The notes: generated from the sequence alone by a model not told the origin. Shown: positions 1-64,000, counted from the first letter of the stretch. The stretch is 64,000 bases of DNA from Nitrosopumilus sp. (GCA_965214775.1 OZ243974.1:1664001-1728000), one strand, 5' to 3'. Program-made: numbers and translations.

Positions 1-2
1 TT

Positions 3-146
3 ACCATGCCGTTTGGCGGAACTGCCAAGGATCTAAACTATTTCATGCAGATAATCACGGGTCTTGAGAACCTCAAGACTATGCTGAAAAGGAAAAAACA
101 CTATGGCCAGCTGCTGCAACAGCTGCATCTGCTGCCAGACACATGA
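3..146 (+). CDS. C-terminal end of a probable IS5-family (ISL2-like) transposase, 5' part outside the window
   Basis: Open frame TMPFGGTAKDLNYFMQIITGLENLK...* resembles DDE_Tnp_4 C-termini; followed at 331-350 by the same terminal repeat as MITE-A. Confidence 0.45.
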   Translation, partial: TMPFGGTAKDLNYFMQIITGLENLKTMLKRKKHYGQLLQQLHLLPDT

Positions 147-330
147 CATACGGCGGTACGGACCGCCATTCTTTCTGACTTGTCAAAGGGGCACATTGCC
201 GTGCTGCATGGTTGCGCACGTTCTTTTGGCGCAACTGGCTTTTACGTGCGTCATGACACGAGATGCATGCGGTAATTTGATCCGATCAGCGCATTTGCGT
301 TTGGAAAAGCCTACGGAATTTTTAATCACG

Positions 331-350
331 GTCGATTACGCATAAAGTCT
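331..350. repeat. Right terminal inverted repeat of the MITE-A family (GTCGATTACGCATAAAGTCT)
   Basis: Matches the ends of the 77-78 bp elements at 3348, 36121 and 52449. Confidence 0.8.
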
Positions 351-483
351 CTTAATCACGCGAATCCTCTACACACAAAAAGAAGGGAATTTCCCAAATA
401 CAAAAGCTATAGAGCGCAAGAAAACACATTTGCCTGCAGTGGCATTGCAGATGCGTCTGGCATGTTGTGTACGCGCAGGTTGC

Positions 484-575
484 TGTAGTCAATACATAAA
501 AAAATGGAATGCGATTTTGACACATCGTGCCTATTTTACCAAAAAAATATTCCATTTTCAACTGCACGCACTATG
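484..575. mobile_element. MITE-D copy (~90 bp)
   Basis: Near-identical to 59673-59764; related to 10890-10999 and 57603-57694. Confidence 0.75.
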
Positions 576-673
576 CGATTTGCCTATGGGCAAAACAAAC
601 ATGCTATTAGACCCGTCTGATGAAAAGCTAAAAGAACATGCTGCCCAGCCAAATCCCCTCTGACTATTTTTTT

Positions 674-1123
674 TTACAATTCTTTTGTAAAAGACTGCGC
701 AGATTGTGAAAATCCCATGGATTTGTAGAATCGATGAGCTTGACTGCGTTGGTTTCCGGATTCCAGTCTTATTCTATGACAATTTTTCTTTTTTCCAACC
801 TGAATACAAAAACTAATCAGCTTGGAACCAATCCCTGATTTTTGATATTTTTTGCGAACAACCAGTTCTGGAACGTATAGCTCCGGCGTCTTTTGATTTA
901 ATCTGGTCAAAAAGACAATGCTGAGCATTCCGACTATCTCCACATCATCAAGCACGGCAACCAGTATTTTTTTATCAGAATCAGAGATGTACTGTTTGGC
1001 CAGTCTTCTAAACGAATCGACATCTGAATCGACCTGAGGCTCCGGCCTGCCTAGCTCGTACAACAATCCCAGCAAAATCGGAACATCCACGTCCGAGGCC
1101 TCACGAATTGAAATTTTCTGCAC
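674..1123 (-). CDS. GNAT family N-acetyltransferase
   Basis: Motif A LVVRKKYQKSGIGSKL, C-terminal AHRFYKSMGF. Confidence 0.9.
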   Translation of the reverse strand: MQKISIREASDVDVPILLGLLYELGRPEPQVDSDVDSFRRLAKQYISDSDKKILVAVLDDVEIVGMLSIVFLTRLNQKTPELYVPELVVRKKYQKSGIGSKLISFCIQVGKKKNCHRIRLESGNQRSQAHRFYKSMGFSQSAQSFTKEL

Positions 1124-1224
1124 TAGAAACCTACTGCATTACTGCTTAATAATCTGATGAAAAAATCAAATATCAAAGACGTCCCTTCATATTGGTTTTT
1201 TAGTAGTCAGATAGCTGCAGTGTC

Positions 1225-2997
1225 ATGGAAGAGTACGAGCTTGGAAGATGGGATTTGTCTGATCTTGCAAAGAATCCGAAAGGCCCTCAGTTTCAAAGGC
1301 AGGTAACTGAACTAGAGAATCTTGCCAAGAACTTTGAGAAAATCAAGACAAAACTAGATCCCAAAATGTCTTCAAAAAGATTCATGACAATCTTACGGGA
1401 TGTGGAAGATATTTCTGAAAAGATGAGCAGGATTGTAGGCTATGCATCCCTGTCATATTCAGCCGATACGCAGTCTGATGAAGCAACATCTCTGATGACC
1501 AGGATGTCAAAGCTGGGTTCGGAGATTTCAAACAAGGTTCTGTTCTTTGACTTGTGGTGGAAGACCCAGGTTGATGAAAAAAATGCCAGGAGACTCATGA
1601 AAGATGCAGGGGAGCTGATTGAATATCTGCAACACAAGAGACTGTTTGCAAAATACGCATTAAGCGAACCCGAAGAAAGAATCATCAATACGCTGGATGT
1701 GACAGGAATTTCAGCGCTTGTAAAACTGTATGACAAGATTACAAATGCATTTGAATACAAAATGAGGATCGGAGGCAAAACCAGGACAATGACAAGAGAA
1801 GAACTTACAAACTATGTCAGAAGCACAAATCCAAAAATCAGAGAAGATGCATACAAGACAATTCTGACAAAATACGCCGAAAACAAGGGCGTAGTGGGTG
1901 AAATTTATCAAAACATCGTTCTTAATTGGAGGGATGAGGGAATTGATATCAGGGGTTATGACAGCCCAATATCGATGCGCAACATTGGAAATGACGTGGA
2001 TGACAAGACAATCAAATCGCTACTTTCTGTATGCAGAAGAAACTCTCCGGTATTTCAAAAGTTCTTTGTGCAAAAAGCAAGGATGCTCAAGGCAAAAAAA
2101 CTACGCAGATACGATCTGTACGCGCCTGCAGCGGCAGACATCAGGGAGAGGAGATATTCCTACGACAAATCGGTAAGACTGGTTTTTGAGTCACTTGGCA
2201 AATTCAGCGATACACTGGAAGATTTTGCAAGAAGGGTGTTCAAAGAAAACCACATAGACTCCTCAATTCGGCATGGAAAAAGAGACGGGGCATTTTGTAG
2301 CACACTTTCTCCAAAGATTACGCCATATGTTTTAGTCAATTTTACCGGAAAATCACGGGATGTCTTTACTCTGGCCCACGAGTTGGGCCATGCAGTACAC
2401 AGCCAGGCAGCTCAGGACAGATCAATTCTTGTCCAGGATGCGCCGTTGCCTCTAGCTGAGACTGCATCCACATTCTCAGAATTATTGCTGTACGATAACC
2501 TGTCAGGCAGGATTTCAGACGACGAGAAGAAAATCATGCTGTCTGAGAAAATTGATGATCTTTACGCAACAATCCTCCGCCAATCGTTTTTCACAATTTT
2601 TGAAGTTGATGCACACAGGAAAATTGCAGATGGCACAACAACTGACGAAATCTCCAAAACATATCTGGAGAGTTTGAAAGAGCAGTTTGGTAATTCGGTA
2701 AGGATGTCTGATGACTTTGCAATTGAATGGAGCTGTATTCCCCACTTTTATCACACACCGTTTTACTGCTATGCATATTCGTTTGGAAACCTCCTTGCAT
2801 TGTCACTATTCCAGAGATACAAAAAGGAGGGAGAGGACTTTGTCCCGTCATACACAAGCATCCTGGCAGCCGGCGGTTCAAGGAAACCAGAAAAACTGCT
2901 TGCCGAATACGGCTTTGACATTAGATCCCCAAAATTCTGGCAAGAGGGATTTGACTATATCGGTGAGCAGGTAAAAGCGTTGTCAAAACTAGGCTAG
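1225..2997 (+). CDS. pepF: M3 family oligoendopeptidase F
   Basis: HELGH zinc motif, GKRDGAFC, AETASTFSE, IPHFYHTPFYCYAY. Confidence 0.93.
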   Translation: MEEYELGRWDLSDLAKNPKGPQFQRQVTELENLAKNFEKIKTKLDPKMSSKRFMTILRDVEDISEKMSRIVGYASLSYSADTQSDEATSLMTRMSKLGSEISNKVLFFDLWWKTQVDEKNARRLMKDAGELIEYLQHKRLFAKYALSEPEERIINTLDVTGISALVKLYDKITNAFEYKMRIGGKTRTMTREELTNYVRSTNPKIREDAYKTILTKYAENKGVVGEIYQNIVLNWRDEGIDIRGYDSPISMRNIGNDVDDKTIKSLLSVCRRNSPVFQKFFVQKARMLKAKKLRRYDLYAPAAADIRERRYSYDKSVRLVFESLGKFSDTLEDFARRVFKENHIDSSIRHGKRDGAFCSTLSPKITPYVLVNFTGKSRDVFTLAHELGHAVHSQAAQDRSILVQDAPLPLAETASTFSELLLYDNLSGRISDDEKKIMLSEKIDDLYATILRQSFFTIFEVDAHRKIADGTTTDEISKTYLESLKEQFGNSVRMSDDFAIEWSCIPHFYHTPFYCYAYSFGNLLALSLFQRYKKEGEDFVPSYTSILAAGGSRKPEKLLAEYGFDIRSPKFWQEGFDYIGEQVKALSKLG

Positions 2998-3347
2998 GCT
3001 TTAAAATTAATGGGGCTGACAGTCCAACGCAAGGACTGCCAGCTTGTTCCCCGAACGGTTTGAATTCGATGTCACTGGTGCGTCACAAGTTATCTGATTT
3101 AAACCTTTGAAATTGTTTGCAGTATGTCATGAATCGGTCTAGGGTCGTGACCTCCTCCTCCCTTCTTCTACTACTAATACTCGGCGCTTTCTGCCAATCT
3201 CATAAGAAAAAGCTTTCATGTCTTGTCTGCTGTACACTCCAAGATCAGCAGGATTTGCCGACATTATGTTGTCGTGTGTTGCCTTGTCTGCAAGACGTTG
3301 TATTGCCGAATCAGGTACTGTGCTGTCTGATGAATTTTTTGTTTCTA

Positions 3348-3424
3348 GACTTTATGCGTAATCGATTCAAAACTAGGATTGTTACGAACAAATCCTCTTA
3401 TTCAGGTCGATTACGCATAATGTC
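3348..3424. mobile_element. MITE-A (77 bp)
   Basis: TIRs GACTTTATGCGTAATCGA / TCGATTACGCATAATGTC, flanked by TA; homologous copies at 36121 and 52449. Confidence 0.88.
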
Positions 3425-3602
3425 TAATGCCCCAACTACGGCAATCAATGAAAAGATCGGATCCTGAAATATACCGGCTAGAAACGGAATTGGAGCCATT
3501 TTGCTCGTAATTTTTCTCAAATATCTGATATTATCTAGGGACAGCGGTTTTTCAGAAAAAGAAATTAACGGCCAACAGTGCGAGGAGGCTCTGAACTGAA
3601 AC

Positions 3603-4814
3603 ATGCGTAAATTTAATAATTTAATCCCAAGGGGACTATTTATGCGACAAAAAAAAATGATGATTTTCTCAGTAATTGCACTGGTTTTTTCATATTCGGG
3701 AGGATCTGCCTTTGCTCAAGAGCCAGGTCTGGCAACATACCACGAGACTGCCCAAGTCCTTGTTGATAAAAGCATGTCACAAAACGTAACTGCCTCAATA
3801 ACGCTTCAAAGCACCAGCATTCAAGAGATTAGAATACCATATGATCTCGAAGGAGACATTAGAGAAGACGGCAAAGTCATAGCAATGGTCGTTACAAATC
3901 AAGACCGATGCGTTCTGGGCGTTTTTGACATGTCATGTGTCATGATTAATGTTGAGCGTGACCCTGCAGACAAAGGAATTCTCGAAATTCAGGACTCGTC
4001 CAAAGAAATAGGAAACCAATACATTGACAGAATTAACAAAGTTTTTGGGACAGAGGCAACACTGCATTCGGTTTTTGTTCACAGCGATGATCAGTCAAAC
4101 CAGGCACTGGGAACATCGGGAATAATCTCAGGAAGAGGTGCAATCTCCGTAGTATATACGATGCCAATGGAGGATACAGGCTCCATGTATGAAAAAATTT
4201 CAGCACTGCTGCTTCCAAAAGAGATTCGAGAGTCGGGGGGATTTTACAGTGTGGCAAGAGAACTATCAAATCAGGAAAATGCCAAAGTAACCTTCTCCCT
4301 GATTCCGGCGGACTCACATTCGCTAATGCAATTAAAACTGTCAGTTGATTATCCCGGGGAGGCCACAGATCTTTCACAAATTAGCCCGTTTGAATTTCTC
4401 AAGATAGAAGAATTGGCCAGATCAGACTACTTTTCAGGGGGATTCTATCCGCTAAACTCTTTGGTGCAGGTAGTAGTGCTGTCCCCTGGCAATTCAGCCG
4501 TTTCAGACGTTGCAGGAGATCAAGTCCCGACTCAGACTGTGGATAACGAAAAAATTCCGACTGACATTACAAAACAAGGATGGATTTTTGATCCCAAGGA
4601 AGGACAGATAATCCAAGGAATGTACATTTTCGGAGAAGAGACTCTGATTAGCAGGGATGATTTGATATTCGCATTGGACGGTTCAGCAGTTGAAAATCCG
4701 CCACCAGAACCCGCAGAATTTGATGATTCGGTTGCAATTGTTGCCGCTATTACTGCAGTAGCAATAGCATCAGCCGTATTTTATTTGAAAGGGTACAAAA
4801 GGCAGTCACAATAG
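3603..4814 (+). CDS. Secreted, C-terminally membrane-anchored hypothetical protein (start may be 3642)
   Basis: Signal peptide ending AFA-Q; C-terminal hydrophobic helix followed by basic tail. Confidence 0.8.
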   Translation: MRKFNNLIPRGLFMRQKKMMIFSVIALVFSYSGGSAFAQEPGLATYHETAQVLVDKSMSQNVTASITLQSTSIQEIRIPYDLEGDIREDGKVIAMVVTNQDRCVLGVFDMSCVMINVERDPADKGILEIQDSSKEIGNQYIDRINKVFGTEATLHSVFVHSDDQSNQALGTSGIISGRGAISVVYTMPMEDTGSMYEKISALLLPKEIRESGGFYSVARELSNQENAKVTFSLIPADSHSLMQLKLSVDYPGEATDLSQISPFEFLKIEELARSDYFSGGFYPLNSLVQVVVLSPGNSAVSDVAGDQVPTQTVDNEKIPTDITKQGWIFDPKEGQIIQGMYIFGEETLISRDDLIFALDGSAVENPPPEPAEFDDSVAIVAAITAVAIASAVFYLKGYKRQSQ

Positions 4815-5357
4815 CAAGACTGCTGCGGCAAACACGGTAGTCCATTTGCCATCCTTGTTGCCGCGAGCTACCGAAGTGATGTTTTGAGTCTTGTAAATTT
4901 CGCCTGAAATTTTCCATTGCTGGCGTTTCTCATCCCAGTTTTTGTCAACATCAAAAGGAATGCCCAGCGAAGATGCAAGCATTTGTGCTGCAATATCCTC
5001 TGCATAATCGCCTGCTTGCGTCTGATTTTGTCCAAAGGATTCGTACTCGGATAGATAGCCATATTTGCTCTTGTCTTTTGGTTGTGCCACCCCGACAGAT
5101 GCACTGCACATCCTGTGCGGCTCTCTTGTTTGGTTTTTAGAATAAATCGTAAACAGTATCTGTCCTGGGGAGATCTGTCTGAGTCCCTCTTTTCTTGAAA
5201 CGAGTCTGGCATTTGGGGGAAATATGCTTGAGATCAAAACAACGTTGGTTCCGGCAATTCCTGCATCCCTTAGGGCATACTCGAAACTTGTTAAGCGGTC
5301 CTCATGAACTCCTTTTCCTTTTGTCAAGAACAATTTCTTTGCAACCAAGTCAAGCAA
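4806..5357 (-). CDS. pdaD: Pyruvoyl-dependent arginine decarboxylase
   Basis: SFEYALRDAGIA-N-V-ISSIFPP self-cleavage motif, YGYLSEY, WTTVFAAAV. Confidence 0.9.
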   Translation of the reverse strand: MLDLVAKKLFLTKGKGVHEDRLTSFEYALRDAGIAGTNVVLISSIFPPNARLVSRKEGLRQISPGQILFTIYSKNQTREPHRMCSASVGVAQPKDKSKYGYLSEYESFGQNQTQAGDYAEDIAAQMLASSLGIPFDVDKNWDEKRQQWKISGEIYKTQNITSVARGNKDGKWTTVFAAAVLLL

Positions 5358-5422
5358 TTCTGAATTGATGAAAGAGGGTCATTATTTATACTTTAATTCA
5401 GACCGGTTGCTCGGCAATCCTG

Positions 5423-5647
5423 TCAGTCTTTTCTCTTTTTCTTTTTTCTTTTGTCCGGAGCCCTGTCTTTTTGTGTCAGGAAGACAAATGTGAACAGTGC
5501 ACCAAGACCGATGTTGACAACCCCCATGAATGTGATAAACATTGTAAACTGTGGCGAGGAGTTTAGCCCCATGAAGATGCCAATGGAGCCTGTAACATAG
5601 AACATTCCCATCAAAAGTTTCAGCCGCACGGGATCAATGTATCTCAT
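5423..5647 (-). CDS. Small two-TM membrane protein
   Basis: Two hydrophobic segments and a Lys-rich tail. Confidence 0.7.
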   Translation of the reverse strand: MRYIDPVRLKLLMGMFYVTGSIGIFMGLNSSPQFTMFITFMGVVNIGLGALFTFVFLTQKDRAPDKRKKKKRKD

Positions 5648-5770
5648 ATGATCTATCAGTTGGGGGGAATATTATAAGCTGACGCATCATCATTCAGGTG
5701 GGAGTCCCTTGATTGTCTGAAACGACTTCAGGCAACACTTTAAAGCTTCAAATCTTTTATTTTATTTCGT

Positions 5771-5845
5771 GCCAATGTAGCTCAGCCTGGCCAGAGCATT
5801 CGCCTTGTAAGCGAAAGGTCATGGGTTCAGATCCCATCATTGGCT
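5771..5845 (+). tRNA. tRNA-Thr(UGU)
   Basis: Acceptor stem GCCAATG/CATTGGC, anticodon loop CTTGTAA, T-arm GGTTCAGATCC; TTTAAA about 30 bp upstream. Confidence 0.95.
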
Positions 5846-6123
5846 TAATCTCACTTTGAGAGAGCCAGAAAATAACAAACAAGGATCTGATGATTTTCAG
5901 TCACGGATATTCAAAAATAAAGATTAGAGATAACATCAAAAAGGTCAGTGTCACGTTGGGGATCTTTGTTAACTAGATGGGATCATAACAAAATGCGAGA
6001 ATCGAGAGTTTACTCCTCAGATGACACTACTGGCCGGAGCATTGTTGATCACTCTTGTTGTGCCGTCTCATTGGAGGGGCAAACTTTTTTCCGAGAATCA
6101 TTCTCAAAATATATAAATAGAAT

Positions 6124-6774
6124 ATGATTTTGGAACAAATATTGGTTAGAGTATTAGACGTTGGGTCTACTACTGTCATTCATTTTCAAACAAAGTATCC
6201 CACATTTTCAGCATTAGAGTTTGACAAAATTTTATCAGATTTAGAATACCAATCAAAGATAGTTAATAATCCAACAGGCACAAACCCCCCGCAATCAAAA
6301 GTGTATTCAAAAGAAAACACAGTGATAAATTTTAACCATGTCAATAACGTGTTGACGTTTACATTATTCAACACAATCAGCCTAACAGAAATTTACAAAG
6401 ACATTACAGAAATTATGGCTCTTTTAAAAATCGATCATGATGCAATCCAATTGATGGGATTAAAATGTACAACTAGAGCACATGATGTTGGAGATCCTGA
6501 AAAAAGACTATCGGGGTTACTTAATTCAGATATAGTAGAAAAACTATCAGAAACTATAAACCATGAACCGGGAATTGCATCATTGGTTTTAGTGAACAAA
6601 TATCCAGTTGACGAAGACTTACAAATCAGATTAGAACCATTGGCATCCAACCCCAAAGAGTCATTTTATCTAGAGATTGCGTATAAGACAAGTAAGCACG
6701 ATAAGTTCGATCAATATATTACAGAGTTTGGGATAAAGAAGATAGAGGATATCTGTACAATAGGTGATGCATAA
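6124..6774 (+). CDS. Hypothetical protein in an AT-rich islet
   Basis: 216-aa ORF, stop overlaps the next start. Confidence 0.75.
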   Translation: MILEQILVRVLDVGSTTVIHFQTKYPTFSALEFDKILSDLEYQSKIVNNPTGTNPPQSKVYSKENTVINFNHVNNVLTFTLFNTISLTEIYKDITEIMALLKIDHDAIQLMGLKCTTRAHDVGDPEKRLSGLLNSDIVEKLSETINHEPGIASLVLVNKYPVDEDLQIRLEPLASNPKESFYLEIAYKTSKHDKFDQYITEFGIKKIEDICTIGDA

Positions 6775-7010
6775 TGTTCAAATCAGTCAGAACACACATA
6801 GAGAAATCAGAATATACAAACATTGTTCCTGTATTTCAGTTCAAATCAGCATTAGAATTATCTAAAACAGACAGTCACAACTTAGAGAGCATAAACAGAC
6901 TAGAGAGAGATTTAGAATTAGAAGATGTTGCCGAGTACTATTCCGGAAAAGAAATTCCAAGACATTTCAAATCAGCTGAAGAATTAATTAAGGATCTGGA
7001 TTCAGAATAA
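6774..7010 (+). CDS. Putative antitoxin
   Basis: Small acidic protein ending FKSAEELIKDLDSE, typical of RelB/DinJ-type C-termini; directly upstream of a toxin. Confidence 0.6.
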   Translation: MFKSVRTHIEKSEYTNIVPVFQFKSALELSKTDSHNLESINRLERDLELEDVAEYYSGKEIPRHFKSAEELIKDLDSE

Positions 7011-7014
7011 AAAA

Positions 7015-7272
7015 TTGTGGGAATTTGAACGAAAGTCAAAATTCAAACAGCAGTATAAGAAATTCCAAGACAAAGAATCCATAAAGAACGCAATTAGAGA
7101 ATTAGGAAAATTAGAAAAGCCAGAAACATTAGGCAAATATAAAAGACATCTAAAGGTTTACGGATACAAATTGGATGCCAGTAACAGGCTATTGTGTAAT
7201 GTACGACACTCATACAATACAATAGAATTGATCAGAGTAGGCAACCATAAAGAAGTCTATGGTAAAGGATGA
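7015..7272 (+). CDS. RelE/YafQ-like toxin
   Basis: Basic 85 aa, N-terminal FKQQYKK, C-terminal LIRVGNHKEVY. Confidence 0.75.
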   Translation: MWEFERKSKFKQQYKKFQDKESIKNAIRELGKLEKPETLGKYKRHLKVYGYKLDASNRLLCNVRHSYNTIELIRVGNHKEVYGKG

Positions 7273-7473
7273 GCAGGCCCTTGGCCGATCAGCAGACGCC
7301 CATCATCAGCTCCGAATTTCAGCCAAGTGAAAAGTACCATGAAATCGAGTAAAACAGAAACTGGGCAGGGGGCACTATGCCTCAATATCAGGACAAAACA
7401 ACAAATCTCATTTACATCTCACTTGGCCGAATTTGGCAATACGATTAAGTAGCCAAATTCCTCAACAACTTCA

Positions 7474-8289
7474 ATGAGCTCTGAGGATTCTGAACCAAGC
7501 ACATCTCCTGGTTCGAACGATAGATCACCGAACCATGGCCTGGTCATCGGGCTGGTTGTCGCAGTAGGCACAGCTGCCTTTTTTGCAGGAATGCACCTCT
7601 CAAACTCTGATCAGATGATAACACAGGAGGATCTTGATGATGCAATCTCCAACTTGGAGTTAAAGATGCTTCAAAACCAATTACCGACACAGCGGCCACA
7701 ACAGCCTCCTCCTCAGATGCTGATGCCAAAAAACATCTCGGCTGATGATGATCCAGTCATCGGGGATCCGAATGCGCCAATTGCGATCATCGAATTCTCG
7801 GATTTTGAGTGCCCGTTTTGCGCAAGATTCCATGTGCAAACGTTGCCTGCACTCATGACAGAATATATCAATGACGGCAAAGTCAAGCTCGTGTTCAGGG
7901 ACTTTCCAATCCAAAGCATTCATCCCAACGCATTATCCGCATCAGCTGCTGCTGAATGCGCAGATGAGCAAGGCAGGTTCAGGGAGATGCATGATGCGTT
8001 ATTTGACAACCAGGGCCATTGGAGTAATGCAGAGACAGTTGATGCCATGGCATTGTTCATGCAGTATGCAAGTGCAATGGAACTAGAGCAAGAGCAGTTT
8101 GATTCCTGCTTGACGAATGGAAAATACGTCGATGAGATCAGGGGTGACTTGAGCGATGGAAGGGACTACGGGGTTGCAGGCACGCCTGGGTTCTTTATAG
8201 GAAATGACGAAATAGGATACGTTGAACTAAAAGGCGCACAGCCTTTTGAGAGTTTTAAAAAAGTCATTGATGCCCAGCTGGGCCTGTAA
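7474..8289 (+). CDS. DsbA-family thiol-disulfide oxidoreductase
   Basis: EFSDFECPFC, GVAGTPGF cis-Pro loop, N-terminal TM. Confidence 0.92.
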   Translation: MSSEDSEPSTSPGSNDRSPNHGLVIGLVVAVGTAAFFAGMHLSNSDQMITQEDLDDAISNLELKMLQNQLPTQRPQQPPPQMLMPKNISADDDPVIGDPNAPIAIIEFSDFECPFCARFHVQTLPALMTEYINDGKVKLVFRDFPIQSIHPNALSASAAAECADEQGRFREMHDALFDNQGHWSNAETVDAMALFMQYASAMELEQEQFDSCLTNGKYVDEIRGDLSDGRDYGVAGTPGFFIGNDEIGYVELKGAQPFESFKKVIDAQLGL

Positions 8290-8293
8290 AAAA

Positions 8294-8418
8294 CAGCCTT
8301 CCCAAAAGTAACCCAAAAAGCGGCTCCAATCCTGAAACAGTTCAAATCAGGCTTTTCTGCAGATCCGCACGTTGCCGTCTGCACCACCGCCACGAGTCAG
8401 CTACATCTGGGAAGACTG
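8294..8418. mobile_element. MITE-E (125 bp)
   Basis: TIRs CAGCCTTCCCA / TGGGAAGACTG, A-runs on both flanks; parts match 35970, 57700-57760 and 60225. Confidence 0.7.
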
Positions 8419-8529
8419 AAAAATAACAAGCGTTTATTAGACCACCTGAGAGGCTTGATTTATCGGAAATAATGACGTGTAAGCAGCAGCAATGAGCTTT
8501 ATCGTCGTTGCTTAAGAGAAGAAAACAAA

Positions 8530-9888
8530 ATGACAAAGTTCAAAGAATTAGGATTAAACGAAGAGATACTGAAAGGAATCAGGGATCTTGGATTTGAGGA
8601 GGCATTCCCAATTCAGGAGGCTGTAATTCCGGTTCTGCTTGCCGGAAGAGACGTCGTAGGACAAGCTCATACGGGTTCGGGAAAGACTGCAGCATTCTCA
8701 TTGTCCATGCTGCAAGAGATCAGGCCAAAGAACGGAATCCAGGGCCTCATCATGGCACCAACAAGAGAATTGGCAATGCAGATAACAGACGAGATTAAAA
8801 AGTTTGGAAGGCATACGGGAATCAGGGTTGCAGCCGTCTATGGCGGACAAGGAATGGGAATCCAGCTTGACGCGCTAGAGAGGGGCGTCGAGGTAGTTGT
8901 CGCAACGCCGGGAAGACTAATTGATCATCTCAAAAGAGGCTCAATTGAGTTACGAGATGTTACCCACATTGTCCTTGATGAGGCAGACACAATGCTTGAC
9001 ATGGGGTTTATTGACGACATCCAGTTCATTTTGGATTTGGCCCCTGAGGAGCGAGTAATGTCATTGTTTTCAGCCACAATGCCAACTGAGATTTTGAGAT
9101 TGTCAGAGGAGTACCTGAAAAATCCAAAGCAATTCCTCCTGGATGCAGACGATCTTAGTGGAGAGGGAATTGACCAGTCGTTTTTGGTCATAAAAGACAG
9201 AGACAAAGTCAAGTATCTAATTGACTTTATCAAACAAACAAAAGGACAATGCATAGTGTTTTGCTCAACCAAATACAGGACAAGAGACGTTCAAAGGTTC
9301 CTGCACAGGGAGAGGTTTGATGCAGTTGCAATTGAAGGAGACATGTCACAGCACAGAAGAGAGCAGTCCATGGCAAAATTCCGAAGTGGCAAAGCAGAGA
9401 TACTAGTTGCTACAGATGTGGCATCAAGGGGCATCGATGTTCCAAGAGTGGGACTGGTAATCAATTATGACGTTCCAAATCAAGAGATGACTTATTTTCA
9501 CAGAATTGGGAGAACTGCAAGAGCGGGGGCAGACGGCAAGGCAATCACATTTGTCTCATATTCCTCAGTGGGTGACTGGAGCCTGATTAAACGACAAATC
9601 AAAGTTCCGATCAAGGATCTGAATGAAGAGATGGGCATTGAAATTTCAATTCCGGACCCTCTGAAAAGAGAAATTCCGTCAAGAAGATTTGGCGGACAAT
9701 CTAGGGGAAATTATTCTAGAGGCGGAAGAGGCCGTTCTGGAGGTTACGGAAGGGGTGGCAGCAGAAGGCGAGACTCTAGAGACGACAGAGGCGGCAGGCG
9801 AAGGCGTAATGACCGAGGAGGCCGCAGTGGCAGTAGCGGTAGCAACAGCAGCAGCAGAAATAGCTACGGCGGTCGCAGCAGATGGTGA
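8530..9888 (+). CDS. DEAD-box RNA helicase with an RG-rich tail
   Basis: AHTGSGKT, PTRELA, DEAD, SAT and HRIGRTAR motifs. Confidence 0.96.
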   Translation: MTKFKELGLNEEILKGIRDLGFEEAFPIQEAVIPVLLAGRDVVGQAHTGSGKTAAFSLSMLQEIRPKNGIQGLIMAPTRELAMQITDEIKKFGRHTGIRVAAVYGGQGMGIQLDALERGVEVVVATPGRLIDHLKRGSIELRDVTHIVLDEADTMLDMGFIDDIQFILDLAPEERVMSLFSATMPTEILRLSEEYLKNPKQFLLDADDLSGEGIDQSFLVIKDRDKVKYLIDFIKQTKGQCIVFCSTKYRTRDVQRFLHRERFDAVAIEGDMSQHRREQSMAKFRSGKAEILVATDVASRGIDVPRVGLVINYDVPNQEMTYFHRIGRTARAGADGKAITFVSYSSVGDWSLIKRQIKVPIKDLNEEMGIEISIPDPLKREIPSRRFGGQSRGNYSRGGRGRSGGYGRGGSRRRDSRDDRGGRRRRNDRGGRSGSSGSNSSSRNSYGGRSRW

Positions 9889-9937
9889 CTAGTGTAAAAC
9901 TTAAAGGCCTGAACATGCTAAATTATTGTAAGGTAAA

Positions 9938-10174
9938 GTGACGTACAAGGGATTTGTTTTGTTAAACTGTGATCTGGGCGCAGAAGAATACATCGTAGAC
10001 GAACTAAAGCAGATGGAAAATGTAAGCAAGGCATACCTGACATTTGGAGCGTATGACGTAGTTGCAGAGATTGAGACTGACGATCAAGAGGGATTTGAAA
10101 AGGCAGTTTCGATAATTAGAAAATTATCCAGAGTTGTCAGCACGATGACGCTTAACGTAATTAATACAGAATAA
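9938..10174 (+). CDS. Lrp/AsnC ligand-binding domain protein
   Basis: AYLTFGAYDVVAEI and STMTL, stand-alone RAM domain. Confidence 0.85.
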   Translation: MTYKGFVLLNCDLGAEEYIVDELKQMENVSKAYLTFGAYDVVAEIETDDQEGFEKAVSIIRKLSRVVSTMTLNVINTE

Positions 10175-10224
10175 TATCGTCGTATGGGAATCTAAACGTG
10201 CCAATTCTCAGGAATTACGAGTTG

Positions 10225-10297
10225 CCTGTAAAATTACTTGACAAACATACCGAAAAATCCGGGCATTTACAGTTTCTAATTTCGGATCACCTCTCTG
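10225..10297. repeat. Lone end of a MITE-B family element
   Basis: GTTTCTAATTTCGGATCACCTCT as at 50326-50348; upstream part similar to 32995-33066. Confidence 0.7.
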
Positions 10298-10299
10298 CT

Positions 10300-10700
10300 T
10301 GACTGCAAGTGCCACGGCCGCATGAAAAAGGACGCAAACCGCAGGATCAGATGCTAATGACACATGCTCAACGTCGCCGTACAGCACGACGACAGGATGA
10401 GGGAGTTCTGCAAGAGTCCGCAAAAGGAATGGTAACAGCCACGTCATAGCGGTAACGCATGTCAGTACTTCCCAAGTGTACTTTTACAGGCACGGCAATT
10501 ACGTAATTTGCAAAAGACCTTATGCGTAAACGAAATTAGCGGCTATGTCGTGCCGGGTCTGCAAAAGCACATAGGAAGTACTGATGTTGCAAACAAGATG
10601 CTCAGGATGATCTGGCACATGCTGCGACAAAGACACTGTACTCATCGCGCAACGATATCCTGTACAACAAGAAGATCAAGAGGGTGACTGAGCTGGCGGA
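10300..10700 (+). pseudogene. IS110-family transposase C-terminal remnant interrupted by MITE-F
   Basis: Fragments VAVQHDDRMREF and IAVTH|VANKMLRMIWHML resemble the IS110 C-terminus. Confidence 0.65.
10463..10583. mobile_element. MITE-F (121 bp)
   Basis: TIRs CAGTACTTCC / GGAAGTACTG with a 4-bp ATGT target duplication; removal restores the VTHVANKML frame. Confidence 0.8.
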
Positions 10701-10889
10701 GACAGGCCAAGATCACCCCCTGCCCCGTCACCCGTCCAATGATCCGGCCGCACCCAGGCAGGTACAAATGGACTGGTTCGTGCACATTACCGGCGTTAGC
10801 TGTAAGGCACGGCCCGTCTGAGCAGGCACGGATCAAAAGAAGAAAGGAACATCGTCGTGCTACCGGCGGGCGTTTCTACCATGGATGAA

Positions 10890-10999
10890 TGCAGTGCGCA
10901 CATCAAAAAACAGATCATGATTTTGCCATATCGTGCATGATTTTGCCATATCGTGCATGTTTTGACACAAATGTTCGATTTTCAACTGTGCGCACTGCA
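10890..10999. mobile_element. MITE-D copy with an internal 20-bp tandem duplication
   Basis: Perfect 13-bp TIR TGCAGTGCGCACA / TGTGCGCACTGCA. Confidence 0.8.
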
Positions 11000-11465
11000 C
11001 AACTCGGTTTTTTTGCTTGAATTCGTCCTATGATAAATCCAGATAAAAATCACAGTTGATTTCGGCTCTGTGATCGAAATCAGGGGTTTTTTGGCGAAAA
11101 AGGAAGTTATGCAACAAACTACCAATTCTATAACTTTAATAATTCATTTTTTAATCAATTAAGGTGTTAGAATGAACGTTTTATGTGATGCCATACGGCC
11201 GGATGTCCTTGCCGGGGCCCCCGCGATTGTTGGGGGGGGGGGGTGGTAGTGGTGGATCGACCAAAGGGTGTTGGCCAGAATCGCCACTGCGGCCTGAAGG
11301 TCGGCAGCAGCAGGATTGCCACGGACGCGGCACTCGGTTTCTATTTTCGGATCACTTCTCAGGTGCAGGTACGCGGGGCGGGGGAGCCCATGCGTCCTGC
11401 GGTCGGATGTTTTTGCGGGACGCCGTCAACTGCAGACAGTCCCGCGGAAGGGGGGAGGCATACTC

Positions 11466-14400
11466 ATGACGCTCCGCTCTCGTAGCAAGTCCGGTGGCCG
11501 GCCTGCCACAGCTGCGGCACGGCAGCATCCTCTCCTTCGGGATCCGGCACGGGTGGCCGTCCTGTTAGCGGTACTGGCTGCGGCCGCCGTCTCCGGCCTT
11601 GCCGCCATCGGCTTGCAGGCCGAGGCACAGGTACAAGAGCAGGCAGTCTCACGCCTCATAGTGTCTGAATCCTCGATCGTGTGGGACAATGAGGACGCCC
11701 CGCGGCTCTGGCAGCCCACCGGCGTGGACACCTTCGAGAGGAACGGGCGCGTCTATGCGGCCATAATCACAGAGGCCGAAGACGCCCTCCAGCTGGTGGA
11801 CATTACGGATCCGGACAATCCGCGGGCCACCGACGCCATCGACAGTTATGATATTGATCGCAGGTTTATTGACCCGCATGACGTGGCCATATATGAGAGG
11901 GACGGCAAGGCCTATGCCGTGATCGTCTCGCACGATGACGCCGTCCAGGTGCTTGATGTCTCAGATCCCGGCGATATCCGGGTCGCAGACTTTGTGGAAG
12001 ACAAAAGCGGTGTATACCTGGGCAACGGCCACGCCGTGGATGTCTTTGAGCGCCAGGGAGCCCTCTATGCGGTCGTGGCATCTGAGAGCGAGAACGGCAT
12101 CCAGCTGGTCACCCTCAGCAATCCTGAGGAGTTGCGACTGGCGGGGGGCCTGGGCGACAACAGCCAGCGCCTGCTTGACGATGCCCGCGGCGTGGCCGTC
12201 TTTGCTAGGGGAAACACCAACTTTGCCGTCGTCACCTCCGAGACCGAGGACGGCATCCAGATCGTGAGCCTCGGTGATCCCAACGGCCTGCGTGCCGTCG
12301 GGAGGCTCACCGCCGACGCGGATCTGGACTATGACAACCCGCGCGCCGTTGTCGTCTTTGAAATTGGTACAAAAGACTATGCGGCAGTGGCCTCGACCAA
12401 GGGCCTGCGCATAATAGACATCAGCAATACCAACCAGCCCGTCAACGCCGGCCAGTGGGTGGACGGCTCGTTCTCGCAGGACACCAGGCCCAACGACATG
12501 GACGTCTTCTCGATGGAGGGACGTACCTTTGTTGCCATGACGTTTGACGGTAGCGGCGGCGTCTCGTTTGTGGATGTGACGGATCCGCATGCCCCGGTAC
12601 ATGTGGGGAGTCTGAAGGACTCGACAAGCAGGGCCCTTGACACGGTATATGACATTGACATATTTACGAGAGGGGACTCGACGTACGCGGCGGCCGTCTC
12701 CTGGGAGGAGGACGCCATGCAGATCCTCAGGCTGGCGCTTGCAGAGGACACAAAGCCGGAGCTTGCCTCGGCCAGCCTTGACGAGCGCTCCGGGGTTCTT
12801 ACCGTCAAGTTCACCGAGCCCGTCGACGTGTCAAAGACCAACATGCTGCACCTGCACGTGAGCAGCGCCGGGGCGGCAAACCAAGTCCCGCTGCATGGCG
12901 CCGACTATGACAGAGCGGGGGTCGATACGACCACCTTGAGGTTCAAACTCTCAGAGTCGCAGCGGAGAATCGTAGACCCGATGGAGACGCCGCAGCTGGA
13001 CATCACCGAGGGAGCCGTCAGGGACCGGGCCGGAAACGCCATAGCGTCGGCGGCCGACAACCCGATCGAAGTCACCAGAATGGCAGCCTCCGTCGTCGTG
13101 ACTCCGGTGGGAAAACTGCACGACAACAACAAGGAGCTGCACCTTGACGGGCCGCGCGGCCTAGACGTGTACACCAGGGACGGCAAGACCTACGCCGTCG
13201 TTACATCGCACACCGACAGCGGCGTGCAGTTTGTAGACGTCACTAATCCGGACGACCCGAGAGGTTCTGGCCGCAACGGCGACGGCAGAGGCTCGGAGCT
13301 CAGGTGGGCGCGCGATGTGGCAGTCTACGAGCAAAGCGGGCGAATATATGCGGCCGTCGTGGGGCATGATGACGCCATCCAGATACTTGATGTCACCAAT
13401 CCCGGATCCGGCAATCACGAGCGGGGACACGAAAATGACAACAATGCCAGACTGCTTGGCAACGCCGAGGGCGTGGCGACGTTCAACATAGACGGAACCA
13501 CATACGCCATATCGACCTCCTTCTCGGAGAACGGCATACAGATAACCGACATCAGCGATCCCTCCGACCCGACTGCAATTGTGAACATGCCTGACAACGG
13601 CGACCGCCTGCTGGGCGAGCCTTGGGGCGTGGCCGTCTTTGAGAGGGACGGCTCCACGTACGCGGCGGTGACCTCAAACGAGGACGGCCTCCAGATCATA
13701 GACATCAGCCGTCCTCACCTTCCTAACGCCGTGGGACGTATAGGCGACAACGGCGACCGCCTGCTTGAGGACACTAGGGGCGTGGACACCTTTGAAAAGG
13801 ACGGTAGGACCTACGCCGTGGTGGCCTCTTGGCTTGACGACGGCATCCAGATTGTGGATGTCACCGATCCGGCCAGCCCGACTGCCAAGGGCAATCTGCG
13901 TGACACGGACGGCCTGCTGATACTCAACGGCGCCCACGGCGTGGATGTCTTTGAGCTGGGCGAATACGTGTTTGCAGCCGTGGCAACGTTTAGCAACGAC
14001 GGCATCCAGATTGTGGACGTCACTGATCCGGATCGCCCGGCACCGGCGGCATCCCTCGGGGACACCGGGGGCTCCAACGAACTGCTGCTAGATGGCGCCG
14101 TCGAGGTGGATGTCTTTCAGATAGGCGGCGTCACGTACGCTGCCGTCTCGCCATGGCATGACGACGGCCTGCAGATAGTCCGGCTGGCCCTTGCCGAGAA
14201 CGAGCCGCCGCGCTTTGCGTCGGCCTCCATAGACGAGAGGAGTGGCGTCCTTACAGTCAGGTTCACCGAGAGGATAGACGTCTCAATGACCGATCTGAAC
14301 CGCATGCACCTCAGCCAGGACGGCGACGTGGACACCGTCTCGCTGGCAGGCGCCAGCCTGGACTCGAGGGCGGCCGACTCGGACACCATAACCATAAAGC

Positions 14401-17400
14401 TTACAGAGGCGCAGCTGCTGCGGACGTCGCCGATGAGCACGCCGCAGCTGGACATCGGCGCCGGCGCCGTTACCGACCTGGCCGGCAACGCCATAAGGGG
14501 CATGCCGGACAACCCCGTCAGCGTCGAAGCAGAGACGGCACTCCTTGTCGCGACCCCAGTCGGGTCCATAAAGGACACCGGCGCCCTACTGCTCAACGGC
14601 CCGCGTTCGGTCAACGCATTTACGATAGGACCGGAGACGTACCTGGCAGTCACATCCATATCAAACCACGGCATCCAGTTTATCCGTGTGACCGATCCGA
14701 CGAATCCGGAAGGTGCCGGGCAGGTGAGCGATACCAAGGGTCTCGAGCTTCGGGATCCGCACGATAGCGCCTTCTTCGAGAAGAACGGATCTTACTATGT
14801 GGCAGTCGTGGCGCACGACGACGGCATGGAGATAATCGACGTCACAAGTCCGGCCGGGGCGACCCCGGTCTCGCGCGTACGGGACGACAGTAGCAAGCGG
14901 CTCTCAAACCCGCACAGCGTCGACGTCTTTGAAAAGGATGGCAGGATATACACCGTATCGACGGCCAGTGCGGATCGGGGCTTACAGATCGTGGACGTCA
15001 CCGATCCGCGCAACCCGGAGGCCCTCGGAACCCTGTTTGACGGCTGGACACTGTATGACGCCCGTGACGTGGATGTCTTTACGATAGGGAATCGCATCTA
15101 CGCGGTGGTGACCGCATACGGCGCCGGCGGCAGCGAGGGCTGGGACGGCATCCGGATCGTGGACGTTACCGATCCGCGCAGTCCGGCCTTTGTCGGAGCG
15201 TTGCGCGATGACGGCACCCGGCTGCTCAAAGACACCCGTGGCGTGGACACCTTCGTCATAGGCGAGCACACGTACGCGGCAGTCACCGGCAACGGGAACG
15301 ACGGGGTGGAGATAGTCCGGGTTACCGATCCGGCCAATCCGGCCAGCGTAGGACGGCTGTCAGACAGCGACCGCGACCGCGACGGCGGCGGGCTGATTCT
15401 CAACAACCCCCACGGCGTGGCGGCCTTTGAGATAGGCGTCAGGACATACGTGGCAGTCACCGCAGGCGAGGACGGCCTGCAGCTGATCGACGTCACCAAG
15501 CCAAACAACCCGATCCCAGCAGCAGAGGTGCGCGATACGCCAAGCCTGCTGCTTGATGACACCTATGATGTGGACACCTTCGTAATAGACGGCACCACGT
15601 ACGCCGCAGTGGCCTCTTGGTCCGAGGACGGCATCCAGATACTCAGGCTCGAGCATGCGGACACCTCAAGGCCCGCCTTCGAGTCGGCCTCGTTGAATAC
15701 AAACACGCGCGTCCTTACCGTCACATTCGACGAGAAGATCGACGTCTCCGAGGTAAGTCTGAGTAGGTTCCTCATAACCGACGCAGACGGCGATCCCAGC
15801 TTCCGTCTGACTGCACTTCCACTGTCCACGACGGACGACTCTGATACGATAACCATTCATCTTTCCTCTGGACAGATAAACACCGTCGGCGCGATGAACA
15901 GCCCAAGGCTGACCATATCCGAGGGAGGCGTGTCGGATCTGGCCGGCAACGAGATTTCCACGACGAATAACAAGCGAATCACGCTTGCCGGCGACAGCGA
16001 CAGGCCGGCGTTCGTGTCTGCCGCACTGGACGAGAACACGAGGATCATTTCAATCAGCTTTGACGAGATCATCGACGTGTCAGAGACCAACACGTGGCGG
16101 ATGAACGTGACCTACGCCGGGGCGGATCCGGCCAGGGATCCGATCAGGTTGCGTGGCGCCAGCCTTGACCGTACGGGACCCGACACGGACACCCTGTCTC
16201 TCCTGCTTGCCGAGTCGCAGCTGCGGCGGATAGCCGCCATACCTGAGCCGCTGCTGGACATCCGGGAGGGCGCCGTCGTCGACCTCTCAGGCAACGACGT
16301 CGAGGCGGTCTCCGACGGCCGGATCGAGATCACCGAAAGGCTGCCGGGCCTCATCATAACTGCCTCCTCGAACATAGTCGACGGACGCGGTGCCGAGCGG
16401 CTCAACGGCCCCACCGGCCTGGAGATCTTTGAGAAGGACGGGCGCACCTACGCGGCCATAGTGACCCAGTCAGATGACTCCCTCCAGATTATAGACATCA
16501 CGGATCCGGACAACCTGCGGGCCACCGACCATTCGGGCGACGGCCGTAACTCGGAGTTCAATAATCCAAACGACGTGGCCATAGTAAAGAACGACAACAA
16601 GATCTTTGCCGTAATCGTCTCAGACGACGATGCCGTTCAGGTGCTTGAGATCACCAATCCCTCCGACATCCGGGAGACCAGGCACCTGAACGATCACACA
16701 GACCTGTTCCTGGGCAACGGCTACGCGCTTGCCACCTTTGATCCTCCTGGTGGAATCAAATACGCAATCGTAACCTCTGAGAGCGAGAATGGCGTCCAGG
16801 TGATCAACGTAGACAATCTATCCAGAAACCTGGGTGCCACTGTCAAACTGGCCGACTCGAGCGACCTACTGCTCGACGATCCCCGCAGCGTGGCCGTCTT
16901 TGCCGGTGGCCAGCAACGATACGCTGTCATCACGTCCTCGACCGAGGACGGCATACAGGTGCTCGAGATCGGAGCCAACCGTGTACGTGCAGCCGGACAG
17001 CTCACGTTTGACCCTCGCCTGGACTATGACAACCCCAACAGCGTCGTCACCTTCCAGATCGACGGACATAACTATGCGGCCGTGGCCTCCTCCAAGGGGC
17101 TGCGGATGGTGGATCTGGGCGACCCCAGTTCCCCGGCCTTCGCCGGCCAGTGGATCGGCGGCTCGTCCTCGTCGTCTCCGAGACCATACGAGATGGATGT
17201 CTTTGAGATGGAGGGCCGCACCTTTGTGGCCATGGGCTTTGACGGCACTGCCGGCATACGGTTCATAGACGTCACCGATCCGTACAGGCCGGTGTCCGTG
17301 GGGAACCTGTGGGACTCGACAGGCAGGAACCTCCATACGATATACGACATAGACGTGTTTACCATAGGCGCCTCGACGTACGCGGCTGCCGTCTCTTGGC

Positions 17401-20400
17401 AGGAGGATGCGCTGCAGGTCGTCAGACTGGCCCTCGAGGAGGACACAAAACCGGAGTTTGCATCGGCCGAGCTTGACGAGAACACCGGACGACTTACAGT
17501 CACATTCACCGAGCCCGTCGACGTGTCAAGGACCAACCTGTGGCGGCTTTATATAAGCGACACCGGGATGGCCAACCAGGTCAGGCTGACCGGTGCCGGC
17601 TTTGACGGCACGAAACCCGACGCGGACACCCTGACGTTTACGCTTACCGAGTCGCAGCGGAGGATTGTCGTCCCGATGGACACGCCGCAGCTGGACATCA
17701 CCGAGGGAGCCGTCAGGGATCGGGCCGGAAACAACATAGCGTCGGCGGCCGACAACCCGATCAAAGTCACCAGAATGGCAGCCTCCGTCGTCGTGACCCC
17801 GGTGGGAAACCTGCACGACAACAACAAGGAGCTGCACCTTGACGGGCCGCGCGGCCTAGACGTGTACACCAGGGACGGCAAGACCTACGCCGTCGTTACA
17901 TCGCACACCGACAGCGGCGTGCAGTTTGTAGACGTCACTAATCCAGACAACCCGAGAGGTTCTGGCCGCAACGGCGACGGCAAAGGCTCGGAGCTCAGGT
18001 GGGCGCGCGATGTGGCAGTCTACGAGAGGAACAATCGCATATATGCGGCCGTCGTGGGACATGATGATGCCATCCAGATACTTGATGTCACCAATCCCGG
18101 ATCCGGCGATCACGAGCGGGGACACGTAAATGACAACAATGACAGACTGCTTGGCAACGCCGAGGGCGTGGCGATATTCAACCGGGGCCCGGACGTATAC
18201 GCCATATCGACCTCCTTTGCGGAGGACGGCATCCAGATAACCAACATAGGCAACCCGTCCAGTCCTGATGCCGTCGGAAAGCTGCGCGACAACACCACCC
18301 ACCTGCGACTGAACGAGGCCTGGGCCGTGGCCACCTTTAGGTTGGGTGGCACCCCGTACGCGGCGGTGGCCGGCAACGAGGACGGCCTTGAGATAATCCA
18401 GCTTATCAGTACAAACAGCCCAACGTCTGTCGGACGCATAGTCGACAACAATGACCTGCTGCTCGAGGACGTCCGGGGCCTAGACACCTTTGAGAAGGAC
18501 GGCAAGACCTACGTCGTGGCGGCCTCCTGGCTTGACGACGGCATCCAGATATTTGAGATCGACGCAGGGGGAGTCCCGACCGCCAAGGGCAAGCTGAGCG
18601 ACAGCGACGGCGGCCTGGGACAATCGCTGATACTCAACGGCGCCCACGGCGTGGACGTCTTTGAGATGGGCGAATACATATTTGCAGCCGTGGCATCGTA
18701 CAGCAACGACGGCATCCAGATTGTGGACATCACCGATCCGGATCGCCCGGCACCGGCGGGATCCCTCGGGGACTCCGGTGAGCTGCTGCTAGACGGCGCC
18801 ATCGAGGTAAAGGTCTTTGAGATAGACGGCGTCACGTACGCGGCCGTCTCGGCATGGGAGGAGGACGGCATCCAGATAGTCCGGCTGGCCCTTGCCGAGA
18901 ACGAGCCGCCGCGCTTTGCATCGGCCTCCCTGGACGAGAGGAGGGGCGTCCTCACAGTAGAGTTCAGCGAGAAGGTAGACGTCTCAATGACCGATCTGGG
19001 CCGCATGCACCTCAGCCAGGACGGTATCGTGGATGCCGTCTCGCTGGCAGGCGCCGAGCTGGACTCGGAGATGGCCGACTCGGATACCATGACCATCACG
19101 CTTACAGAGTCCCAGCTACTGCGGACATCGCCGATGAACACGCCGCAGCTGGACATCGGCGCCGGCGCCGTCACCGATCTTGCCGGCAACACCATAGGAC
19201 GCTCGACGGACAACCCCGCCGGCATCACCGCCGAGAGCCCGCTGCTGTTTGCGACCCCCGTGGCAAACATAAGGGACGACTACACCCTGCTGCTCAACGG
19301 CCCGCGCTCGGTCAACGCGTTTGTGATAGGCGACAAGACGTACGTGGCAGTCACCTCAATATCAAATCACGGCCTCGAGCTGATCGAGGTCACCGATCCG
19401 AAGAATCCGACCGGCGTCGGGAGGGTAAAGGACACCAGCGGCCTCGAGCTCCGGGATCCGCACGACACGGCCATCTTCAAGATAGGAACAAAGACGTATG
19501 CGGCAGTCGTGGCGCACGACGACGGCATGGAGATTATCGACATCACGGATCCGGCCAACCCGGATCCGGTCTCGCGCGTACGGGACGACAGTAGCAAGCG
19601 GCTCTCAAACCCGCACAGCGTCGACGTCTTTGAAAAGGATGGCAGGATATACACCGTATCGACGGCCAGTGCGGATCGGGGCTTACAGATCGTGGACGTC
19701 ACCGATCCGCGCAACCCGGAGGCCCTCGGAACCCTGTTTGACGGCTGGACACTGTATGACGCCCGTGACGTGGATGTCTTTACGATAGGGAATCACATCT
19801 ACGCGGTGGTGACCGCATACGGCGCCGGCGGCAGCGAGGGCTGGGACGGCATCCGGATCGTGGACGTTACCGATCCGCGCAGTCCGGCCTTTGTCGGAGC
19901 GTTGCGCGATGACGGCACCCGGCTGCTCAAAGACACCCGTGGCGTGGACACCTTCGTCATAGGCGAGCACACGTACGCGGCAGTCACCGGCAACGGGAAC
20001 GACGGGGTGGAGATAGTCCGGGTTACCGATCCGGCCAATCCGGCCAGCGTAGGACGGCTGTCAGACAGCGACCGCGACCGCGACGGCGGCGGGCTGATTC
20101 TCAACAACCCCCACGGCGTGGCGGCCTTTGAGATAGGCATATACACGTACGTGGCAGTCACCGCAGGAGAGGACGGCCTGCAGGTGGTCGACGTCAGCGA
20201 CCCGCGCAACCCGATTCCTGTCGTGGAGATGCGCGACAACGGCAACCGGCTGCTTGCTGACACCTACGACGTGGACACCTTCGTAATAGACGGCACCACG
20301 TACGCCGCAGTGGCCTCATGGACGGAGGACGGCATCCAGATAGTCAAGCTCGAGCATGCGGACACCTCAAGACCCGTCCTCGAGTCGGCCACGCTGGACT

Positions 20401-23400
20401 TCAACACGAGGGTCTTCAGCGCCACGTTTGACAAGACGATAGACGCATCCGAGACGGATCTGTCAAAGCTGTCCATAATCGAGGGCTCGAACCGGGTGGG
20501 CTTGGTAGGTGCCGACCACACGGGGACGGACTCTGACGTAGTGATGATTACGCTTACCCGGGAACAGATACAGCAGGTCGATGCCATGGCCAGTCCGTCG
20601 CTTGACGTCGGCGAGGGTGCCGTCTCGGATCTCTCCGGCAACCAGGTGCGCAGCGTCTCTGAGGTCATGGAGACCACCGGAAGGCCGGAGCCGGCCCCGC
20701 CGGTGGCGCCGGACACGGCGGTCACGACTGCAGAGGACACGGCCATAGTCATCACGCCGGCCATATCCGACCCGGATCCGGGCGACACGCCCAGGATAAC
20801 GGATGTCGGCACTCCTGTAGAAGGATCTGCCACCTTCAGCGACACGGAGATCACGTACACGCCGTCCCCGGACTATAATGGCACCGACACGTTTGATTAT
20901 ACTGTCACCTCCGGGGCCGACACCGCACAGGGCACGATAACTGTGACAATCACGCGCGACAACAACGCCCCGGTCCTGGGCGCAATAGGCAACCAGACTG
21001 CCACGGTGGGCGTCCAGCTGATCATAACACCTGACGTGACTGACGCGGATCCGACTGACACGCATACGTATTCGATATCGCGCGGCACGCTGCCGGCAGC
21101 TGCCACGTTCAGCACGTCTGACGGCCGCCTCGACTGGACGCCGGTTCAGGCAGACGCCGGGCAGACACACGAGGTTACAATAACGGTAAATGACACCCGC
21201 GGAGGCGCCGACTCGGAGGCCTTCAGCATAAAGACGGTGGAGGCACCGGACGTGACACCGCCCGTAATCACGATAACCGGTGGCAGTCCGCTGGTCCACG
21301 AGCTCGGCGACCCGTACACCGACCAGGGCGCCACTTCTGACGACGGCTCGGTAGTCCACACCACTGGCTCGAACGTCAACGTGACAAAGTCCGGCGACTA
21401 CTTTGTGTCATACGCGGCCACCGACGATAACGCCAACACGGGCACGGCCACTAGGACGGTGCAGGTGCGCGACACCACGGCACCCGTTATTGTGGTGACC
21501 GGTCCGCCGTCACTGACCCTGGTGATCGACGGCAGCTACCCGGAGAGGGGCGCCACCGTATCTGACAACGATCCTGCATATACAACCACGACGGCCACAG
21601 TCGAAGGCGACACCGTGGACACAAACTCCACGGGCACCTACGTGGTATCGTACACAGCGCCGGCAGACGACGCCGGCAACGCACCGGATGCGGTCACCCG
21701 CACCGTCATAGTCCAGGATACGGATGCGCCCGTCATCACGATAAATGGCGACAACCCGCTGGCCCACGAGCTCGGTGATACATACACCGACCAGGGCGCC
21801 GACTCCGACGACGGCTCGGCAGTTATCACCGACGACACGGCAGTAGACGTCAACGAGCACGGTGACTATGCGGTTACATACACGGCCACCGACGCGGGTA
21901 ACAACACGGGCACGGCCATCCGGATGGTTCAGGTGCGCGACACCACGGCACCCGTCATAACACTCAACGGGAGCGCGTCTGTGACAGTCGAGCTGGGCGG
22001 CGCATACGCCGAGCTGGGTGCCACCGTATCTGACAACGATCCCGATTATACAACCACGACGGCCACAGTCGGCGGCGACACCGTGGACACGAGCTCGACT
22101 GGCACCTACACGGTATCGTACACGGCGCCGGCAGACGATGCCGGCAACACGCCGGATCCGGTCACCCGCACCGTCATAGTCCAGGATACGGCGGCGCCCA
22201 CCATTACGGTATCCGGCGACAACCCGCTGGCCCACGAGCTCGGCAACCCGTACACGGATCCGGGCGCCACTTCTGACGACGGCTCGGCAGTTATCACGAA
22301 CTCCTCGGCCGTCGACGTCAACGAGCACGGCGACTATACCGTAACCTATACTGCCACCGACGGGGACGGCAACGAGGGTAAGAACACTAGGACGGTTCAG
22401 GTGCGCGACACCACAAAGCCTGTCATCGGCGCCACGGGCGACGACCCGCTGGTCCACGAGCTCGGCAACCCGTACACGGATCCGGGCGCCACTGTATCTG
22501 ACAACGATCCCGATTATACCGGCACGGTCACAACCGGAGGCGACACCGTTGACACAAACACCGCGGGCACCTACACGGTATCGTATACGGCGCCGGCAGA
22601 TGACGCCGGCAACGCACCGGATCCGGTCCCCCGCACCGTCACCGTCCAGGACACCACGGCACCCGTCATAACACTCAACGGGGACGCGTCTGTGACCGTC
22701 GAGTTCGGCGGCACCTACGCCGAGCAGGGCACCACCGTATCTGACAACGATCCCAACTATAACGGCATTGTGACCGAGTCGGGAACGGTCAACACGCAAG
22801 TGTCAGGCGACTATCAGGTGACATATACGGCACCGGCAGACGATGCGGGTAACGCACCTGACACGGTCACCAGGTTTGTCTTTGTCCGGGACTCGACTGC
22901 ACCCGTAATAACACTCTATGGGAACGCGACTGTGACCGTCGAGCTGGGCGGCACGTACACTGAGCTGGGCGCCGAGGTGGCCGACGGCGAGCCGGGCTAT
23001 GCAGGCACGGTCACAACCGGAGGCGACACCGTTGACACAAACACCGCGGGCACCTACACGGTATCGTATACGGCGCCGCCAGACGGGGACGGCAACGCAC
23101 CTGCTCCGGTCATCCGCACCGTCGTGGTGCAGGACACCACGGCACCCGTCATAACACTCAACGGGGACGCGACCGTCTTCGTCGAGCTGGGCGGCACCTA
23201 CACGGAACAGGGCGCCACCGTATCTGACAACGATCCCGACTATGCCGGCACGGCCACGCCCGGAGGCGACACCGTTGACACAAACACCGCGGGCACCTAC
23301 ACGGTATCGTATACGGCGCTGGCAGACGATGCAAACAACGCACCGGATCAGGTCACCCGCACCGTCGTGGTACAGGACACCAGCGGGCCGGCAATAACAC

Positions 23401-26400
23401 TCAACGGGGACGCGACCGTCTTCGTCGAGCTGGGAAACAGCTACGCCGAGCAGGGCGCCACTGCCGAGGGCGGCCTGGCAGTCACCACGGACTCCTCTGA
23501 CGTGGATGTTACTCAGACCGGAACCTATACGGTGACATACACTGCCACCGACGGGGACGGCAACGAAGGCACGGCTACGAGAATCGTCACGGTGCGCGAC
23601 ACCACGCCGCCGGTCATCACCATAAACGGAGACGATACGATATTCCTGGATCTGGATTCTGTGTATGAAGACGAGGGCGCTGCCTCGACTGACAACGATC
23701 CGGACTATGTGGAATCCGTGTTCGATGATGCTTCTGCAGTCGATACGGCCACACCGGGCACCTATACGGTAACATATACTGCCACCGATGACGCAGGCAA
23801 CGCGGCCACGGCCACCAGGACGGTGCACGTGGAGCTGGACGAAGTAAAGGTGGGCACCCTCATACCCTCGGGCGATGACGCAGGCGACCAGCAGGGCCAG
23901 CAACAAGTCCTTGCGGCAGTTGCAAACAGCATGCAAGTCCTGGCAGAGGCCGCAGGCGACCAGCTGGCCTCGCAATACGTCCTTGCCGCAAAGACTGCCG
24001 TCTCTGACTTTAACGGATACCTCACGCAGAACAACGCCACCTGGCGCATCGCAGTCGACATCAGGGATACGGAGGATCATGGCGTGCAGGCTGCGATCCA
24101 GTCGCTCAATGCAGACGACGTCACTCTCGTCTCCGGATCCATCCGGGGTCCCGATCTGGTGTCCATAGCACCGTATGTGGATTCCAATGACATGATACTT
24201 TTCAGCTGCTGCTCGACGGCGCCCTCGCTTGCAGTTGCAGGCGACAACGTGTTCCGCCTGGCCCCTGACAGCTCGCAGCACGGGCTCGTGATTGCCGACC
24301 TGCTAATGCACGAGTACGGAAAGGACGTCATGGTGGCAGTGTGGCGTGACGACGTCTGGGGGATCGGCCTCAAGGACTCGACTGCAGACGAGTTTGAGGA
24401 GCTTGGAGGCACCGTTGATGATACCCTGGGCGGCTACGATCCGAACTCTGCTGACTTGGATGCCGACTTTGAGGTCTTGGCCGAAAGGCTGAGTGACGCC
24501 GTCTCGGGCCACGTGGACACGGTGGGGGCCGACAGGGTGTCCGTCCTGTTTATAGGGCAGGACGAGATGTCCAGGTTCGTAAACAAGGCTGCAGACCATC
24601 CGATACTGAGTACGGTACAGTGGATGGGATCCGATGCCTCGGTTCTTGACGATGCGCTGGTGAGCGATCCTAGAACATTCGAGTTCCTAAGGAATGCCAA
24701 CTTTGTAGCGTCCATCTTTGCAGGGGATTCCGGCAGCGAGATGCACATGAGGCTGGCAAACCTGGTCGAGGCAGAAACTGGCATCATGCCTACGGCATAC
24801 ACGTACGGCATGTATGATTCCATATGGATTCTCGGCCTGGCCCTAGAGCAGGCAGGAACTGACGCCGAGGTTGCGGCAATAAAGGACGCCATACCTCAGG
24901 TAACATTCCAGCATGCCGGGGTTGAGCTCAACGAGGCAGGCGACTTGGACGAGTCCGAGTATGCCATATGGGGAATAGATGATTCGGGCTGGGCCATGAT
25001 GGGCACGTACTCGCCGCACGCGCCGCCGGCCTTTGAATCGGCAACCCTCAACGAGAACACGGGCGCCATGACCATAACCTTCAGCAAGACCGTGGACATA
25101 TCGGCGACCAACCTGACCATAATGTATGTCAGCGATGTAAACCAGGCAGATACAGTCTCGCTGGCCGGCGCCGTGTTTGACTTTGAATCCGCCGACGTCG
25201 AGACCCTCTCGCTTACCCTGGTGGATTCCCAGATACAGCAGGTGAACCCGATGGATACGCCACAGCTCGACATTGCAGCCGGCGCCGTATCGGATCTGCG
25301 CGGCAACCTGATAGGCGACTTGCCGGACAACAGGATCATCCTGGATCCTCCACGGGATCGTGGTGATGATGACAGCACAGGATCGACGCCGTCTGTCAGC
25401 CGCGGCGGAGGCGGAGGCGGAAGCGGCGGCGGCCGCACCGGCGTCATGGTTTCCTCGGACATTCTGAGTTCTACGCACATAGCGTCCATATCATGGGACT
25501 GCACCGCCGGACTCATAACGATAGTTGCCGTACCGCCCTCAGATTATCTCTCGGTCTCGGTGCGCACTACTGTGGGCGGTGCCATCCTAGCTACGGCGGC
25601 AGGCCAGACGGCCGATGGGTTGGCAGCGACATTTACGGCACCCATGCATGAGACTGAGACGTACATCGGCGTCAGCGCAATCATGCAGTCTGGAAGGAGC
25701 ATAAGCTCTGACCACGAGTCAATAAACGTCGGCGCCTGTATCGGCGAGCGCACGTATGACATTCCGGCGTCCATGCGCGCAGATGTCATCGGAGGGGCAG
25801 TCGATCAGCCGCGCGATGCGGCCGACGAGGCCGTCGAACCGCCGGTGCCAGAAGGGCCCGAAGTCGTGGTACAGCCAGAACCCGTACCAGAACCGCAGCC
25901 AGAACCCGTACCAGAACCCGTACCAGAACCGCAGCCAGAACCGCAGCCAGAACCCGTACCAGAACCCGTACCAGAACCCGTACCAGAACCCGTACCAGAA
26001 CCCGTACCAGAACCCGTACCAGAACCCGTACCAGAGCCCGGCGGCTCATGCCTGATAGCTACTGCCGCATATGGCACCGAGCTGGCACCGCAGGTACAGG
26101 CACTCAGGGAGGTACGCGATGTTACGCTGCTCTCGACGGATTCGGGCGCATCCTTTGTAGCCGGATTCAACTCCATATACTACTCGTTCTCGCCTGCGAT
26201 AGCAGACCTGGAGCGCCAGAATCCTGTACTGCGCGATGCCGTAAGAATTGCCATCACCCCGATGATCTCGACGCTGTCGGTAATGTCGCTTGCAGAGGAG
26301 GGATCCGAGTCATCCGTACTGGCACTGGGCGCCTCAGTCATTGCCCTGAATATCGGCATGTATGTGGCAGCCCCTGCTGCCGCCGTCATTGTAGCCACAA

Positions 26401-26417
26401 GGCGACTGCGGGCCTAA
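11466..26417 (+). CDS. Giant (~4,983 aa) surface protein: signal peptide, six LVIVD-repeat modules each followed by an Ig-like linker, cadherin-like/Ig domains, ~11 DUF5011-like Ig repeats, ABC-type substrate-binding domain, PEPV linker, CFI-box C-terminal anchor
   Basis: Continuous ORF (track starts 11316; ATG 11466 has GGAGG upstream and a signal peptide); repeated [56 protein letters not shown]. Confidence 0.92.
25875..26039 (+). repeat. 12-bp coding tandem repeat CCAGAACCCGTA/CCAGAACCGCAG (PEPV/PEPQ linker)
   Basis: About 13-14 units seen directly. Confidence 0.95.
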
Positions 26418-26458
26418 AGTCACGATGACACAAGGCTGTTCCTACCATACCTTCTCTG

Positions 26459-26520
26459 CAGAGATCTGATTCGAAATTAGCAAATTCTGATCATGTGCAA
26501 ACGAATCTGCGCAAAACAGA
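26459..26520. repeat. Lone left end of a MITE-B family element
   Basis: CAG-AGATCTGATTCGAAATTAGCAAA matches 50209 onward. Confidence 0.7.
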
Positions 26521-26725
26521 TGCTGTATGAAATCTTGTCCGTATCCTGTGATATAGCATTGCTGTTGGGCCTGAGAGTCGATCGAAACTTACCATGTACA
26601 AGGGTGTTCAATAGACTGGCTCGCAACAGCAGCAGGCAGAAAGCAATATGCCGCACAGAAGACGATAAATGGGAGATCCCGTCCGGATCAGGCATTTTGA
26701 TCAAAAAGAAGGAGGTGATAACATG

Positions 26726-27130
26726 ATCAACGTAGGAACAGATGTACACAAAGAGGTGCGTTGCAGCAGTAAAGGACGGTTCGGACAAGCTGCTGCTAGA
26801 GCGCTCCACGTTTGAGGACCGTTTCTGCGGCAACGAATTTTGTAACAGACCTAGGGGTACAACACTCCGGACTACTGCCAATCAGGGTAGCATACGGATC
26901 TGCTACCATCTACCGGATCATCATACATGACATGCATGAGAATTGCGGGACAGGCACCGCGCCGGTGCATCCGGCAAAGGTCAGGGCGATGGTGCACGCC
27001 AGGACAAAGGACGACCACCAAGGCCAATGCTCACTGAATTCAGAGGCAGGTCAGGGCGATGGCACACGCCAGGACATTGGACGGCTGCGTGGATGCCGGC
27101 ATACTTGTGGATCTGCTCATAACGGACATG
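26726..27130 (+). pseudogene. IS110-family transposase N-terminal remnant
   Basis: Frameshifted fragments VGTDVHK, VHPAKVRAMVHARTKDD, VDAGILVDLL. Confidence 0.65.
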
Positions 27131-27131
27131 C

Positions 27132-27239
27132 CAGCCAGCCAGGCAGCCAGCCAGCCAGCCAGCCAGGCAGCCAGCCAGCCAGGCAGCCAGCCAGCCAGGC
27201 AGCCAGGCAGCCAGCCAGCCAGGCAGCCAGGCAGGCAGG
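27132..27239. repeat. (CAGC/CAGG) tetranucleotide repeat, 27 units
   Basis: Seen directly. Confidence 0.92.
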
Positions 27240-27496
27240 GTAGTAGTCTAATGTAGCAAGTACGGAATTTGAGGTAGAAGAAGAAGAAGAATTGCTTGGA
27301 TGAAGAGAGCAGCAAATGAAAGTCATACCACAACCAAATTGCAAGAAACGTGGAGCAAGAATTCAGAAGCAAAGACAGCATTCAGGATTGCAGACTAGCC
27401 ATATCTGAACTTCCTCTAAATTATCCCAAAAAGCAGGAATCATGACACTGAGCCAAAGTTTACACTTTAATTTGAGAAAATTAGGATTATTTCAAA

Positions 27497-27808
27497 TTGC
27501 AAAAAATAGATTATGAGGCACCTGTATGGGTTTTAAATTACAACAATCCAAAGCCGCTATTGGATCATGCCATTTACATGCTTGAAAAGCACGGAGTCAA
27601 ACGAGAAGACATGGAAATTACCGAAACTCCCACTGCCAAAGTTGGCGCAATCGTAGTTGAGGTTTGGCCATATGAACTGGTCATTGGAAGGGTCAGATCT
27701 ACTAGAAATGACTCTTTTATCAGTGGAACAGAGTTTGCAATCGAGCTTCGGTTAGATGAGAACGGGAATTACGTAGATTACATTGAAGAAGAAGAAAAAA
27801 AAAATTAA
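27497..27808 (+). CDS. Hypothetical protein
   Basis: 103-aa ORF with host-like composition, TTTAAT upstream. Confidence 0.7.
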   Translation: MQKIDYEAPVWVLNYNNPKPLLDHAIYMLEKHGVKREDMEITETPTAKVGAIVVEVWPYELVIGRVRSTRNDSFISGTEFAIELRLDENGNYVDYIEEEEKKN

Positions 27809-28478
27809 CAACATCATAATTGCAGCCGTTGCAATCGGGATTATCGGCGCAATTGCTGCATACAACTATTCGGCAGACCAGACAAGACAAAAAGGGCTGC
27901 AGTTTGGAATTCAACTGGAGCAAATTCAAAAGGAGGTCAAAGAGATTCAAGACAGATTCTATTCGGAAAAAACCAAATGGGAAGAAGAGGACATTACCAA
28001 GGAGGAACTTTTGTCATACTATGATAAACACATATCAAAATTCAAAGAGGTTATCTCAAAGTATGACGAGTTGGACCCCCCGGAACTGTTTGAGAGTTCT
28101 GTTCAGCTGTTAAAGATGTCCTCGCAAACCCAGCTGGAAAGCGATGTACAGTTCATCGAATGGATAAAGACAGGCGACGAATCTGCAAAAGTCAGATCAG
28201 ACACGCAAATCCAGGAATCGCTGGACTTTGAGATGCAGGGACTGGTTGAATTTTATTCTGCAAAAACAGGGGTAAAAGACTATGAGCAGCCAGAAAAGTT
28301 TGAGGCGCCGCAATCAGGACTGACCCAAAAAGTAATTCGTGTAGCTGAAGACATGAAAAAGAGATGTGATGAAAAATTCAAAAATGAGCTGGGTGAATTT
28401 GACTCAGATGATCTGAAAGAAGAGTGGTCTGATTGTGCCAACGAGGCACAAAAATGGAAGATTGAACACCTCCCGTAG
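27783..28478 (+). CDS. Membrane-anchored helical hypothetical protein
   Basis: Basic N-terminus and TM helix, then coiled-coil-like region. Confidence 0.8.
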   Translation: MKKKKKKINNIIIAAVAIGIIGAIAAYNYSADQTRQKGLQFGIQLEQIQKEVKEIQDRFYSEKTKWEEEDITKEELLSYYDKHISKFKEVISKYDELDPPELFESSVQLLKMSSQTQLESDVQFIEWIKTGDESAKVRSDTQIQESLDFEMQGLVEFYSAKTGVKDYEQPEKFEAPQSGLTQKVIRVAEDMKKRCDEKFKNELGEFDSDDLKEEWSDCANEAQKWKIEHLP

Positions 28479-28516
28479 CACAAAAGCTTCTTAAAATAAT
28501 ATTTTCTAAGCCATGT

Positions 28517-29278
28517 GTGGAAAACAGCATTCTGGGATTAGTGGTTTTGTCTGGTCTTGTCCCGTTGGCGTTTGCCGAAGTAACCATCCAAAATGATCAG
28601 AAATACATCGGAGATGATGGGTCGTTGCACGTTGTTGGGGAGATTCTCAATGATTTAGAGGCACCATTAAACCAAATTTCTGTCCGTGTGACACTCTTAG
28701 ATGAAAACCAGGACGTAATCACAGTCAAAGAGACCAATTCGCTTGTAAACACGATAATGCCCGGCATGAAAGGCCCATTTGATCTGATTTTGACTAGTGG
28801 CAAGGAGGCATCAAACACGGAATCATACAGACTGGAATTGGACTATGAGATCAGTCCTCCAAAAAACCAAGTAATTGAGATTACGGAATCCGAGCTGTCT
28901 CGAGATAATTTGGGAAATCTGATGATAAAGGGAACCGTGGCAAATCAGGGAGAAATTACGGCCAACACAGTAGCAGTGATAGCCACACTGTATGACAGCA
29001 AAGGAAATGTGGCAGCAGTATCAAGAGTCCATCCGGAACCTGACTATCTGAAAACCAAGGATGACATGTTTTTCTTGATCTCAGTCCCAGACAAAATTCA
29101 AACCCGGGGAATCGACAGATACGAGTTAATTGCCGAATCCGAGGAATTTGCCGCAGTCCCAGAATTTCCAATTGGGACATTGATTGTTCTTGCCGGAACA
29201 TTATCTGCATACGTTGGAATTACGAAATTTTCTGGCAGATTCATAACAAATCTGATCTCTTCAACAGGTCTAAAGTAG
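28517..29278 (+). CDS. Two FxLYD-type domain surface protein with a PEF-CTERM-like anchor
   Basis: VVGEILN..VTLLD, IKGTVAN..ATLYD, C-terminal AVPEFP followed by a TM helix. Confidence 0.8.
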   Translation: MENSILGLVVLSGLVPLAFAEVTIQNDQKYIGDDGSLHVVGEILNDLEAPLNQISVRVTLLDENQDVITVKETNSLVNTIMPGMKGPFDLILTSGKEASNTESYRLELDYEISPPKNQVIEITESELSRDNLGNLMIKGTVANQGEITANTVAVIATLYDSKGNVAAVSRVHPEPDYLKTKDDMFFLISVPDKIQTRGIDRYELIAESEEFAAVPEFPIGTLIVLAGTLSAYVGITKFSGRFITNLISSTGLK

Positions 29279-29696
29279 GGCAAAGCTCCTCAATCAGATC
29301 CCTTTTGTGCAGGGGAGTGGGTCTTGAAAATTTTACTGGAAAAGTAATTGTCAGCATGTCCTGGTCCGTATGGGAGATTCTGACTGAATGAGCGTTTCTG
29401 TTTGTTCCAGACAGAAACCTCTTCCATTTGTCTAGATGCAGGTGAACCCTTCTGACATTGTTATCGACCTCAAAGATGTCAGTATCCAAATCAGTATCAA
29501 ACAAGCCGAATTTTACAAGAGGCACCATTACAACGCCGCCTGGAATCTTATCGTGGTTTTTTAGCATGTCTGATATGATTTCAGACGCATTTTCTTTTGG
29601 ATGGATGTCTCCATAATCAGGATCAAAGTAGCCTGCCACCATTCTCTTTGAATCATAAATTCTGAAAAAATCCTCATCAAAGTCCAGCTTCCACAA
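29241..29696 (-). CDS. Hypothetical protein
   Basis: 151-aa ORF with host-like composition. Confidence 0.7.
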   Translation of the reverse strand: MWKLDFDEDFFRIYDSKRMVAGYFDPDYGDIHPKENASEIISDMLKNHDKIPGGVVMVPLVKFGLFDTDLDTDIFEVDNNVRRVHLHLDKWKRFLSGTNRNAHSVRISHTDQDMLTITFPVKFSRPTPLHKRDLIEELCPTLDLLKRSDLL

Positions 29697-29771
29697 TGAC
29701 TGTGCATGAAATTGTGGCTAAATAACAGTTTATCAAAGACAGTTAAATAAACTCAAAAACAGAAGAGACAT

Positions 29772-30098
29772 ATGGCAATTTCAAAAGAGAACAAGGATTT
29801 CATTGAAAGCTTGATTGACTATTACATCAGCGAATCAGAATCATACAAGCAGATTGCAGAGAATTTTGTTCCGGCAGTCGAATCCGTCTCAGATACTGCA
29901 TTTGGAATCATTACGGGATGCGTGTATTCGGGATTTTTACAGGCATATCAGAACCAGCAGCAAACCCCAGGTCTGGAGGATATGAGGGAGTTCAATGAGA
30001 TTGTCAAAAAAAAGGCCCCGCTTATGAAAAAGGCAATAACTGGGCCTGCAAAAGACGGTTATGAGCCAGAGAAGAAAGAAGACGGTTCTGAAGAATAA
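29772..30098 (+). CDS. Hypothetical protein
   Basis: 108-aa ORF. Confidence 0.75.
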   Translation: MAISKENKDFIESLIDYYISESESYKQIAENFVPAVESVSDTAFGIITGCVYSGFLQAYQNQQQTPGLEDMREFNEIVKKKAPLMKKAITGPAKDGYEPEKKEDGSEE

Positions 30099-30300
30099 CT
30101 GAGTGCCCAGAGGAAAACATATTTCTGCCTGCATCATTGGATGCGGCCGTGCTATCCCGGATGCACAAATGTGGCGTTAGCCGGCAGCAGCCGACAAAAA
30201 AAATTCATGTCACCACACTTGGCGTAAAAGTCACCGGTGATCAAACACTGGTTTTGAGAAAGTCAGTTACAGTTTAATCTGGCACAAACTGCCAAAAATC

Positions 30301-30393
30301 ATGCACGTAGACGGCAGCAAGATCATTTTCGGGTTGGGGGTGGCAGCAGCCGTGGCCACTGCAGCAGTTGCGTTGTTTTTTGCAATCAGTTAG
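30301..30393 (+). CDS. Putative 30-aa single-TM peptide MHVDGSKIIFGLGVAAAVATAAVALFFAIS
   Basis: Read directly; TTTAAT box about 27 bp upstream fits a leaderless start. Confidence 0.5.
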   Translation: MHVDGSKIIFGLGVAAAVATAAVALFFAIS

Positions 30394-30423
30394 AGATAAA
30401 TCATTTAAGAGATTAGGAGATTC

Positions 30424-30744
30424 ATGTCAGCTACAAATGAATTCAGAATTACGCAGATAGTGGACAACGGGCAAATGGTACAACTCACGCTAATTGAAAA
30501 CGTATCAACAGAACCGATTTCACAAAAACAAATGATTATGGAAAACGTCTCAAAAAGGGTCGATGCTGAAACCAAAGAGCAGATAATGCCGTTGCTAGAA
30601 GCAATGCTGCAAGCTCAGCCGACTGTAAACATCAAATCATACCAGCAAACACAAATCACAATGGGAATGCCAAAATCAAGATACGAGGGCATGGGAAGGC
30701 CCCAAGTGGGAGAGACCGTCCAAGTCGACATGAAAAAGAACTAG
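30424..30744 (+). CDS. Hypothetical protein
   Basis: 106-aa ORF, AGGAG upstream. Confidence 0.75.
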
Positions 30745-32771
30745 AGACTGCTTCTTACTTCGTCTATCGTGCGTAAAGGCAGAGAGCATGTGAAATCCTT
30801 GCAGACAAACACCAAAGTCTTTTCCTCGAAATCCTTTCCTGCAAAGAAGGGAAATTCTGACAAGCCAGAGAGCTGCCCGCTGTTTTGAACCGTAACTAGA
30901 AATGAGTTTGGGATGTACTCGGATTGCAGTGTTTTGCACAGTTCAGAATTTTCAGGGTTGATTACGGTGATCTCAAGAGGCCCTTCAAGAAATATTGCAA
31001 CTGCATTTAACAGGTACCCAAATCCAAACGGGTTTTCAGCTGCCGCTTGTGCCTGACTTTCCATGGCTTTGGTGGAAATCTCGAGGAATTTGTCGTTCTG
31101 AGACAGATGGAACAGCCTCAGCATCACTAGCGCCGAGACGGAATTGCCAGACGGAAGCGACAAATCATGGTTGCTTTTTGGACGAATGATCAGTTTTTCA
31201 TGATTGTCTGAAGTCATAAAGAAACTGTTGTTTTCTGCATCCCAAAAGTGTTCGACTAGGATCTCTCCTAGCTTCAAGGCAAGCTTGAGATGCCTTGGTT
31301 CGGGGTCTATCTCAAAGACATCAAGCAGCGCATTGACAAAATACGAATAGTCCTCCAGATAGCCGTCAATCTTTGCAGTTCCATCTTTGTATGTTCGAAG
31401 TAGTTTACCGCCTTTGAGCAGGTTGTTTTCAATAAAATCAACACAGTTTCTGGCCGCATCCAGATATTTTTTATCCAGAGTCACGCGGTATCCTTTGGCA
31501 AAAGCAGTAACCATCAAGGCATTCCATGATACAAGGACTTTGTCATCCAAGCCGGGTGCAACCCGCTTTGAGCGAATCTCAAGCAGTTTTTCTGAACACT
31601 CTTTGAGTTTTGCCCTTGCTTGATCTTCGGTCATTCCAAAGTTAAATGCAACAGTTGATACGTTCAGACTGTTGCACAGGATGTTGTTTCCCTCCCAGTT
31701 GCCGCCATCAGTCACATCATAAAACAAGCAAAACAGGTCCGCGTCATTTCCAAGAATCTCTTTGATTTCGCTTTTTTTCCAAACATAGAATTTTCCTTCC
31801 ACTCCCTGAGAGTCTGCATCATACGCAGAATAGAACCCGCCTTCAGGGGAGGTCATTTCACGTATTACAAAATCCAATGTCATTCTAAGGACGTCCAGGT
31901 AAAACTGATCTTTTGTGATTTGATATGCTTCGGCATAGTTGACTGGAATCAGCGCATTGTCATACAGCATCTTTTCAAAATGTGGGACCAGCCACTTTGC
32001 ATCAGTGGAGTACCTGTGAAATCCCCCGCCAATCTGATCAAATATTCCGCCCCTTGCCATTTTGTTGAGGGTTCTTAGCGCAAACTCTTTGAATTTGCTC
32101 AGGCCAGAGAGCTTTGCATACATGAACAGGAATGAGACATTTGCAGCATTGGGGAATTTTGGAGCAGTGCCAAATCCCCCATATGTGGCATCGCCAAGCT
32201 GGAGCAGGTTCATTGCCGCCTCATCAAGCAGGATGCGTTCAAGCTTGCAGGGGGCTGAGACAGTCTCGGTTTTTTGCAAGGCGTCCAGAAAACTGTCTGC
32301 GGATTTTTCAACATCGCTTGGTTTTTCTTTCCAGGCTTGAGACAACTGCCTGCATATGCTGCCAAAACCGGGCCTGCCATACGAATCTAGAACGGGAAAG
32401 TAGGTTCCGACATAGAACGGTTTTTGATCAGGGGTAAGAAAGATGCTCAGTGGCCATCCGCCTTGGCCGGTTGCAATCTGGCAAACTTTTTGATAAACAT
32501 CATCAATGTCAGGCCGCTCTTCTCGGTCCACTTTGATGTTGACAAAATTTTCATTCATGACTCTTGCAACCTCGTCATTTTCAAACGATTCGTGTGCCAT
32601 GACATGGCACCAATGGCAGGAGCTGTACCCTATGCTCAGGAAGATGGGCTTGTTTTCATCTTTGGCCTTTTGCAATGCCGCATCATTCCAAGCATGCCAT
32701 TTTACGGGATTGTCTGCGTGCTGCAGAAGATACGGGCTTGTTTCATGAGCAAGACTGTTGTTTTCAGCCAT
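30741..32771 (-). CDS. Thioredoxin-domain protein, YyaL/SSP411 (DUF255) family
   Basis: [42 protein letters not shown]. Confidence 0.95.
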
Positions 32772-32994
32772 ACATCTTCACGCATGATTGAATATTTGTA
32801 CCTATTTCCTGCTTTGAATTTTTTTCAATTCTTCTAGATGGGAATCAAATAACTTTTGGGTCTAGTCTGCAACTGTGTGATGTATGGTAAACGTCATGGA
32901 TGGCCGCCTGCTTTTGCAGTCCTGGAACCCCGCTTCCTTGGTCGCTGTCCCTGCCTGGCATCTGCCGCGGTTATCACACCTTCAAAATACCGCC

Positions 32995-33066
32995 TTGCAA
33001 AATTATTTAAAAAACATGCAGAAAAATCCTGGCATCTGCACGGTTTCTGATTTCGGATCATCTCTC
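32995..33066. repeat. Lone end of a MITE-B family element
   Basis: GGTTTCTGATTTCGGATCATCTCT; similar to 10225-10297. Confidence 0.65.
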
Positions 33067-33438
33067 CGGGAGGGATCAATCCACCTGCAGCAGGTGACAC
33101 AGGATGCGGGATCCTGTTTATCGTCTTGTTGCCGTCTGCCCCGGTGCCGGCAGGTGCGGCCCTATCATACACACTGCCTGCCAGTTACCACTTGAAATTT
33201 CATGTATGGGACTGTGCGTGTGGGGGGCGGGATGCAGATATGGTGAAAAGCACAAGTTCTTCAACGGCGGGAAGCACTTCCTTGCGTAGTTTGTGCCCAC
33301 ATGTGTTGAAGAATTTTTGCCCGTCACCATAGATCCGGGAATCGTCAAAAAATGGCTGATCTGCAAGTTTTCGTATAGATCAGTTCCCAACACACAACAA
33401 TGCACTCCAACCATCAATAACCCCATTCCAAGATATTT

Positions 33439-34713
33439 TCAGGACAGTTTGGATTCAAATGAGCTTGTTGCAGAATTCCAAATGACTGAGAGGTTGTTGT
33501 CATACTTGTAGTTTTTTACAAAAGAATCCACGTTTGACTGCTGCTGTTTTTCTAACATCTCCAAAGTTCTTGATTTTTCATCAAGGTAATGTTTTTCTAA
33601 AATAAAATAATCCTCACGAATGTCGGTAATCATCTGACTTGCCACATCTCCTTCCAGCTCTCCGTTATCGAGCCTGCCAATGACCTCCTTTTCCTCGAGA
33701 ACCTTCTCTGACATGGTATCCTGAATTAGAGACTCGTACTCTAGGATTGTTTCGCTTATTTTTTGCTCAAACCGTGCCTGGATTGACTGTATTTTTTGAT
33801 TCAAGGAATCAACCTTTTGAATGGTTCTGTCACGATCTAGCTTTTCGATATCGATGACTGGTGTATTGGAAAAATCTTCACCAACTACTGTTCCCATGTT
33901 GTGCCGAATCCACATTTCTGCAGTATGCCGGGTGGTACATACGTAGTCATTTGTATGATGTCTATGCACTAGGGTGTGGCCTTCTCTGCATTCGGTTGCA
34001 GGATTATTCTGTCCAAGCTCCTCCCATGATATTTTATCAAAGGGATTTGCTTGCAGGTATTGAGGGTTTGTTCTGTAGTCCTCATAGTACTTTCGCAATT
34101 CTATGCCTGAAGTTTCATAATCAAACTGTCCATCGGATTCAAAAAGAATCTGCTGGTTATAGTATGCCTTTTCCCTTAGAACATTAAACAGGATATTTGC
34201 AGAAAGCATTTCGACTCGAGATATTTTTGCAGCTTCCACAAACGCATCTCTGGCCTCTTCAGGCCCGCCGCCATTTGAGATCACTTTGTAAAACGCATCT
34301 CTGCCTGCATTGACTTTTGATGCTGTAAATTTTAGATGATGATCATAGATTGTATCAGTAGATCCTGCAGGGTCGTTGGCAAGAGCACGTTCTAGCATGC
34401 TATCAAATGAGTAATAACCCCATATTTCCTCCCATTTTTCTAGATCATCTTCAAGATACCGTTGTACTGTTGCTCTTTTCTCTTCAAGCTCTCTTTGCTC
34501 TTCTAGATTTTCGGCATCCTGCTTTTGGATGTTTTCAATCCATCGCTTGCTCTTCTCAATTTTTTTGAGGATTTCTTGTGCTATTGGATCGTTTTCCAAA
34601 TCTCCACTTATGGTAGTCTGTTCTGAAACTTGGGCATAGGAAGAAGAAGTGCCAATCAGAGTAAACGAGAAGACCATAGCTAAAACTGTAATAATCGCAG
34701 TACCAACCATCAA
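33439..34713 (-). CDS. Secreted coiled-coil hypothetical protein
   Basis: Signal peptide, C-x-E-G..YVC motif, long helical regions. Confidence 0.82.
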   Translation of the reverse strand: MMVGTAIITVLAMVFSFTLIGTSSSYAQVSEQTTISGDLENDPIAQEILKKIEKSKRWIENIQKQDAENLEEQRELEEKRATVQRYLEDDLEKWEEIWGYYSFDSMLERALANDPAGSTDTIYDHHLKFTASKVNAGRDAFYKVISNGGGPEEARDAFVEAAKISRVEMLSANILFNVLREKAYYNQQILFESDGQFDYETSGIELRKYYEDYRTNPQYLQANPFDKISWEELGQNNPATECREGHTLVHRHHTNDYVCTTRHTAEMWIRHNMGTVVGEDFSNTPVIDIEKLDRDRTIQKVDSLNQKIQSIQARFEQKISETILEYESLIQDTMSEKVLEEKEVIGRLDNGELEGDVASQMITDIREDYFILEKHYLDEKSRTLEMLEKQQQSNVDSFVKNYKYDNNLSVIWNSATSSFESKLS

Positions 34714-34796
34714 AAAAATGCCTGATTTTTCGTATTTAGCGGATACTGATAAATTATCAGTAAAAACAGGGATTCTGGGAAAGGATTGGAATTTTT

Positions 34797-34889
34797 GTAT
34801 GAGGTCACGTCCCCTTACTGGCTAGGCGTGGAAATCATAATTGTGTATACTAATTCGTGCCTGATTGGTGGGGATGGGTGACCACATAC
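34797..34889. mobile_element. MITE-C (93 bp)
   Basis: TIRs GTATGAGGTCAC / GTGACCACATAC with a perfect 8-bp TSD GAATTTTT. Confidence 0.9.
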
Positions 34890-34934
34890 GAATTTTTGCA
34901 TGGCCGCATGTGCCTTGCTGCCACCTCCTCTCTG

Positions 34935-35071
34935 AGAGATGATCCAAAATTAGAAACCAAACAAATTTTTCGAATAATTTCACAGATAATCTGTATTTTG
35001 TCGGTGTTTTGAGCCGTTTTGTGCAAATTCGTTCACAGATAATCAGAACTTGCTAATTTCGAATCAACTCT
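34935..35071. mobile_element. MITE-B (~137 bp)
   Basis: Homologous to 50212-50348 (inverted) and 56007-56143. Confidence 0.85.
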
Positions 35072-35427
35072 GGCAATAAGACAGCGTAATTATTTTGTTC
35101 CAGTCTGATGTGTAGGCTCACTGTCCCTGGTCTGATTGAGAGTCCTTTGTGGCTAGAGGGAAATAACGGTGAAAGGGCAGGTGATCGCATACGACTTCCG
35201 AATCGCTTGTTGTGTAAAGGAATCACTTTTCTGTGTAGAAACTCCAAAAACAAAAATTCCGACAATCACTGCTGCCAGAATGATCATGTCATCAGACACA
35301 GTTCCCTTTTTCCCAACTTTGCCCATTCTCAGACCAAAGAGTTTTAGCTTTAAGGCATGTCGTGGAATTCATACTATGAAAAAATAGGCAGAATAATACT
35401 CAAAATTCAAGCGATTAAATAGAGTAT

Positions 35428-35820
35428 TTGCCACATAGAATCATGGAAGAGGAATCTTTGCGATTCTGGATTATTCCCATGGTGTGTTTTGTTATAGTTG
35501 CAGTATTTCTTGTATTTACCCTTGATTACAGATACAATGTAATGTATCCAAACGCAGCAATAGAAAGAGAACAACTAAAAACAATAACGTGTGATGAGAT
35601 TCTCGAAAAGCAAAAGACGGGAAAATACTGGAGCTCTGAGAATGCAAAGATAGGAGCTGACAAGGCTTTGGCTTGTTTGCCACCCCCAACAGAAGAAAAG
35701 ACCGCGGGAGGAAATCCATACGTGGAGTTTTGCATCCCTGGAGGATTTGCGCCAGACAAAATTATTGAGAACAGCACCCATTCATTTAATCACGACACGT
35801 GTGTTTGGGATTTGAGATAA
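35428..35820 (+). CDS. Membrane-anchored Cys-containing hypothetical protein
   Basis: N-terminal TM helix, Cys residues in the soluble part. Confidence 0.7.
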   Translation: MPHRIMEEESLRFWIIPMVCFVIVAVFLVFTLDYRYNVMYPNAAIEREQLKTITCDEILEKQKTGKYWSSENAKIGADKALACLPPPTEEKTAGGNPYVEFCIPGGFAPDKIIENSTHSFNHDTCVWDLR

Positions 35821-35969
35821 ACTGCCTATTGGACATCATGCGTAATCAATGCAGATCAAAAAATCAGGCATCTTTTACGTCGTTTTTGGCAAATACGTAT
35901 AATGTCTATTGCAAAGGCGATTCCTCAGACTGTCATTCCGACACTCGTATGTCATCTATTTTCTTCTTG

Positions 35970-36034
35970 CAGTCTTCCCAGATCCGCACGTCGCCGCCTC
36001 CACCCCCGCGAGTCGCGTGCATCTGGAAAGACCT
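35970..36034. mobile_element. Short MITE-E derivative
   Basis: CAGTCTTCCCAGAT...ATCTGGAAAGAC; interior matches 8361-8418. Confidence 0.65.
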
Positions 36035-36120
36035 AGTATTGATGTCTAGCCCTTGCCGTATACGGACTTGTGATCGCACACATAGAGAAGCTCGATTGTG
36101 TTATTGCCCAGTCAATACTA

Positions 36121-36198
36121 GACATTATGCGTAACCTACCTGAATAAGATGAATTTGCTCGTAATGATCCTAGATCTGAACCGATTACGCATAAAGTC
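36121..36198. mobile_element. MITE-A (78 bp)
   Basis: Same TIRs and interior as 52449-52526. Confidence 0.88.
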
Positions 36199-36217
36199 TA
36201 ATAATTAGAATCAGGCT

Positions 36218-37270
36218 ATGAGATTTTGCCAAGAGCGATCAATAATGACTTTTTATCCAAGTATATTCATAAAACAATGCTTGAGTAAAGAACCCGATGA
36301 TTCAGAATTTCCAACATATTCTAGTAATTCAGACAGTACTGTAGAAATTAGAACTGACTCTGATACGCATATTGGAGTAGAGAAAAAAACAGGAGGATGG
36401 CTTGAAAATGAAACCGAAAGAATCTTACGGTTTGCAGGATTAAAAACTCAAAGAGAAAGAAGAGTGGTGTTTGAAGAATCTACCAACGAACATTACAGAG
36501 TGGATATTTTAGCTCAATATGACAATCTGACATTATTTGTAGAATGCAAAGACTATTCTGAACTAAAAGTAAACGAAAAAATTCTTTTCACTTTAATAGG
36601 TCAAGTTCACGATTACAGAAGAGATCATCCTGATGAAACTGTAGTGGGGATTTTAGTAACTAGTGCAAAAAATGTTGGTCAGAATTTAGGAATTCAAAAT
36701 AAACTCCAGCGTGAAGGATGTCAACTTTGGGATGGAACAACTATCCAAAAATTACAAGAAAAAATGATAGAGGTAGATCAAAAATCGGAATTTACGTCGT
36801 ATTTGCTAGAAAAACTTGGCTATGTATTACAGTCAGAAGAAATGGAAAAGAATAATCTTTTGCCAGGGCAACGCAAATTTCACTGCCGAATGCACTTTTT
36901 TTCAATTCCTGCTGTAAAATATATTGGAAATAAATTTTCACATAAATCCATAATTAGCGATCTAAAGCGGGTTCTAGATGGAACGCAAATATTCATATCA
37001 GCTGTCAGCTATAAAAATTTCAATTCGTCTGAAGGTGAACGAATGAATTTGTATGTTGACTTTGAAAAAAACGTTTCTGAAGAAAAATTAACGGAGTATT
37101 GGAAGAGTAAATCAAGATTTTTTAGAAAACCAAAAGAATCACCAATAGAGTTGATGGAGATTGCTTTTGAATCTGCTTGCATCGGAGCTGTATCAAAAAC
37201 ATATGGGGTGGAAATCAATCACCCTACAGGAGCATATCAGATTAAAACAATAGCTACACGTTCACAATAA
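36218..37270 (+). CDS. Mrr-like PD-(D/E)XK restriction endonuclease domain protein (true start probably downstream)
   Basis: LE..TE, RVDILA, FVECKDY, GILVT, LWDG motifs. Confidence 0.75.
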   Translation: MRFCQERSIMTFYPSIFIKQCLSKEPDDSEFPTYSSNSDSTVEIRTDSDTHIGVEKKTGGWLENETERILRFAGLKTQRERRVVFEESTNEHYRVDILAQYDNLTLFVECKDYSELKVNEKILFTLIGQVHDYRRDHPDETVVGILVTSAKNVGQNLGIQNKLQREGCQLWDGTTIQKLQEKMIEVDQKSEFTSYLLEKLGYVLQSEEMEKNNLLPGQRKFHCRMHFFSIPAVKYIGNKFSHKSIISDLKRVLDGTQIFISAVSYKNFNSSEGERMNLYVDFEKNVSEEKLTEYWKSKSRFFRKPKESPIELMEIAFESACIGAVSKTYGVEINHPTGAYQIKTIATRSQ

Positions 37271-37406
37271 ATCAAGTTTGACATAATGTAACAGGCAGTG
37301 CTCTGGAAGTTCAGGCGTGAATTTTGTCACTGATGAATGCCGATCAAACAGAACTTGTGCCTAAAATCAGAAACGGCTTCTAGGACTCTCTGTTACTGGT
37401 GATTTG

Positions 37407-37517
37407 CTAGTCCGCATTGTGCCGGAGTAGGATCTTGCGCCATGGCGGCAGTTTTTCATACTCTTTTAGCGCTTCTTCGATACCCTTCTTCAGCCAGCCT
37501 TCTTCTAACTCTGCCAC
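37407..37517 (-). CDS. Putative 36-aa protein (VAELEEGWLKKGIEEALKEYEKLPPWRKILLRHNAD)
   Basis: Read directly; amphipathic and protein-like. Confidence 0.35.
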   Translation of the reverse strand: MAELEEGWLKKGIEEALKEYEKLPPWRKILLRHNAD

Positions 37518-37689
37518 AAGTTACCAACGCACGGTATGTGTATAAACATTGACAGTCAGTTTTCACGTGAGTTTGCCCCTTCTCGAAAATGCGGCGTGGT
37601 GGGAGCGGTCGTGAGTTCCATGGCCGAAAGTGTCTACCGGGGAGTAATCTCTTACCGGACTACGTCCGTGCATGTTTTTATAACATCGC

Positions 37690-38136
37690 ATGTATCGCCT
37701 ATTATTGGAAGAGTCATACGCCTGCAGGCTGATGGATGATGCAGGTATTCAGTACACCAAGGTGAAGGAAATTCCTCCGTCCTTCCAGTATGCACTGCTT
37801 GCCACAAAGGACAGAATAACGGTGGCTGGCAGACCCAAACTGGCCGAGTTGCAGGCCACGCACCCGTTCAATGCAGAGATGACCGAAAAATTCTTCAAGA
37901 TGGACGAGTCTGCCAAAAACGGAATCGTGTACGAATTGGAGCACCTTCTGGCAGGTCTGGATATCAGACACATGATAATAGTAAACGACGGCAGGCAGTT
38001 TTTTGGTTTTTCACTATCTGTCCTTTTAGAACAAGACGCTTCTGTCGTTGATTTTCTCAACGGCTACAACAAAGTCAAGGAGATCAGAGAACTGGTTGGA
38101 ACGCGGGCAACCAACCTCATGCATCTCCCCGCATGA
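37690..38136 (+). CDS. Hypothetical protein (weak DUF2299-like resemblance)
   Basis: 148-aa ORF, first of a three-gene run. Confidence 0.55.
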   Translation: MYRLLLEESYACRLMDDAGIQYTKVKEIPPSFQYALLATKDRITVAGRPKLAELQATHPFNAEMTEKFFKMDESAKNGIVYELEHLLAGLDIRHMIIVNDGRQFFGFSLSVLLEQDASVVDFLNGYNKVKEIRELVGTRATNLMHLPA

Positions 38137-38152
38137 TACGAGCACGGTTAGG

Positions 38153-38764
38153 ATGGCACACATGGATAATCTGAGCGAGAAGCGGCATCTTGGGAGACCA
38201 CTGTCCCTTGTGGAGTCCGACAAGATTGTTAGGCGGTCAGAACCATACATGAGATCCGGGCAGGACGGCGATGCACAAAACCCGTCGCACAAGGAAAGCA
38301 ATACAGCATCCTGGCCGGCCTGTCTGGGGACACCGTATTGTCTTGCACTGGATAACGGCATCACACCGTATGATGGTGACACGAACCCCGCCAAGGCCAT
38401 CATTGGGAGAAAGCTGAACAGGGTCATTTCTATTGCGTCTACGAAGTTTGACGAGGTGGACGCAGAGGATCTAAGGGAGTTTGTATCGACTCCTGAAGTC
38501 TTGGACATTTCACACCTGCCGGAGCGCCTTTCTGCGGTATTTGAGTTAGCACATGCATTCATAGGCAGGTTGAATCGTGCCGGAAAATCTAGGATCGGCG
38601 TGTTTCATGATGGCGACTCTGAAGACAAACTTATCACCATAAAATGGTACGTCAACGCATCAGTCGACCAATGCATAAAATGGGCAGATGAAATGGTCTC
38701 TGCAATTATTGAGATGGACGAGGACATGCTTGACATAATCATGGTCGGGGTCGTTGCCGAATGA
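38153..38764 (+). CDS. Hypothetical partner of the HEPN protein (track ORF starts 38048)
   Basis: Acidic C-terminal domain, ATGA overlap with the HEPN gene. Confidence 0.6.
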   Translation: MAHMDNLSEKRHLGRPLSLVESDKIVRRSEPYMRSGQDGDAQNPSHKESNTASWPACLGTPYCLALDNGITPYDGDTNPAKAIIGRKLNRVISIASTKFDEVDAEDLREFVSTPEVLDISHLPERLSAVFELAHAFIGRLNRAGKSRIGVFHDGDSEDKLITIKWYVNASVDQCIKWADEMVSAIIEMDEDMLDIIMVGVVAE

Positions 38765-39195
38765 GTTATGACGGCTTTGAATTTGAGGATTATCTAGAGA
38801 TCAGCTCGTCCATAGAAAAATCTATCAAATCTGATGTGGACATAAGAATGAAAAAGCATGTCGCATGGATGCGCTGTGCAATAAGCAGGGCCTATTATGC
38901 CGCATTCCTGTCAATACGATCCGAGTTTGAAAGGGATCCAAAGCTAAGTCGACTCCTCACGAACACTGGTAGGGATCACAAGATCGTTGCCAAGGGCCTG
39001 AGCGGAAGCATGAGGAAATATTTAAGACCTCTGCACAACCTGCGAGACGCCCGGAACCTGTGCGATTATAACATGACACCCAAGTTTTCTGTCAGCATCA
39101 GAATGGTTGAGCAGGCCAACGAGGATGCAAAATTCCTGATTGCCCATTCCCATGATATGGCCCGTGCATATGACATCCGAAGAGCCAGGATCTGA
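38761..39195 (+). CDS. HEPN domain protein
   Basis: AISRAYYAAF, DH, LRDARNLCDY motifs. Confidence 0.82.
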   Translation: MSYDGFEFEDYLEISSSIEKSIKSDVDIRMKKHVAWMRCAISRAYYAAFLSIRSEFERDPKLSRLLTNTGRDHKIVAKGLSGSMRKYLRPLHNLRDARNLCDYNMTPKFSVSIRMVEQANEDAKFLIAHSHDMARAYDIRRARI

Positions 39196-39274
39196 CGTGT
39201 ATGGTGGCGCACCATATGCCGCAGGCCGTCTTTTTCTGCCTGGTTGGTATCGAGTTTTGCGATGACGGGCTGGT

Positions 39275-39442
39275 GAGGCGTTTCTCAGATCCGAGGAGCA
39301 CCTAGATCAGGTCAACGTGGATCCGATACTCGAGCAAAAGCAGCAGGTACAGCATGCGCTAGAAGAGGCGACGCCTGAACAGCTTGACCGTGTGCTAGAG
39401 GTGCTAGCATGCACCGGCAAGACGGGCCGAACCAGGTCGTAG
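39275..39442 (+). pseudogene. C-terminal remnant of a tyrosine integrase paralogous to 54108-55427
   Basis: EAFLRSEEHL..DPILEQ..ATPEQLDRVLEVLACTGKTG aligns with the intact integrase tail. Confidence 0.85.
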
Positions 39443-39817
39443 TTGACAGCGGTTAGGATTTTTCTAGTACATACTCCAGCCTTGACCGGCAAGACGGGCC
39501 AAGCCAGGTCGTAGTTGACAGTCTGCAGGCAGAGCGGCTCATCGCAGCGGGGCACAGGTTTGTAGGGATTCTGCCCAACGGCAAGGTAGTCCTGCAAAGG
39601 AACCCGGACCCAAAGTGAAGGCGGGTCTAGTGGGATCCGGGTCCGCAGTGGATCCGGGTCTTTACTGATGACGGCAGAAAGTTATTGAAGTACTTTCAAA
39701 ACTTCTACCCTTTTTTATTTTATAATGTTTGCAATGCCCCTGTGACGACGATTAAGGTTCTTTAACGCATATGGGTATGAACTACGCAGGAGGACACTTT
39801 TTGATGATCAAGGACTT

Positions 39818-40522
39818 TCAATCGTTACTATAGTTTATCATAATGCCGTTGTCTCGCAGCCATGTTACGGCCCTTTGATAGTCGTGCATATGCGAGGAGA
39901 CCAGTCTCCAGAAACGATACGAATGGTCTTTGATCTTGAAATGACACAGCTCGTGCAATATTACATATTCGACTACAAACTTCGGAGCCTTGACAAGGTT
40001 GTAATTCAGGTTGATTTCATTACCAGTCGAGCTCCCCCATCTGTCCTTTAACTGCTTGACGTTTATTGTAGGAATGTTAACGCCTACTGTACTAGATAGT
40101 TTTTTCGTCAACCGTGCAAAAAGAACCCTTGCGCGCCTGTTAAGATATGCATTGTACATTTTTTGAATATGAGCGTTCGTGTGTCTTTTCTGAGGTATGT
40201 AAAACTCTAGTGTACTTCCTGCAATGCGTACATGCTCTGTACTGTTTGGTATGATTTTGATTGTATAGTGCTTGTCAAGTACGGGTAGGGTTGATTTTGT
40301 TGAAAATGTGGTATTTTTCTTGCCTGCATAATATAGCTGTTTTTTGTATATCCATGACGCCTTGTCCCTTACCATGCTTTTTACATCATGCATTGATTTG
40401 TTCTTGGGTGTTCGTACGGTAACACCTTGAACGGTAACCGTAATCTGTGAAGTCTTTACCCTGTTGCTTTGTATCAGATCATACAGGATTGATGTGTTTC
40501 CGTGCTTTATTTTTTGCATCAT
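39818..40522 (-). CDS. M48/YgjP (DUF45) metallohydrolase, typically downstream of hsdR
   Basis: RWGS, YVILHELCH, HSYRFW. Confidence 0.88.
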   Translation of the reverse strand: MMQKIKHGNTSILYDLIQSNRVKTSQITVTVQGVTVRTPKNKSMHDVKSMVRDKASWIYKKQLYYAGKKNTTFSTKSTLPVLDKHYTIKIIPNSTEHVRIAGSTLEFYIPQKRHTNAHIQKMYNAYLNRRARVLFARLTKKLSSTVGVNIPTINVKQLKDRWGSSTGNEINLNYNLVKAPKFVVEYVILHELCHFKIKDHSYRFWRLVSSHMHDYQRAVTWLRDNGIMINYSND

Positions 40523-43500
40523 AATGCATCGTGATTAACCAGCGTCAGAATCTTATCAATCAGGGCAAATATGTCCTCATCTGCCATGCTAGATGCCTCA
40601 AGTGTGTCGTATATCGCTCCTTGCATCTTTCTTTGAATGCTTGGCTTGTTGTGGTACTCTACCATTGTAGTGAAGGGTTGTAGTTTAGAGTACAGTGATT
40701 TTGCAAGTTTTCTCGACTGCTCTTTTTGGTGCACTAGTTTGTCAAGGTGATTATAAATGGCAAATTCTAGGTTGTTTTCGAATCCGAGATCCTTTAACAC
40801 CTTTTGGTGTGATAATGCCTCCTCGTAGACTTGCTTGTATTCGTTTTCGGCAAAGTAATCTGCGTTGTCCTTGCGTCTTTGTTTTTCTTCAGATATTATC
40901 CTCAAAAGACGCTGCTGCAGGCTTTCAAAGTATTCGGGGTTAATGTGCATATTTTCATGTATTACCTGTTGTGCCTTGTTTTTAATCAGGGCGGTTCTTG
41001 CCCTAGATGATTCAAACCTTGAAACATATGCCAAAAAGTTCTCAAAGGTAATCTCCTTGGGCTTTACAATCTCAGGTACCCCAGACGATCTGATTGCGTC
41101 ATCTATTAGCTTCTGAATCTTTGAGGCGTATTTAACGGTAGAAGTTATTTCACCGTAGGCGTTTCGTAATACCTGTCTGATTTTTACAAGATCCTTGAAA
41201 TCATCAATGTATGGCTTAGCCTCTTTTTTGTAGATTTGTGTGTTAAAAACCTTGGAGAACTTTTTAAAGTCCTCTATAAAGGCGTCTCTTTTATCTGCTG
41301 GCTCAAATGCTACAACGATTGCACCGTAATCCTTTTTGTCCATACCCTTAAGATGATTCATCACATCATGATGATGCGACTGGAGCGACTCCAACTGATG
41401 AGCATCAGGCTCTAGGGCCCCCCTGATCTGGCAAGGATTAAATGACTGTAGCGCATTTTGGAGGTTTTTTGTTACGCCATAGTAGTCTACAATCAGTCCT
41501 CTGATTTTTGATTCGTCGTAGGGCCTGTTTACCCTTGCAATGGCCTGCAGTAACGCATGATCCTTGAGTGGTTTGTCAAGATACATTACGCTTACAATCG
41601 GTGCGTCAAAGCCCACCAGCAGCATGTCTACTACGATTAATATCTTGGTTGGATCTTTTGGATCTTTGAAGGCATTCTCGGCCAGCCTTTGTTCCTTGTC
41701 TGTAAGGTAGTACTTGTCCCAGCTTGTACCATCCTTGCCTGTCTCACCTTGTTTTTGATCCATTATTATTTTTGACTGCGGTGCGTGCAATCTATCCAGC
41801 TCTTTTTTGTATAGTACAGCTGCCTCCCTTGATGAGGCAACAAGCATTGCCTTGTATCCGGATTCCAAATAGTTTTCCTTAAAGTGGTCGATGATATTGC
41901 TAGCAATTTCTTTTATTCGTGCAGGAGACGTGGCAATTGCGATTTTGTTCGCATACTCTCGCTTTAGCTTATCCTTTAGCTCTGGCGTCATGCCCTGTTC
42001 GGATCCGACGAATCTTTCAAATAGCTCATCAATGTTATTGGCACCTTCGATAAACAGGTCAGGTAGCATTCCTACATAATCTATTGGGAGGGTGGCCCCA
42101 TCTGACTTTGACTCCTCAAAACCATACTGGTCGATTAAATCCCCAAAAACCTGAAACGTTGACTTGTCTTCCCTGTCAATCGGTGTTCCGGTAAAACCAA
42201 AGAATATACCATTGGGCATTGCAGCACTCATGGAGTTTGCATCTATGCCGTACTGTGAACGGTGTGCCTCATCTACAAGAACTATGATCTTTTCATCCGT
42301 CTTGCTTTTTACATCCTCGAACTTTTGTATCGTAGTCACCATGGTCTTGCCCCTTGGTGATGCGATAAATTCGTCAAGATCGGAAGAGATTTGCGCCTTT
42401 ACCGGTAACGGATATCCGGACTGGAGAAAGGTGCTGTAAATTTGCTGGGTTAGCTGTAATCTATCCGTTACTATCAGTATGGGTAGATTACCGTGCTGAA
42501 TTGCCTGTTTTGCCACCCACAGCATTGTAAATGACTTGCCAGATCCCTGGGTATGCCAGACGACACCACCGTGTCTGTCCTGTGCGGTTTGTATTTTTTT
42601 GGCACACTCTTGCACTGCCCTATACTGCTGATGTTTTGCTGTAATTTTTATTTTTTTACTGCCTGTGTCTTGGTATATTGTATAGTTTTTTAGCAAGTCC
42701 AACAGGTTGGACTTGTCAAGCATTCCCGCAATCAGTATCTCCTGCTCCCTACATGCTCCGAATTTCTCCTCTACCTGTTCCCTAGTCAAAGGATGTGCAC
42801 TAGACCACCTACTGTTTTGAAAACTGTTTACATCAGAAGTTATCGTGCCGTGTCTTGCCTTTATTCCGCATGTTGCAATAAGTATGTGGTTATAGTACAT
42901 TAGCCTGTCAAAGCCCTTACCCGATGATCGGTATTTTTTGAAATTCTCTTTTTCTACCGCATCTTCTAGCCATCTTGGTTTGGTAGGGGACTTGCACTCG
43001 ATTATCACTAGAGGAATGCCGTTGACAAAGACTACGATATCAGGATAAATACGCTGCTTGAAACCCCACAGTTCAAACTGGTTTGTAACCAAAAAATCAT
43101 TGTTCTGCATGTTTTCAAAATCAAACAGTCTTATGGTTTTTCGCACTGTGCCGGTTGCATCGTACTGTTCCACTGTTATGGGCTCAAGGCCCCCAGACTG
43201 TGACAGGCCAACAAGCTTTGCCCTGATCTTTTCATTTGCATCTACAGTATCCCGCGCAAACGGAAACTGATCCTCCTTTATCTGACTCAATGCATCAGAT
43301 ATGCCATCCTGATCAATGTGTGGGTTGAGTCGTCGTATTGCCTTTTCTAGCCTATCATACAGTAGCACCTCGTCTAGCTTGGATCTCTCCTTGTTGATAT
43401 CTAGCTTGGATTTGTATTGGTATCCCATTGTAGTCAGCTGCTCTAGTGCTGGCAGCTCAGAGTGCTCTATTTCATCACCTGAGCCTACCACAAAATCCAT
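40519..43500 (-). CDS. hsdR: Type I restriction enzyme R subunit
   Basis: PDIVVFVNGIPLVIIECK, WHTQGSGKS, DEAHRSQ, FTGTP, LQAIARVNR. Confidence 0.96.
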   Translation of the reverse strand: MDFVVGSGDEIEHSELPALEQLTTMGYQYKSKLDINKERSKLDEVLLYDRLEKAIRRLNPHIDQDGISDALSQIKEDQFPFARDTVDANEKIRAKLVGLSQSGGLEPITVEQYDATGTVRKTIRLFDFENMQNNDFLVTNQFELWGFKQRIYPDIVVFVNGIPLVIIECKSPTKPRWLEDAVEKENFKKYRSSGKGFDRLMYYNHILIATCGIKARHGTITSDVNSFQNSRWSSAHPLTREQVEEKFGACREQEILIAGMLDKSNLLDLLKNYTIYQDTGSKKIKITAKHQQYRAVQECAKKIQTAQDRHGGVVWHTQGSGKSFTMLWVAKQAIQHGNLPILIVTDRLQLTQQIYSTFLQSGYPLPVKAQISSDLDEFIASPRGKTMVTTIQKFEDVKSKTDEKIIVLVDEAHRSQYGIDANSMSAAMPNGIFFGFTGTPIDREDKSTFQVFGDLIDQYGFEESKSDGATLPIDYVGMLPDLFIEGANNIDELFERFVGSEQGMTPELKDKLKREYANKIAIATSPARIKEIASNIIDHFKENYLESGYKAMLVASSREAAVLYKKELDRLHAPQSKIIMDQKQGETGKDGTSWDKYYLTDKEQRLAENAFKDPKDPTKILIVVDMLLVGFDAPIVSVMYLDKPLKDHALLQAIARVNRPYDESKIRGLIVDYYGVTKNLQNALQSFNPCQIRGALEPDAHQLESLQSHHHDVMNHLKGMDKKDYGAIVVAFEPADKRDAFIEDFKKFSKVFNTQIYKKEAKPYIDDFKDLVKIRQVLRNAYGEITSTVKYASKIQKLIDDAIRSSGVPEIVKPKEITFENFLAYVSRFESSRARTALIKNKAQQVIHENMHINPEYFESLQQRLLRIISEEKQRRKDNADYFAENEYKQVYEEALSHQKVLKDLGFENNLEFAIYNHLDKLVHQKEQSRKLAKSLYSKLQPFTTMVEYHNKPSIQRKMQGAIYDTLEASSMADEDIFALIDKILTLVNHDAL

Positions 43501-43549
43501 GGGTTTACTTGTCGTACATCCTTGTAAGTTTTAGGATGGTATTAAGATC

Positions 43550-44602
43550 TGTCTTATACAGAAATTAGGTCCGCCTAAGATAAGGCGTACGATCGCTGAC
43601 TATTTCAGGCTGTACCGATCAAGCAAAGACATGACAAGAAAGATGTCGGACAAGAAGATCAGGTATGTCATCAGGGGCCGCAATGCCGGAAAGAGCGCCA
43701 CGTCGCTGGCCCGTGACATGAAGGTGACGCCACGGCACGTGAGGAGGATTTACGCTAGGTACCGCCAGACAGGAAAGATGCACGTGCAGCAAAAGGCGGG
43801 AAGAAAGGCCGCACCGCAGCCCGCGGCAGGCCAGGTGCAGGCAGTCTTGGACATGCACTCTGTAGAGCACGTAGGCGTGATGCGCACTGCCATGCGCCTG
43901 CAGGATGCAGGTCACGTTATAAGCTACAACAGCGTATATCGGATAATGAAGGAGCAGGGACTCGTTACTCCATCAGATGCCAAGTCGGGCCAAAAAAAGT
44001 GGCTGCGTTATGAGCGCAAGTACTCCAACGCAATGTGGCACGTGGACTGGCACGATATGAAGGATCCACGCCTGAGAGGGCTCAATCTAGTCACGTTTTT
44101 GGACGATTCATCCCGGTGTGTCACGCCGGCACGGACGTTTGCCGAGGCCACATCAGAAAACGTGGTGATAACACTCAGGGATGCCATAGACAGATTTGGC
44201 ACGCCGGCTACCATACTGTCTGACAACGGCAGGTGTTTCAACGGCGGCCGCAGCAAGAAGAACATGCCACGCGGAACATGGACGCCGACTACCTTTGAGG
44301 CCGAGCTGCTGAACCGGGGTATCGGACTGATAAACTCAAGACCGTATCATCCAGAGACCAACGGCAAGCTGGAATGATTCCACGGCAGCATAGAGGCCGA
44401 AATCCGTCACTATGAGAGCCTGGCAGCATACATCAAGTACTATAACGAACGCAGGCTGCACTTTGGGCTGGACATAGCCCACCGCCAGACGCCCATCATG
44501 GCGTTCTCGGACAAAACGGCCACAGAAGCGATCAGGAAATCCGACCCAAAATGGATGGAGAGGGACATCAATGAATAGCGGACATTATTTCCATATAACA
44601 CA
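43550..44602 (+). mobile_element. IS481-family element
   Basis: TGT...ACA ends with ~25-bp imperfect TIR; TGGTATTAAGAT present on both flanks. Confidence 0.88.
43631..44578 (+). pseudogene. IS481 transposase with one premature stop (TGA 44375-44377 replacing Arg in KLERFH)
   Basis: Frame continues FHGSIEAEI...WMERDINE* and matches 57859-58827. Confidence 0.88.
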
Positions 44603-44654
44603 CTGGTATTAAGATTCAATAACAGGAGTTTGATATACTGATTAGATACACATA

Positions 44655-45212
44655 ATGACATATTTTGTAAAACCCAAGATTTGTAATGTAGTGTGTACTG
44701 CCAGTCTTGAGCAAAGGATCAATATGGCTAGGCTTGCTGGACTTGCGTGCGGAATTTATGATGAGGCGATATACGGCGGAAGATGCGGATATGTTAAGAT
44801 GCCTGAGATGGACGGACGTGTGACCATATTTCCAAGTGGAAAGATGATCTCAGTTGGAGGCAGAACCATAAGCAAGGCCATCGAGCAGCTCAACCACGCA
44901 AAATTCTATCTGGTACAGGAAAAAATGATACACGATGTAAAGATTGTTCCCGTGATCCGAAACATCGTAGCCACGGTTGAGCTTGATCATAAAATACCCG
45001 TTGACGTATTGGCCTCAAAGATATCTGGAGCCATATATGATCCCGAAACGTTTCCAGGCATGATTTTAAAAGGGATCGACAGCTGTCGTTTTCTTGTATT
45101 TGCCTCTGGAAAGATTGTGATTGCAGGTGCCAAATCCTCAGACGAGCTAAACAGTGCATCCTTTGAGGTTCTTCAGAGGCTAGATGATACGGCCGCAAGG
45201 ATACTAACATGA
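44655..45212 (+). CDS. tbp: Divergent TATA-box-binding protein paralog
   Basis: Two TBP repeats: NVVCTASL..IFPSGK and NIVATV..YDPETFPG..LVFASGKIVIAGAKS. Confidence 0.88.
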   Translation: MTYFVKPKICNVVCTASLEQRINMARLAGLACGIYDEAIYGGRCGYVKMPEMDGRVTIFPSGKMISVGGRTISKAIEQLNHAKFYLVQEKMIHDVKIVPVIRNIVATVELDHKIPVDVLASKISGAIYDPETFPGMILKGIDSCRFLVFASGKIVIAGAKSSDELNSASFEVLQRLDDTAARILT

Positions 45213-46423
45213 CTCCAAAACCAAAAAAAGGCTACAAATTGGCAAAGTCGCTTTTTGGGAGATATGAGGAGATTCCAGAAGAATGGGAAATTGTTTCTAT
45301 GGAACAAATCTGTAAAAAATTTACTAGTGGAGGTACTCCCTCAACAAATGTTTTAGAATATTGGGATGGAGACATTCCATGGACAAGAAGCTCCATTTTA
45401 ACGAATCATTATTTGGAATATGGCGAACGATGTATTACAAAAAAAGGACTAGATGAAAGCTCTTCTGTTCTAATCCCGCAAGACAATTTACTTGTATCAT
45501 CCAGAGTATCGCTTGGAAACTTGTCGATAAATCGTATTGCTGTTGCAATTAGTCAGGACATAACGGCAATTATTGTAGATAAATCACACATCTCTTCTGA
45601 GTTTCTTTACTGGTTCTTAAAACAGAATATTATGCTCTTGACATCATACTCTCAAGGAACAACTATTCAGGGTTTCACACGAAAAGAATTATCAAAATTT
45701 CGAGTCGTTCTTCCTCCACTCCCAGAACAGGCAAAGATTGCGTCAATCCTTTCAGGAGTTGACGCACTGATTGAAAAGACGCAGGAGGCAATCGAGAAGA
45801 CCGAGCAGGTAAAGAGAGGATTGACGCAAAGATTACTGACTAATGGAATAGCAGGTACAAAACTCAAGAAAACATTTTTGGGCAAAATTGCTAAATTCTC
45901 AAGTGGTGAGTTTTTACCTACAAAAAACTATAATTTTGGCAAAATTCCCGTGTATGGAGGAAATGGTGTTGTTGGTTATCATGATAAGGAATTAATCAAA
46001 CACGATACGATAATTTTTGGTAGAGTTGGTGCATATTGTGGTTCAGTACATATTTCAAGAGATAAGTCATGGATTACTGATAACGCTATATTTATCAAGA
46101 ATCTTTCAAATCAAGTCCAGCTAGAATATCTTTATAGATTTTTATCACGATTAAACATAGGCATTTTAGCTGAAGTATCTGCACAACCAAAGATTACACA
46201 AGATATTCTCAACCATGTTAAAGTCCAATTTCCTGAAGATTTAGATGAACAAAAACAAATTGCATCAATCCTGTCGGGAGTTGACGCACCAGACCGTGCA
46301 TGCCTCATAATCGCCACAATCTTACGCATGAGACTGGGAATACTCTTAATACTGTTTGCAGCGGTGTTAAACCATGAGTTCCACAATACAGAAAAGGACC
46401 TACACAATCGTCATAACTTCTGA
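45209..46423 (+). CDS. hsdS: Type I R-M specificity subunit hsdS1; homology ends at 46288 (SGVDA), remainder is unrelated read-through
   Basis: IPEEW, GGTPST, two TRDs, EQAKIASILSGVDA repeats; final coiled coil missing. Confidence 0.88.
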   Translation: MTPKPKKGYKLAKSLFGRYEEIPEEWEIVSMEQICKKFTSGGTPSTNVLEYWDGDIPWTRSSILTNHYLEYGERCITKKGLDESSSVLIPQDNLLVSSRVSLGNLSINRIAVAISQDITAIIVDKSHISSEFLYWFLKQNIMLLTSYSQGTTIQGFTRKELSKFRVVLPPLPEQAKIASILSGVDALIEKTQEAIEKTEQVKRGLTQRLLTNGIAGTKLKKTFLGKIAKFSSGEFLPTKNYNFGKIPVYGGNGVVGYHDKELIKHDTIIFGRVGAYCGSVHISRDKSWITDNAIFIKNLSNQVQLEYLYRFLSRLNIGILAEVSAQPKITQDILNHVKVQFPEDLDEQKQIASILSGVDAPDRACLIIATILRMRLGILLILFAAVLNHEFHNTEKDLHNRHNF

Positions 46424-46595
46424 TGAAATAGATGGGGGTTTTGTCGGGGTCTGCGATGAGCTGAACGCCTTTTCGCAAGGTGAGACGTACGGAGAGGTAA
46501 TGGAGAATATGAAGGAGGCAGTAGAGCTTGCGGCAGAAGAAAGCGGCAACACTGATGATTTTAACATGCTGATCGTTCAGAAGCGTAATGACTAA
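46374..46595 (+). CDS. hicB: HicB-family antitoxin
   Basis: GGFVGVC..L..AFSQGETYGEVMENMKEAVEL. Confidence 0.88.
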   Translation: MSSTIQKRTYTIVITSDEIDGGFVGVCDELNAFSQGETYGEVMENMKEAVELAAEESGNTDDFNMLIVQKRND

Positions 46596-46902
46596 GATTC
46601 CGAGAATTTCCGGCAATGCAATGATAAGATACCTGATCAGGAAAGAATTCACAACAACAAGCAGAAAAGGCAGTCACGTTACATTAAGACGTGATCATGT
46701 CCCGGTAACGGTTCCTGCTGGAAACGGCAAGCTAAAGGTTGGGTTGCTTTTAGGCGTGCTAGACAAGGCGGGAATTGACAGGAAGGAGTTTGTAGACGAT
46801 CACATCGTACGAGGTCACCTACCCCTGCCAATCAGGCACGAGTTGGCATCTATGACTATGATTTTCACGCCTATACTGACGATCATTGAAAATTTCGCCT
46901 GA
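46588..46902 (+). CDS. hicA: HicA-family toxin with its C-terminus replaced by MITE-C read-through (native end at 48003-48020)
   Basis: RKGSHVTL, VTVP, LKVGLL..LDKAGI; removing the insertion gives ...DDHISGIAK*. Confidence 0.85.
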   Translation: MTKIPRISGNAMIRYLIRKEFTTTSRKGSHVTLRRDHVPVTVPAGNGKLKVGLLLGVLDKAGIDRKEFVDDHIVRGHLPLPIRHELASMTMIFTPILTIIENFA

Positions 46903-47966
46903 TTACACGCGGCGCTCAAGATATTTGTAGATGTCAACCTTGATGGAACACGTCCTAAAGTATTCCGAGACATCCCTTTTGAGGTGATCTGCCGAATCGT
47001 AAAAGGCAGATGTGACCAGTATGTACTTGGCATCCTTCCAGATTGGCTCTATGGCGCTCAGCTCCGGCCTGGCTACCGGCAGGTACAGCAGGATAACGTC
47101 GGGATTTTTCTCCAGGTACATGCGGACCCTTCCGGTCCTATGCTGTGCTGCGTTGTCCATCACAATCAGAACCTTTCCCCACTTTTTGCGCGCCTGCTTG
47201 AGATAACGCACAAAGTTTATGCTGTTGAACTTGTCGTATGTACGCATCAGCCTGGTTCCGTCGTCTGCAACCGTTCCGTATACCACGACGCGCTCCCTTC
47301 TGCCGGATCGTTGCACCTCGATTCTGTCCCCCACTGGCGACCAGAACTTTTTGCCGTCCCTTCCCGTACTGACGAATATCGACTCGTCCTGTACGGTTAT
47401 CCTGAATCCGCGCCTTTTTGCAAGCCTAATCGTGTCTTTTGCCTCCCTTTGCCATCGTCTTACCTCCTTTGCGTCGGCAGCATCTGCCAGCTTGGTAGTT
47501 GACGTCTTTAGCGAGAATCCCATCGTGCGCAGGATTCTTCTGATGCTTCCAACGCTGTATGTTACATGCAGTTTGCGGCGCACCCAGTTGCGCATCTTCT
47601 TTGGGGTGAGCTTTTCCATCCTGCGCAGCCTCATGGCGATCTTTTTTATCCTGTTGATTGGAACCTTTGGCTTTTTGCCCCTGTTGGGGGAGTCACGGAG
47701 ACCGTCAACGCCGTCAAGCTCAAACCTCTCAACCCACATCTGTACGGTACGCTGTGTCACGTCGGCAATCTCTGCGGTCTGTGCAGTGGTGTTGCCAAGC
47801 AGTACGGAGCGCACCGCCAGGATTCTGGTATAAACCCTGTTATCCTTTTCTACATGCATGGCGTCCGTGAGGATTTTCGTCTTGTTCATGTCAGAAGGGC
47901 CATGGCGGAGATCTATAAACCTTCACAAGACGTGTAATCAGGCGAAATTTTCAATGATCGTCAGTA
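46874..47966 (-). mobile_element. Intact IS630-family element
   Basis: Perfect ~36-bp TIR TACTGACGATCATTGAAAATTTCGCCTGATTACACG, TA duplication. Confidence 0.93.
46903..47889 (-). CDS. IS630 transposase
   Basis: N-terminal HTH, QDES, VMDNAAQH, PELSAIEPIW. Confidence 0.93.
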   Translation of the reverse strand: MNKTKILTDAMHVEKDNRVYTRILAVRSVLLGNTTAQTAEIADVTQRTVQMWVERFELDGVDGLRDSPNRGKKPKVPINRIKKIAMRLRRMEKLTPKKMRNWVRRKLHVTYSVGSIRRILRTMGFSLKTSTTKLADAADAKEVRRWQREAKDTIRLAKRRGFRITVQDESIFVSTGRDGKKFWSPVGDRIEVQRSGRRERVVVYGTVADDGTRLMRTYDKFNSINFVRYLKQARKKWGKVLIVMDNAAQHRTGRVRMYLEKNPDVILLYLPVARPELSAIEPIWKDAKYILVTSAFYDSADHLKRDVSEYFRTCSIKVDIYKYLERRV

Positions 47967-48124
47967 TAGCCAGCAGGGGGACGTGACCACATACATCACA
48001 TCAGTGGAATTGCCAAATAATTGAATGTAAAGCTGTCCCAGGCATCACGGTCAAAATATAGAGAATAAAATAGCTATTTTATGAAACAGCTACACAAAAA
48101 CATGAATTTGAATATACAATCACG

Positions 48125-49039
48125 ATGTCAAACCAAAGAAGCATGACGCTGTTTGAGGAATCAATCAGATCAAAATATACAAAAAGGAACTACCATTCTC
48201 ACCTCAACCACTTCATGAAATTTATGAAAGCAGGCTCTACTGATGATGTGTTGATGCTATCACCCTCCGAGCTACAACGCGGAGTAGAGGATTACCTGAT
48301 GGCGTTAAAATCCACATCCAATCCAAACTCAGTCCCGTCTATGTTTCGAGGAATAAGGCATTTTTGCATCATGAATGAGATCGGCCTCAACTGGAACAAA
48401 ATATACAAGATGTTTCCCCCAAAACAGAAAACCCAAAGCATGAGATCCTACACCGCAAGTGAAATCCGCCGGATGCTGTCTGTTGAAAAAAATGCGAGAA
48501 ACAAGGCACTGATTCACTTTCTTGCATCAACGGGTGCAAGAATAGGGGTTTTTGATCATCCCATGCTGATCAAACACATGCAAACGATGCCCTGCCGCTG
48601 CAGCGCGGTGCTGCTTTATGCCGGGGATGTGGAGGAATACTGGTCATTTCTTACGCCACAGGCAACGAAAATACTAAAGGCGTACCACGATTACCGCAGG
48701 CAAAAAGGTGAGGTTTTCGGTGATGACGCCCCGATGTTTGGAACTGACAAGGCAGTCCAAGGGCAGTTGGGATGGAGTGGTGCCAGATCCGTAATCTACA
48801 GGGCAATCTCAAAGAGCGGCATAGCCAGACTCAAGCAGGGAGGACGCTATGATGTTCAGGCAGATCACGGTTTTAGAAAGCGGTTCAATACCATACTAAA
48901 GCTGGACAATTCGATAAACTACAACATTGCAGAAAAACTGATGGGTCACAAAAATGGCCTTGATGGAACATATCTTACGCCAACACTGGAGGAGATGTTC
49001 TCAGAATTTAGGAAAGTCATGCGCAAGATACAGGTTTGA
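48125..49039 (+). CDS. Tyrosine recombinase (candidate hsdS invertase)
   Basis: STGARIG, HGFRKRF, LMGH and GTY catalytic residues. Confidence 0.9.
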   Translation: MSNQRSMTLFEESIRSKYTKRNYHSHLNHFMKFMKAGSTDDVLMLSPSELQRGVEDYLMALKSTSNPNSVPSMFRGIRHFCIMNEIGLNWNKIYKMFPPKQKTQSMRSYTASEIRRMLSVEKNARNKALIHFLASTGARIGVFDHPMLIKHMQTMPCRCSAVLLYAGDVEEYWSFLTPQATKILKAYHDYRRQKGEVFGDDAPMFGTDKAVQGQLGWSGARSVIYRAISKSGIARLKQGGRYDVQADHGFRKRFNTILKLDNSINYNIAEKLMGHKNGLDGTYLTPTLEEMFSEFRKVMRKIQV

Positions 49040-49178
49040 GTTGCAGGAGGAAGCTTGGATCCTAACCTGATGCGGGTTGTGGGTCACATAGATAACATGT
49101 TTACGATTATCCGTGGGACATAGAAAACCATGTGTGCATCACACACTTGAGATTTTGTTGACATCCTTAAACTTGATC

Positions 49179-50177
49179 TCAATAACGTTTTCTGTTTATT
49201 TTAAACTCGTATGTTTTCTTAATTAGCGGTAAAGCATTTTGTATGTCTTTATCAGTTTTGATATCCGACTGGAAATTTCCTACACCGTGATGCCCTTTGT
49301 CAGAAACATCTATGATGAACTTTGAGAGAGGTAAAATATTCTTGTCTGAAACAGAGTATGTCAGGGCAATTTTCGACTGCATTGCCTCCATTGTACAAAT
49401 GCAGGAACCGTGTTCTCGTGAATAGAAACCTGCATAGATCTTTTTCTGTGTGAATTCTAATTCCGGAATCATGTCTAGGATTCTATTCTTCAACTCATTC
49501 CATAATTTTTTTGTCATATCCGAAGGACGTGCATTATGATATTTGCCTGCAAGATAGTCGTCCTCGACATATGTCGTCAGGGCCAACATCTTGTTCCTCT
49601 TTTTATGATTTTCAGAGATTGTTTCTTTTTGGCCGCCTGCAAAAGCCATGGTAATTATGTCGTTTTCATATCTGTTGATCCGGTATAGTACAATTGGCAG
49701 TCCTTCAAAACCACCTGCCTTTTTCTGAAACTTTGTAAATTCCGGAGAAATGAATACCACCCGAGTTTCATCCCAATTGAAATAGTCTAAATCATAATGC
49801 CTTTTCGTTATCTTGTTGTATAACAAGACAAAACTTTCTTTTTTGTCTTTTAATAACTGATAATAGCTGAATCCCTGATCTGTTAGACTGTTGGCCTTTG
49901 CAATGTTTTTGTATTCAATAATTACAAACGATTTTTTTTCTACATCAAAAGCAATAGTATCGGGTCTTAGATCTCCTATTTGGTGTTCGGTTTTAAGCAA
50001 TTCAACATTTGGGAAAATGATTGAAAGGTTATTTTCTATCATTTTCTGAAGTGTTTTTTCATAATCAAAAGATCTCTTGGAGTTTGACCTCTCTCTGATC
50101 TCCTTTAATTTTCTGTTTTCTAATTGGAAAATGCGCAAACCTATGCTGTACATTAGCTGAGATGCTAATAAATGCAT
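49179..50177 (-). CDS. PD-(D/E)XK nuclease (NucS-like) with a DUF5655-like C-terminal domain
   Basis: EKTLQ..IENNL, RPDTIAFD, FVIIEYK; C-terminal DVSDKGHHGVG. Confidence 0.75.
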   Translation of the reverse strand: MHLLASQLMYSIGLRIFQLENRKLKEIRERSNSKRSFDYEKTLQKMIENNLSIIFPNVELLKTEHQIGDLRPDTIAFDVEKKSFVIIEYKNIAKANSLTDQGFSYYQLLKDKKESFVLLYNKITKRHYDLDYFNWDETRVVFISPEFTKFQKKAGGFEGLPIVLYRINRYENDIITMAFAGGQKETISENHKKRNKMLALTTYVEDDYLAGKYHNARPSDMTKKLWNELKNRILDMIPELEFTQKKIYAGFYSREHGSCICTMEAMQSKIALTYSVSDKNILPLSKFIIDVSDKGHHGVGNFQSDIKTDKDIQNALPLIKKTYEFKINRKRY

Positions 50178-50211
50178 AATGTCGCAGCGTCCTCCCAGTA
50201 CCGCTTCACAG

Positions 50212-50348
50212 AGATCTGATTTGAAATTAGCAAACTCGGATTATTTGTGGACGAGTTTGTATAAAGTAGCTCAAAACATCAACAAAACGCAAGATATCTG
50301 TGAAATTACTTGAAAAATTCGCACGGTTTCTAATTTCGGATCACCTCT
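50212..50348. mobile_element. MITE-B (137 bp)
   Basis: Imperfect TIRs, 3-bp CAG duplication. Confidence 0.88.
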
Positions 50349-50491
50349 CAGCGGACTGGTGGAAGGTTTTGTTCTAGAAGCATCCACGGACTGGTTCTGC
50401 TTTGTACTGCAAGCCGTTTAGTGTGCATCTTTAGGACTATTGTCACTATACTAAGTATATGCTGTATGACCAGATACGACAAGTGATGGTC

Positions 50492-51766
50492 TCAGATCTT
50501 TACTCGGATCTTGCCTGTAAGAAGATTCTGCATTAAGCCTTTTTTCAATATCTCAAGTTTTTCTTTGTACTCCTGATTCTTCTGAATATATGCATCAACT
50601 CCCGACAGGATTGATGCAATTCTTTGTTGTTCTGGAAGGGATGCCGGTACAGTAACAACCACCTTTGAGATCCCCTTTTTACTGATCTCTAAAAACGTCG
50701 TGCCATATGATAGTCGCAACAAGTTATTTTGATTGTGCCTGAGCAAATAAAAAATCAACAACTTGTCAAAGCCATCATTGCAAATTATGCTTTGAAATCC
50801 TTGATTGGTTGATATTGGCTTTGCTGCTATTGCACATTCGCCAATCGTAGCTCGTGAAGTAATCAGAATTGCCCCCTTGGGTAACAATTTGGCCGAACTA
50901 TTGTCCAATCCATGTTTGGTGATTTTCCGCTCGGTGTTTTTTATCTCGTTGGTTTGTAACTTAGTGATGTCTGTTGGAATCGCCCACAATATGTCTCCGT
51001 TCCAGTATTCTGGATTTTTGGAATCCGGAGTGCCACCGCCGATTATATCTCCTACATCGCTTAGTCTTTTGGCATCCCACTCTTCTGGAATCTTGATATC
51101 TTTGCTGAACATCCAATGGACCTTCTTGAACTTCGTATGGCCGATTCCCCTAGTCAGCAGCCTCTGCATAAGGCCCTTCTTGAGCCTCTCCGTCTTCTCG
51201 ATTGCCTCCTGCGTCGACTCGATCAATGCGTCAACTCCTGAAAGGATTGACGCAATCTTTGCCTGTTCTTTTATATTATCAGTAAATGGCAGTTTTGTTT
51301 TTTCTATATCCTCCCTGTTTATCGCATCATATGTAGTTCCCTGAGCGTAAACAGAAAAATTTTTCTTGTTTTTACTGATCAAATAAAAACAGTAAAGCAA
51401 GTTGTTTTTTCTCGTGTTAAACGATGCTATGCCCCTTCCTATACAACATCTCGTTTTTGTGAGATTTGTTTCCCCTACTGGAGCTCTTACAGAAAACAAA
51501 ATGGAGTTGCTTTCTGCGATTTTTTTGGAATCTGTACACCATACCGTAGGATTTGGATATGCTGCTCCAAAATCAGTTACTCCCTGATAAAACGGCAAAC
51601 CTTTCTCTTCTTCATTGTAACTTTCGGATGGTGGAGACTGGCCCATTGTTACTTTTAGTATTTCTGAAGTTCGTGTAATTGTCCACTCTTCTGGAATTTT
51701 AATCTCCCTGTCAAACATCCAGTGGATCTTCTTGTAGCCTTTCTTGGGATTAGGCGGCCGATTCAA
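50492..51766 (-). CDS. hsdS: Type I R-M specificity subunit hsdS2, complete
   Basis: Two TRDs (MGQSP; GGGTPDS), two ASILSGVDA repeats, C-terminal KKGLMQNLLTGKIRV. Confidence 0.93.
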   Translation of the reverse strand: MNRPPNPKKGYKKIHWMFDREIKIPEEWTITRTSEILKVTMGQSPPSESYNEEEKGLPFYQGVTDFGAAYPNPTVWCTDSKKIAESNSILFSVRAPVGETNLTKTRCCIGRGIASFNTRKNNLLYCFYLISKNKKNFSVYAQGTTYDAINREDIEKTKLPFTDNIKEQAKIASILSGVDALIESTQEAIEKTERLKKGLMQRLLTRGIGHTKFKKVHWMFSKDIKIPEEWDAKRLSDVGDIIGGGTPDSKNPEYWNGDILWAIPTDITKLQTNEIKNTERKITKHGLDNSSAKLLPKGAILITSRATIGECAIAAKPISTNQGFQSIICNDGFDKLLIFYLLRHNQNNLLRLSYGTTFLEISKKGISKVVVTVPASLPEQQRIASILSGVDAYIQKNQEYKEKLEILKKGLMQNLLTGKIRVKI

Positions 51767-53372
51767 AGCTTTATCCCAAGTCCCGTCAAATCTGCTCGTG
51801 TCTGCTTTTCCAGTTTTCCTATCTCTGCACTTGTGGTTTTTAACTCATTATATGCAGTTTGTATGTCGATTTCCTCTTCGGGCTCGGAAATGTCTACGTA
51901 TCGGGGCACATTAAGATTAAACTTGTTTTCTTGCAGTTCTTTCAAATCTGCTACATGGCAATACTTGTCAATATCCTTAAAACTCTCAAATGCGGACACT
52001 ATCTTTGAAATATCTGTTACTCTTAGCTTGTTTCTGTTTTTGCCCTCTTCAAAGTCCTTTGCGGCATAGATGAACAGAACTTTGTCTTTACGCTTTGCAG
52101 GCTTTGACTTGTTTAGAATCATTATACAGGCAGGAATGCTTGTACCCCAGAACAGCTTGGGTGGCAGTGCAATTATGGCCTCAATTACATCACCTTGCAG
52201 GTTATTCTCAGCACATCCGACAATCATTTTTTCTCGGATTTTACCCTCCTTGCTTCCTCTGAACAGAACCCCTTGGGAACACACTATGGCTGCCTGACCT
52301 TTTGGGTTCAACGACGTCAACATGTGCAAGATAAAAGCATAATCTGCCTTGTTCTTTGCAGGAGATATGCCGTACTCAAACCTGTCGTACGGATCTTCTG
52401 ATGCCGTAGAGTTGTCCCAGTCCATGGAAAAGGGAAAATTAGCTAATAGACTTTATGCGTAATCGATCTGAATGAGATGAATTTGTTCGTAATAATCCTA
52501 GTTTTGGATCGATTACGCATAAAGTCTAATACCCTGTCGTATTTTTTAAGTGAGCCGCCTTCTATCAGTTTTGGTTCCGATAACACATTTCCATACTGTA
52601 TGTTAAAGTTCTCCATCTGGTGTAAAACCATGTTCATCTTACACATTCCTAGGTTGCCATAGTTTGATTCCTGTCCATCCAGTACAAGATCATCAACGTT
52701 GCCGCCATGATCCTGCACGTATTTTCTAGAAAGAATCAGCATTCCGCCGGAACCGCAGGTAGGATCAGAGATCTTCATCTTTTGTGTTGGTTTTGTGATA
52801 TGTACCAACAAGCTTACGACTTCCCTTGGGGTAAAGAACTCACCACCCTTCTTTTTTGTCTCATCTGCAAACGTCTCAAGCAGATACTCGTACGCATCGC
52901 CAAAAATGTCCTCTTTTTCTAGATTTTCATTGGATAATGCCAATCCGTTAAAGTGTGCAATAAGAGCACGAAGCTTGTCATCAGGATATTTCTTTTTGTC
53001 GTTGTACTTTGTATTGGTTAGCACTCCCTCCAGTTTTCGTATATTTTTTTCCAAATCCCTGCATACATCATCCATTTTTTCGCCCAGATTGGAAGATGCA
53101 GAAGACAAGATATCCCAACGTGCAGACTCTGGAACAAAAAACTTATGTCGGAATTCTTGTAGTGCCTTTTTCTCATTCAGGCCACTTTCTATCAAATTCG
53201 CCACATTTTCCTCAAAGGTGTCATTTAGGCGCTTTAGAAACAACACTGTCATGACTGGCTGCCTGTATTCTTGCGCATCAAGGGATCCACGCAGAATGTC
53301 GGCTGCATCCCATAAGTGCCGCTTCAGTGACTCGAGTGTTAGTTTATTTTGGCCCACAAAGCCATTTGGCAA
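51763..53372 (-). pseudogene. hsdM: Type I methyltransferase hsdM split by MITE-A
   Basis: LWDAADILRG, GEFFTPREV, DPTCGSGG upstream; removing 52449-52526 plus the duplication rejoins YDRVL to ANFPFSMDW in frame. Confidence 0.92.
52449..52526. mobile_element. MITE-A (78 bp) inside hsdM
   Basis: Perfect TIR GACTTTATGCGTAATCGATC; TAATA on both flanks. Confidence 0.93.
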
Positions 53373-53503
53373 TATAGGATTCTTTATAGATTTTCATTTG
53401 TTTGCAGTAGCAGGTTAGGCCTACTTAGCTTTCAGCCATGTCCAAACCCCTTGCAGCAAAATTCACGCTTACATGTTGCAGCGATCTAGCCTATTGCCTT
53501 TCG

Positions 53504-53689
53504 ACATGCATGGTATCCATGAGGATTTTCGTCTTGCCCATGTCAGGAGGGCCATGGTGGAGATCCATAAAACTTCACAAGGCGTGTAGTCACAAGGCGA
53601 AATTTTCAATGATCACTAGTATGGGTAGCAATCAGGCACACGCTTGTCTGTAGTTATGATTTTCATGTCCGGCCGGCAAGGGACGTGAC
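53504..53689. mobile_element. Degenerate IS630 5' end (53504-53622) next to a MITE-C remnant (53628-53689)
   Basis: Aligns by eye to 47852-47968 and to the inverted MITE-C. Confidence 0.7.
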
Positions 53690-53721
53690 TCCAACTCTGG
53701 CTAGGGGCTATCTTATTACCA

Positions 53722-54006
53722 CTATTCCTTTGACACCTTGGATCTGTATTTCTTTATTCGGCCATCGAGTCGAGAAGCATTCCTTAAGAGAAACCGCTCG
53801 CGTTCTTGCCGTGGAAGAAACGGGAGAAGCTCCTCAAGCGAGTCCATATAATGTTCCGTTCGTTCTTGGGCGTATTTGAGTGATCGAAGCACGTTGTCCA
53901 GCTTGGCCCTTGCAGGGTCGGCCCGTGGTCCGATGTATATGGACTCCTTTCCTGCCTGAAAATACAGGTATTCTATACCCTTTGAGATCTTAACATTAAG
54001 CGTCAT
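53722..54006 (-). CDS. Small basic protein divergent from the integrase (possible DNA-binding or directionality factor)
   Basis: KGIEYLYFQAGKESIYIGP beta-hairpin-type motif; position. Confidence 0.6.
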   Translation of the reverse strand: MTLNVKISKGIEYLYFQAGKESIYIGPRADPARAKLDNVLRSLKYAQERTEHYMDSLEELLPFLPRQERERFLLRNASRLDGRIKKYRSKVSKE

Positions 54007-54107
54007 GCCCTATTGTCGTATAACACGTTATTCATTTTAAGGATTTGGAGTTGGTTATCTTATAACAAGATAACTATAAATAGCAAGTTCACGTATTATA
54101 AGATAAC

Positions 54108-55427
54108 TTGACTGCGCAGAAACCCCTCACAAGCCTGCCTGATCTAGATCAGATCGCACCGGCTTGCACCGCCAAGATTGAAATACCAAAGCACCACACT
54201 ACCTCCAAGGATGAAGTCGCCGAGAGGCTGACCGATATGGGAAAAACAAAACTACATACGAAAAAAGGCACTGCCAGACAGACAAAGAAATCCAGGCTTC
54301 TTGCAAACTCTGACATAAAGCGGTGGTATGACAACCTGGCCCGTGGCAGCATGAACACCGCCGAAGGGCGCCTCAGACGGCTAGGCCGCTTCTGTGAGAT
54401 GCATCAGATGACTCCAGCTCAATTGGCAGATCTTGCAATGAAGGATCTGAGGGCTGCGACGGATCTGCTAGAGGATCACATAACCATGATGGAGGAAAAG
54501 GGAGGATCCCCCGGGTACATAGACGAGCAGATAAAGACCGTAAAGTCTTGGCTCAGACACTTTGATGTGGAGATAAGGCGCAAGATACGGGTCAGATCCA
54601 TCAACTTTACTCCCACGCTGCAAGACGAACGAGTCCCTGACGCACAGGAGATGGCCGAAATCTACAGCCGCGCCGGACTGCGCGAGTCGGTGATAATATC
54701 ACTGATAGCAAAGTCCGGCCTAAGGCCGGAGGTCATCGGAAACCACGACGGAACAGACGGGCTGACTATTGCCGACCTGCCTGACATTGTAATCCACCGG
54801 GGCAGAGCCAAGTGCATCAGAGTACCAAACAAAATAGTGGTACGGCACCAGCTCTCAAAGGCAAGACACCAGTACTTTACGTTTGGAACCCGGTCTGCAA
54901 CAAACCACCTTGTGGCATACCTTAACGACAGGCTGTCACACGGCGAGCCCCTCCACGGAGACTCGCCTGTAGTCGCACCTGACTATGCCTACAAGACCAA
55001 CCGGGGCAGAAACGCTGCAAAAAAGTTCCTGCCTACGCCACGCATAAGCAAGCTGGTCAGGAATGTGTTCCGGCCGCGATTTGCGTGGAGGCCATACGTG
55101 CTGCGCCCGTACTTTGACACACAACTGCTAATCGCAGAGTCCAAGGGAAAGATTGCGCATGACTTTCGCGTGTTCTTTATGGGACACAAGGGAACCATGG
55201 AGGCGCGGTATACCACGAACAAGGGGGTTCTTCCCGAGGTTCTGGTGGCCGAGATGCGCGAGGCGTTTCTCAGGGCAGAAGAACATTTGGAGCAGACCGA
55301 TACGGATCCGATGCTGGAGCAAAGAATCGAGGCGCAGAGCATCATCGAGACTGCAACGCCAGAACAGCTTGACCGTGTGCTAAAGGTGCTAGCATGCACC
55401 GGCAAGACGGGCCAAGCCAGGTCGTAG
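54108..55427 (+). CDS. Tyrosine integrase (start may be 54237)
   Basis: SGLRPE, LSKARH, YVLRPYF, FMGH, ARY; ends about 107 bp from the tRNA-Lys 3' end. Confidence 0.92.
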   Translation: MTAQKPLTSLPDLDQIAPACTAKIEIPKHHTTSKDEVAERLTDMGKTKLHTKKGTARQTKKSRLLANSDIKRWYDNLARGSMNTAEGRLRRLGRFCEMHQMTPAQLADLAMKDLRAATDLLEDHITMMEEKGGSPGYIDEQIKTVKSWLRHFDVEIRRKIRVRSINFTPTLQDERVPDAQEMAEIYSRAGLRESVIISLIAKSGLRPEVIGNHDGTDGLTIADLPDIVIHRGRAKCIRVPNKIVVRHQLSKARHQYFTFGTRSATNHLVAYLNDRLSHGEPLHGDSPVVAPDYAYKTNRGRNAAKKFLPTPRISKLVRNVFRPRFAWRPYVLRPYFDTQLLIAESKGKIAHDFRVFFMGHKGTMEARYTTNKGVLPEVLVAEMREAFLRAEEHLEQTDTDPMLEQRIEAQSIIETATPEQLDRVLKVLACTGKTGQARS

Positions 55428-55534
55428 TTGACAGTCTGCAGGCAGAGCGGCTCATCGCAGCGGGGCACAGGTTTGTAGGGATTCTGCCCAACGGCAGGGT
55501 AGTCCTGCAAAGGAACCCGGACCCAAAGTGAAGG

Positions 55535-55608
55535 CGGGTCTAAAGGGATTCGGACCCTTGACAACCGGATTAAAAGTCCGGTGCGCTACCTGGCTGCGCC
55601 ATAGACCC
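55535..55608 (-). tRNA. tRNA-Lys(UUU)
   Basis: GGGTCTA/TAGACCC acceptor stem, anticodon loop CTTTTAA. Confidence 0.92.
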
Positions 55609-55657
55609 TCATCAAAAATGCTTTTCGCGCATAATTTAGTCTTTTACAAAAATTTTT

Positions 55658-55750
55658 GTATGAGGTCACGTCCCCTTGCTGGCTAGGCATGGAAATCATA
55701 ATTGTACATACCAATTCGTGCCTGATTTGTGGGGGTAGGTGACCACGTAC
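55658..55750. mobile_element. MITE-C (93 bp) between the divergent tRNAs
   Basis: Same TIRs, 8-bp TSD AAATTTTT. Confidence 0.9.
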
Positions 55751-55806
55751 AAATTTTTTGTCGTGACAGAAACTTTTAATCTGGCAATCTCACTCAAAGA
55801 ATTTGT

Positions 55807-55884
55807 GCCCTTGTAGTATAGCCCGGTCTAGAATTCGGCCCTGTCACGGCTGAGACGCGTGTTCAAATCCCGCCGAGGGCGCCA
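55807..55884 (+). tRNA. tRNA-Asp(GUC) with encoded CCA
   Basis: GCCCTTG/CGAGGGC stem, loop CTGTCAC, GTTCAAATC. Confidence 0.95.
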
Positions 55885-56006
55885 TTCCTCTTTATTCAAA
55901 TCCCTGAAAGGGATCTACTCATGTCCGTCCCCGCTGGTCATTGTCTCCTAGGGCAGCCTCAAGATCCCCGGTTATCACGTACGAGCATTCCATAGATCTT
56001 GCTCTG

Positions 56007-56143
56007 AGAGATGATCCGAAATTAGAAACCATACGAATTTTTCAAGTAATTTCACAGATAACTTGTATTTTGTAGGTGTTTTGAGCCGTTTTATGCAAAT
56101 TCGTTCACAAATAATCAGAGTTTGCTAATTTCGAATCAACTCT
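56007..56143. mobile_element. MITE-B (137 bp)
   Basis: Imperfect TIRs, 3-bp CTG duplication. Confidence 0.88.
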
Positions 56144-56172
56144 CTGGGGACTCGTCTGGATCCTGAGATTGA

Positions 56173-56271
56173 TTTGCCGACTTTGCCGACTTTGCCGACT
56201 TTGCCGACTTTGCCGACTTTGCCGACTTTGCCGACTTTGCCGACTTTGCCGACTTTGCCGACTTTGCCGAC
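56173..56271. repeat. Perfect 9-bp tandem repeat (TTTGCCGAC) x11
   Basis: Seen directly. Confidence 0.95.
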
Positions 56272-56312
56272 TTTTGGCGCCTGAAGTCCCTGTTTTATCT
56301 GAAGATTTGACA

Positions 56313-57464
56313 TGTATAGTCCAAAAAGTAGTTCACCCCTTCTCCGAGTGTGTAAAGTCGGTCAGGAGCAGATGTGCAAGCCTGACCCACACTGGAAGTA
56401 CAGGTGTGTGGGTCTGGCGACGAAAGCTCCGTAAATACGTGAGTCTTGAGCACCCAAACGGCATGAAGCTAGAGAAAAACCAGGTACAATGGATAGTGCA
56501 GGAAAAGAAAAAGGGCGAGCTTACCTGCGCCCAGATAGCCGGAACCATGGACGTGACGGTACGGTGGGTCCAGAAGCTGTGGGCCAGGCACAAAGGCTGC
56601 CCTGCAGCAAGCGAGATATCGCATCCTGCGCCAATGGGAAGGCCCCAGAACGGTCTGCCCGGACGCAGGGAGCACTCTGCAGTCATGTCTGCCAGACATG
56701 CAGAGCACATGGGGGCTGCCGGACTGCAGCAGCGCATAGCGAATCAGACCGGAATCCATATCCCGCACGGCATCATACACAAGATACTGAGGGACGAGGA
56801 GATGGCAGAGGCGCAGCCCAGCAAGGGTACAAGGTACAGGTGGGTCCGATACGAGCGCGATCACTCAAACTCACTGTGGCATACAGACTGGAAGCAGATC
56901 CACGGCGGAATGCACGACGGCAGATGGTTCCTGTGCTACGAGGACGATGCCTCCAGGTTTGTGACCGGATATGGCATCTTTGATAATGCCACGACCAAAA
57001 ACGCCCTGGCAGTGCTTGAGACGGCAATAGAAAAGCACGGCAAGCCGGCCTCGATCATGACAGACCACGGCAGCCAGTTCTATGCCAACGAGAAAGAGAC
57101 GGCAAAAAAGAGGGGCGAAGGCGAGTTTGAAAAGAAACTGACAGAACTGGGAATACGGCAGATCCTGGCAGGCGTGGGACGACCCCAGACCAACGGAAAG
57201 GTCGAGCGCCTCCACGGGGAGATCCAGCGCAAGCTGCACGAGTTCGAGGAGATCATGATGAGAAAAAGCGACCCGATAGACCTGTTCATGCAGTGGTACA
57301 ATCATGACAGGCCCCACAGGTCGCTGGACTGGGACAATCAGGAGACGCCCGCGCAGGCATTTCTCAGAAAGATGCCCAAGGAGGGGGAAACCGTTATTGA
57401 CGGGCAGACAGGAGAGGAGTATGATGTCAAATAAGGGGGGGCGAACTACTTTCTGGATCCCACA
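56313..57464 (+). mobile_element. IS481-family element with a 16-bp TSD ATCTGAAGATTTGACA
   Basis: TGT...ACA ends, ~28-bp imperfect TIR, duplication at 56297-56312 and 57465-57480. Confidence 0.92.
56463..57434 (+). CDS. IS481 transposase
   Basis: LWHTDWK, EDDASRF, MTDHGSQF, PQTNGKVER. Confidence 0.92.
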   Translation: MKLEKNQVQWIVQEKKKGELTCAQIAGTMDVTVRWVQKLWARHKGCPAASEISHPAPMGRPQNGLPGRREHSAVMSARHAEHMGAAGLQQRIANQTGIHIPHGIIHKILRDEEMAEAQPSKGTRYRWVRYERDHSNSLWHTDWKQIHGGMHDGRWFLCYEDDASRFVTGYGIFDNATTKNALAVLETAIEKHGKPASIMTDHGSQFYANEKETAKKRGEGEFEKKLTELGIRQILAGVGRPQTNGKVERLHGEIQRKLHEFEEIMMRKSDPIDLFMQWYNHDRPHRSLDWDNQETPAQAFLRKMPKEGETVIDGQTGEEYDVK

Positions 57465-57602
57465 ATCTGAAGATTTGACAAGACAACTGGCTATTCACAT
57501 GATTTTTAGTCATGGATCACTTCTCTGGCCGGCAGGCACGTAACCTCACACGTCAGTCTGAAGTATATGACTCGTGGCGATGGAGACAGCAACATGCAAA
57601 TC

Positions 57603-57760
57603 TGCAGTGCCCACACCAAAAAATGGATCATGGTTTTGACATATCGTACCTATTCTAACAGAAAAATATTCGACTTTCAACTGTACGTACTATGCAGACA
57701 GCTTGGATTTAGCTGTTTCATGGTTTGGAGCCGTTTTTTGGGCTACTTTTGGGAAGACTG
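57603..57760. mobile_element. MITE-D copy (57603-57694) followed by a MITE-E end (57700-57760)
   Basis: Similar to 10890-10999 and to the reverse complement of 8294-8345. Confidence 0.7.
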
Positions 57761-57777
57761 CCCGTTCTGGATCCCGC

Positions 57778-58842
57778 TCTATTGTACGAAAATTAGGTCG
57801 CACTAATTTGAGGAGGATTGCAGGGGATTACTTTAGGCTTTACCGATCAAGAAAACCGATGGTTGTAAGGCTCGAGGCAAAGCAGATCAGATACGCAGTG
57901 ACGCAATGTGCAGGGGGACGAAAGCCCTCGGAGGTGGCCCCGGAGATAGGCGTCACGACAAGGCACGTCCAGCGGATGTATGCCCGGTTCAGGAAGACAG
58001 GCGACACGCACCACGTGCCGCTCAAGCCGGGAAGGAAAAAGAGCGCCCCGGTTCCCGACGGGGACGTGCGCGCAGTCCTGGAGGAGTACAAACACAGTGC
58101 AGCAGGGGTGGTTCATACGGCCAAGAGGCTGCGAAGGCAACTCGATATAAGCTACTACGAGGTATACAGGATAATGAAAGAAAACGGGCTGGTGACGCCA
58201 TCGGCTGCAAAATCAATGCCCAGAAAATACGTCCGCTTTGAGCGCAAATACTCCAATGCCATGTGGCACGTGGACTGGCATACCATGAAGGATCCGCGCT
58301 TTGCAGGGCTCAATTTGGTCACGTTCCTAGACGACTCGTCCAGGTGCGTGACTGGTGCGGGCCTGTTCAGGGAGGCCACCTCAGAAAACGTCGTGGCGGT
58401 CCTGCGGCAGGCCGTGGCCCAGTTCGGCGCGCCTGCCACCATACTCTCAGACAACGGCAAGTGCTTTGTCGGGGCGCGCTCGGATCCGAAGAAGAAGAAG
58501 AGTCCGCCCAAGGGCGGATGGAGGCCCACTGCCTTTGAGGAGGAGCTGCTCAACTGCGAAATCGGGCTGATAAACTCCAGGCCGTATCACCCGCAGACCA
58601 ATGGCAAACTGGAGAGATTCCACAGGAGCATCGAGGAGGAGATATGGAACCACAAGAGTCTGTCTGCATACATCGACTACTATAACGAGGACAGGCTGCA
58701 CTGGTCGCTTGACATCGACAACTACGAGACGCCGCTGCGGGCATTCTCCGACAGGGAGGCCACAGAAGCGATCAGGAAAAGCAACCCAAGATGGATGGAG
58801 GAGGACATTGGTGATGGTGCGACATAATTTTCATATAATACA
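57778..58842 (+). mobile_element. IS481-family element with a 15-bp TSD CGTTCTGGATCCCGC
   Basis: TIR TATTGTACGAAAATTAGGTCGCAC / GTGCGACATAATTTTCATATAATA; duplication at 57763-57777 and 58843-58857. Confidence 0.92.
57859..58827 (+). CDS. IS481 transposase
   Basis: MWHVDWH, LDDSSR, LSDNG, PQTNGKLERFH. Confidence 0.92.
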   Translation: MVVRLEAKQIRYAVTQCAGGRKPSEVAPEIGVTTRHVQRMYARFRKTGDTHHVPLKPGRKKSAPVPDGDVRAVLEEYKHSAAGVVHTAKRLRRQLDISYYEVYRIMKENGLVTPSAAKSMPRKYVRFERKYSNAMWHVDWHTMKDPRFAGLNLVTFLDDSSRCVTGAGLFREATSENVVAVLRQAVAQFGAPATILSDNGKCFVGARSDPKKKKSPPKGGWRPTAFEEELLNCEIGLINSRPYHPQTNGKLERFHRSIEEEIWNHKSLSAYIDYYNEDRLHWSLDIDNYETPLRAFSDREATEAIRKSNPRWMEEDIGDGAT

Positions 58843-58913
58843 CGTTCTGGATCCCGCACCAACTATTAATAGCCAGAACAGGACATATACAATAGGAGAA
58901 TCGGGGAAGCACT

Positions 58914-59114
58914 ATGAAATCCGAATATGAATACATCATGTCTGCACGTGATCAGTTGGGAGAACACTTGGGATGCTGGATCGCAGTGGTAGGGGAAGAG
59001 ATAGTCTCAACTGGCGATAATGCCAAAGAAGTCTATCAAAAAGCAAAAGAACAACACCCGGGAAAAACCCCATTTATCATGAAAATTCCCAAAGAGACCG
59101 TAATGTTACTTTAG
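58914..59114 (+). CDS. DUF5678-like small protein
   Basis: G.WIAVVGEEIV..G...EVY.KAKE..P...PFI. Confidence 0.78.
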   Translation: MKSEYEYIMSARDQLGEHLGCWIAVVGEEIVSTGDNAKEVYQKAKEQHPGKTPFIMKIPKETVMLL

Positions 59115-59122
59115 CTTCAATC

Positions 59123-59581
59123 TTGTCCTCCATATTCAGAAACAGATCCAACATCATATTGCACTACGTCAATTATGATGATCCGATAACAAACTCAACA
59201 TACAGGCTTCCGATGGTAAACGTGATACTGATTCACAAAGGACGAGATCTAAAGACCGTGGCACTTGTCGATTCGGGCACAACATCCAATTTTTTGCCAA
59301 GAGAACTGGCTGAAATTTTAGACGTGGACTTGACAAAAAAACCAAAAGATGCGGTGGGTGCAGGCGGCAAGTTCAGCAGCATTGCGTCATTGATTGGGAA
59401 ATACCAGTTAATAAAAAACAAAAATGCGGTTTTTGACGAGTTTGTAAATCTGGAGGTAAATGTTCCTGTAAAAGAGGATACTTTGCCATATATGGTCCTT
59501 GGACGGGACAGCATATTTAGAAGATTCGACATAATATTCATGGAGATGAGAGAAAAAATCATTCTAAAAAGGGACAGCTGA
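59123..59581 (+). CDS. Retropepsin-like aspartyl protease
   Basis: ALVDSG catalytic motif and LGRD. Confidence 0.82.
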   Translation: MSSIFRNRSNIILHYVNYDDPITNSTYRLPMVNVILIHKGRDLKTVALVDSGTTSNFLPRELAEILDVDLTKKPKDAVGAGGKFSSIASLIGKYQLIKNKNAVFDEFVNLEVNVPVKEDTLPYMVLGRDSIFRRFDIIFMEMREKIILKRDS

Positions 59582-59672
59582 TCGGGCTCTGGAAATCGTC
59601 GCTGATTCCAGGTTACTGCACTTGTGACAGTATCCTTTTGAGGAAATTACTGCTTGCAAGTGTGTCTGCATC

Positions 59673-59764
59673 TGTAGTCAATACATAAAAAAATGGAATA
59701 CGATCTTGACACATCGTGCCTATTTCACCAAAAAAATATTCCATTTTCAACTGCACGAACTATG
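59673..59764. mobile_element. MITE-D copy
   Basis: Near-identical to 484-575. Confidence 0.78.
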
Positions 59765-60219
59765 GGAATGCACCGGATAAAAGACAGTCATCTGCAACGT
59801 ACGCCGCACCTGCGCCTCGAGTGCCTCCTGCGCGGCCTCGTGGGTGGTCGCCCTGATCCTGCAGGCGTGCCACCAGGCGGCGGCGGTGCGTGTGTGCGTC
59901 ATGGCGTTGGCGCATCCGCCCACCGACGCGTCCCTGACGGCGACGCGCATCATGCCGCGGCTCGGCTTGCCGATCCCGTATACGGCGTTGTACCTCCCAG
60001 ACATGCTGACGCAGGAGGAGAGCATGTTCACCCCGCCCTCCGCAGCATGTTGACACATGCGCGGGTCGTTCTCAAGATCGCAACACTGTCTGGATTTTTG
60101 TTTTCTCAACAAAAACCTCGGTGCCGTACCATGTTTGATCTGTTTGCATCTGATAGTATTGTCAAGACGGTCTAAATTTCTTGGTTTTCTGCATGACTGG
60201 GGTACTTTTCACTTGGCTG
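59765..60219 (+). mobile_element. Probable 3' remnant of an IS sharing its right end with MITE-G
   Basis: GC-rich degenerate coding stretch; 60154-60219 repeats 60531-60596. Confidence 0.5.
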
Positions 60220-60224
60220 CTGTT

Positions 60225-60346
60225 CAGTCTTCCCAGAAGTAATCCGGAAAACGGCTCTGGATTTGAAGCAGACCAAGTTATGACGCCTGCCGATTCACTT
60301 GCCACCATCTGCACAGTCATGAATGGCGTACTTCTGGGAAGACGTG
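60225..60346. mobile_element. MITE-E family element
   Basis: TIR GTCTTCCCAGAAGTA / TACTTCTGGGAAGAC. Confidence 0.75.
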
Positions 60347-60445
60347 AACCCGCCCCGGGTTCACGTCTGATATGAGACGACATATAACGGCAGAGGCGAT
60401 TGGGACGCCTACAATATCCCTACCATTATTTTTTTATTCTCAAAT

Positions 60446-60596
60446 CAGCTAAGCGAAAAGTACCCCAGATCTGACATTATGGAAGGGCTTTGGGCTCCCT
60501 GAGACAAGCCGTCATACCCTCCTTGAACACTAGTATTGTCAAGACGGTCTGAATTCCTTGGTTTTCTGCCTTGCTGGGGTACTTTTCGCTTAGCTG
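60446..60596. mobile_element. MITE-G (151 bp)
   Basis: Perfect 23-bp TIR CAGCTAAGCGAAAAGTACCCCAG. Confidence 0.8.
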
Positions 60597-60643
60597 GCAG
60601 ACTAAACACAAATTAAACATCCACTTTTAGCTACAACCAGATA

Positions 60644-61708
60644 ATGAATGGTGAAAAATCCAGATTTATGATAGCAAATATCGCCTGGAATAGTAAGGAT
60701 TGGCGCGAGATTGAACCGCCCAATCGAAATGCGGGTTCACGGTATGCTCAAGAAAACTCGCCACACGAATCGTTGAACTTTGACTTTAACAAAAAAGGAG
60801 TAGATACCGAAGAACATGTGTTTGGTTACGTGGAATGGCGTGGAACCCCGCGACGATTCGAGGAGCCTGGAATCATCTTCTTTCATACAAAAAACCTTGA
60901 GAACGGCAAAAACGAAATAGTCGGCGTCTACTGCGGCGCCAGAGTCCTAAGCGAGAAGGAAACAAAAACAGCGTTTTGGAAGGGATTTCAAGACAACAAA
61001 TTGGTTGCAAACATACAAGCCGAAAAAGCAAAATCCGTACTGTTTAAAATCCGTTTGGACGCAAGCAAGTATGAAGACAAGTACTATAAAGGCGAAAGGA
61101 TGGTATCGCGATACTTTCAGTATGTATGGAAGCAGGAGATCGCCGAGGAGATGATAACGGATGAAATTCGAGGAACTGTTAAATCAGATGCAGGGTTTGA
61201 GGAGCTTGACAAACTATCCGTCATTTTTGAGGAGATAACCGGCAAAAAGTGCGTCTGCATTCCAGTGGAAAAAGACAATGATCAAAAAGAGCAGGAAGAA
61301 CTAGAAGAAGATTCCGGCAAGCCGATAAGCAAAGTGGCTGAGGAATTAAAAAAACTAGACTTGGAAGAAAAACCTCCGGAAGTGATTAGGCGTAATGGCA
61401 AAGAATACAAAAGATACAATCTAATCATCGCCCGTTTGAAACAATACCGAAATTACCAATGTCAGATATGTCATATTAAAATCAAGAAAGGAAATGGCGG
61501 TTATTACATAGAGGGGGCGCACATCACCCCAAAGAGAGATAGAGGGGGTGAAAAAACCTCCAACATCATGATCCTATGTCCGAACCACCACAAGGAATTT
61601 GATTACGGAAATATTGAGAATATGAGACGTTCCAAAGAACAGGTACGGTTCAAAATGAACGGAAAAGAATATGAGATTGATCTTGAAGTAAAGTCCGTGG
61701 TCAGCTGA
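60644..61708 (+). CDS. HNH endonuclease with an uncharacterised N-terminal domain
   Basis: CQIC..IEGAHI.P..GG...SNIMILCPNHHKEFDYG. Confidence 0.88.
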   Translation: MNGEKSRFMIANIAWNSKDWREIEPPNRNAGSRYAQENSPHESLNFDFNKKGVDTEEHVFGYVEWRGTPRRFEEPGIIFFHTKNLENGKNEIVGVYCGARVLSEKETKTAFWKGFQDNKLVANIQAEKAKSVLFKIRLDASKYEDKYYKGERMVSRYFQYVWKQEIAEEMITDEIRGTVKSDAGFEELDKLSVIFEEITGKKCVCIPVEKDNDQKEQEELEEDSGKPISKVAEELKKLDLEEKPPEVIRRNGKEYKRYNLIIARLKQYRNYQCQICHIKIKKGNGGYYIEGAHITPKRDRGGEKTSNIMILCPNHHKEFDYGNIENMRRSKEQVRFKMNGKEYEIDLEVKSVVS

Positions 61709-61899
61709 ACGGGGATAGCCAGCCTTAGAAACACACTGCAATGAGCAGTTTCCGTTTTTGCCAGATTTCTCAGTACATTTTGCTTATCTGCAAGTACAGA
61801 TCCACACATATCAAAGACCGAGTTATATTGGATTTCTGCACCCGTCAACATCCGTCTCAGATGTCAATCTGACTATCAACAATACCCGTACTGTGTACA

Positions 61900-63999
61900 T
61901 TACTGTGACTTTCTGCACTCCCTGCACCAGGACTGCGGCCTGGTCATCCCGTCCACGTTACGAAATCCGAACTTTTCTTCAATCTCCTGTCTGGATGTGG
62001 CAGTCCTGTTGCACTTGGGGCACTTTGCGCTCTCCCTTGCAGATATGTCGGTCTTTGCGTGCCTATCAATTATGCCCCGAACCTCCGAGGGATTAAACGC
62101 CACGTCCCACGTCCAGGTTCCGTAGCTTCCGTCCTCGTTTATGACGTCCACCCACTCTGACAGATACCTCCGCTTTTCCTTGTTCTGGGCGTCGTCGACC
62201 CCCTTGATCTCCAGAACCAGAGTCACGCCGTTGTCCAGCCGGATCAGAAAGTCCGGCCAATAGTCGTGGACTATCCCGTTGTACAGGTACTTGATCACAA
62301 ACCCTATGTGGTCGTTTTTCACCCATGATGTGACGTGTCTGTTCCGCTCCATCTCCTGCCCTGCACCCATCTCCCACTTGGAGTCGTATACTGCCATGTT
62401 GATGTGGGACTTTACCGTGTATTCTGCAGGCTTTTTCGTGTACCACATGCGCATATCGGAGGTGGACTTTACCGGCTTGGCAGGATTCAGATGGATTCGC
62501 CTTGACTCTATGTTGTGATCCTTGATGCTTTTGCAGACGTGCGACACTATCTTTTGCATGTTAAACAGCATGGTCATCTTTGTACGCAGGTCGTCATCTG
62601 TCACGTCGGTAACATCCACCTTTCCCAAGCTTATGAACGCCTCGACCAGCTTCACTATCTGCGCCAAAAGAAACTCCCTGCCCCCCTTCCAGCTTGGTGC
62701 CATGTCGTTGTAGACGTCCCCTGCGGCAACAAAGACTATCCTCTGCAGCCTGATCTCCTTATTCAGCTCGTGCAGGTCGATCTCGGACATCTTGTCCACG
62801 TGCGGCTTGCCTGCCAGGATCTGCGCCATTCCCACCGTCGTGCTTATCCCGTCGCTTTGCAGCTCCAGCGGCTTGATCTTCTTCCAGTCGACTTCAAGCC
62901 TTGGCGAGAAGTCAGTGTCAATCCTGTCTACGTTGGGCCAAGAGATCCTGTGTTGCATCTTACCCGGATCCGGCTCTATGATTGTAGTGGGGATCGGGGG
63001 CGGGGGCGGGTCGCCGTCGCCTCCCTCGTGTGGCAGAAACGTAAATGGAACCCCGAACACGTTGACGTATTCCGGAGAGTACAGGCCGTCCTTGTTTATT
63101 TCATAAGACGTCCTCCGAAGTCCCCTTCCCACCACCTGTTCGCACAGGAGCTGGCTTGAAAATGCCCTCAACCCCATGATGTGCGTGACGTTGCGGGCAT
63201 CCCACCCTTCGGACAGCATCTGCACGGCGATGATGTTTCGAACCTGCTCTCCTGGCCTTCCGGGCTTTCCGACCGTATCCACCTTCTCCCGCAGACTCTC
63301 TGCAGATCCGTCCTTTGACCCCTCCTCTGCCTTGCTCATCGTTGTAGAGTCAATGTGGAGCAGGTGCTCTTGCTCTGCGAGGGACGGCAGATCGAACCTG
63401 TCCTTCTCAAAGGAGTACATTATCCTGGCAGCAGTCTGGGTCTTGTTGCATACTGTAATCATGACCGGGGGAATTTTGGAGCCATTCTCATCCCAGCTCT
63501 TTTTTGTGGCAATCCAGTCCTGGCCCAGAAGGTAATACGCGTTGGACACCAGATCAGGAAGCTTTTCATGTGGTTTTGCGTTTCGATTGAGATCGGGCTT
63601 TACCTCGTCGTCCCTGTACAGGTGGTAGAACCTGGACTTGTAGTCCTTGGAAAACTTGTTTGCGTTGTCCCGGATGGCAATCCTGGGAGTCTTGGTCAGT
63701 CCCGACTCTATGGCATCATTCAGCGAAAAGTCCGATACAATCCAGCCAAACAACGTGTCCTCGGTGACGTTCTTTCCGGACGGAATGAACGGCGTGGCAG
63801 AAAAGTCAAAGCATTTTACAACGTTTCTTGCGTTGTGGATCTTGTCCAGTCCCTCTATCCACCTCTTGTCGCGCTCAAGATCCGTCTTTGATATGTTCTT
63901 TGTCTGGTCTGTGTCTGCACGGTACGCGTGATGGGCCTCGTCGTTTATGACTATTATGTTCCTCAGATCGTGTCCCAGAATCCTCCTTGAGAACGCCCC
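61900..63999 (-). CDS. res: Type III R-M Res subunit-like helicase-nuclease, 5' end outside the window, with a C-terminal C4 zinc finger
   Basis: Frame open from the window edge: INDEAHHAY, MLSEGWD, EQVVGRGLRR, YWPDFL..LEIKG. Confidence 0.88.
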   Translation of the reverse strand, partial: GAFSRRILGHDLRNIIVINDEAHHAYRADTDQTKNISKTDLERDKRWIEGLDKIHNARNVVKCFDFSATPFIPSGKNVTEDTLFGWIVSDFSLNDAIESGLTKTPRIAIRDNANKFSKDYKSRFYHLYRDDEVKPDLNRNAKPHEKLPDLVSNAYYLLGQDWIATKKSWDENGSKIPPVMITVCNKTQTAARIMYSFEKDRFDLPSLAEQEHLLHIDSTTMSKAEEGSKDGSAESLREKVDTVGKPGRPGEQVRNIIAVQMLSEGWDARNVTHIMGLRAFSSQLLCEQVVGRGLRRTSYEINKDGLYSPEYVNVFGVPFTFLPHEGGDGDPPPPPIPTTIIEPDPGKMQHRISWPNVDRIDTDFSPRLEVDWKKIKPLELQSDGISTTVGMAQILAGKPHVDKMSEIDLHELNKEIRLQRIVFVAAGDVYNDMAPSWKGGREFLLAQIVKLVEAFISLGKVDVTDVTDDDLRTKMTMLFNMQKIVSHVCKSIKDHNIESRRIHLNPAKPVKSTSDMRMWYTKKPAEYTVKSHINMAVYDSKWEMGAGQEMERNRHVTSWVKNDHIGFVIKYLYNGIVHDYWPDFLIRLDNGVTLVLEIKGVDDAQNKEKRRYLSEWVDVINEDGSYGTWTWDVAFNPSEVRGIIDRHAKTDISARESAKCPKCNRTATSRQEIEEKFGFRNVDGMTRPQSWCRECRKSQ

Positions 64000-64000
64000 G

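What the first reader, a model, noticed from the sequence alone, without database searches (positions are those of the whole stretch)
45209..51766. Candidate archaeal type I R-M shufflon: convergent hsdS genes, paired dyad recombination sites and an internal tyrosine recombinase
Seen: hsdS1 (+) and hsdS2 (-) face each other with a tyrosine recombinase between them. Each 'ASILSGVDA' stretch encodes a 28-bp dyad. Sites A (within 45724-45766) and C (within 51227-51269) are TGCGTCAA-TCCTTTCAGGAG-TTGACGCA, inside a perfect 43-bp inverted repeat. Sites B (46258-46288) and D (50591-50621) are TGCATCAA-TCCTGTCGGGAG-TTGA(C/T)GCA. Site D has matching changes in both arms that keep the symmetry. hsdS1 homology stops exactly at the last base of B. 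Known: bacterial type I loci (Streptococcus pneumoniae ivr, Mycoplasma pulmonis hsd) switch specificity by recombinase-driven hsdS inversion, and tyrosine recombinases generally need matching spacers. Inference: A x C and B x D inversions give four states that swap the second TRD and the single C-terminal helix, while the two spacer types disfavour A x B or C x D deletions. I know of no characterised archaeal example.
Basis: partly seen in the sequence, partly recalled or inferred. Interest (0 to 1): 0.88.

Follow-up and report, generated by a model that had tools for sequence, protein, structure and literature searches.

The report
Archaeal invertible restriction-specificity gene switch
Two facing specificity genes of a DNA-restriction system in an ammonia-oxidising archaeon share paired flip sites and a recombinase, a layout repeated in related species, so this looks like an archaeal version of the specificity switches known from bacteria, although its methylase gene is broken in this genome.

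Summary
Four 28-bp dyads lie in two convergent hsdS genes, and they are the only four in the 2.83-Mb genome. A and C are identical over 43 bp; B and D share a 27-bp identical core. hsdS1 loses homology right after B. A tyrosine recombinase (Rec) lies between the genes, preceded by HicB/HicA.

The new evidence is comparative. Rec orthologues occur in 20 of 151 same-genus genomes. At 16 of 27 Rec places an hsdS conserved site lies close by. The recurrent layout is truncated hsdS, dyad, HicBA, Rec, then the distal helix of a facing complete hsdS. All 10 truncated copies of this hsdS type end just after the dyad. Partner sites match within a genome but differ between genomes. Arm codons are invariant while spacer codons drift.

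Public contigs of 3 of 4 runs break exactly where a k=31 graph breaks only if B×D recombinants are present. The deepest run shows no break.

Caveats:
- Inversion was inferred from contig ends, not seen in reads.
- A×C inversion cannot be seen at k=31.
- hsdM is split by an 88-bp MITE here.
- Rec is multi-copy and often lies away from hsdS.

Verdict: a likely real archaeal hsdS inverton family, a new variant of a known kind.

The parts
40519..43500 (-). hsdR, intact (993 aa)
   Evidence: HSDR_N, SWI2_SNF2/ResIII and T1R_D3-like domains.
44655..45212 (+). Divergent TBP paralogue. Its stop overlaps the hsdS1 start.
   Evidence: PF00352 E 1.4e-28. NCBIfam TBP models score 87.6 bits or less, below their cut-offs. 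A TBP gene also sits directly upstream of the truncated hsdS in L030 and L046, and next to Rec at several other places.
45209..46288 (+). hsdS1: TRD1a, central helix, TRD2a, no distal helix. The ORF runs on as unrelated sequence to 46423.
   Evidence: Two PF01420 stretches. Homology ends after GVDA.
45724..45766 (+). Site A (central). The dyad is 45739-45766.
   Evidence: 43 nt identical to site C.
46247..46288 (+). Site B (distal, truncated copy). The dyad is 46261-46288.
   Evidence: 42-nt inverted repeat with D, 27-nt perfect core at 46258-46284. Contigs of X4, X6 and X7 end or begin at 46284 and 46258.
46374..46595 (+). HicB-like antitoxin gene
   Evidence: PF15919 E 0.002, below the cut-off. 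Orthologues of 59-91% identity sit between the dyad and HicA in relatives.
46588..46804 (+). HicA-like toxin gene. The ORF continues to 46902 into an inserted repeat.
   Evidence: PF07927 29.9 bits, above the 27-bit cut-off. Homology to orthologues and to the paralogue ends near residue 72, at about 46804.
46871..47969 (-). IS630-type insertion sequence (transposase 46903-47889), preceded by a 67-nt repeat at 46807-46873
   Evidence: DDE_3 and HTH domains. 39-bp perfect terminal inverted repeats. Several full-length copies of 97-100% identity elsewhere in the genome.
48125..49039 (+). Tyrosine recombinase (Rec), the candidate invertase
   Evidence: Orthologues of 60-71% identity in 19 other same-genus genomes.
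49179..50177 (-). DUF5655-like / NucS-like ORF inside the B-D segment
   Evidence: PF18899 E 5e-4, below the cut-off. A 33%-identical homologue lies just upstream of hsdS in L047.
50203..50352 (.). MITE of about 145 bp
   Evidence: About 100 blastn matches across the genome. Read depth is about 30 times that of the flanks.
50492..51766 (-). hsdS2, complete: TRD1b, central helix, TRD2b, distal helix. Its start overlaps the hsdM stop.
   Evidence: Two PF01420 stretches. Translation.
50591..50632 (-). Site D (distal, complete copy). The dyad is 50591-50618.
   Evidence: Contigs of X4, X6 and X7 begin at 50592 or 50595.
51227..51269 (-). Site C (central). The dyad is 51227-51254.
   Evidence: 43 nt identical to A.
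51763..53372 (-). hsdM, split into ORFs 52443-53372 and 51763-52425 by an 88-bp MITE at about 52444-52531
   Evidence: The two ORFs cover N6_Mtase positions 2-127 and 138-310. The MITE has terminal inverted repeats (I5) and three 100%-identical copies elsewhere. Relatives read straight through ...VLANFPF... with no stop.

Best explanation

Two convergent hsdS genes each have their own start and two target-recognition domains (TRDs). Only one distal C-terminal helix exists for the two of them.

Inversion between the distal sites B and D would flip the 4.3-kb segment that carries HicBA, Rec and the distal-helix coding end. That moves the helix from hsdS2 (next to hsdM) to hsdS1 (behind a TBP paralogue). 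Inversion between the central sites A and C would exchange everything downstream of the central site. Together these give four states. Each state has exactly one complete gene: T1b+T2b, T1a+T2a, T1a+T2b or T1b+T2a. The four TRDs are at most 32% identical to one another.

The enzyme is most likely the Rec tyrosine recombinase encoded inside the segment. It would act on a core with conserved inverted arms and a variable spacer. The spacer differs between the central and distal classes.

Shown here: the anatomy, its conservation in relatives, identity of partner sites within genomes, and contig ends that fit a B×D mixture.

Inferred: catalysis by Rec, A×C inversion, and expression of hsdS1.

In this genome hsdM is broken by a MITE, so the switch probably has no methylation output now.
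For: Anatomy:
- Four dyads, the only four in the genome.
- A and C identical over 43 nt; B and D identical over 27 nt, with identity ending exactly at the dyad end.
- Four distinct TRDs.

Conservation:
- Rec orthologues (E<=1e-100) in 20 of 151 same-genus genomes, at 27 places.
- 15 of these places have an hsdS conserved-region site within the 1.5-kb flanks. The window's own place has site B 1.84 kb upstream, because an IS lies between. That makes 16 of 27.
- Convergent hsdS pairs flank Rec in G036, G009 and G014. Compact versions occur in L047 and L050.
- The exact 28-nt motif occurs at 12 places in 9 records of the 185,579-species genome collection. All 9 are titled Nitrosopumilus or Nitrosopumilaceae. 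10 of the 12 places carry HicB, HicA and/or Rec.

Site behaviour:
- All 10 truncated flavour-1 copies diverge immediately after ...GAY GCA.
- Truncated copies of a second hsdS type (ESIF..IDA), which travel with orthologous Rec, do the same.
- Central partner sites are identical for 43, 162, 114 and 38 nt in four genomes, yet differ between genomes.
- Arm codons are invariant: Ser TCA 25/25, Val GTT 24/24, Ile ATT 25/25, Ala GCA 24/25. Background use of TCA is 21-37% and of GTT 21-34%. Spacer codons vary (Leu 4 codons, Ser 3 codons).

Reads:
- Contigs of X4, X6 (study P2) and X7 (study P3) end or begin at 46284, 46258, 50592 and 50595.
- A k=31 de Bruijn simulation puts breaks there only when B×D recombinant junctions are added to the reference.
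- The same simulation reproduces the other observed breaks from the reference alone.
- X7 records 22 and 23 carry 3 unaligned letters exactly at these junctions.

Rec: catalytic-type residues are invariant in 11 orthologues.
Against: - No recombinant junction was read letter by letter. The inference rests on contig ends and a simulation.
- X3, the deepest run (about 178x), runs straight through B and D in the reference orientation.
- In X7 and X4 only three of the four expected junction types are implied. I put this down to low depth, which is an assumption.
- A×C inversion cannot be detected, because the 43-nt repeat exceeds k.
- The only listed 'opposite strands' joint (46247/51269) switches at the GAACA upstream of the dyad. 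It comes with small indels in TRD1b at the same depth. It therefore looks like a diverged co-occurring relative, not a dyad crossover.
- Rec is multi-copy and often decayed. Examples are the frameshifted paralogue at G000:C1:517 kb with no hsdS, and many fragments in G015 and G036.
- 11 of 27 Rec places have no hsdS site within 1.5 kb.
- The dyad lies in a protein motif that is conserved anyway.
- The sites are related to one another, and one site per locus L038-L049 was selected by the search pattern. The codon counts are therefore descriptive only.
- hsdM is broken here.
- The AlphaFold model of Rec was too poor to use.
Confidence: 0.62

Rival explanations
1. The dyad, HicBA, Rec (and TBP) module is a selfish, mobile or spreading unit that recombines with the conserved hsdS dyad. 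On this view hsdS truncation and inversions are by-products of the element, not a programmed specificity switch of the host R-M system.
For: - Rec is multi-copy with many decayed fragments per genome: 15 matches in G015, 11 in G036, and a frameshifted second copy in G000 at 517 kb beside an IS.
- Solitary 'TRD stub, dyad, HicBA, Rec' remnants occur without a partner hsdS (L033/L040, L042, L044).
- 11 of 27 Rec places lack an hsdS site within 1.5 kb, and 6 of those carry TBP and/or HicBA.
- The module includes a toxin-antitoxin pair, as addictive elements often do.
- S subunits of type I R-M systems are listed among the frequent genes of thaumarchaeal integrated elements (PMC6563490, passages seen).
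Against: - No place shows the distal helix in direct orientation behind the module, which simple insertion into hsdS would leave.
- Where a partner exists it is always inverted, and its distal site matches the truncated one.
- Two spacer classes are maintained in all 9 genomes examined at the DNA level. This makes sense for a switch.
- No terminal repeats or target duplications of an element were found.
Confidence: 0.18
2. This is a static pair of paralogous hsdS genes. The repeats are ordinary conserved hsdS linker sequence kept alike by protein-level selection and occasional gene conversion. The recombinase is an unrelated neighbour, and no inversion occurs today.
For: - The dyad sits in the conserved EQ..IA..L...D start of the HsdS helices, and all its arms are coding.
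- X3 shows only the reference orientation.
- hsdM is dead in this genome.
- The locus is littered with IS and MITE insertions.
Against: - The truncated copy keeps the right arm of the dyad intact to its last base in 10 of 10 flavour-1 cases, although nothing functional follows it in frame.
- Arm codons are invariant well beyond codon-usage expectation, while spacer codons drift.
- Rec, HicBA and hsdS occur together in many species.
- Contig breaks at B and D in 3 of 4 runs are not produced by the reference alone.
Confidence: 0.12
3. Inversions do occur, but through general homologous recombination between the inverted repeats and not through Rec. Part of the switching at the pneumococcal spnIII locus works this way.
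For: - Central repeats are long enough for homologous recombination (43 to 162 nt identical).
- A paper title states that spnIII recombination is independent of all known pneumococcal site-specific recombinases (PMC6620402, search listing only).
Against: - The B/D identity is only 27 nt here and 18-38 nt in relatives. This is short for homologous recombination.
- Homology ends exactly at the dyad.
- The pattern of conserved arms with a variable spacer, and the constant linkage with Rec, are what a site-specific system predicts.
Confidence: 0.06

Closest known systems
Streptococcus pneumoniae SpnIII / cod (ivr) locus with the PsrA (CreX) tyrosine invertase
   Same: A type I R-M locus with several hsdS genes in inverted orientation, inverted repeats inside the conserved hsdS parts, a locus-encoded tyrosine recombinase, and TRD reassortment that gives several specificities (PMC7672463, passages seen; PMC4948785, abstract start).
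   Different: - The host is an archaeon.
- Rec is a divergent Xer-like protein below the Pfam and NCBIfam cut-offs. Its relation to the six bacterial invertase clades was not tested.
- Both hsdS genes have their own starts and full N-termini and compete for a single distal helix. From recall, the pneumococcal locus instead has one expressed gene plus silent partial genes.
- A HicBA pair and Rec lie inside the invertible segment.
- A TBP paralogue heads the second expression site.
- Inversion and methylome switching have not been demonstrated here.
Streptococcus suis SsuCC20p-type four-way hsdS switch and other 'epigenetic invertons' (surveys by Huang et al. 2020 and Atack et al. 2020)
   Same: Duplicated hsdS genes with two classes of inverted repeat give a four-way switch, and a recombinase/integrase gene lies in the locus (PMC7394358, passages seen).
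   Different: - Huang et al. report 16 bacterial phyla, with strong enrichment in host-associated bacteria.
- The main text of Atack et al. holds no archaeal genus name among those I searched for. Its supplementary lists could not be opened.
- This system is from ammonia-oxidising archaea.
Mycoplasma pulmonis hsd loci (HvsR) and the R64 plasmid shufflon (Rci)
   Same: A tyrosine recombinase inverts DNA between short repeats placed inside coding sequence, so that alternative C-terminal parts are joined to a constant part. This description is recalled and was not tested here. HvsR appears as clade 6 in PMC7672463.
   Different: There are only two site classes and four sites here, the gene family or host domain differs, and no sequence relation to Rci or HvsR was tested.
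Archaeal XerA chromosome-dimer resolvase
   Same: It is the best family match of Rec: NCBIfam NF040815, E 1.8e-13 over residues 15-277. There is a weak match to PDB 4a8e.
   Different: The score of 50.7 bits is far below the 220-bit equivalog cut-off. Rec is multi-copy, linked to hsdS, HicBA and TBP, and confined to part of one genus. It is not the housekeeping XerA.

Membership tests
Type I R-M specificity subunit HsdS (Pfam PF01420) | Two target-recognition domains per protein | tested here: met
   hsdS1 E 2.3e-46 and hsdS2 E 8.7e-48, two stretches each.
Type I R-M specificity subunit HsdS (Pfam PF01420) | A central and a distal conserved helix | tested here: met
   hsdS2 has both. hsdS1 has only the central one and ends at the start of the distal one. 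So the feature is met for hsdS2 and not for hsdS1.
hsdS 'epigenetic inverton' / phase-variable type I R-M | At least two hsdS genes in inverted orientation that share inverted repeats | tested here: met
   A/C 43 nt at 100%; B/D 42 nt at 90% with a 27-nt perfect core.
hsdS 'epigenetic inverton' / phase-variable type I R-M | A site-specific recombinase gene in or beside the locus | tested here: met
   Rec at 48125-49039 lies between the two hsdS genes. The linkage recurs in relatives.
hsdS 'epigenetic inverton' / phase-variable type I R-M | Both orientations present within a population | tested here: inconclusive
   Contig ends in X4, X6 and X7 fit a B×D mixture, judged by a k=31 simulation. 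X3 shows none. No junction letters were seen, and A×C is undetectable.
hsdS 'epigenetic inverton' / phase-variable type I R-M | Intact hsdM (and hsdR), so that switching changes methylation | tested here: not met
   hsdR is intact. hsdM is split by an 88-bp MITE in this genome. hsdM is intact in relatives L043 and L041.
Tyrosine recombinase superfamily | Catalytic Arg ... His-x-x-Arg ... His/Trp ... Tyr | tested here: met
   R139, H248, R251, H275 and Y283 are invariant in 11 orthologues. I assigned their roles by position in the XerA alignments.
Tyrosine recombinase superfamily | Family model above its curated cut-off | tested here: not met
   PF00589 scores 20.1 bits against a 27.1-bit cut-off. 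NF040815 scores 50.7 against 220. Rec is a divergent member, not an XerA equivalog.
Tyrosine recombinase superfamily | Two-domain recombinase fold | tested here: inconclusive
   AlphaFold2 on the 11-sequence alignment gave mean pLDDT 50.4 and pTM 0.38. No fold search was run on it.
HicAB toxin-antitoxin | Adjacent HicA and HicB family genes | tested here: inconclusive
   HicA PF07927 scores 29.9 bits, above the 27-bit cut-off. HicB_lk PF15919 scores 18.7, below 27. There are no NCBIfam hits. The gene order HicB then HicA is conserved in relatives.

The most novel reading that the evidence does not exclude
Part of one genus of marine ammonia-oxidising archaea carries a family of epigenetic invertons of its own design. 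Two fully equipped hsdS expression sites compete for a single distal helix. One site sits behind hsdM, the other behind a dedicated TBP paralogue. The helix is carried on an invertible cassette that also encodes its own divergent recombinase and a HicBA pair. Cells would thus switch type I specificity, and possibly whole methylomes and virus resistance, by flipping the cassette. This would be the first supported case of programmed gene-altering inversion of an R-M system in Archaea.
Probability: 0.4. Interest if true: 0.78.

Novelty: new variant of a known kind. Interest (0 to 1): 0.64.

Why it matters
Recombinase-driven hsdS switching is well studied in bacteria, mostly host-associated ones. 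One large survey of programmed inversions states that it scanned bacteria only and names archaea as the next step (PMC9881135). A preprint calls archaeal invertons minimally investigated (PMC10028968).

This locus offers a concrete, conserved and testable archaeal case, in an ecologically important group of free-living or symbiotic nitrifiers. It comes with defined sites, a candidate enzyme and relatives that still have intact hsdM.

If it is real, three things follow:
- Phase-variable defence or methylation is not confined to Bacteria or to host-associated life.
- A new clade of invertase becomes available, with a compact core site.
- It becomes worth asking why a toxin-antitoxin pair and a TBP paralogue travel with the switch.

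Tried and rejected
- AlphaFold2 of Rec with the 11-sequence alignment gave mean pLDDT 50.4. That is too poor for a fold search, so none was run.
- A PDB sequence search gave only a marginal XerA match (E 0.48).
- The metagenome scan with the 28-nt motif found one short contig, L037. It is a distal site with its helix from a relative, and it says nothing about orientation.
- I first read the read laying joint 46247/51269 as TRD2a joined to site C. I dropped that reading for two reasons. The shorter side is 81 letters, which equals 46247-46327. A contig of the same depth carries indels at 51448/51451. The joint is therefore better read as a TRD1b-like domain joined to a B-type site. It switches at the GAACA upstream of the dyad, so it is not a dyad crossover. 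It probably comes from a diverged co-occurring relative at about 10-12% of the depth.
- Covariation of the two variable arm positions (G/A with C/T) was symmetric in 16 of 25 sites against about 12 expected. With related sites this is not convincing (counted by hand).
- My first regex scan missed the ASILSGVDA type and mislabelled central sites. It was replaced.
- The G014 against G009 comparison shows the interior of the locus inverted between collinear hsdM and hsdR flanks. However, TRD1 moves as well, so this is not a simple dyad inversion and was not used as evidence.
Supplementary files of papers are closed. The data sets of Atack et al. (PMC7394358) and Data S2 of PMC10028968 may list archaeal hsdS loci or invertons that I could not see.

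Full report
**1. What is there**

The window is positions 1664001-1728000 of a single-contig genome of 2,833,656 bp with 47% G+C. Read along the minus strand, the locus runs as follows.
- hsdM, split into ORFs 52443-53372 and 51763-52425.
- hsdS2 (50492-51766), whose start overlaps the hsdM stop.
- A DUF5655/NucS-like ORF (49179-50177).
- On the opposite strand: Rec (48125-49039), an IS630-type element (46871-47969), HicA-like (46588 onward), HicB-like (46374-46595), hsdS1 (45209-46288, with the ORF running to 46423) and a divergent TBP gene (44655-45212).
- An IS fragment, then hsdR (40519-43500).

These assignments rest.

A and C share 43 identical nucleotides. B and D share a 27-nt identical core within a 42-nt repeat. 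Homology between B and D stops at the last base of the dyad. The four TRDs are distinct: at most 32% identical, with TRD2a unrelated to the others.

**2. The locus is damaged in this genome**

hsdM is interrupted between ...RVL and ANFPF... by an 88-bp MITE. Three 100%-identical copies of that MITE lie elsewhere in the genome. Two relatives read through this point without a stop. An IS630-type element with 39-bp perfect terminal repeats, together with a 67-nt repeat, separates HicA from Rec. A MITE of about 145 bp lies at 50203-50352. hsdR, both hsdS genes and Rec remain open.

**3. The architecture is a conserved unit**

Rec orthologues (E<=1e-100, 51-71% identity to orthologues in other genomes) occur in 20 of 151 genomes of the same genus, at 27 places counting the window's two.

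Within 1.5 kb of Rec, 15 places show an hsdS conserved-region site. The window's own place has site B 1.84 kb upstream because of the IS, which makes 16 of 27. The other 11 places show none within that distance. Six of those 11 carry TBP and/or HicBA genes, and five carry nothing I recognised.

In G036, G009 and G014, Pfam hsdS hits flank Rec as a convergent pair.

The exact 28-nt motif, with four degenerate positions, is found at 12 places in 9 records of the 185,579-species collection. All 9 are titled Nitrosopumilus or Nitrosopumilaceae. Ten of the 12 places carry HicB, HicA and/or Rec.

The recurrent order is: truncated hsdS, dyad, HicB, HicA, Rec, then the distal helix and distal site of a complete hsdS on the other strand. 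In L047 and L050 the whole segment between the two distal sites is only about 1.6-2.2 kb.

**4. Behaviour of the sites**

All 10 truncated flavour-1 copies diverge immediately after ...GAY GCA.

A second, diverged hsdS type (...KIESIF..IDA) travels with orthologous Rec in G009, G014, G036, G015, G172 and G164. It shows the same cut right after IDA. So does an orphan truncated hsdS elsewhere in this genome.

Within a genome, partner sites are identical from 15-16 nt upstream of the dyad through the dyad. Central pairs stay identical for 43, 162, 114 and 38 nt in four genomes. Distal pairs lose identity exactly at the dyad end. Between genomes the sequences differ. This is concerted evolution of partner sites.

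Central and distal spacers differ in all 9 genomes where both were read as DNA.

Across 25 non-redundant flavour-1 sites the arm codons are invariant: Ser TCA 25/25, Val GTT 24/24, upstream Ile ATT 25/25 and last Ala GCA 24/25. Ile ATC is 22/25. The spacer codons vary: Leu uses 4 codons, Ser 3 and Gly 2, with some amino-acid changes. Background use of TCA is 21% in this genome and 37% in the relatives' loci. For GTT it is 21% and 34%.

Two caveats apply to these counts. The sites are related to one another. One site in each of L038-L049 was picked by the search pattern itself. The counts are therefore descriptive, not a test.

**5. Reads**

Five runs from two studies hold 89-93% of the sampled words. 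Four of them were laid as Logan contigs. I simulated a k=31 de Bruijn graph.

With the reference genome alone, the graph breaks at 45753/45737, 51256/51240 and 46339. All of these are seen in the contigs. It does not break at B or D.

Adding the B×D-inverted form creates breaks at 46284, 46258, 50592 and 50595. These are exactly the ends of records X4-9, X6-16, X7-22, X7-23, X4-13, X6-20 and X7-27.

X7-22 has 3 unaligned letters after 46284. X7-23 has 3 unaligned letters before 46258 and then runs unbroken to 46718. A model with only two base swaps would add a break at 46288/46259, which X7-23 contradicts.

Results against this reading:
- X3, the deepest run, passes through B and D in the reference orientation.
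- In X4 and X7 only three of the four junction types are implied.
- I never saw the junction letters.

A×C inversion cannot be assessed, because the 43-nt repeat is longer than k.

The one listed 'opposite strands' joint (46247/51269) has depth 22.4, 2.9 and 7.5 against about 178, 24 and 78 in X3, X4 and X6, and none in X7. It is best read as a TRD1b-like domain with small indels joined to a B-type site at the GAACA upstream of the dyad. That points to a diverged co-occurring relative with a different TRD in that position, not a dyad crossover.

**6. Mechanism**

The most likely mechanism is Rec-mediated inversion at two classes of sites.
- B×D moves the single distal helix between the two genes.
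- A×C exchanges the central helix, TRD2 and the distal end.

Four states result, each with one complete hsdS: T1b+T2b, T1a+T2a, T1a+T2b or T1b+T2a. Different spacers in the two classes would prevent A×B or C×D deletions and A×D or B×C mis-joins.

Rec has invariant R139, H248-x-x-R251, H275 and Y283. Its best family match is archaeal XerA, far below the cut-off.

The steps that are shown are the anatomy, the conservation, the identity of partner sites and the contig breaks. The steps that are inferred are catalysis by Rec, the crossover position, A×C switching, expression of the TBP-linked site and any phenotype.

**7. Rivals**

The strongest rival is that dyad, HicBA, Rec (and TBP) form a selfish spreading module.
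- For it: Rec is multi-copy and often decayed, and solitary remnants exist.
- Against it: a distal helix in direct orientation behind the module, the scar expected from simple insertion, was never seen. Partners are always inverted with matching sites.

A static pair of paralogues, and inversion by general homologous recombination, remain possible at lower odds.

**8. Literature**

- Huang et al. 2020 report hsdS invertons from 16 bacterial phyla, 92% of them host-associated (PMC7672463, passages).
- Milman et al. 2023 scanned bacteria only and name archaea as future work (PMC9881135, passages).
- The main text of Atack et al. 2020 has no match to Methano-, Nitroso- or Halo- (PMC7394358). Its supplements were closed.
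- Chanin et al. found 12 putative archaeal invertons in 42 datasets, one of them intragenic, in an adenylosuccinate synthase gene. They call the topic minimally investigated (PMC10028968, passages).
- A 2024 review of archaeal R-M systems has no occurrence of 'phase varia', 'inversion' or 'recombinase' (PMC11033074).
- The passages seen from a 2026 review cite only bacterial hsdS switches (PMC13076061).
- Searches combining Nitrosopumilus or Thaumarchaeota with hsdS, inverton or DNA inversion found nothing more specific.

**9. Verdict**

This is a new variant of a known kind of system. Its interest is reduced by the lack of direct proof of inversion and by the broken hsdM in this genome.

Noticed in passing
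window 44655-45212; L030 18031-18519; L046 2428-2928 and 6363-6881; L052, L061, L065, L067: A divergent TBP paralogue (below all NCBIfam TBP cut-offs) sits directly upstream of the truncated hsdS. In the window its stop overlaps the hsdS1 start. At several other places it sits directly upstream of Rec. It seems to belong to the module.
   Followed up: partly
G000:C1:517238-518750 (L007 about 8240-9750): A second, decayed copy of the HicB-HicA-Rec unit (96% and 91% nucleotide identity, Rec frameshifted). It lies beside an rve-type IS and has no hsdS nearby.
   Followed up: partly
L008 6064-7512 (G000:C1:346063-347511): An orphan hsdS of the second type (ESIF..IDA). It too loses homology right after the distal IDA. 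No hsdM or Rec was noticed next to it.
   Followed up: no
window 46289-46373 and the equivalent stretch in L038, L033, L010, L050, L051: The roughly 85 nt between the truncated dyad and the hicB start are conserved across species and across both hsdS types. This shows up as similar read-through tails in the hsdS frame. They could hold a hicB promoter or operator, or accessory recombinase sites.
   Followed up: no
window 45270-45292 against 51075-51093 and 51677-51697: A third class of short inverted repeats (19-21 nt, 86-95%) lies at the IPEEW box that opens TRD1a, TRD1b and TRD2b. TRD1b and TRD2b also share a 52-nt direct repeat of 81% there (I10, I11, D1). TRDs of one family occupy either position in different genomes (L048).
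   Followed up: no
L031 (G014) against L030 (G009): The hsdM and hsdR flanks are collinear (77-89% identity), but the interior, consisting of TRD1, the sites and Rec, is inverted and lies at the opposite end.
   Followed up: partly
window 50203-50352, 52444-52531 and 46807-46873: Three short repeat families are present: about 145 bp with roughly 100 matches, 88 bp with 171 blast rows including three identical copies, and 67 nt with about 30 matches. The genome is heavily colonised by MITEs and IS elements.
   Followed up: partly
window 54108-55427: A 439-aa ORF just beyond hsdM has no Pfam match. By eye its C-terminal part shows a His-x-x-Arg ... Gly-His ... Tyr pattern like an integrase. The R-M locus may lie in or beside an integrated element.
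   Followed up: no
window 46247-46327 joined to 51269 upward (runs X3, X4, X6): A minor contig, at about 10-12% of the depth, joins a slightly different TRD1b to a B-type site. This suggests a co-occurring close relative with another TRD in the truncated gene.
   Followed up: partly
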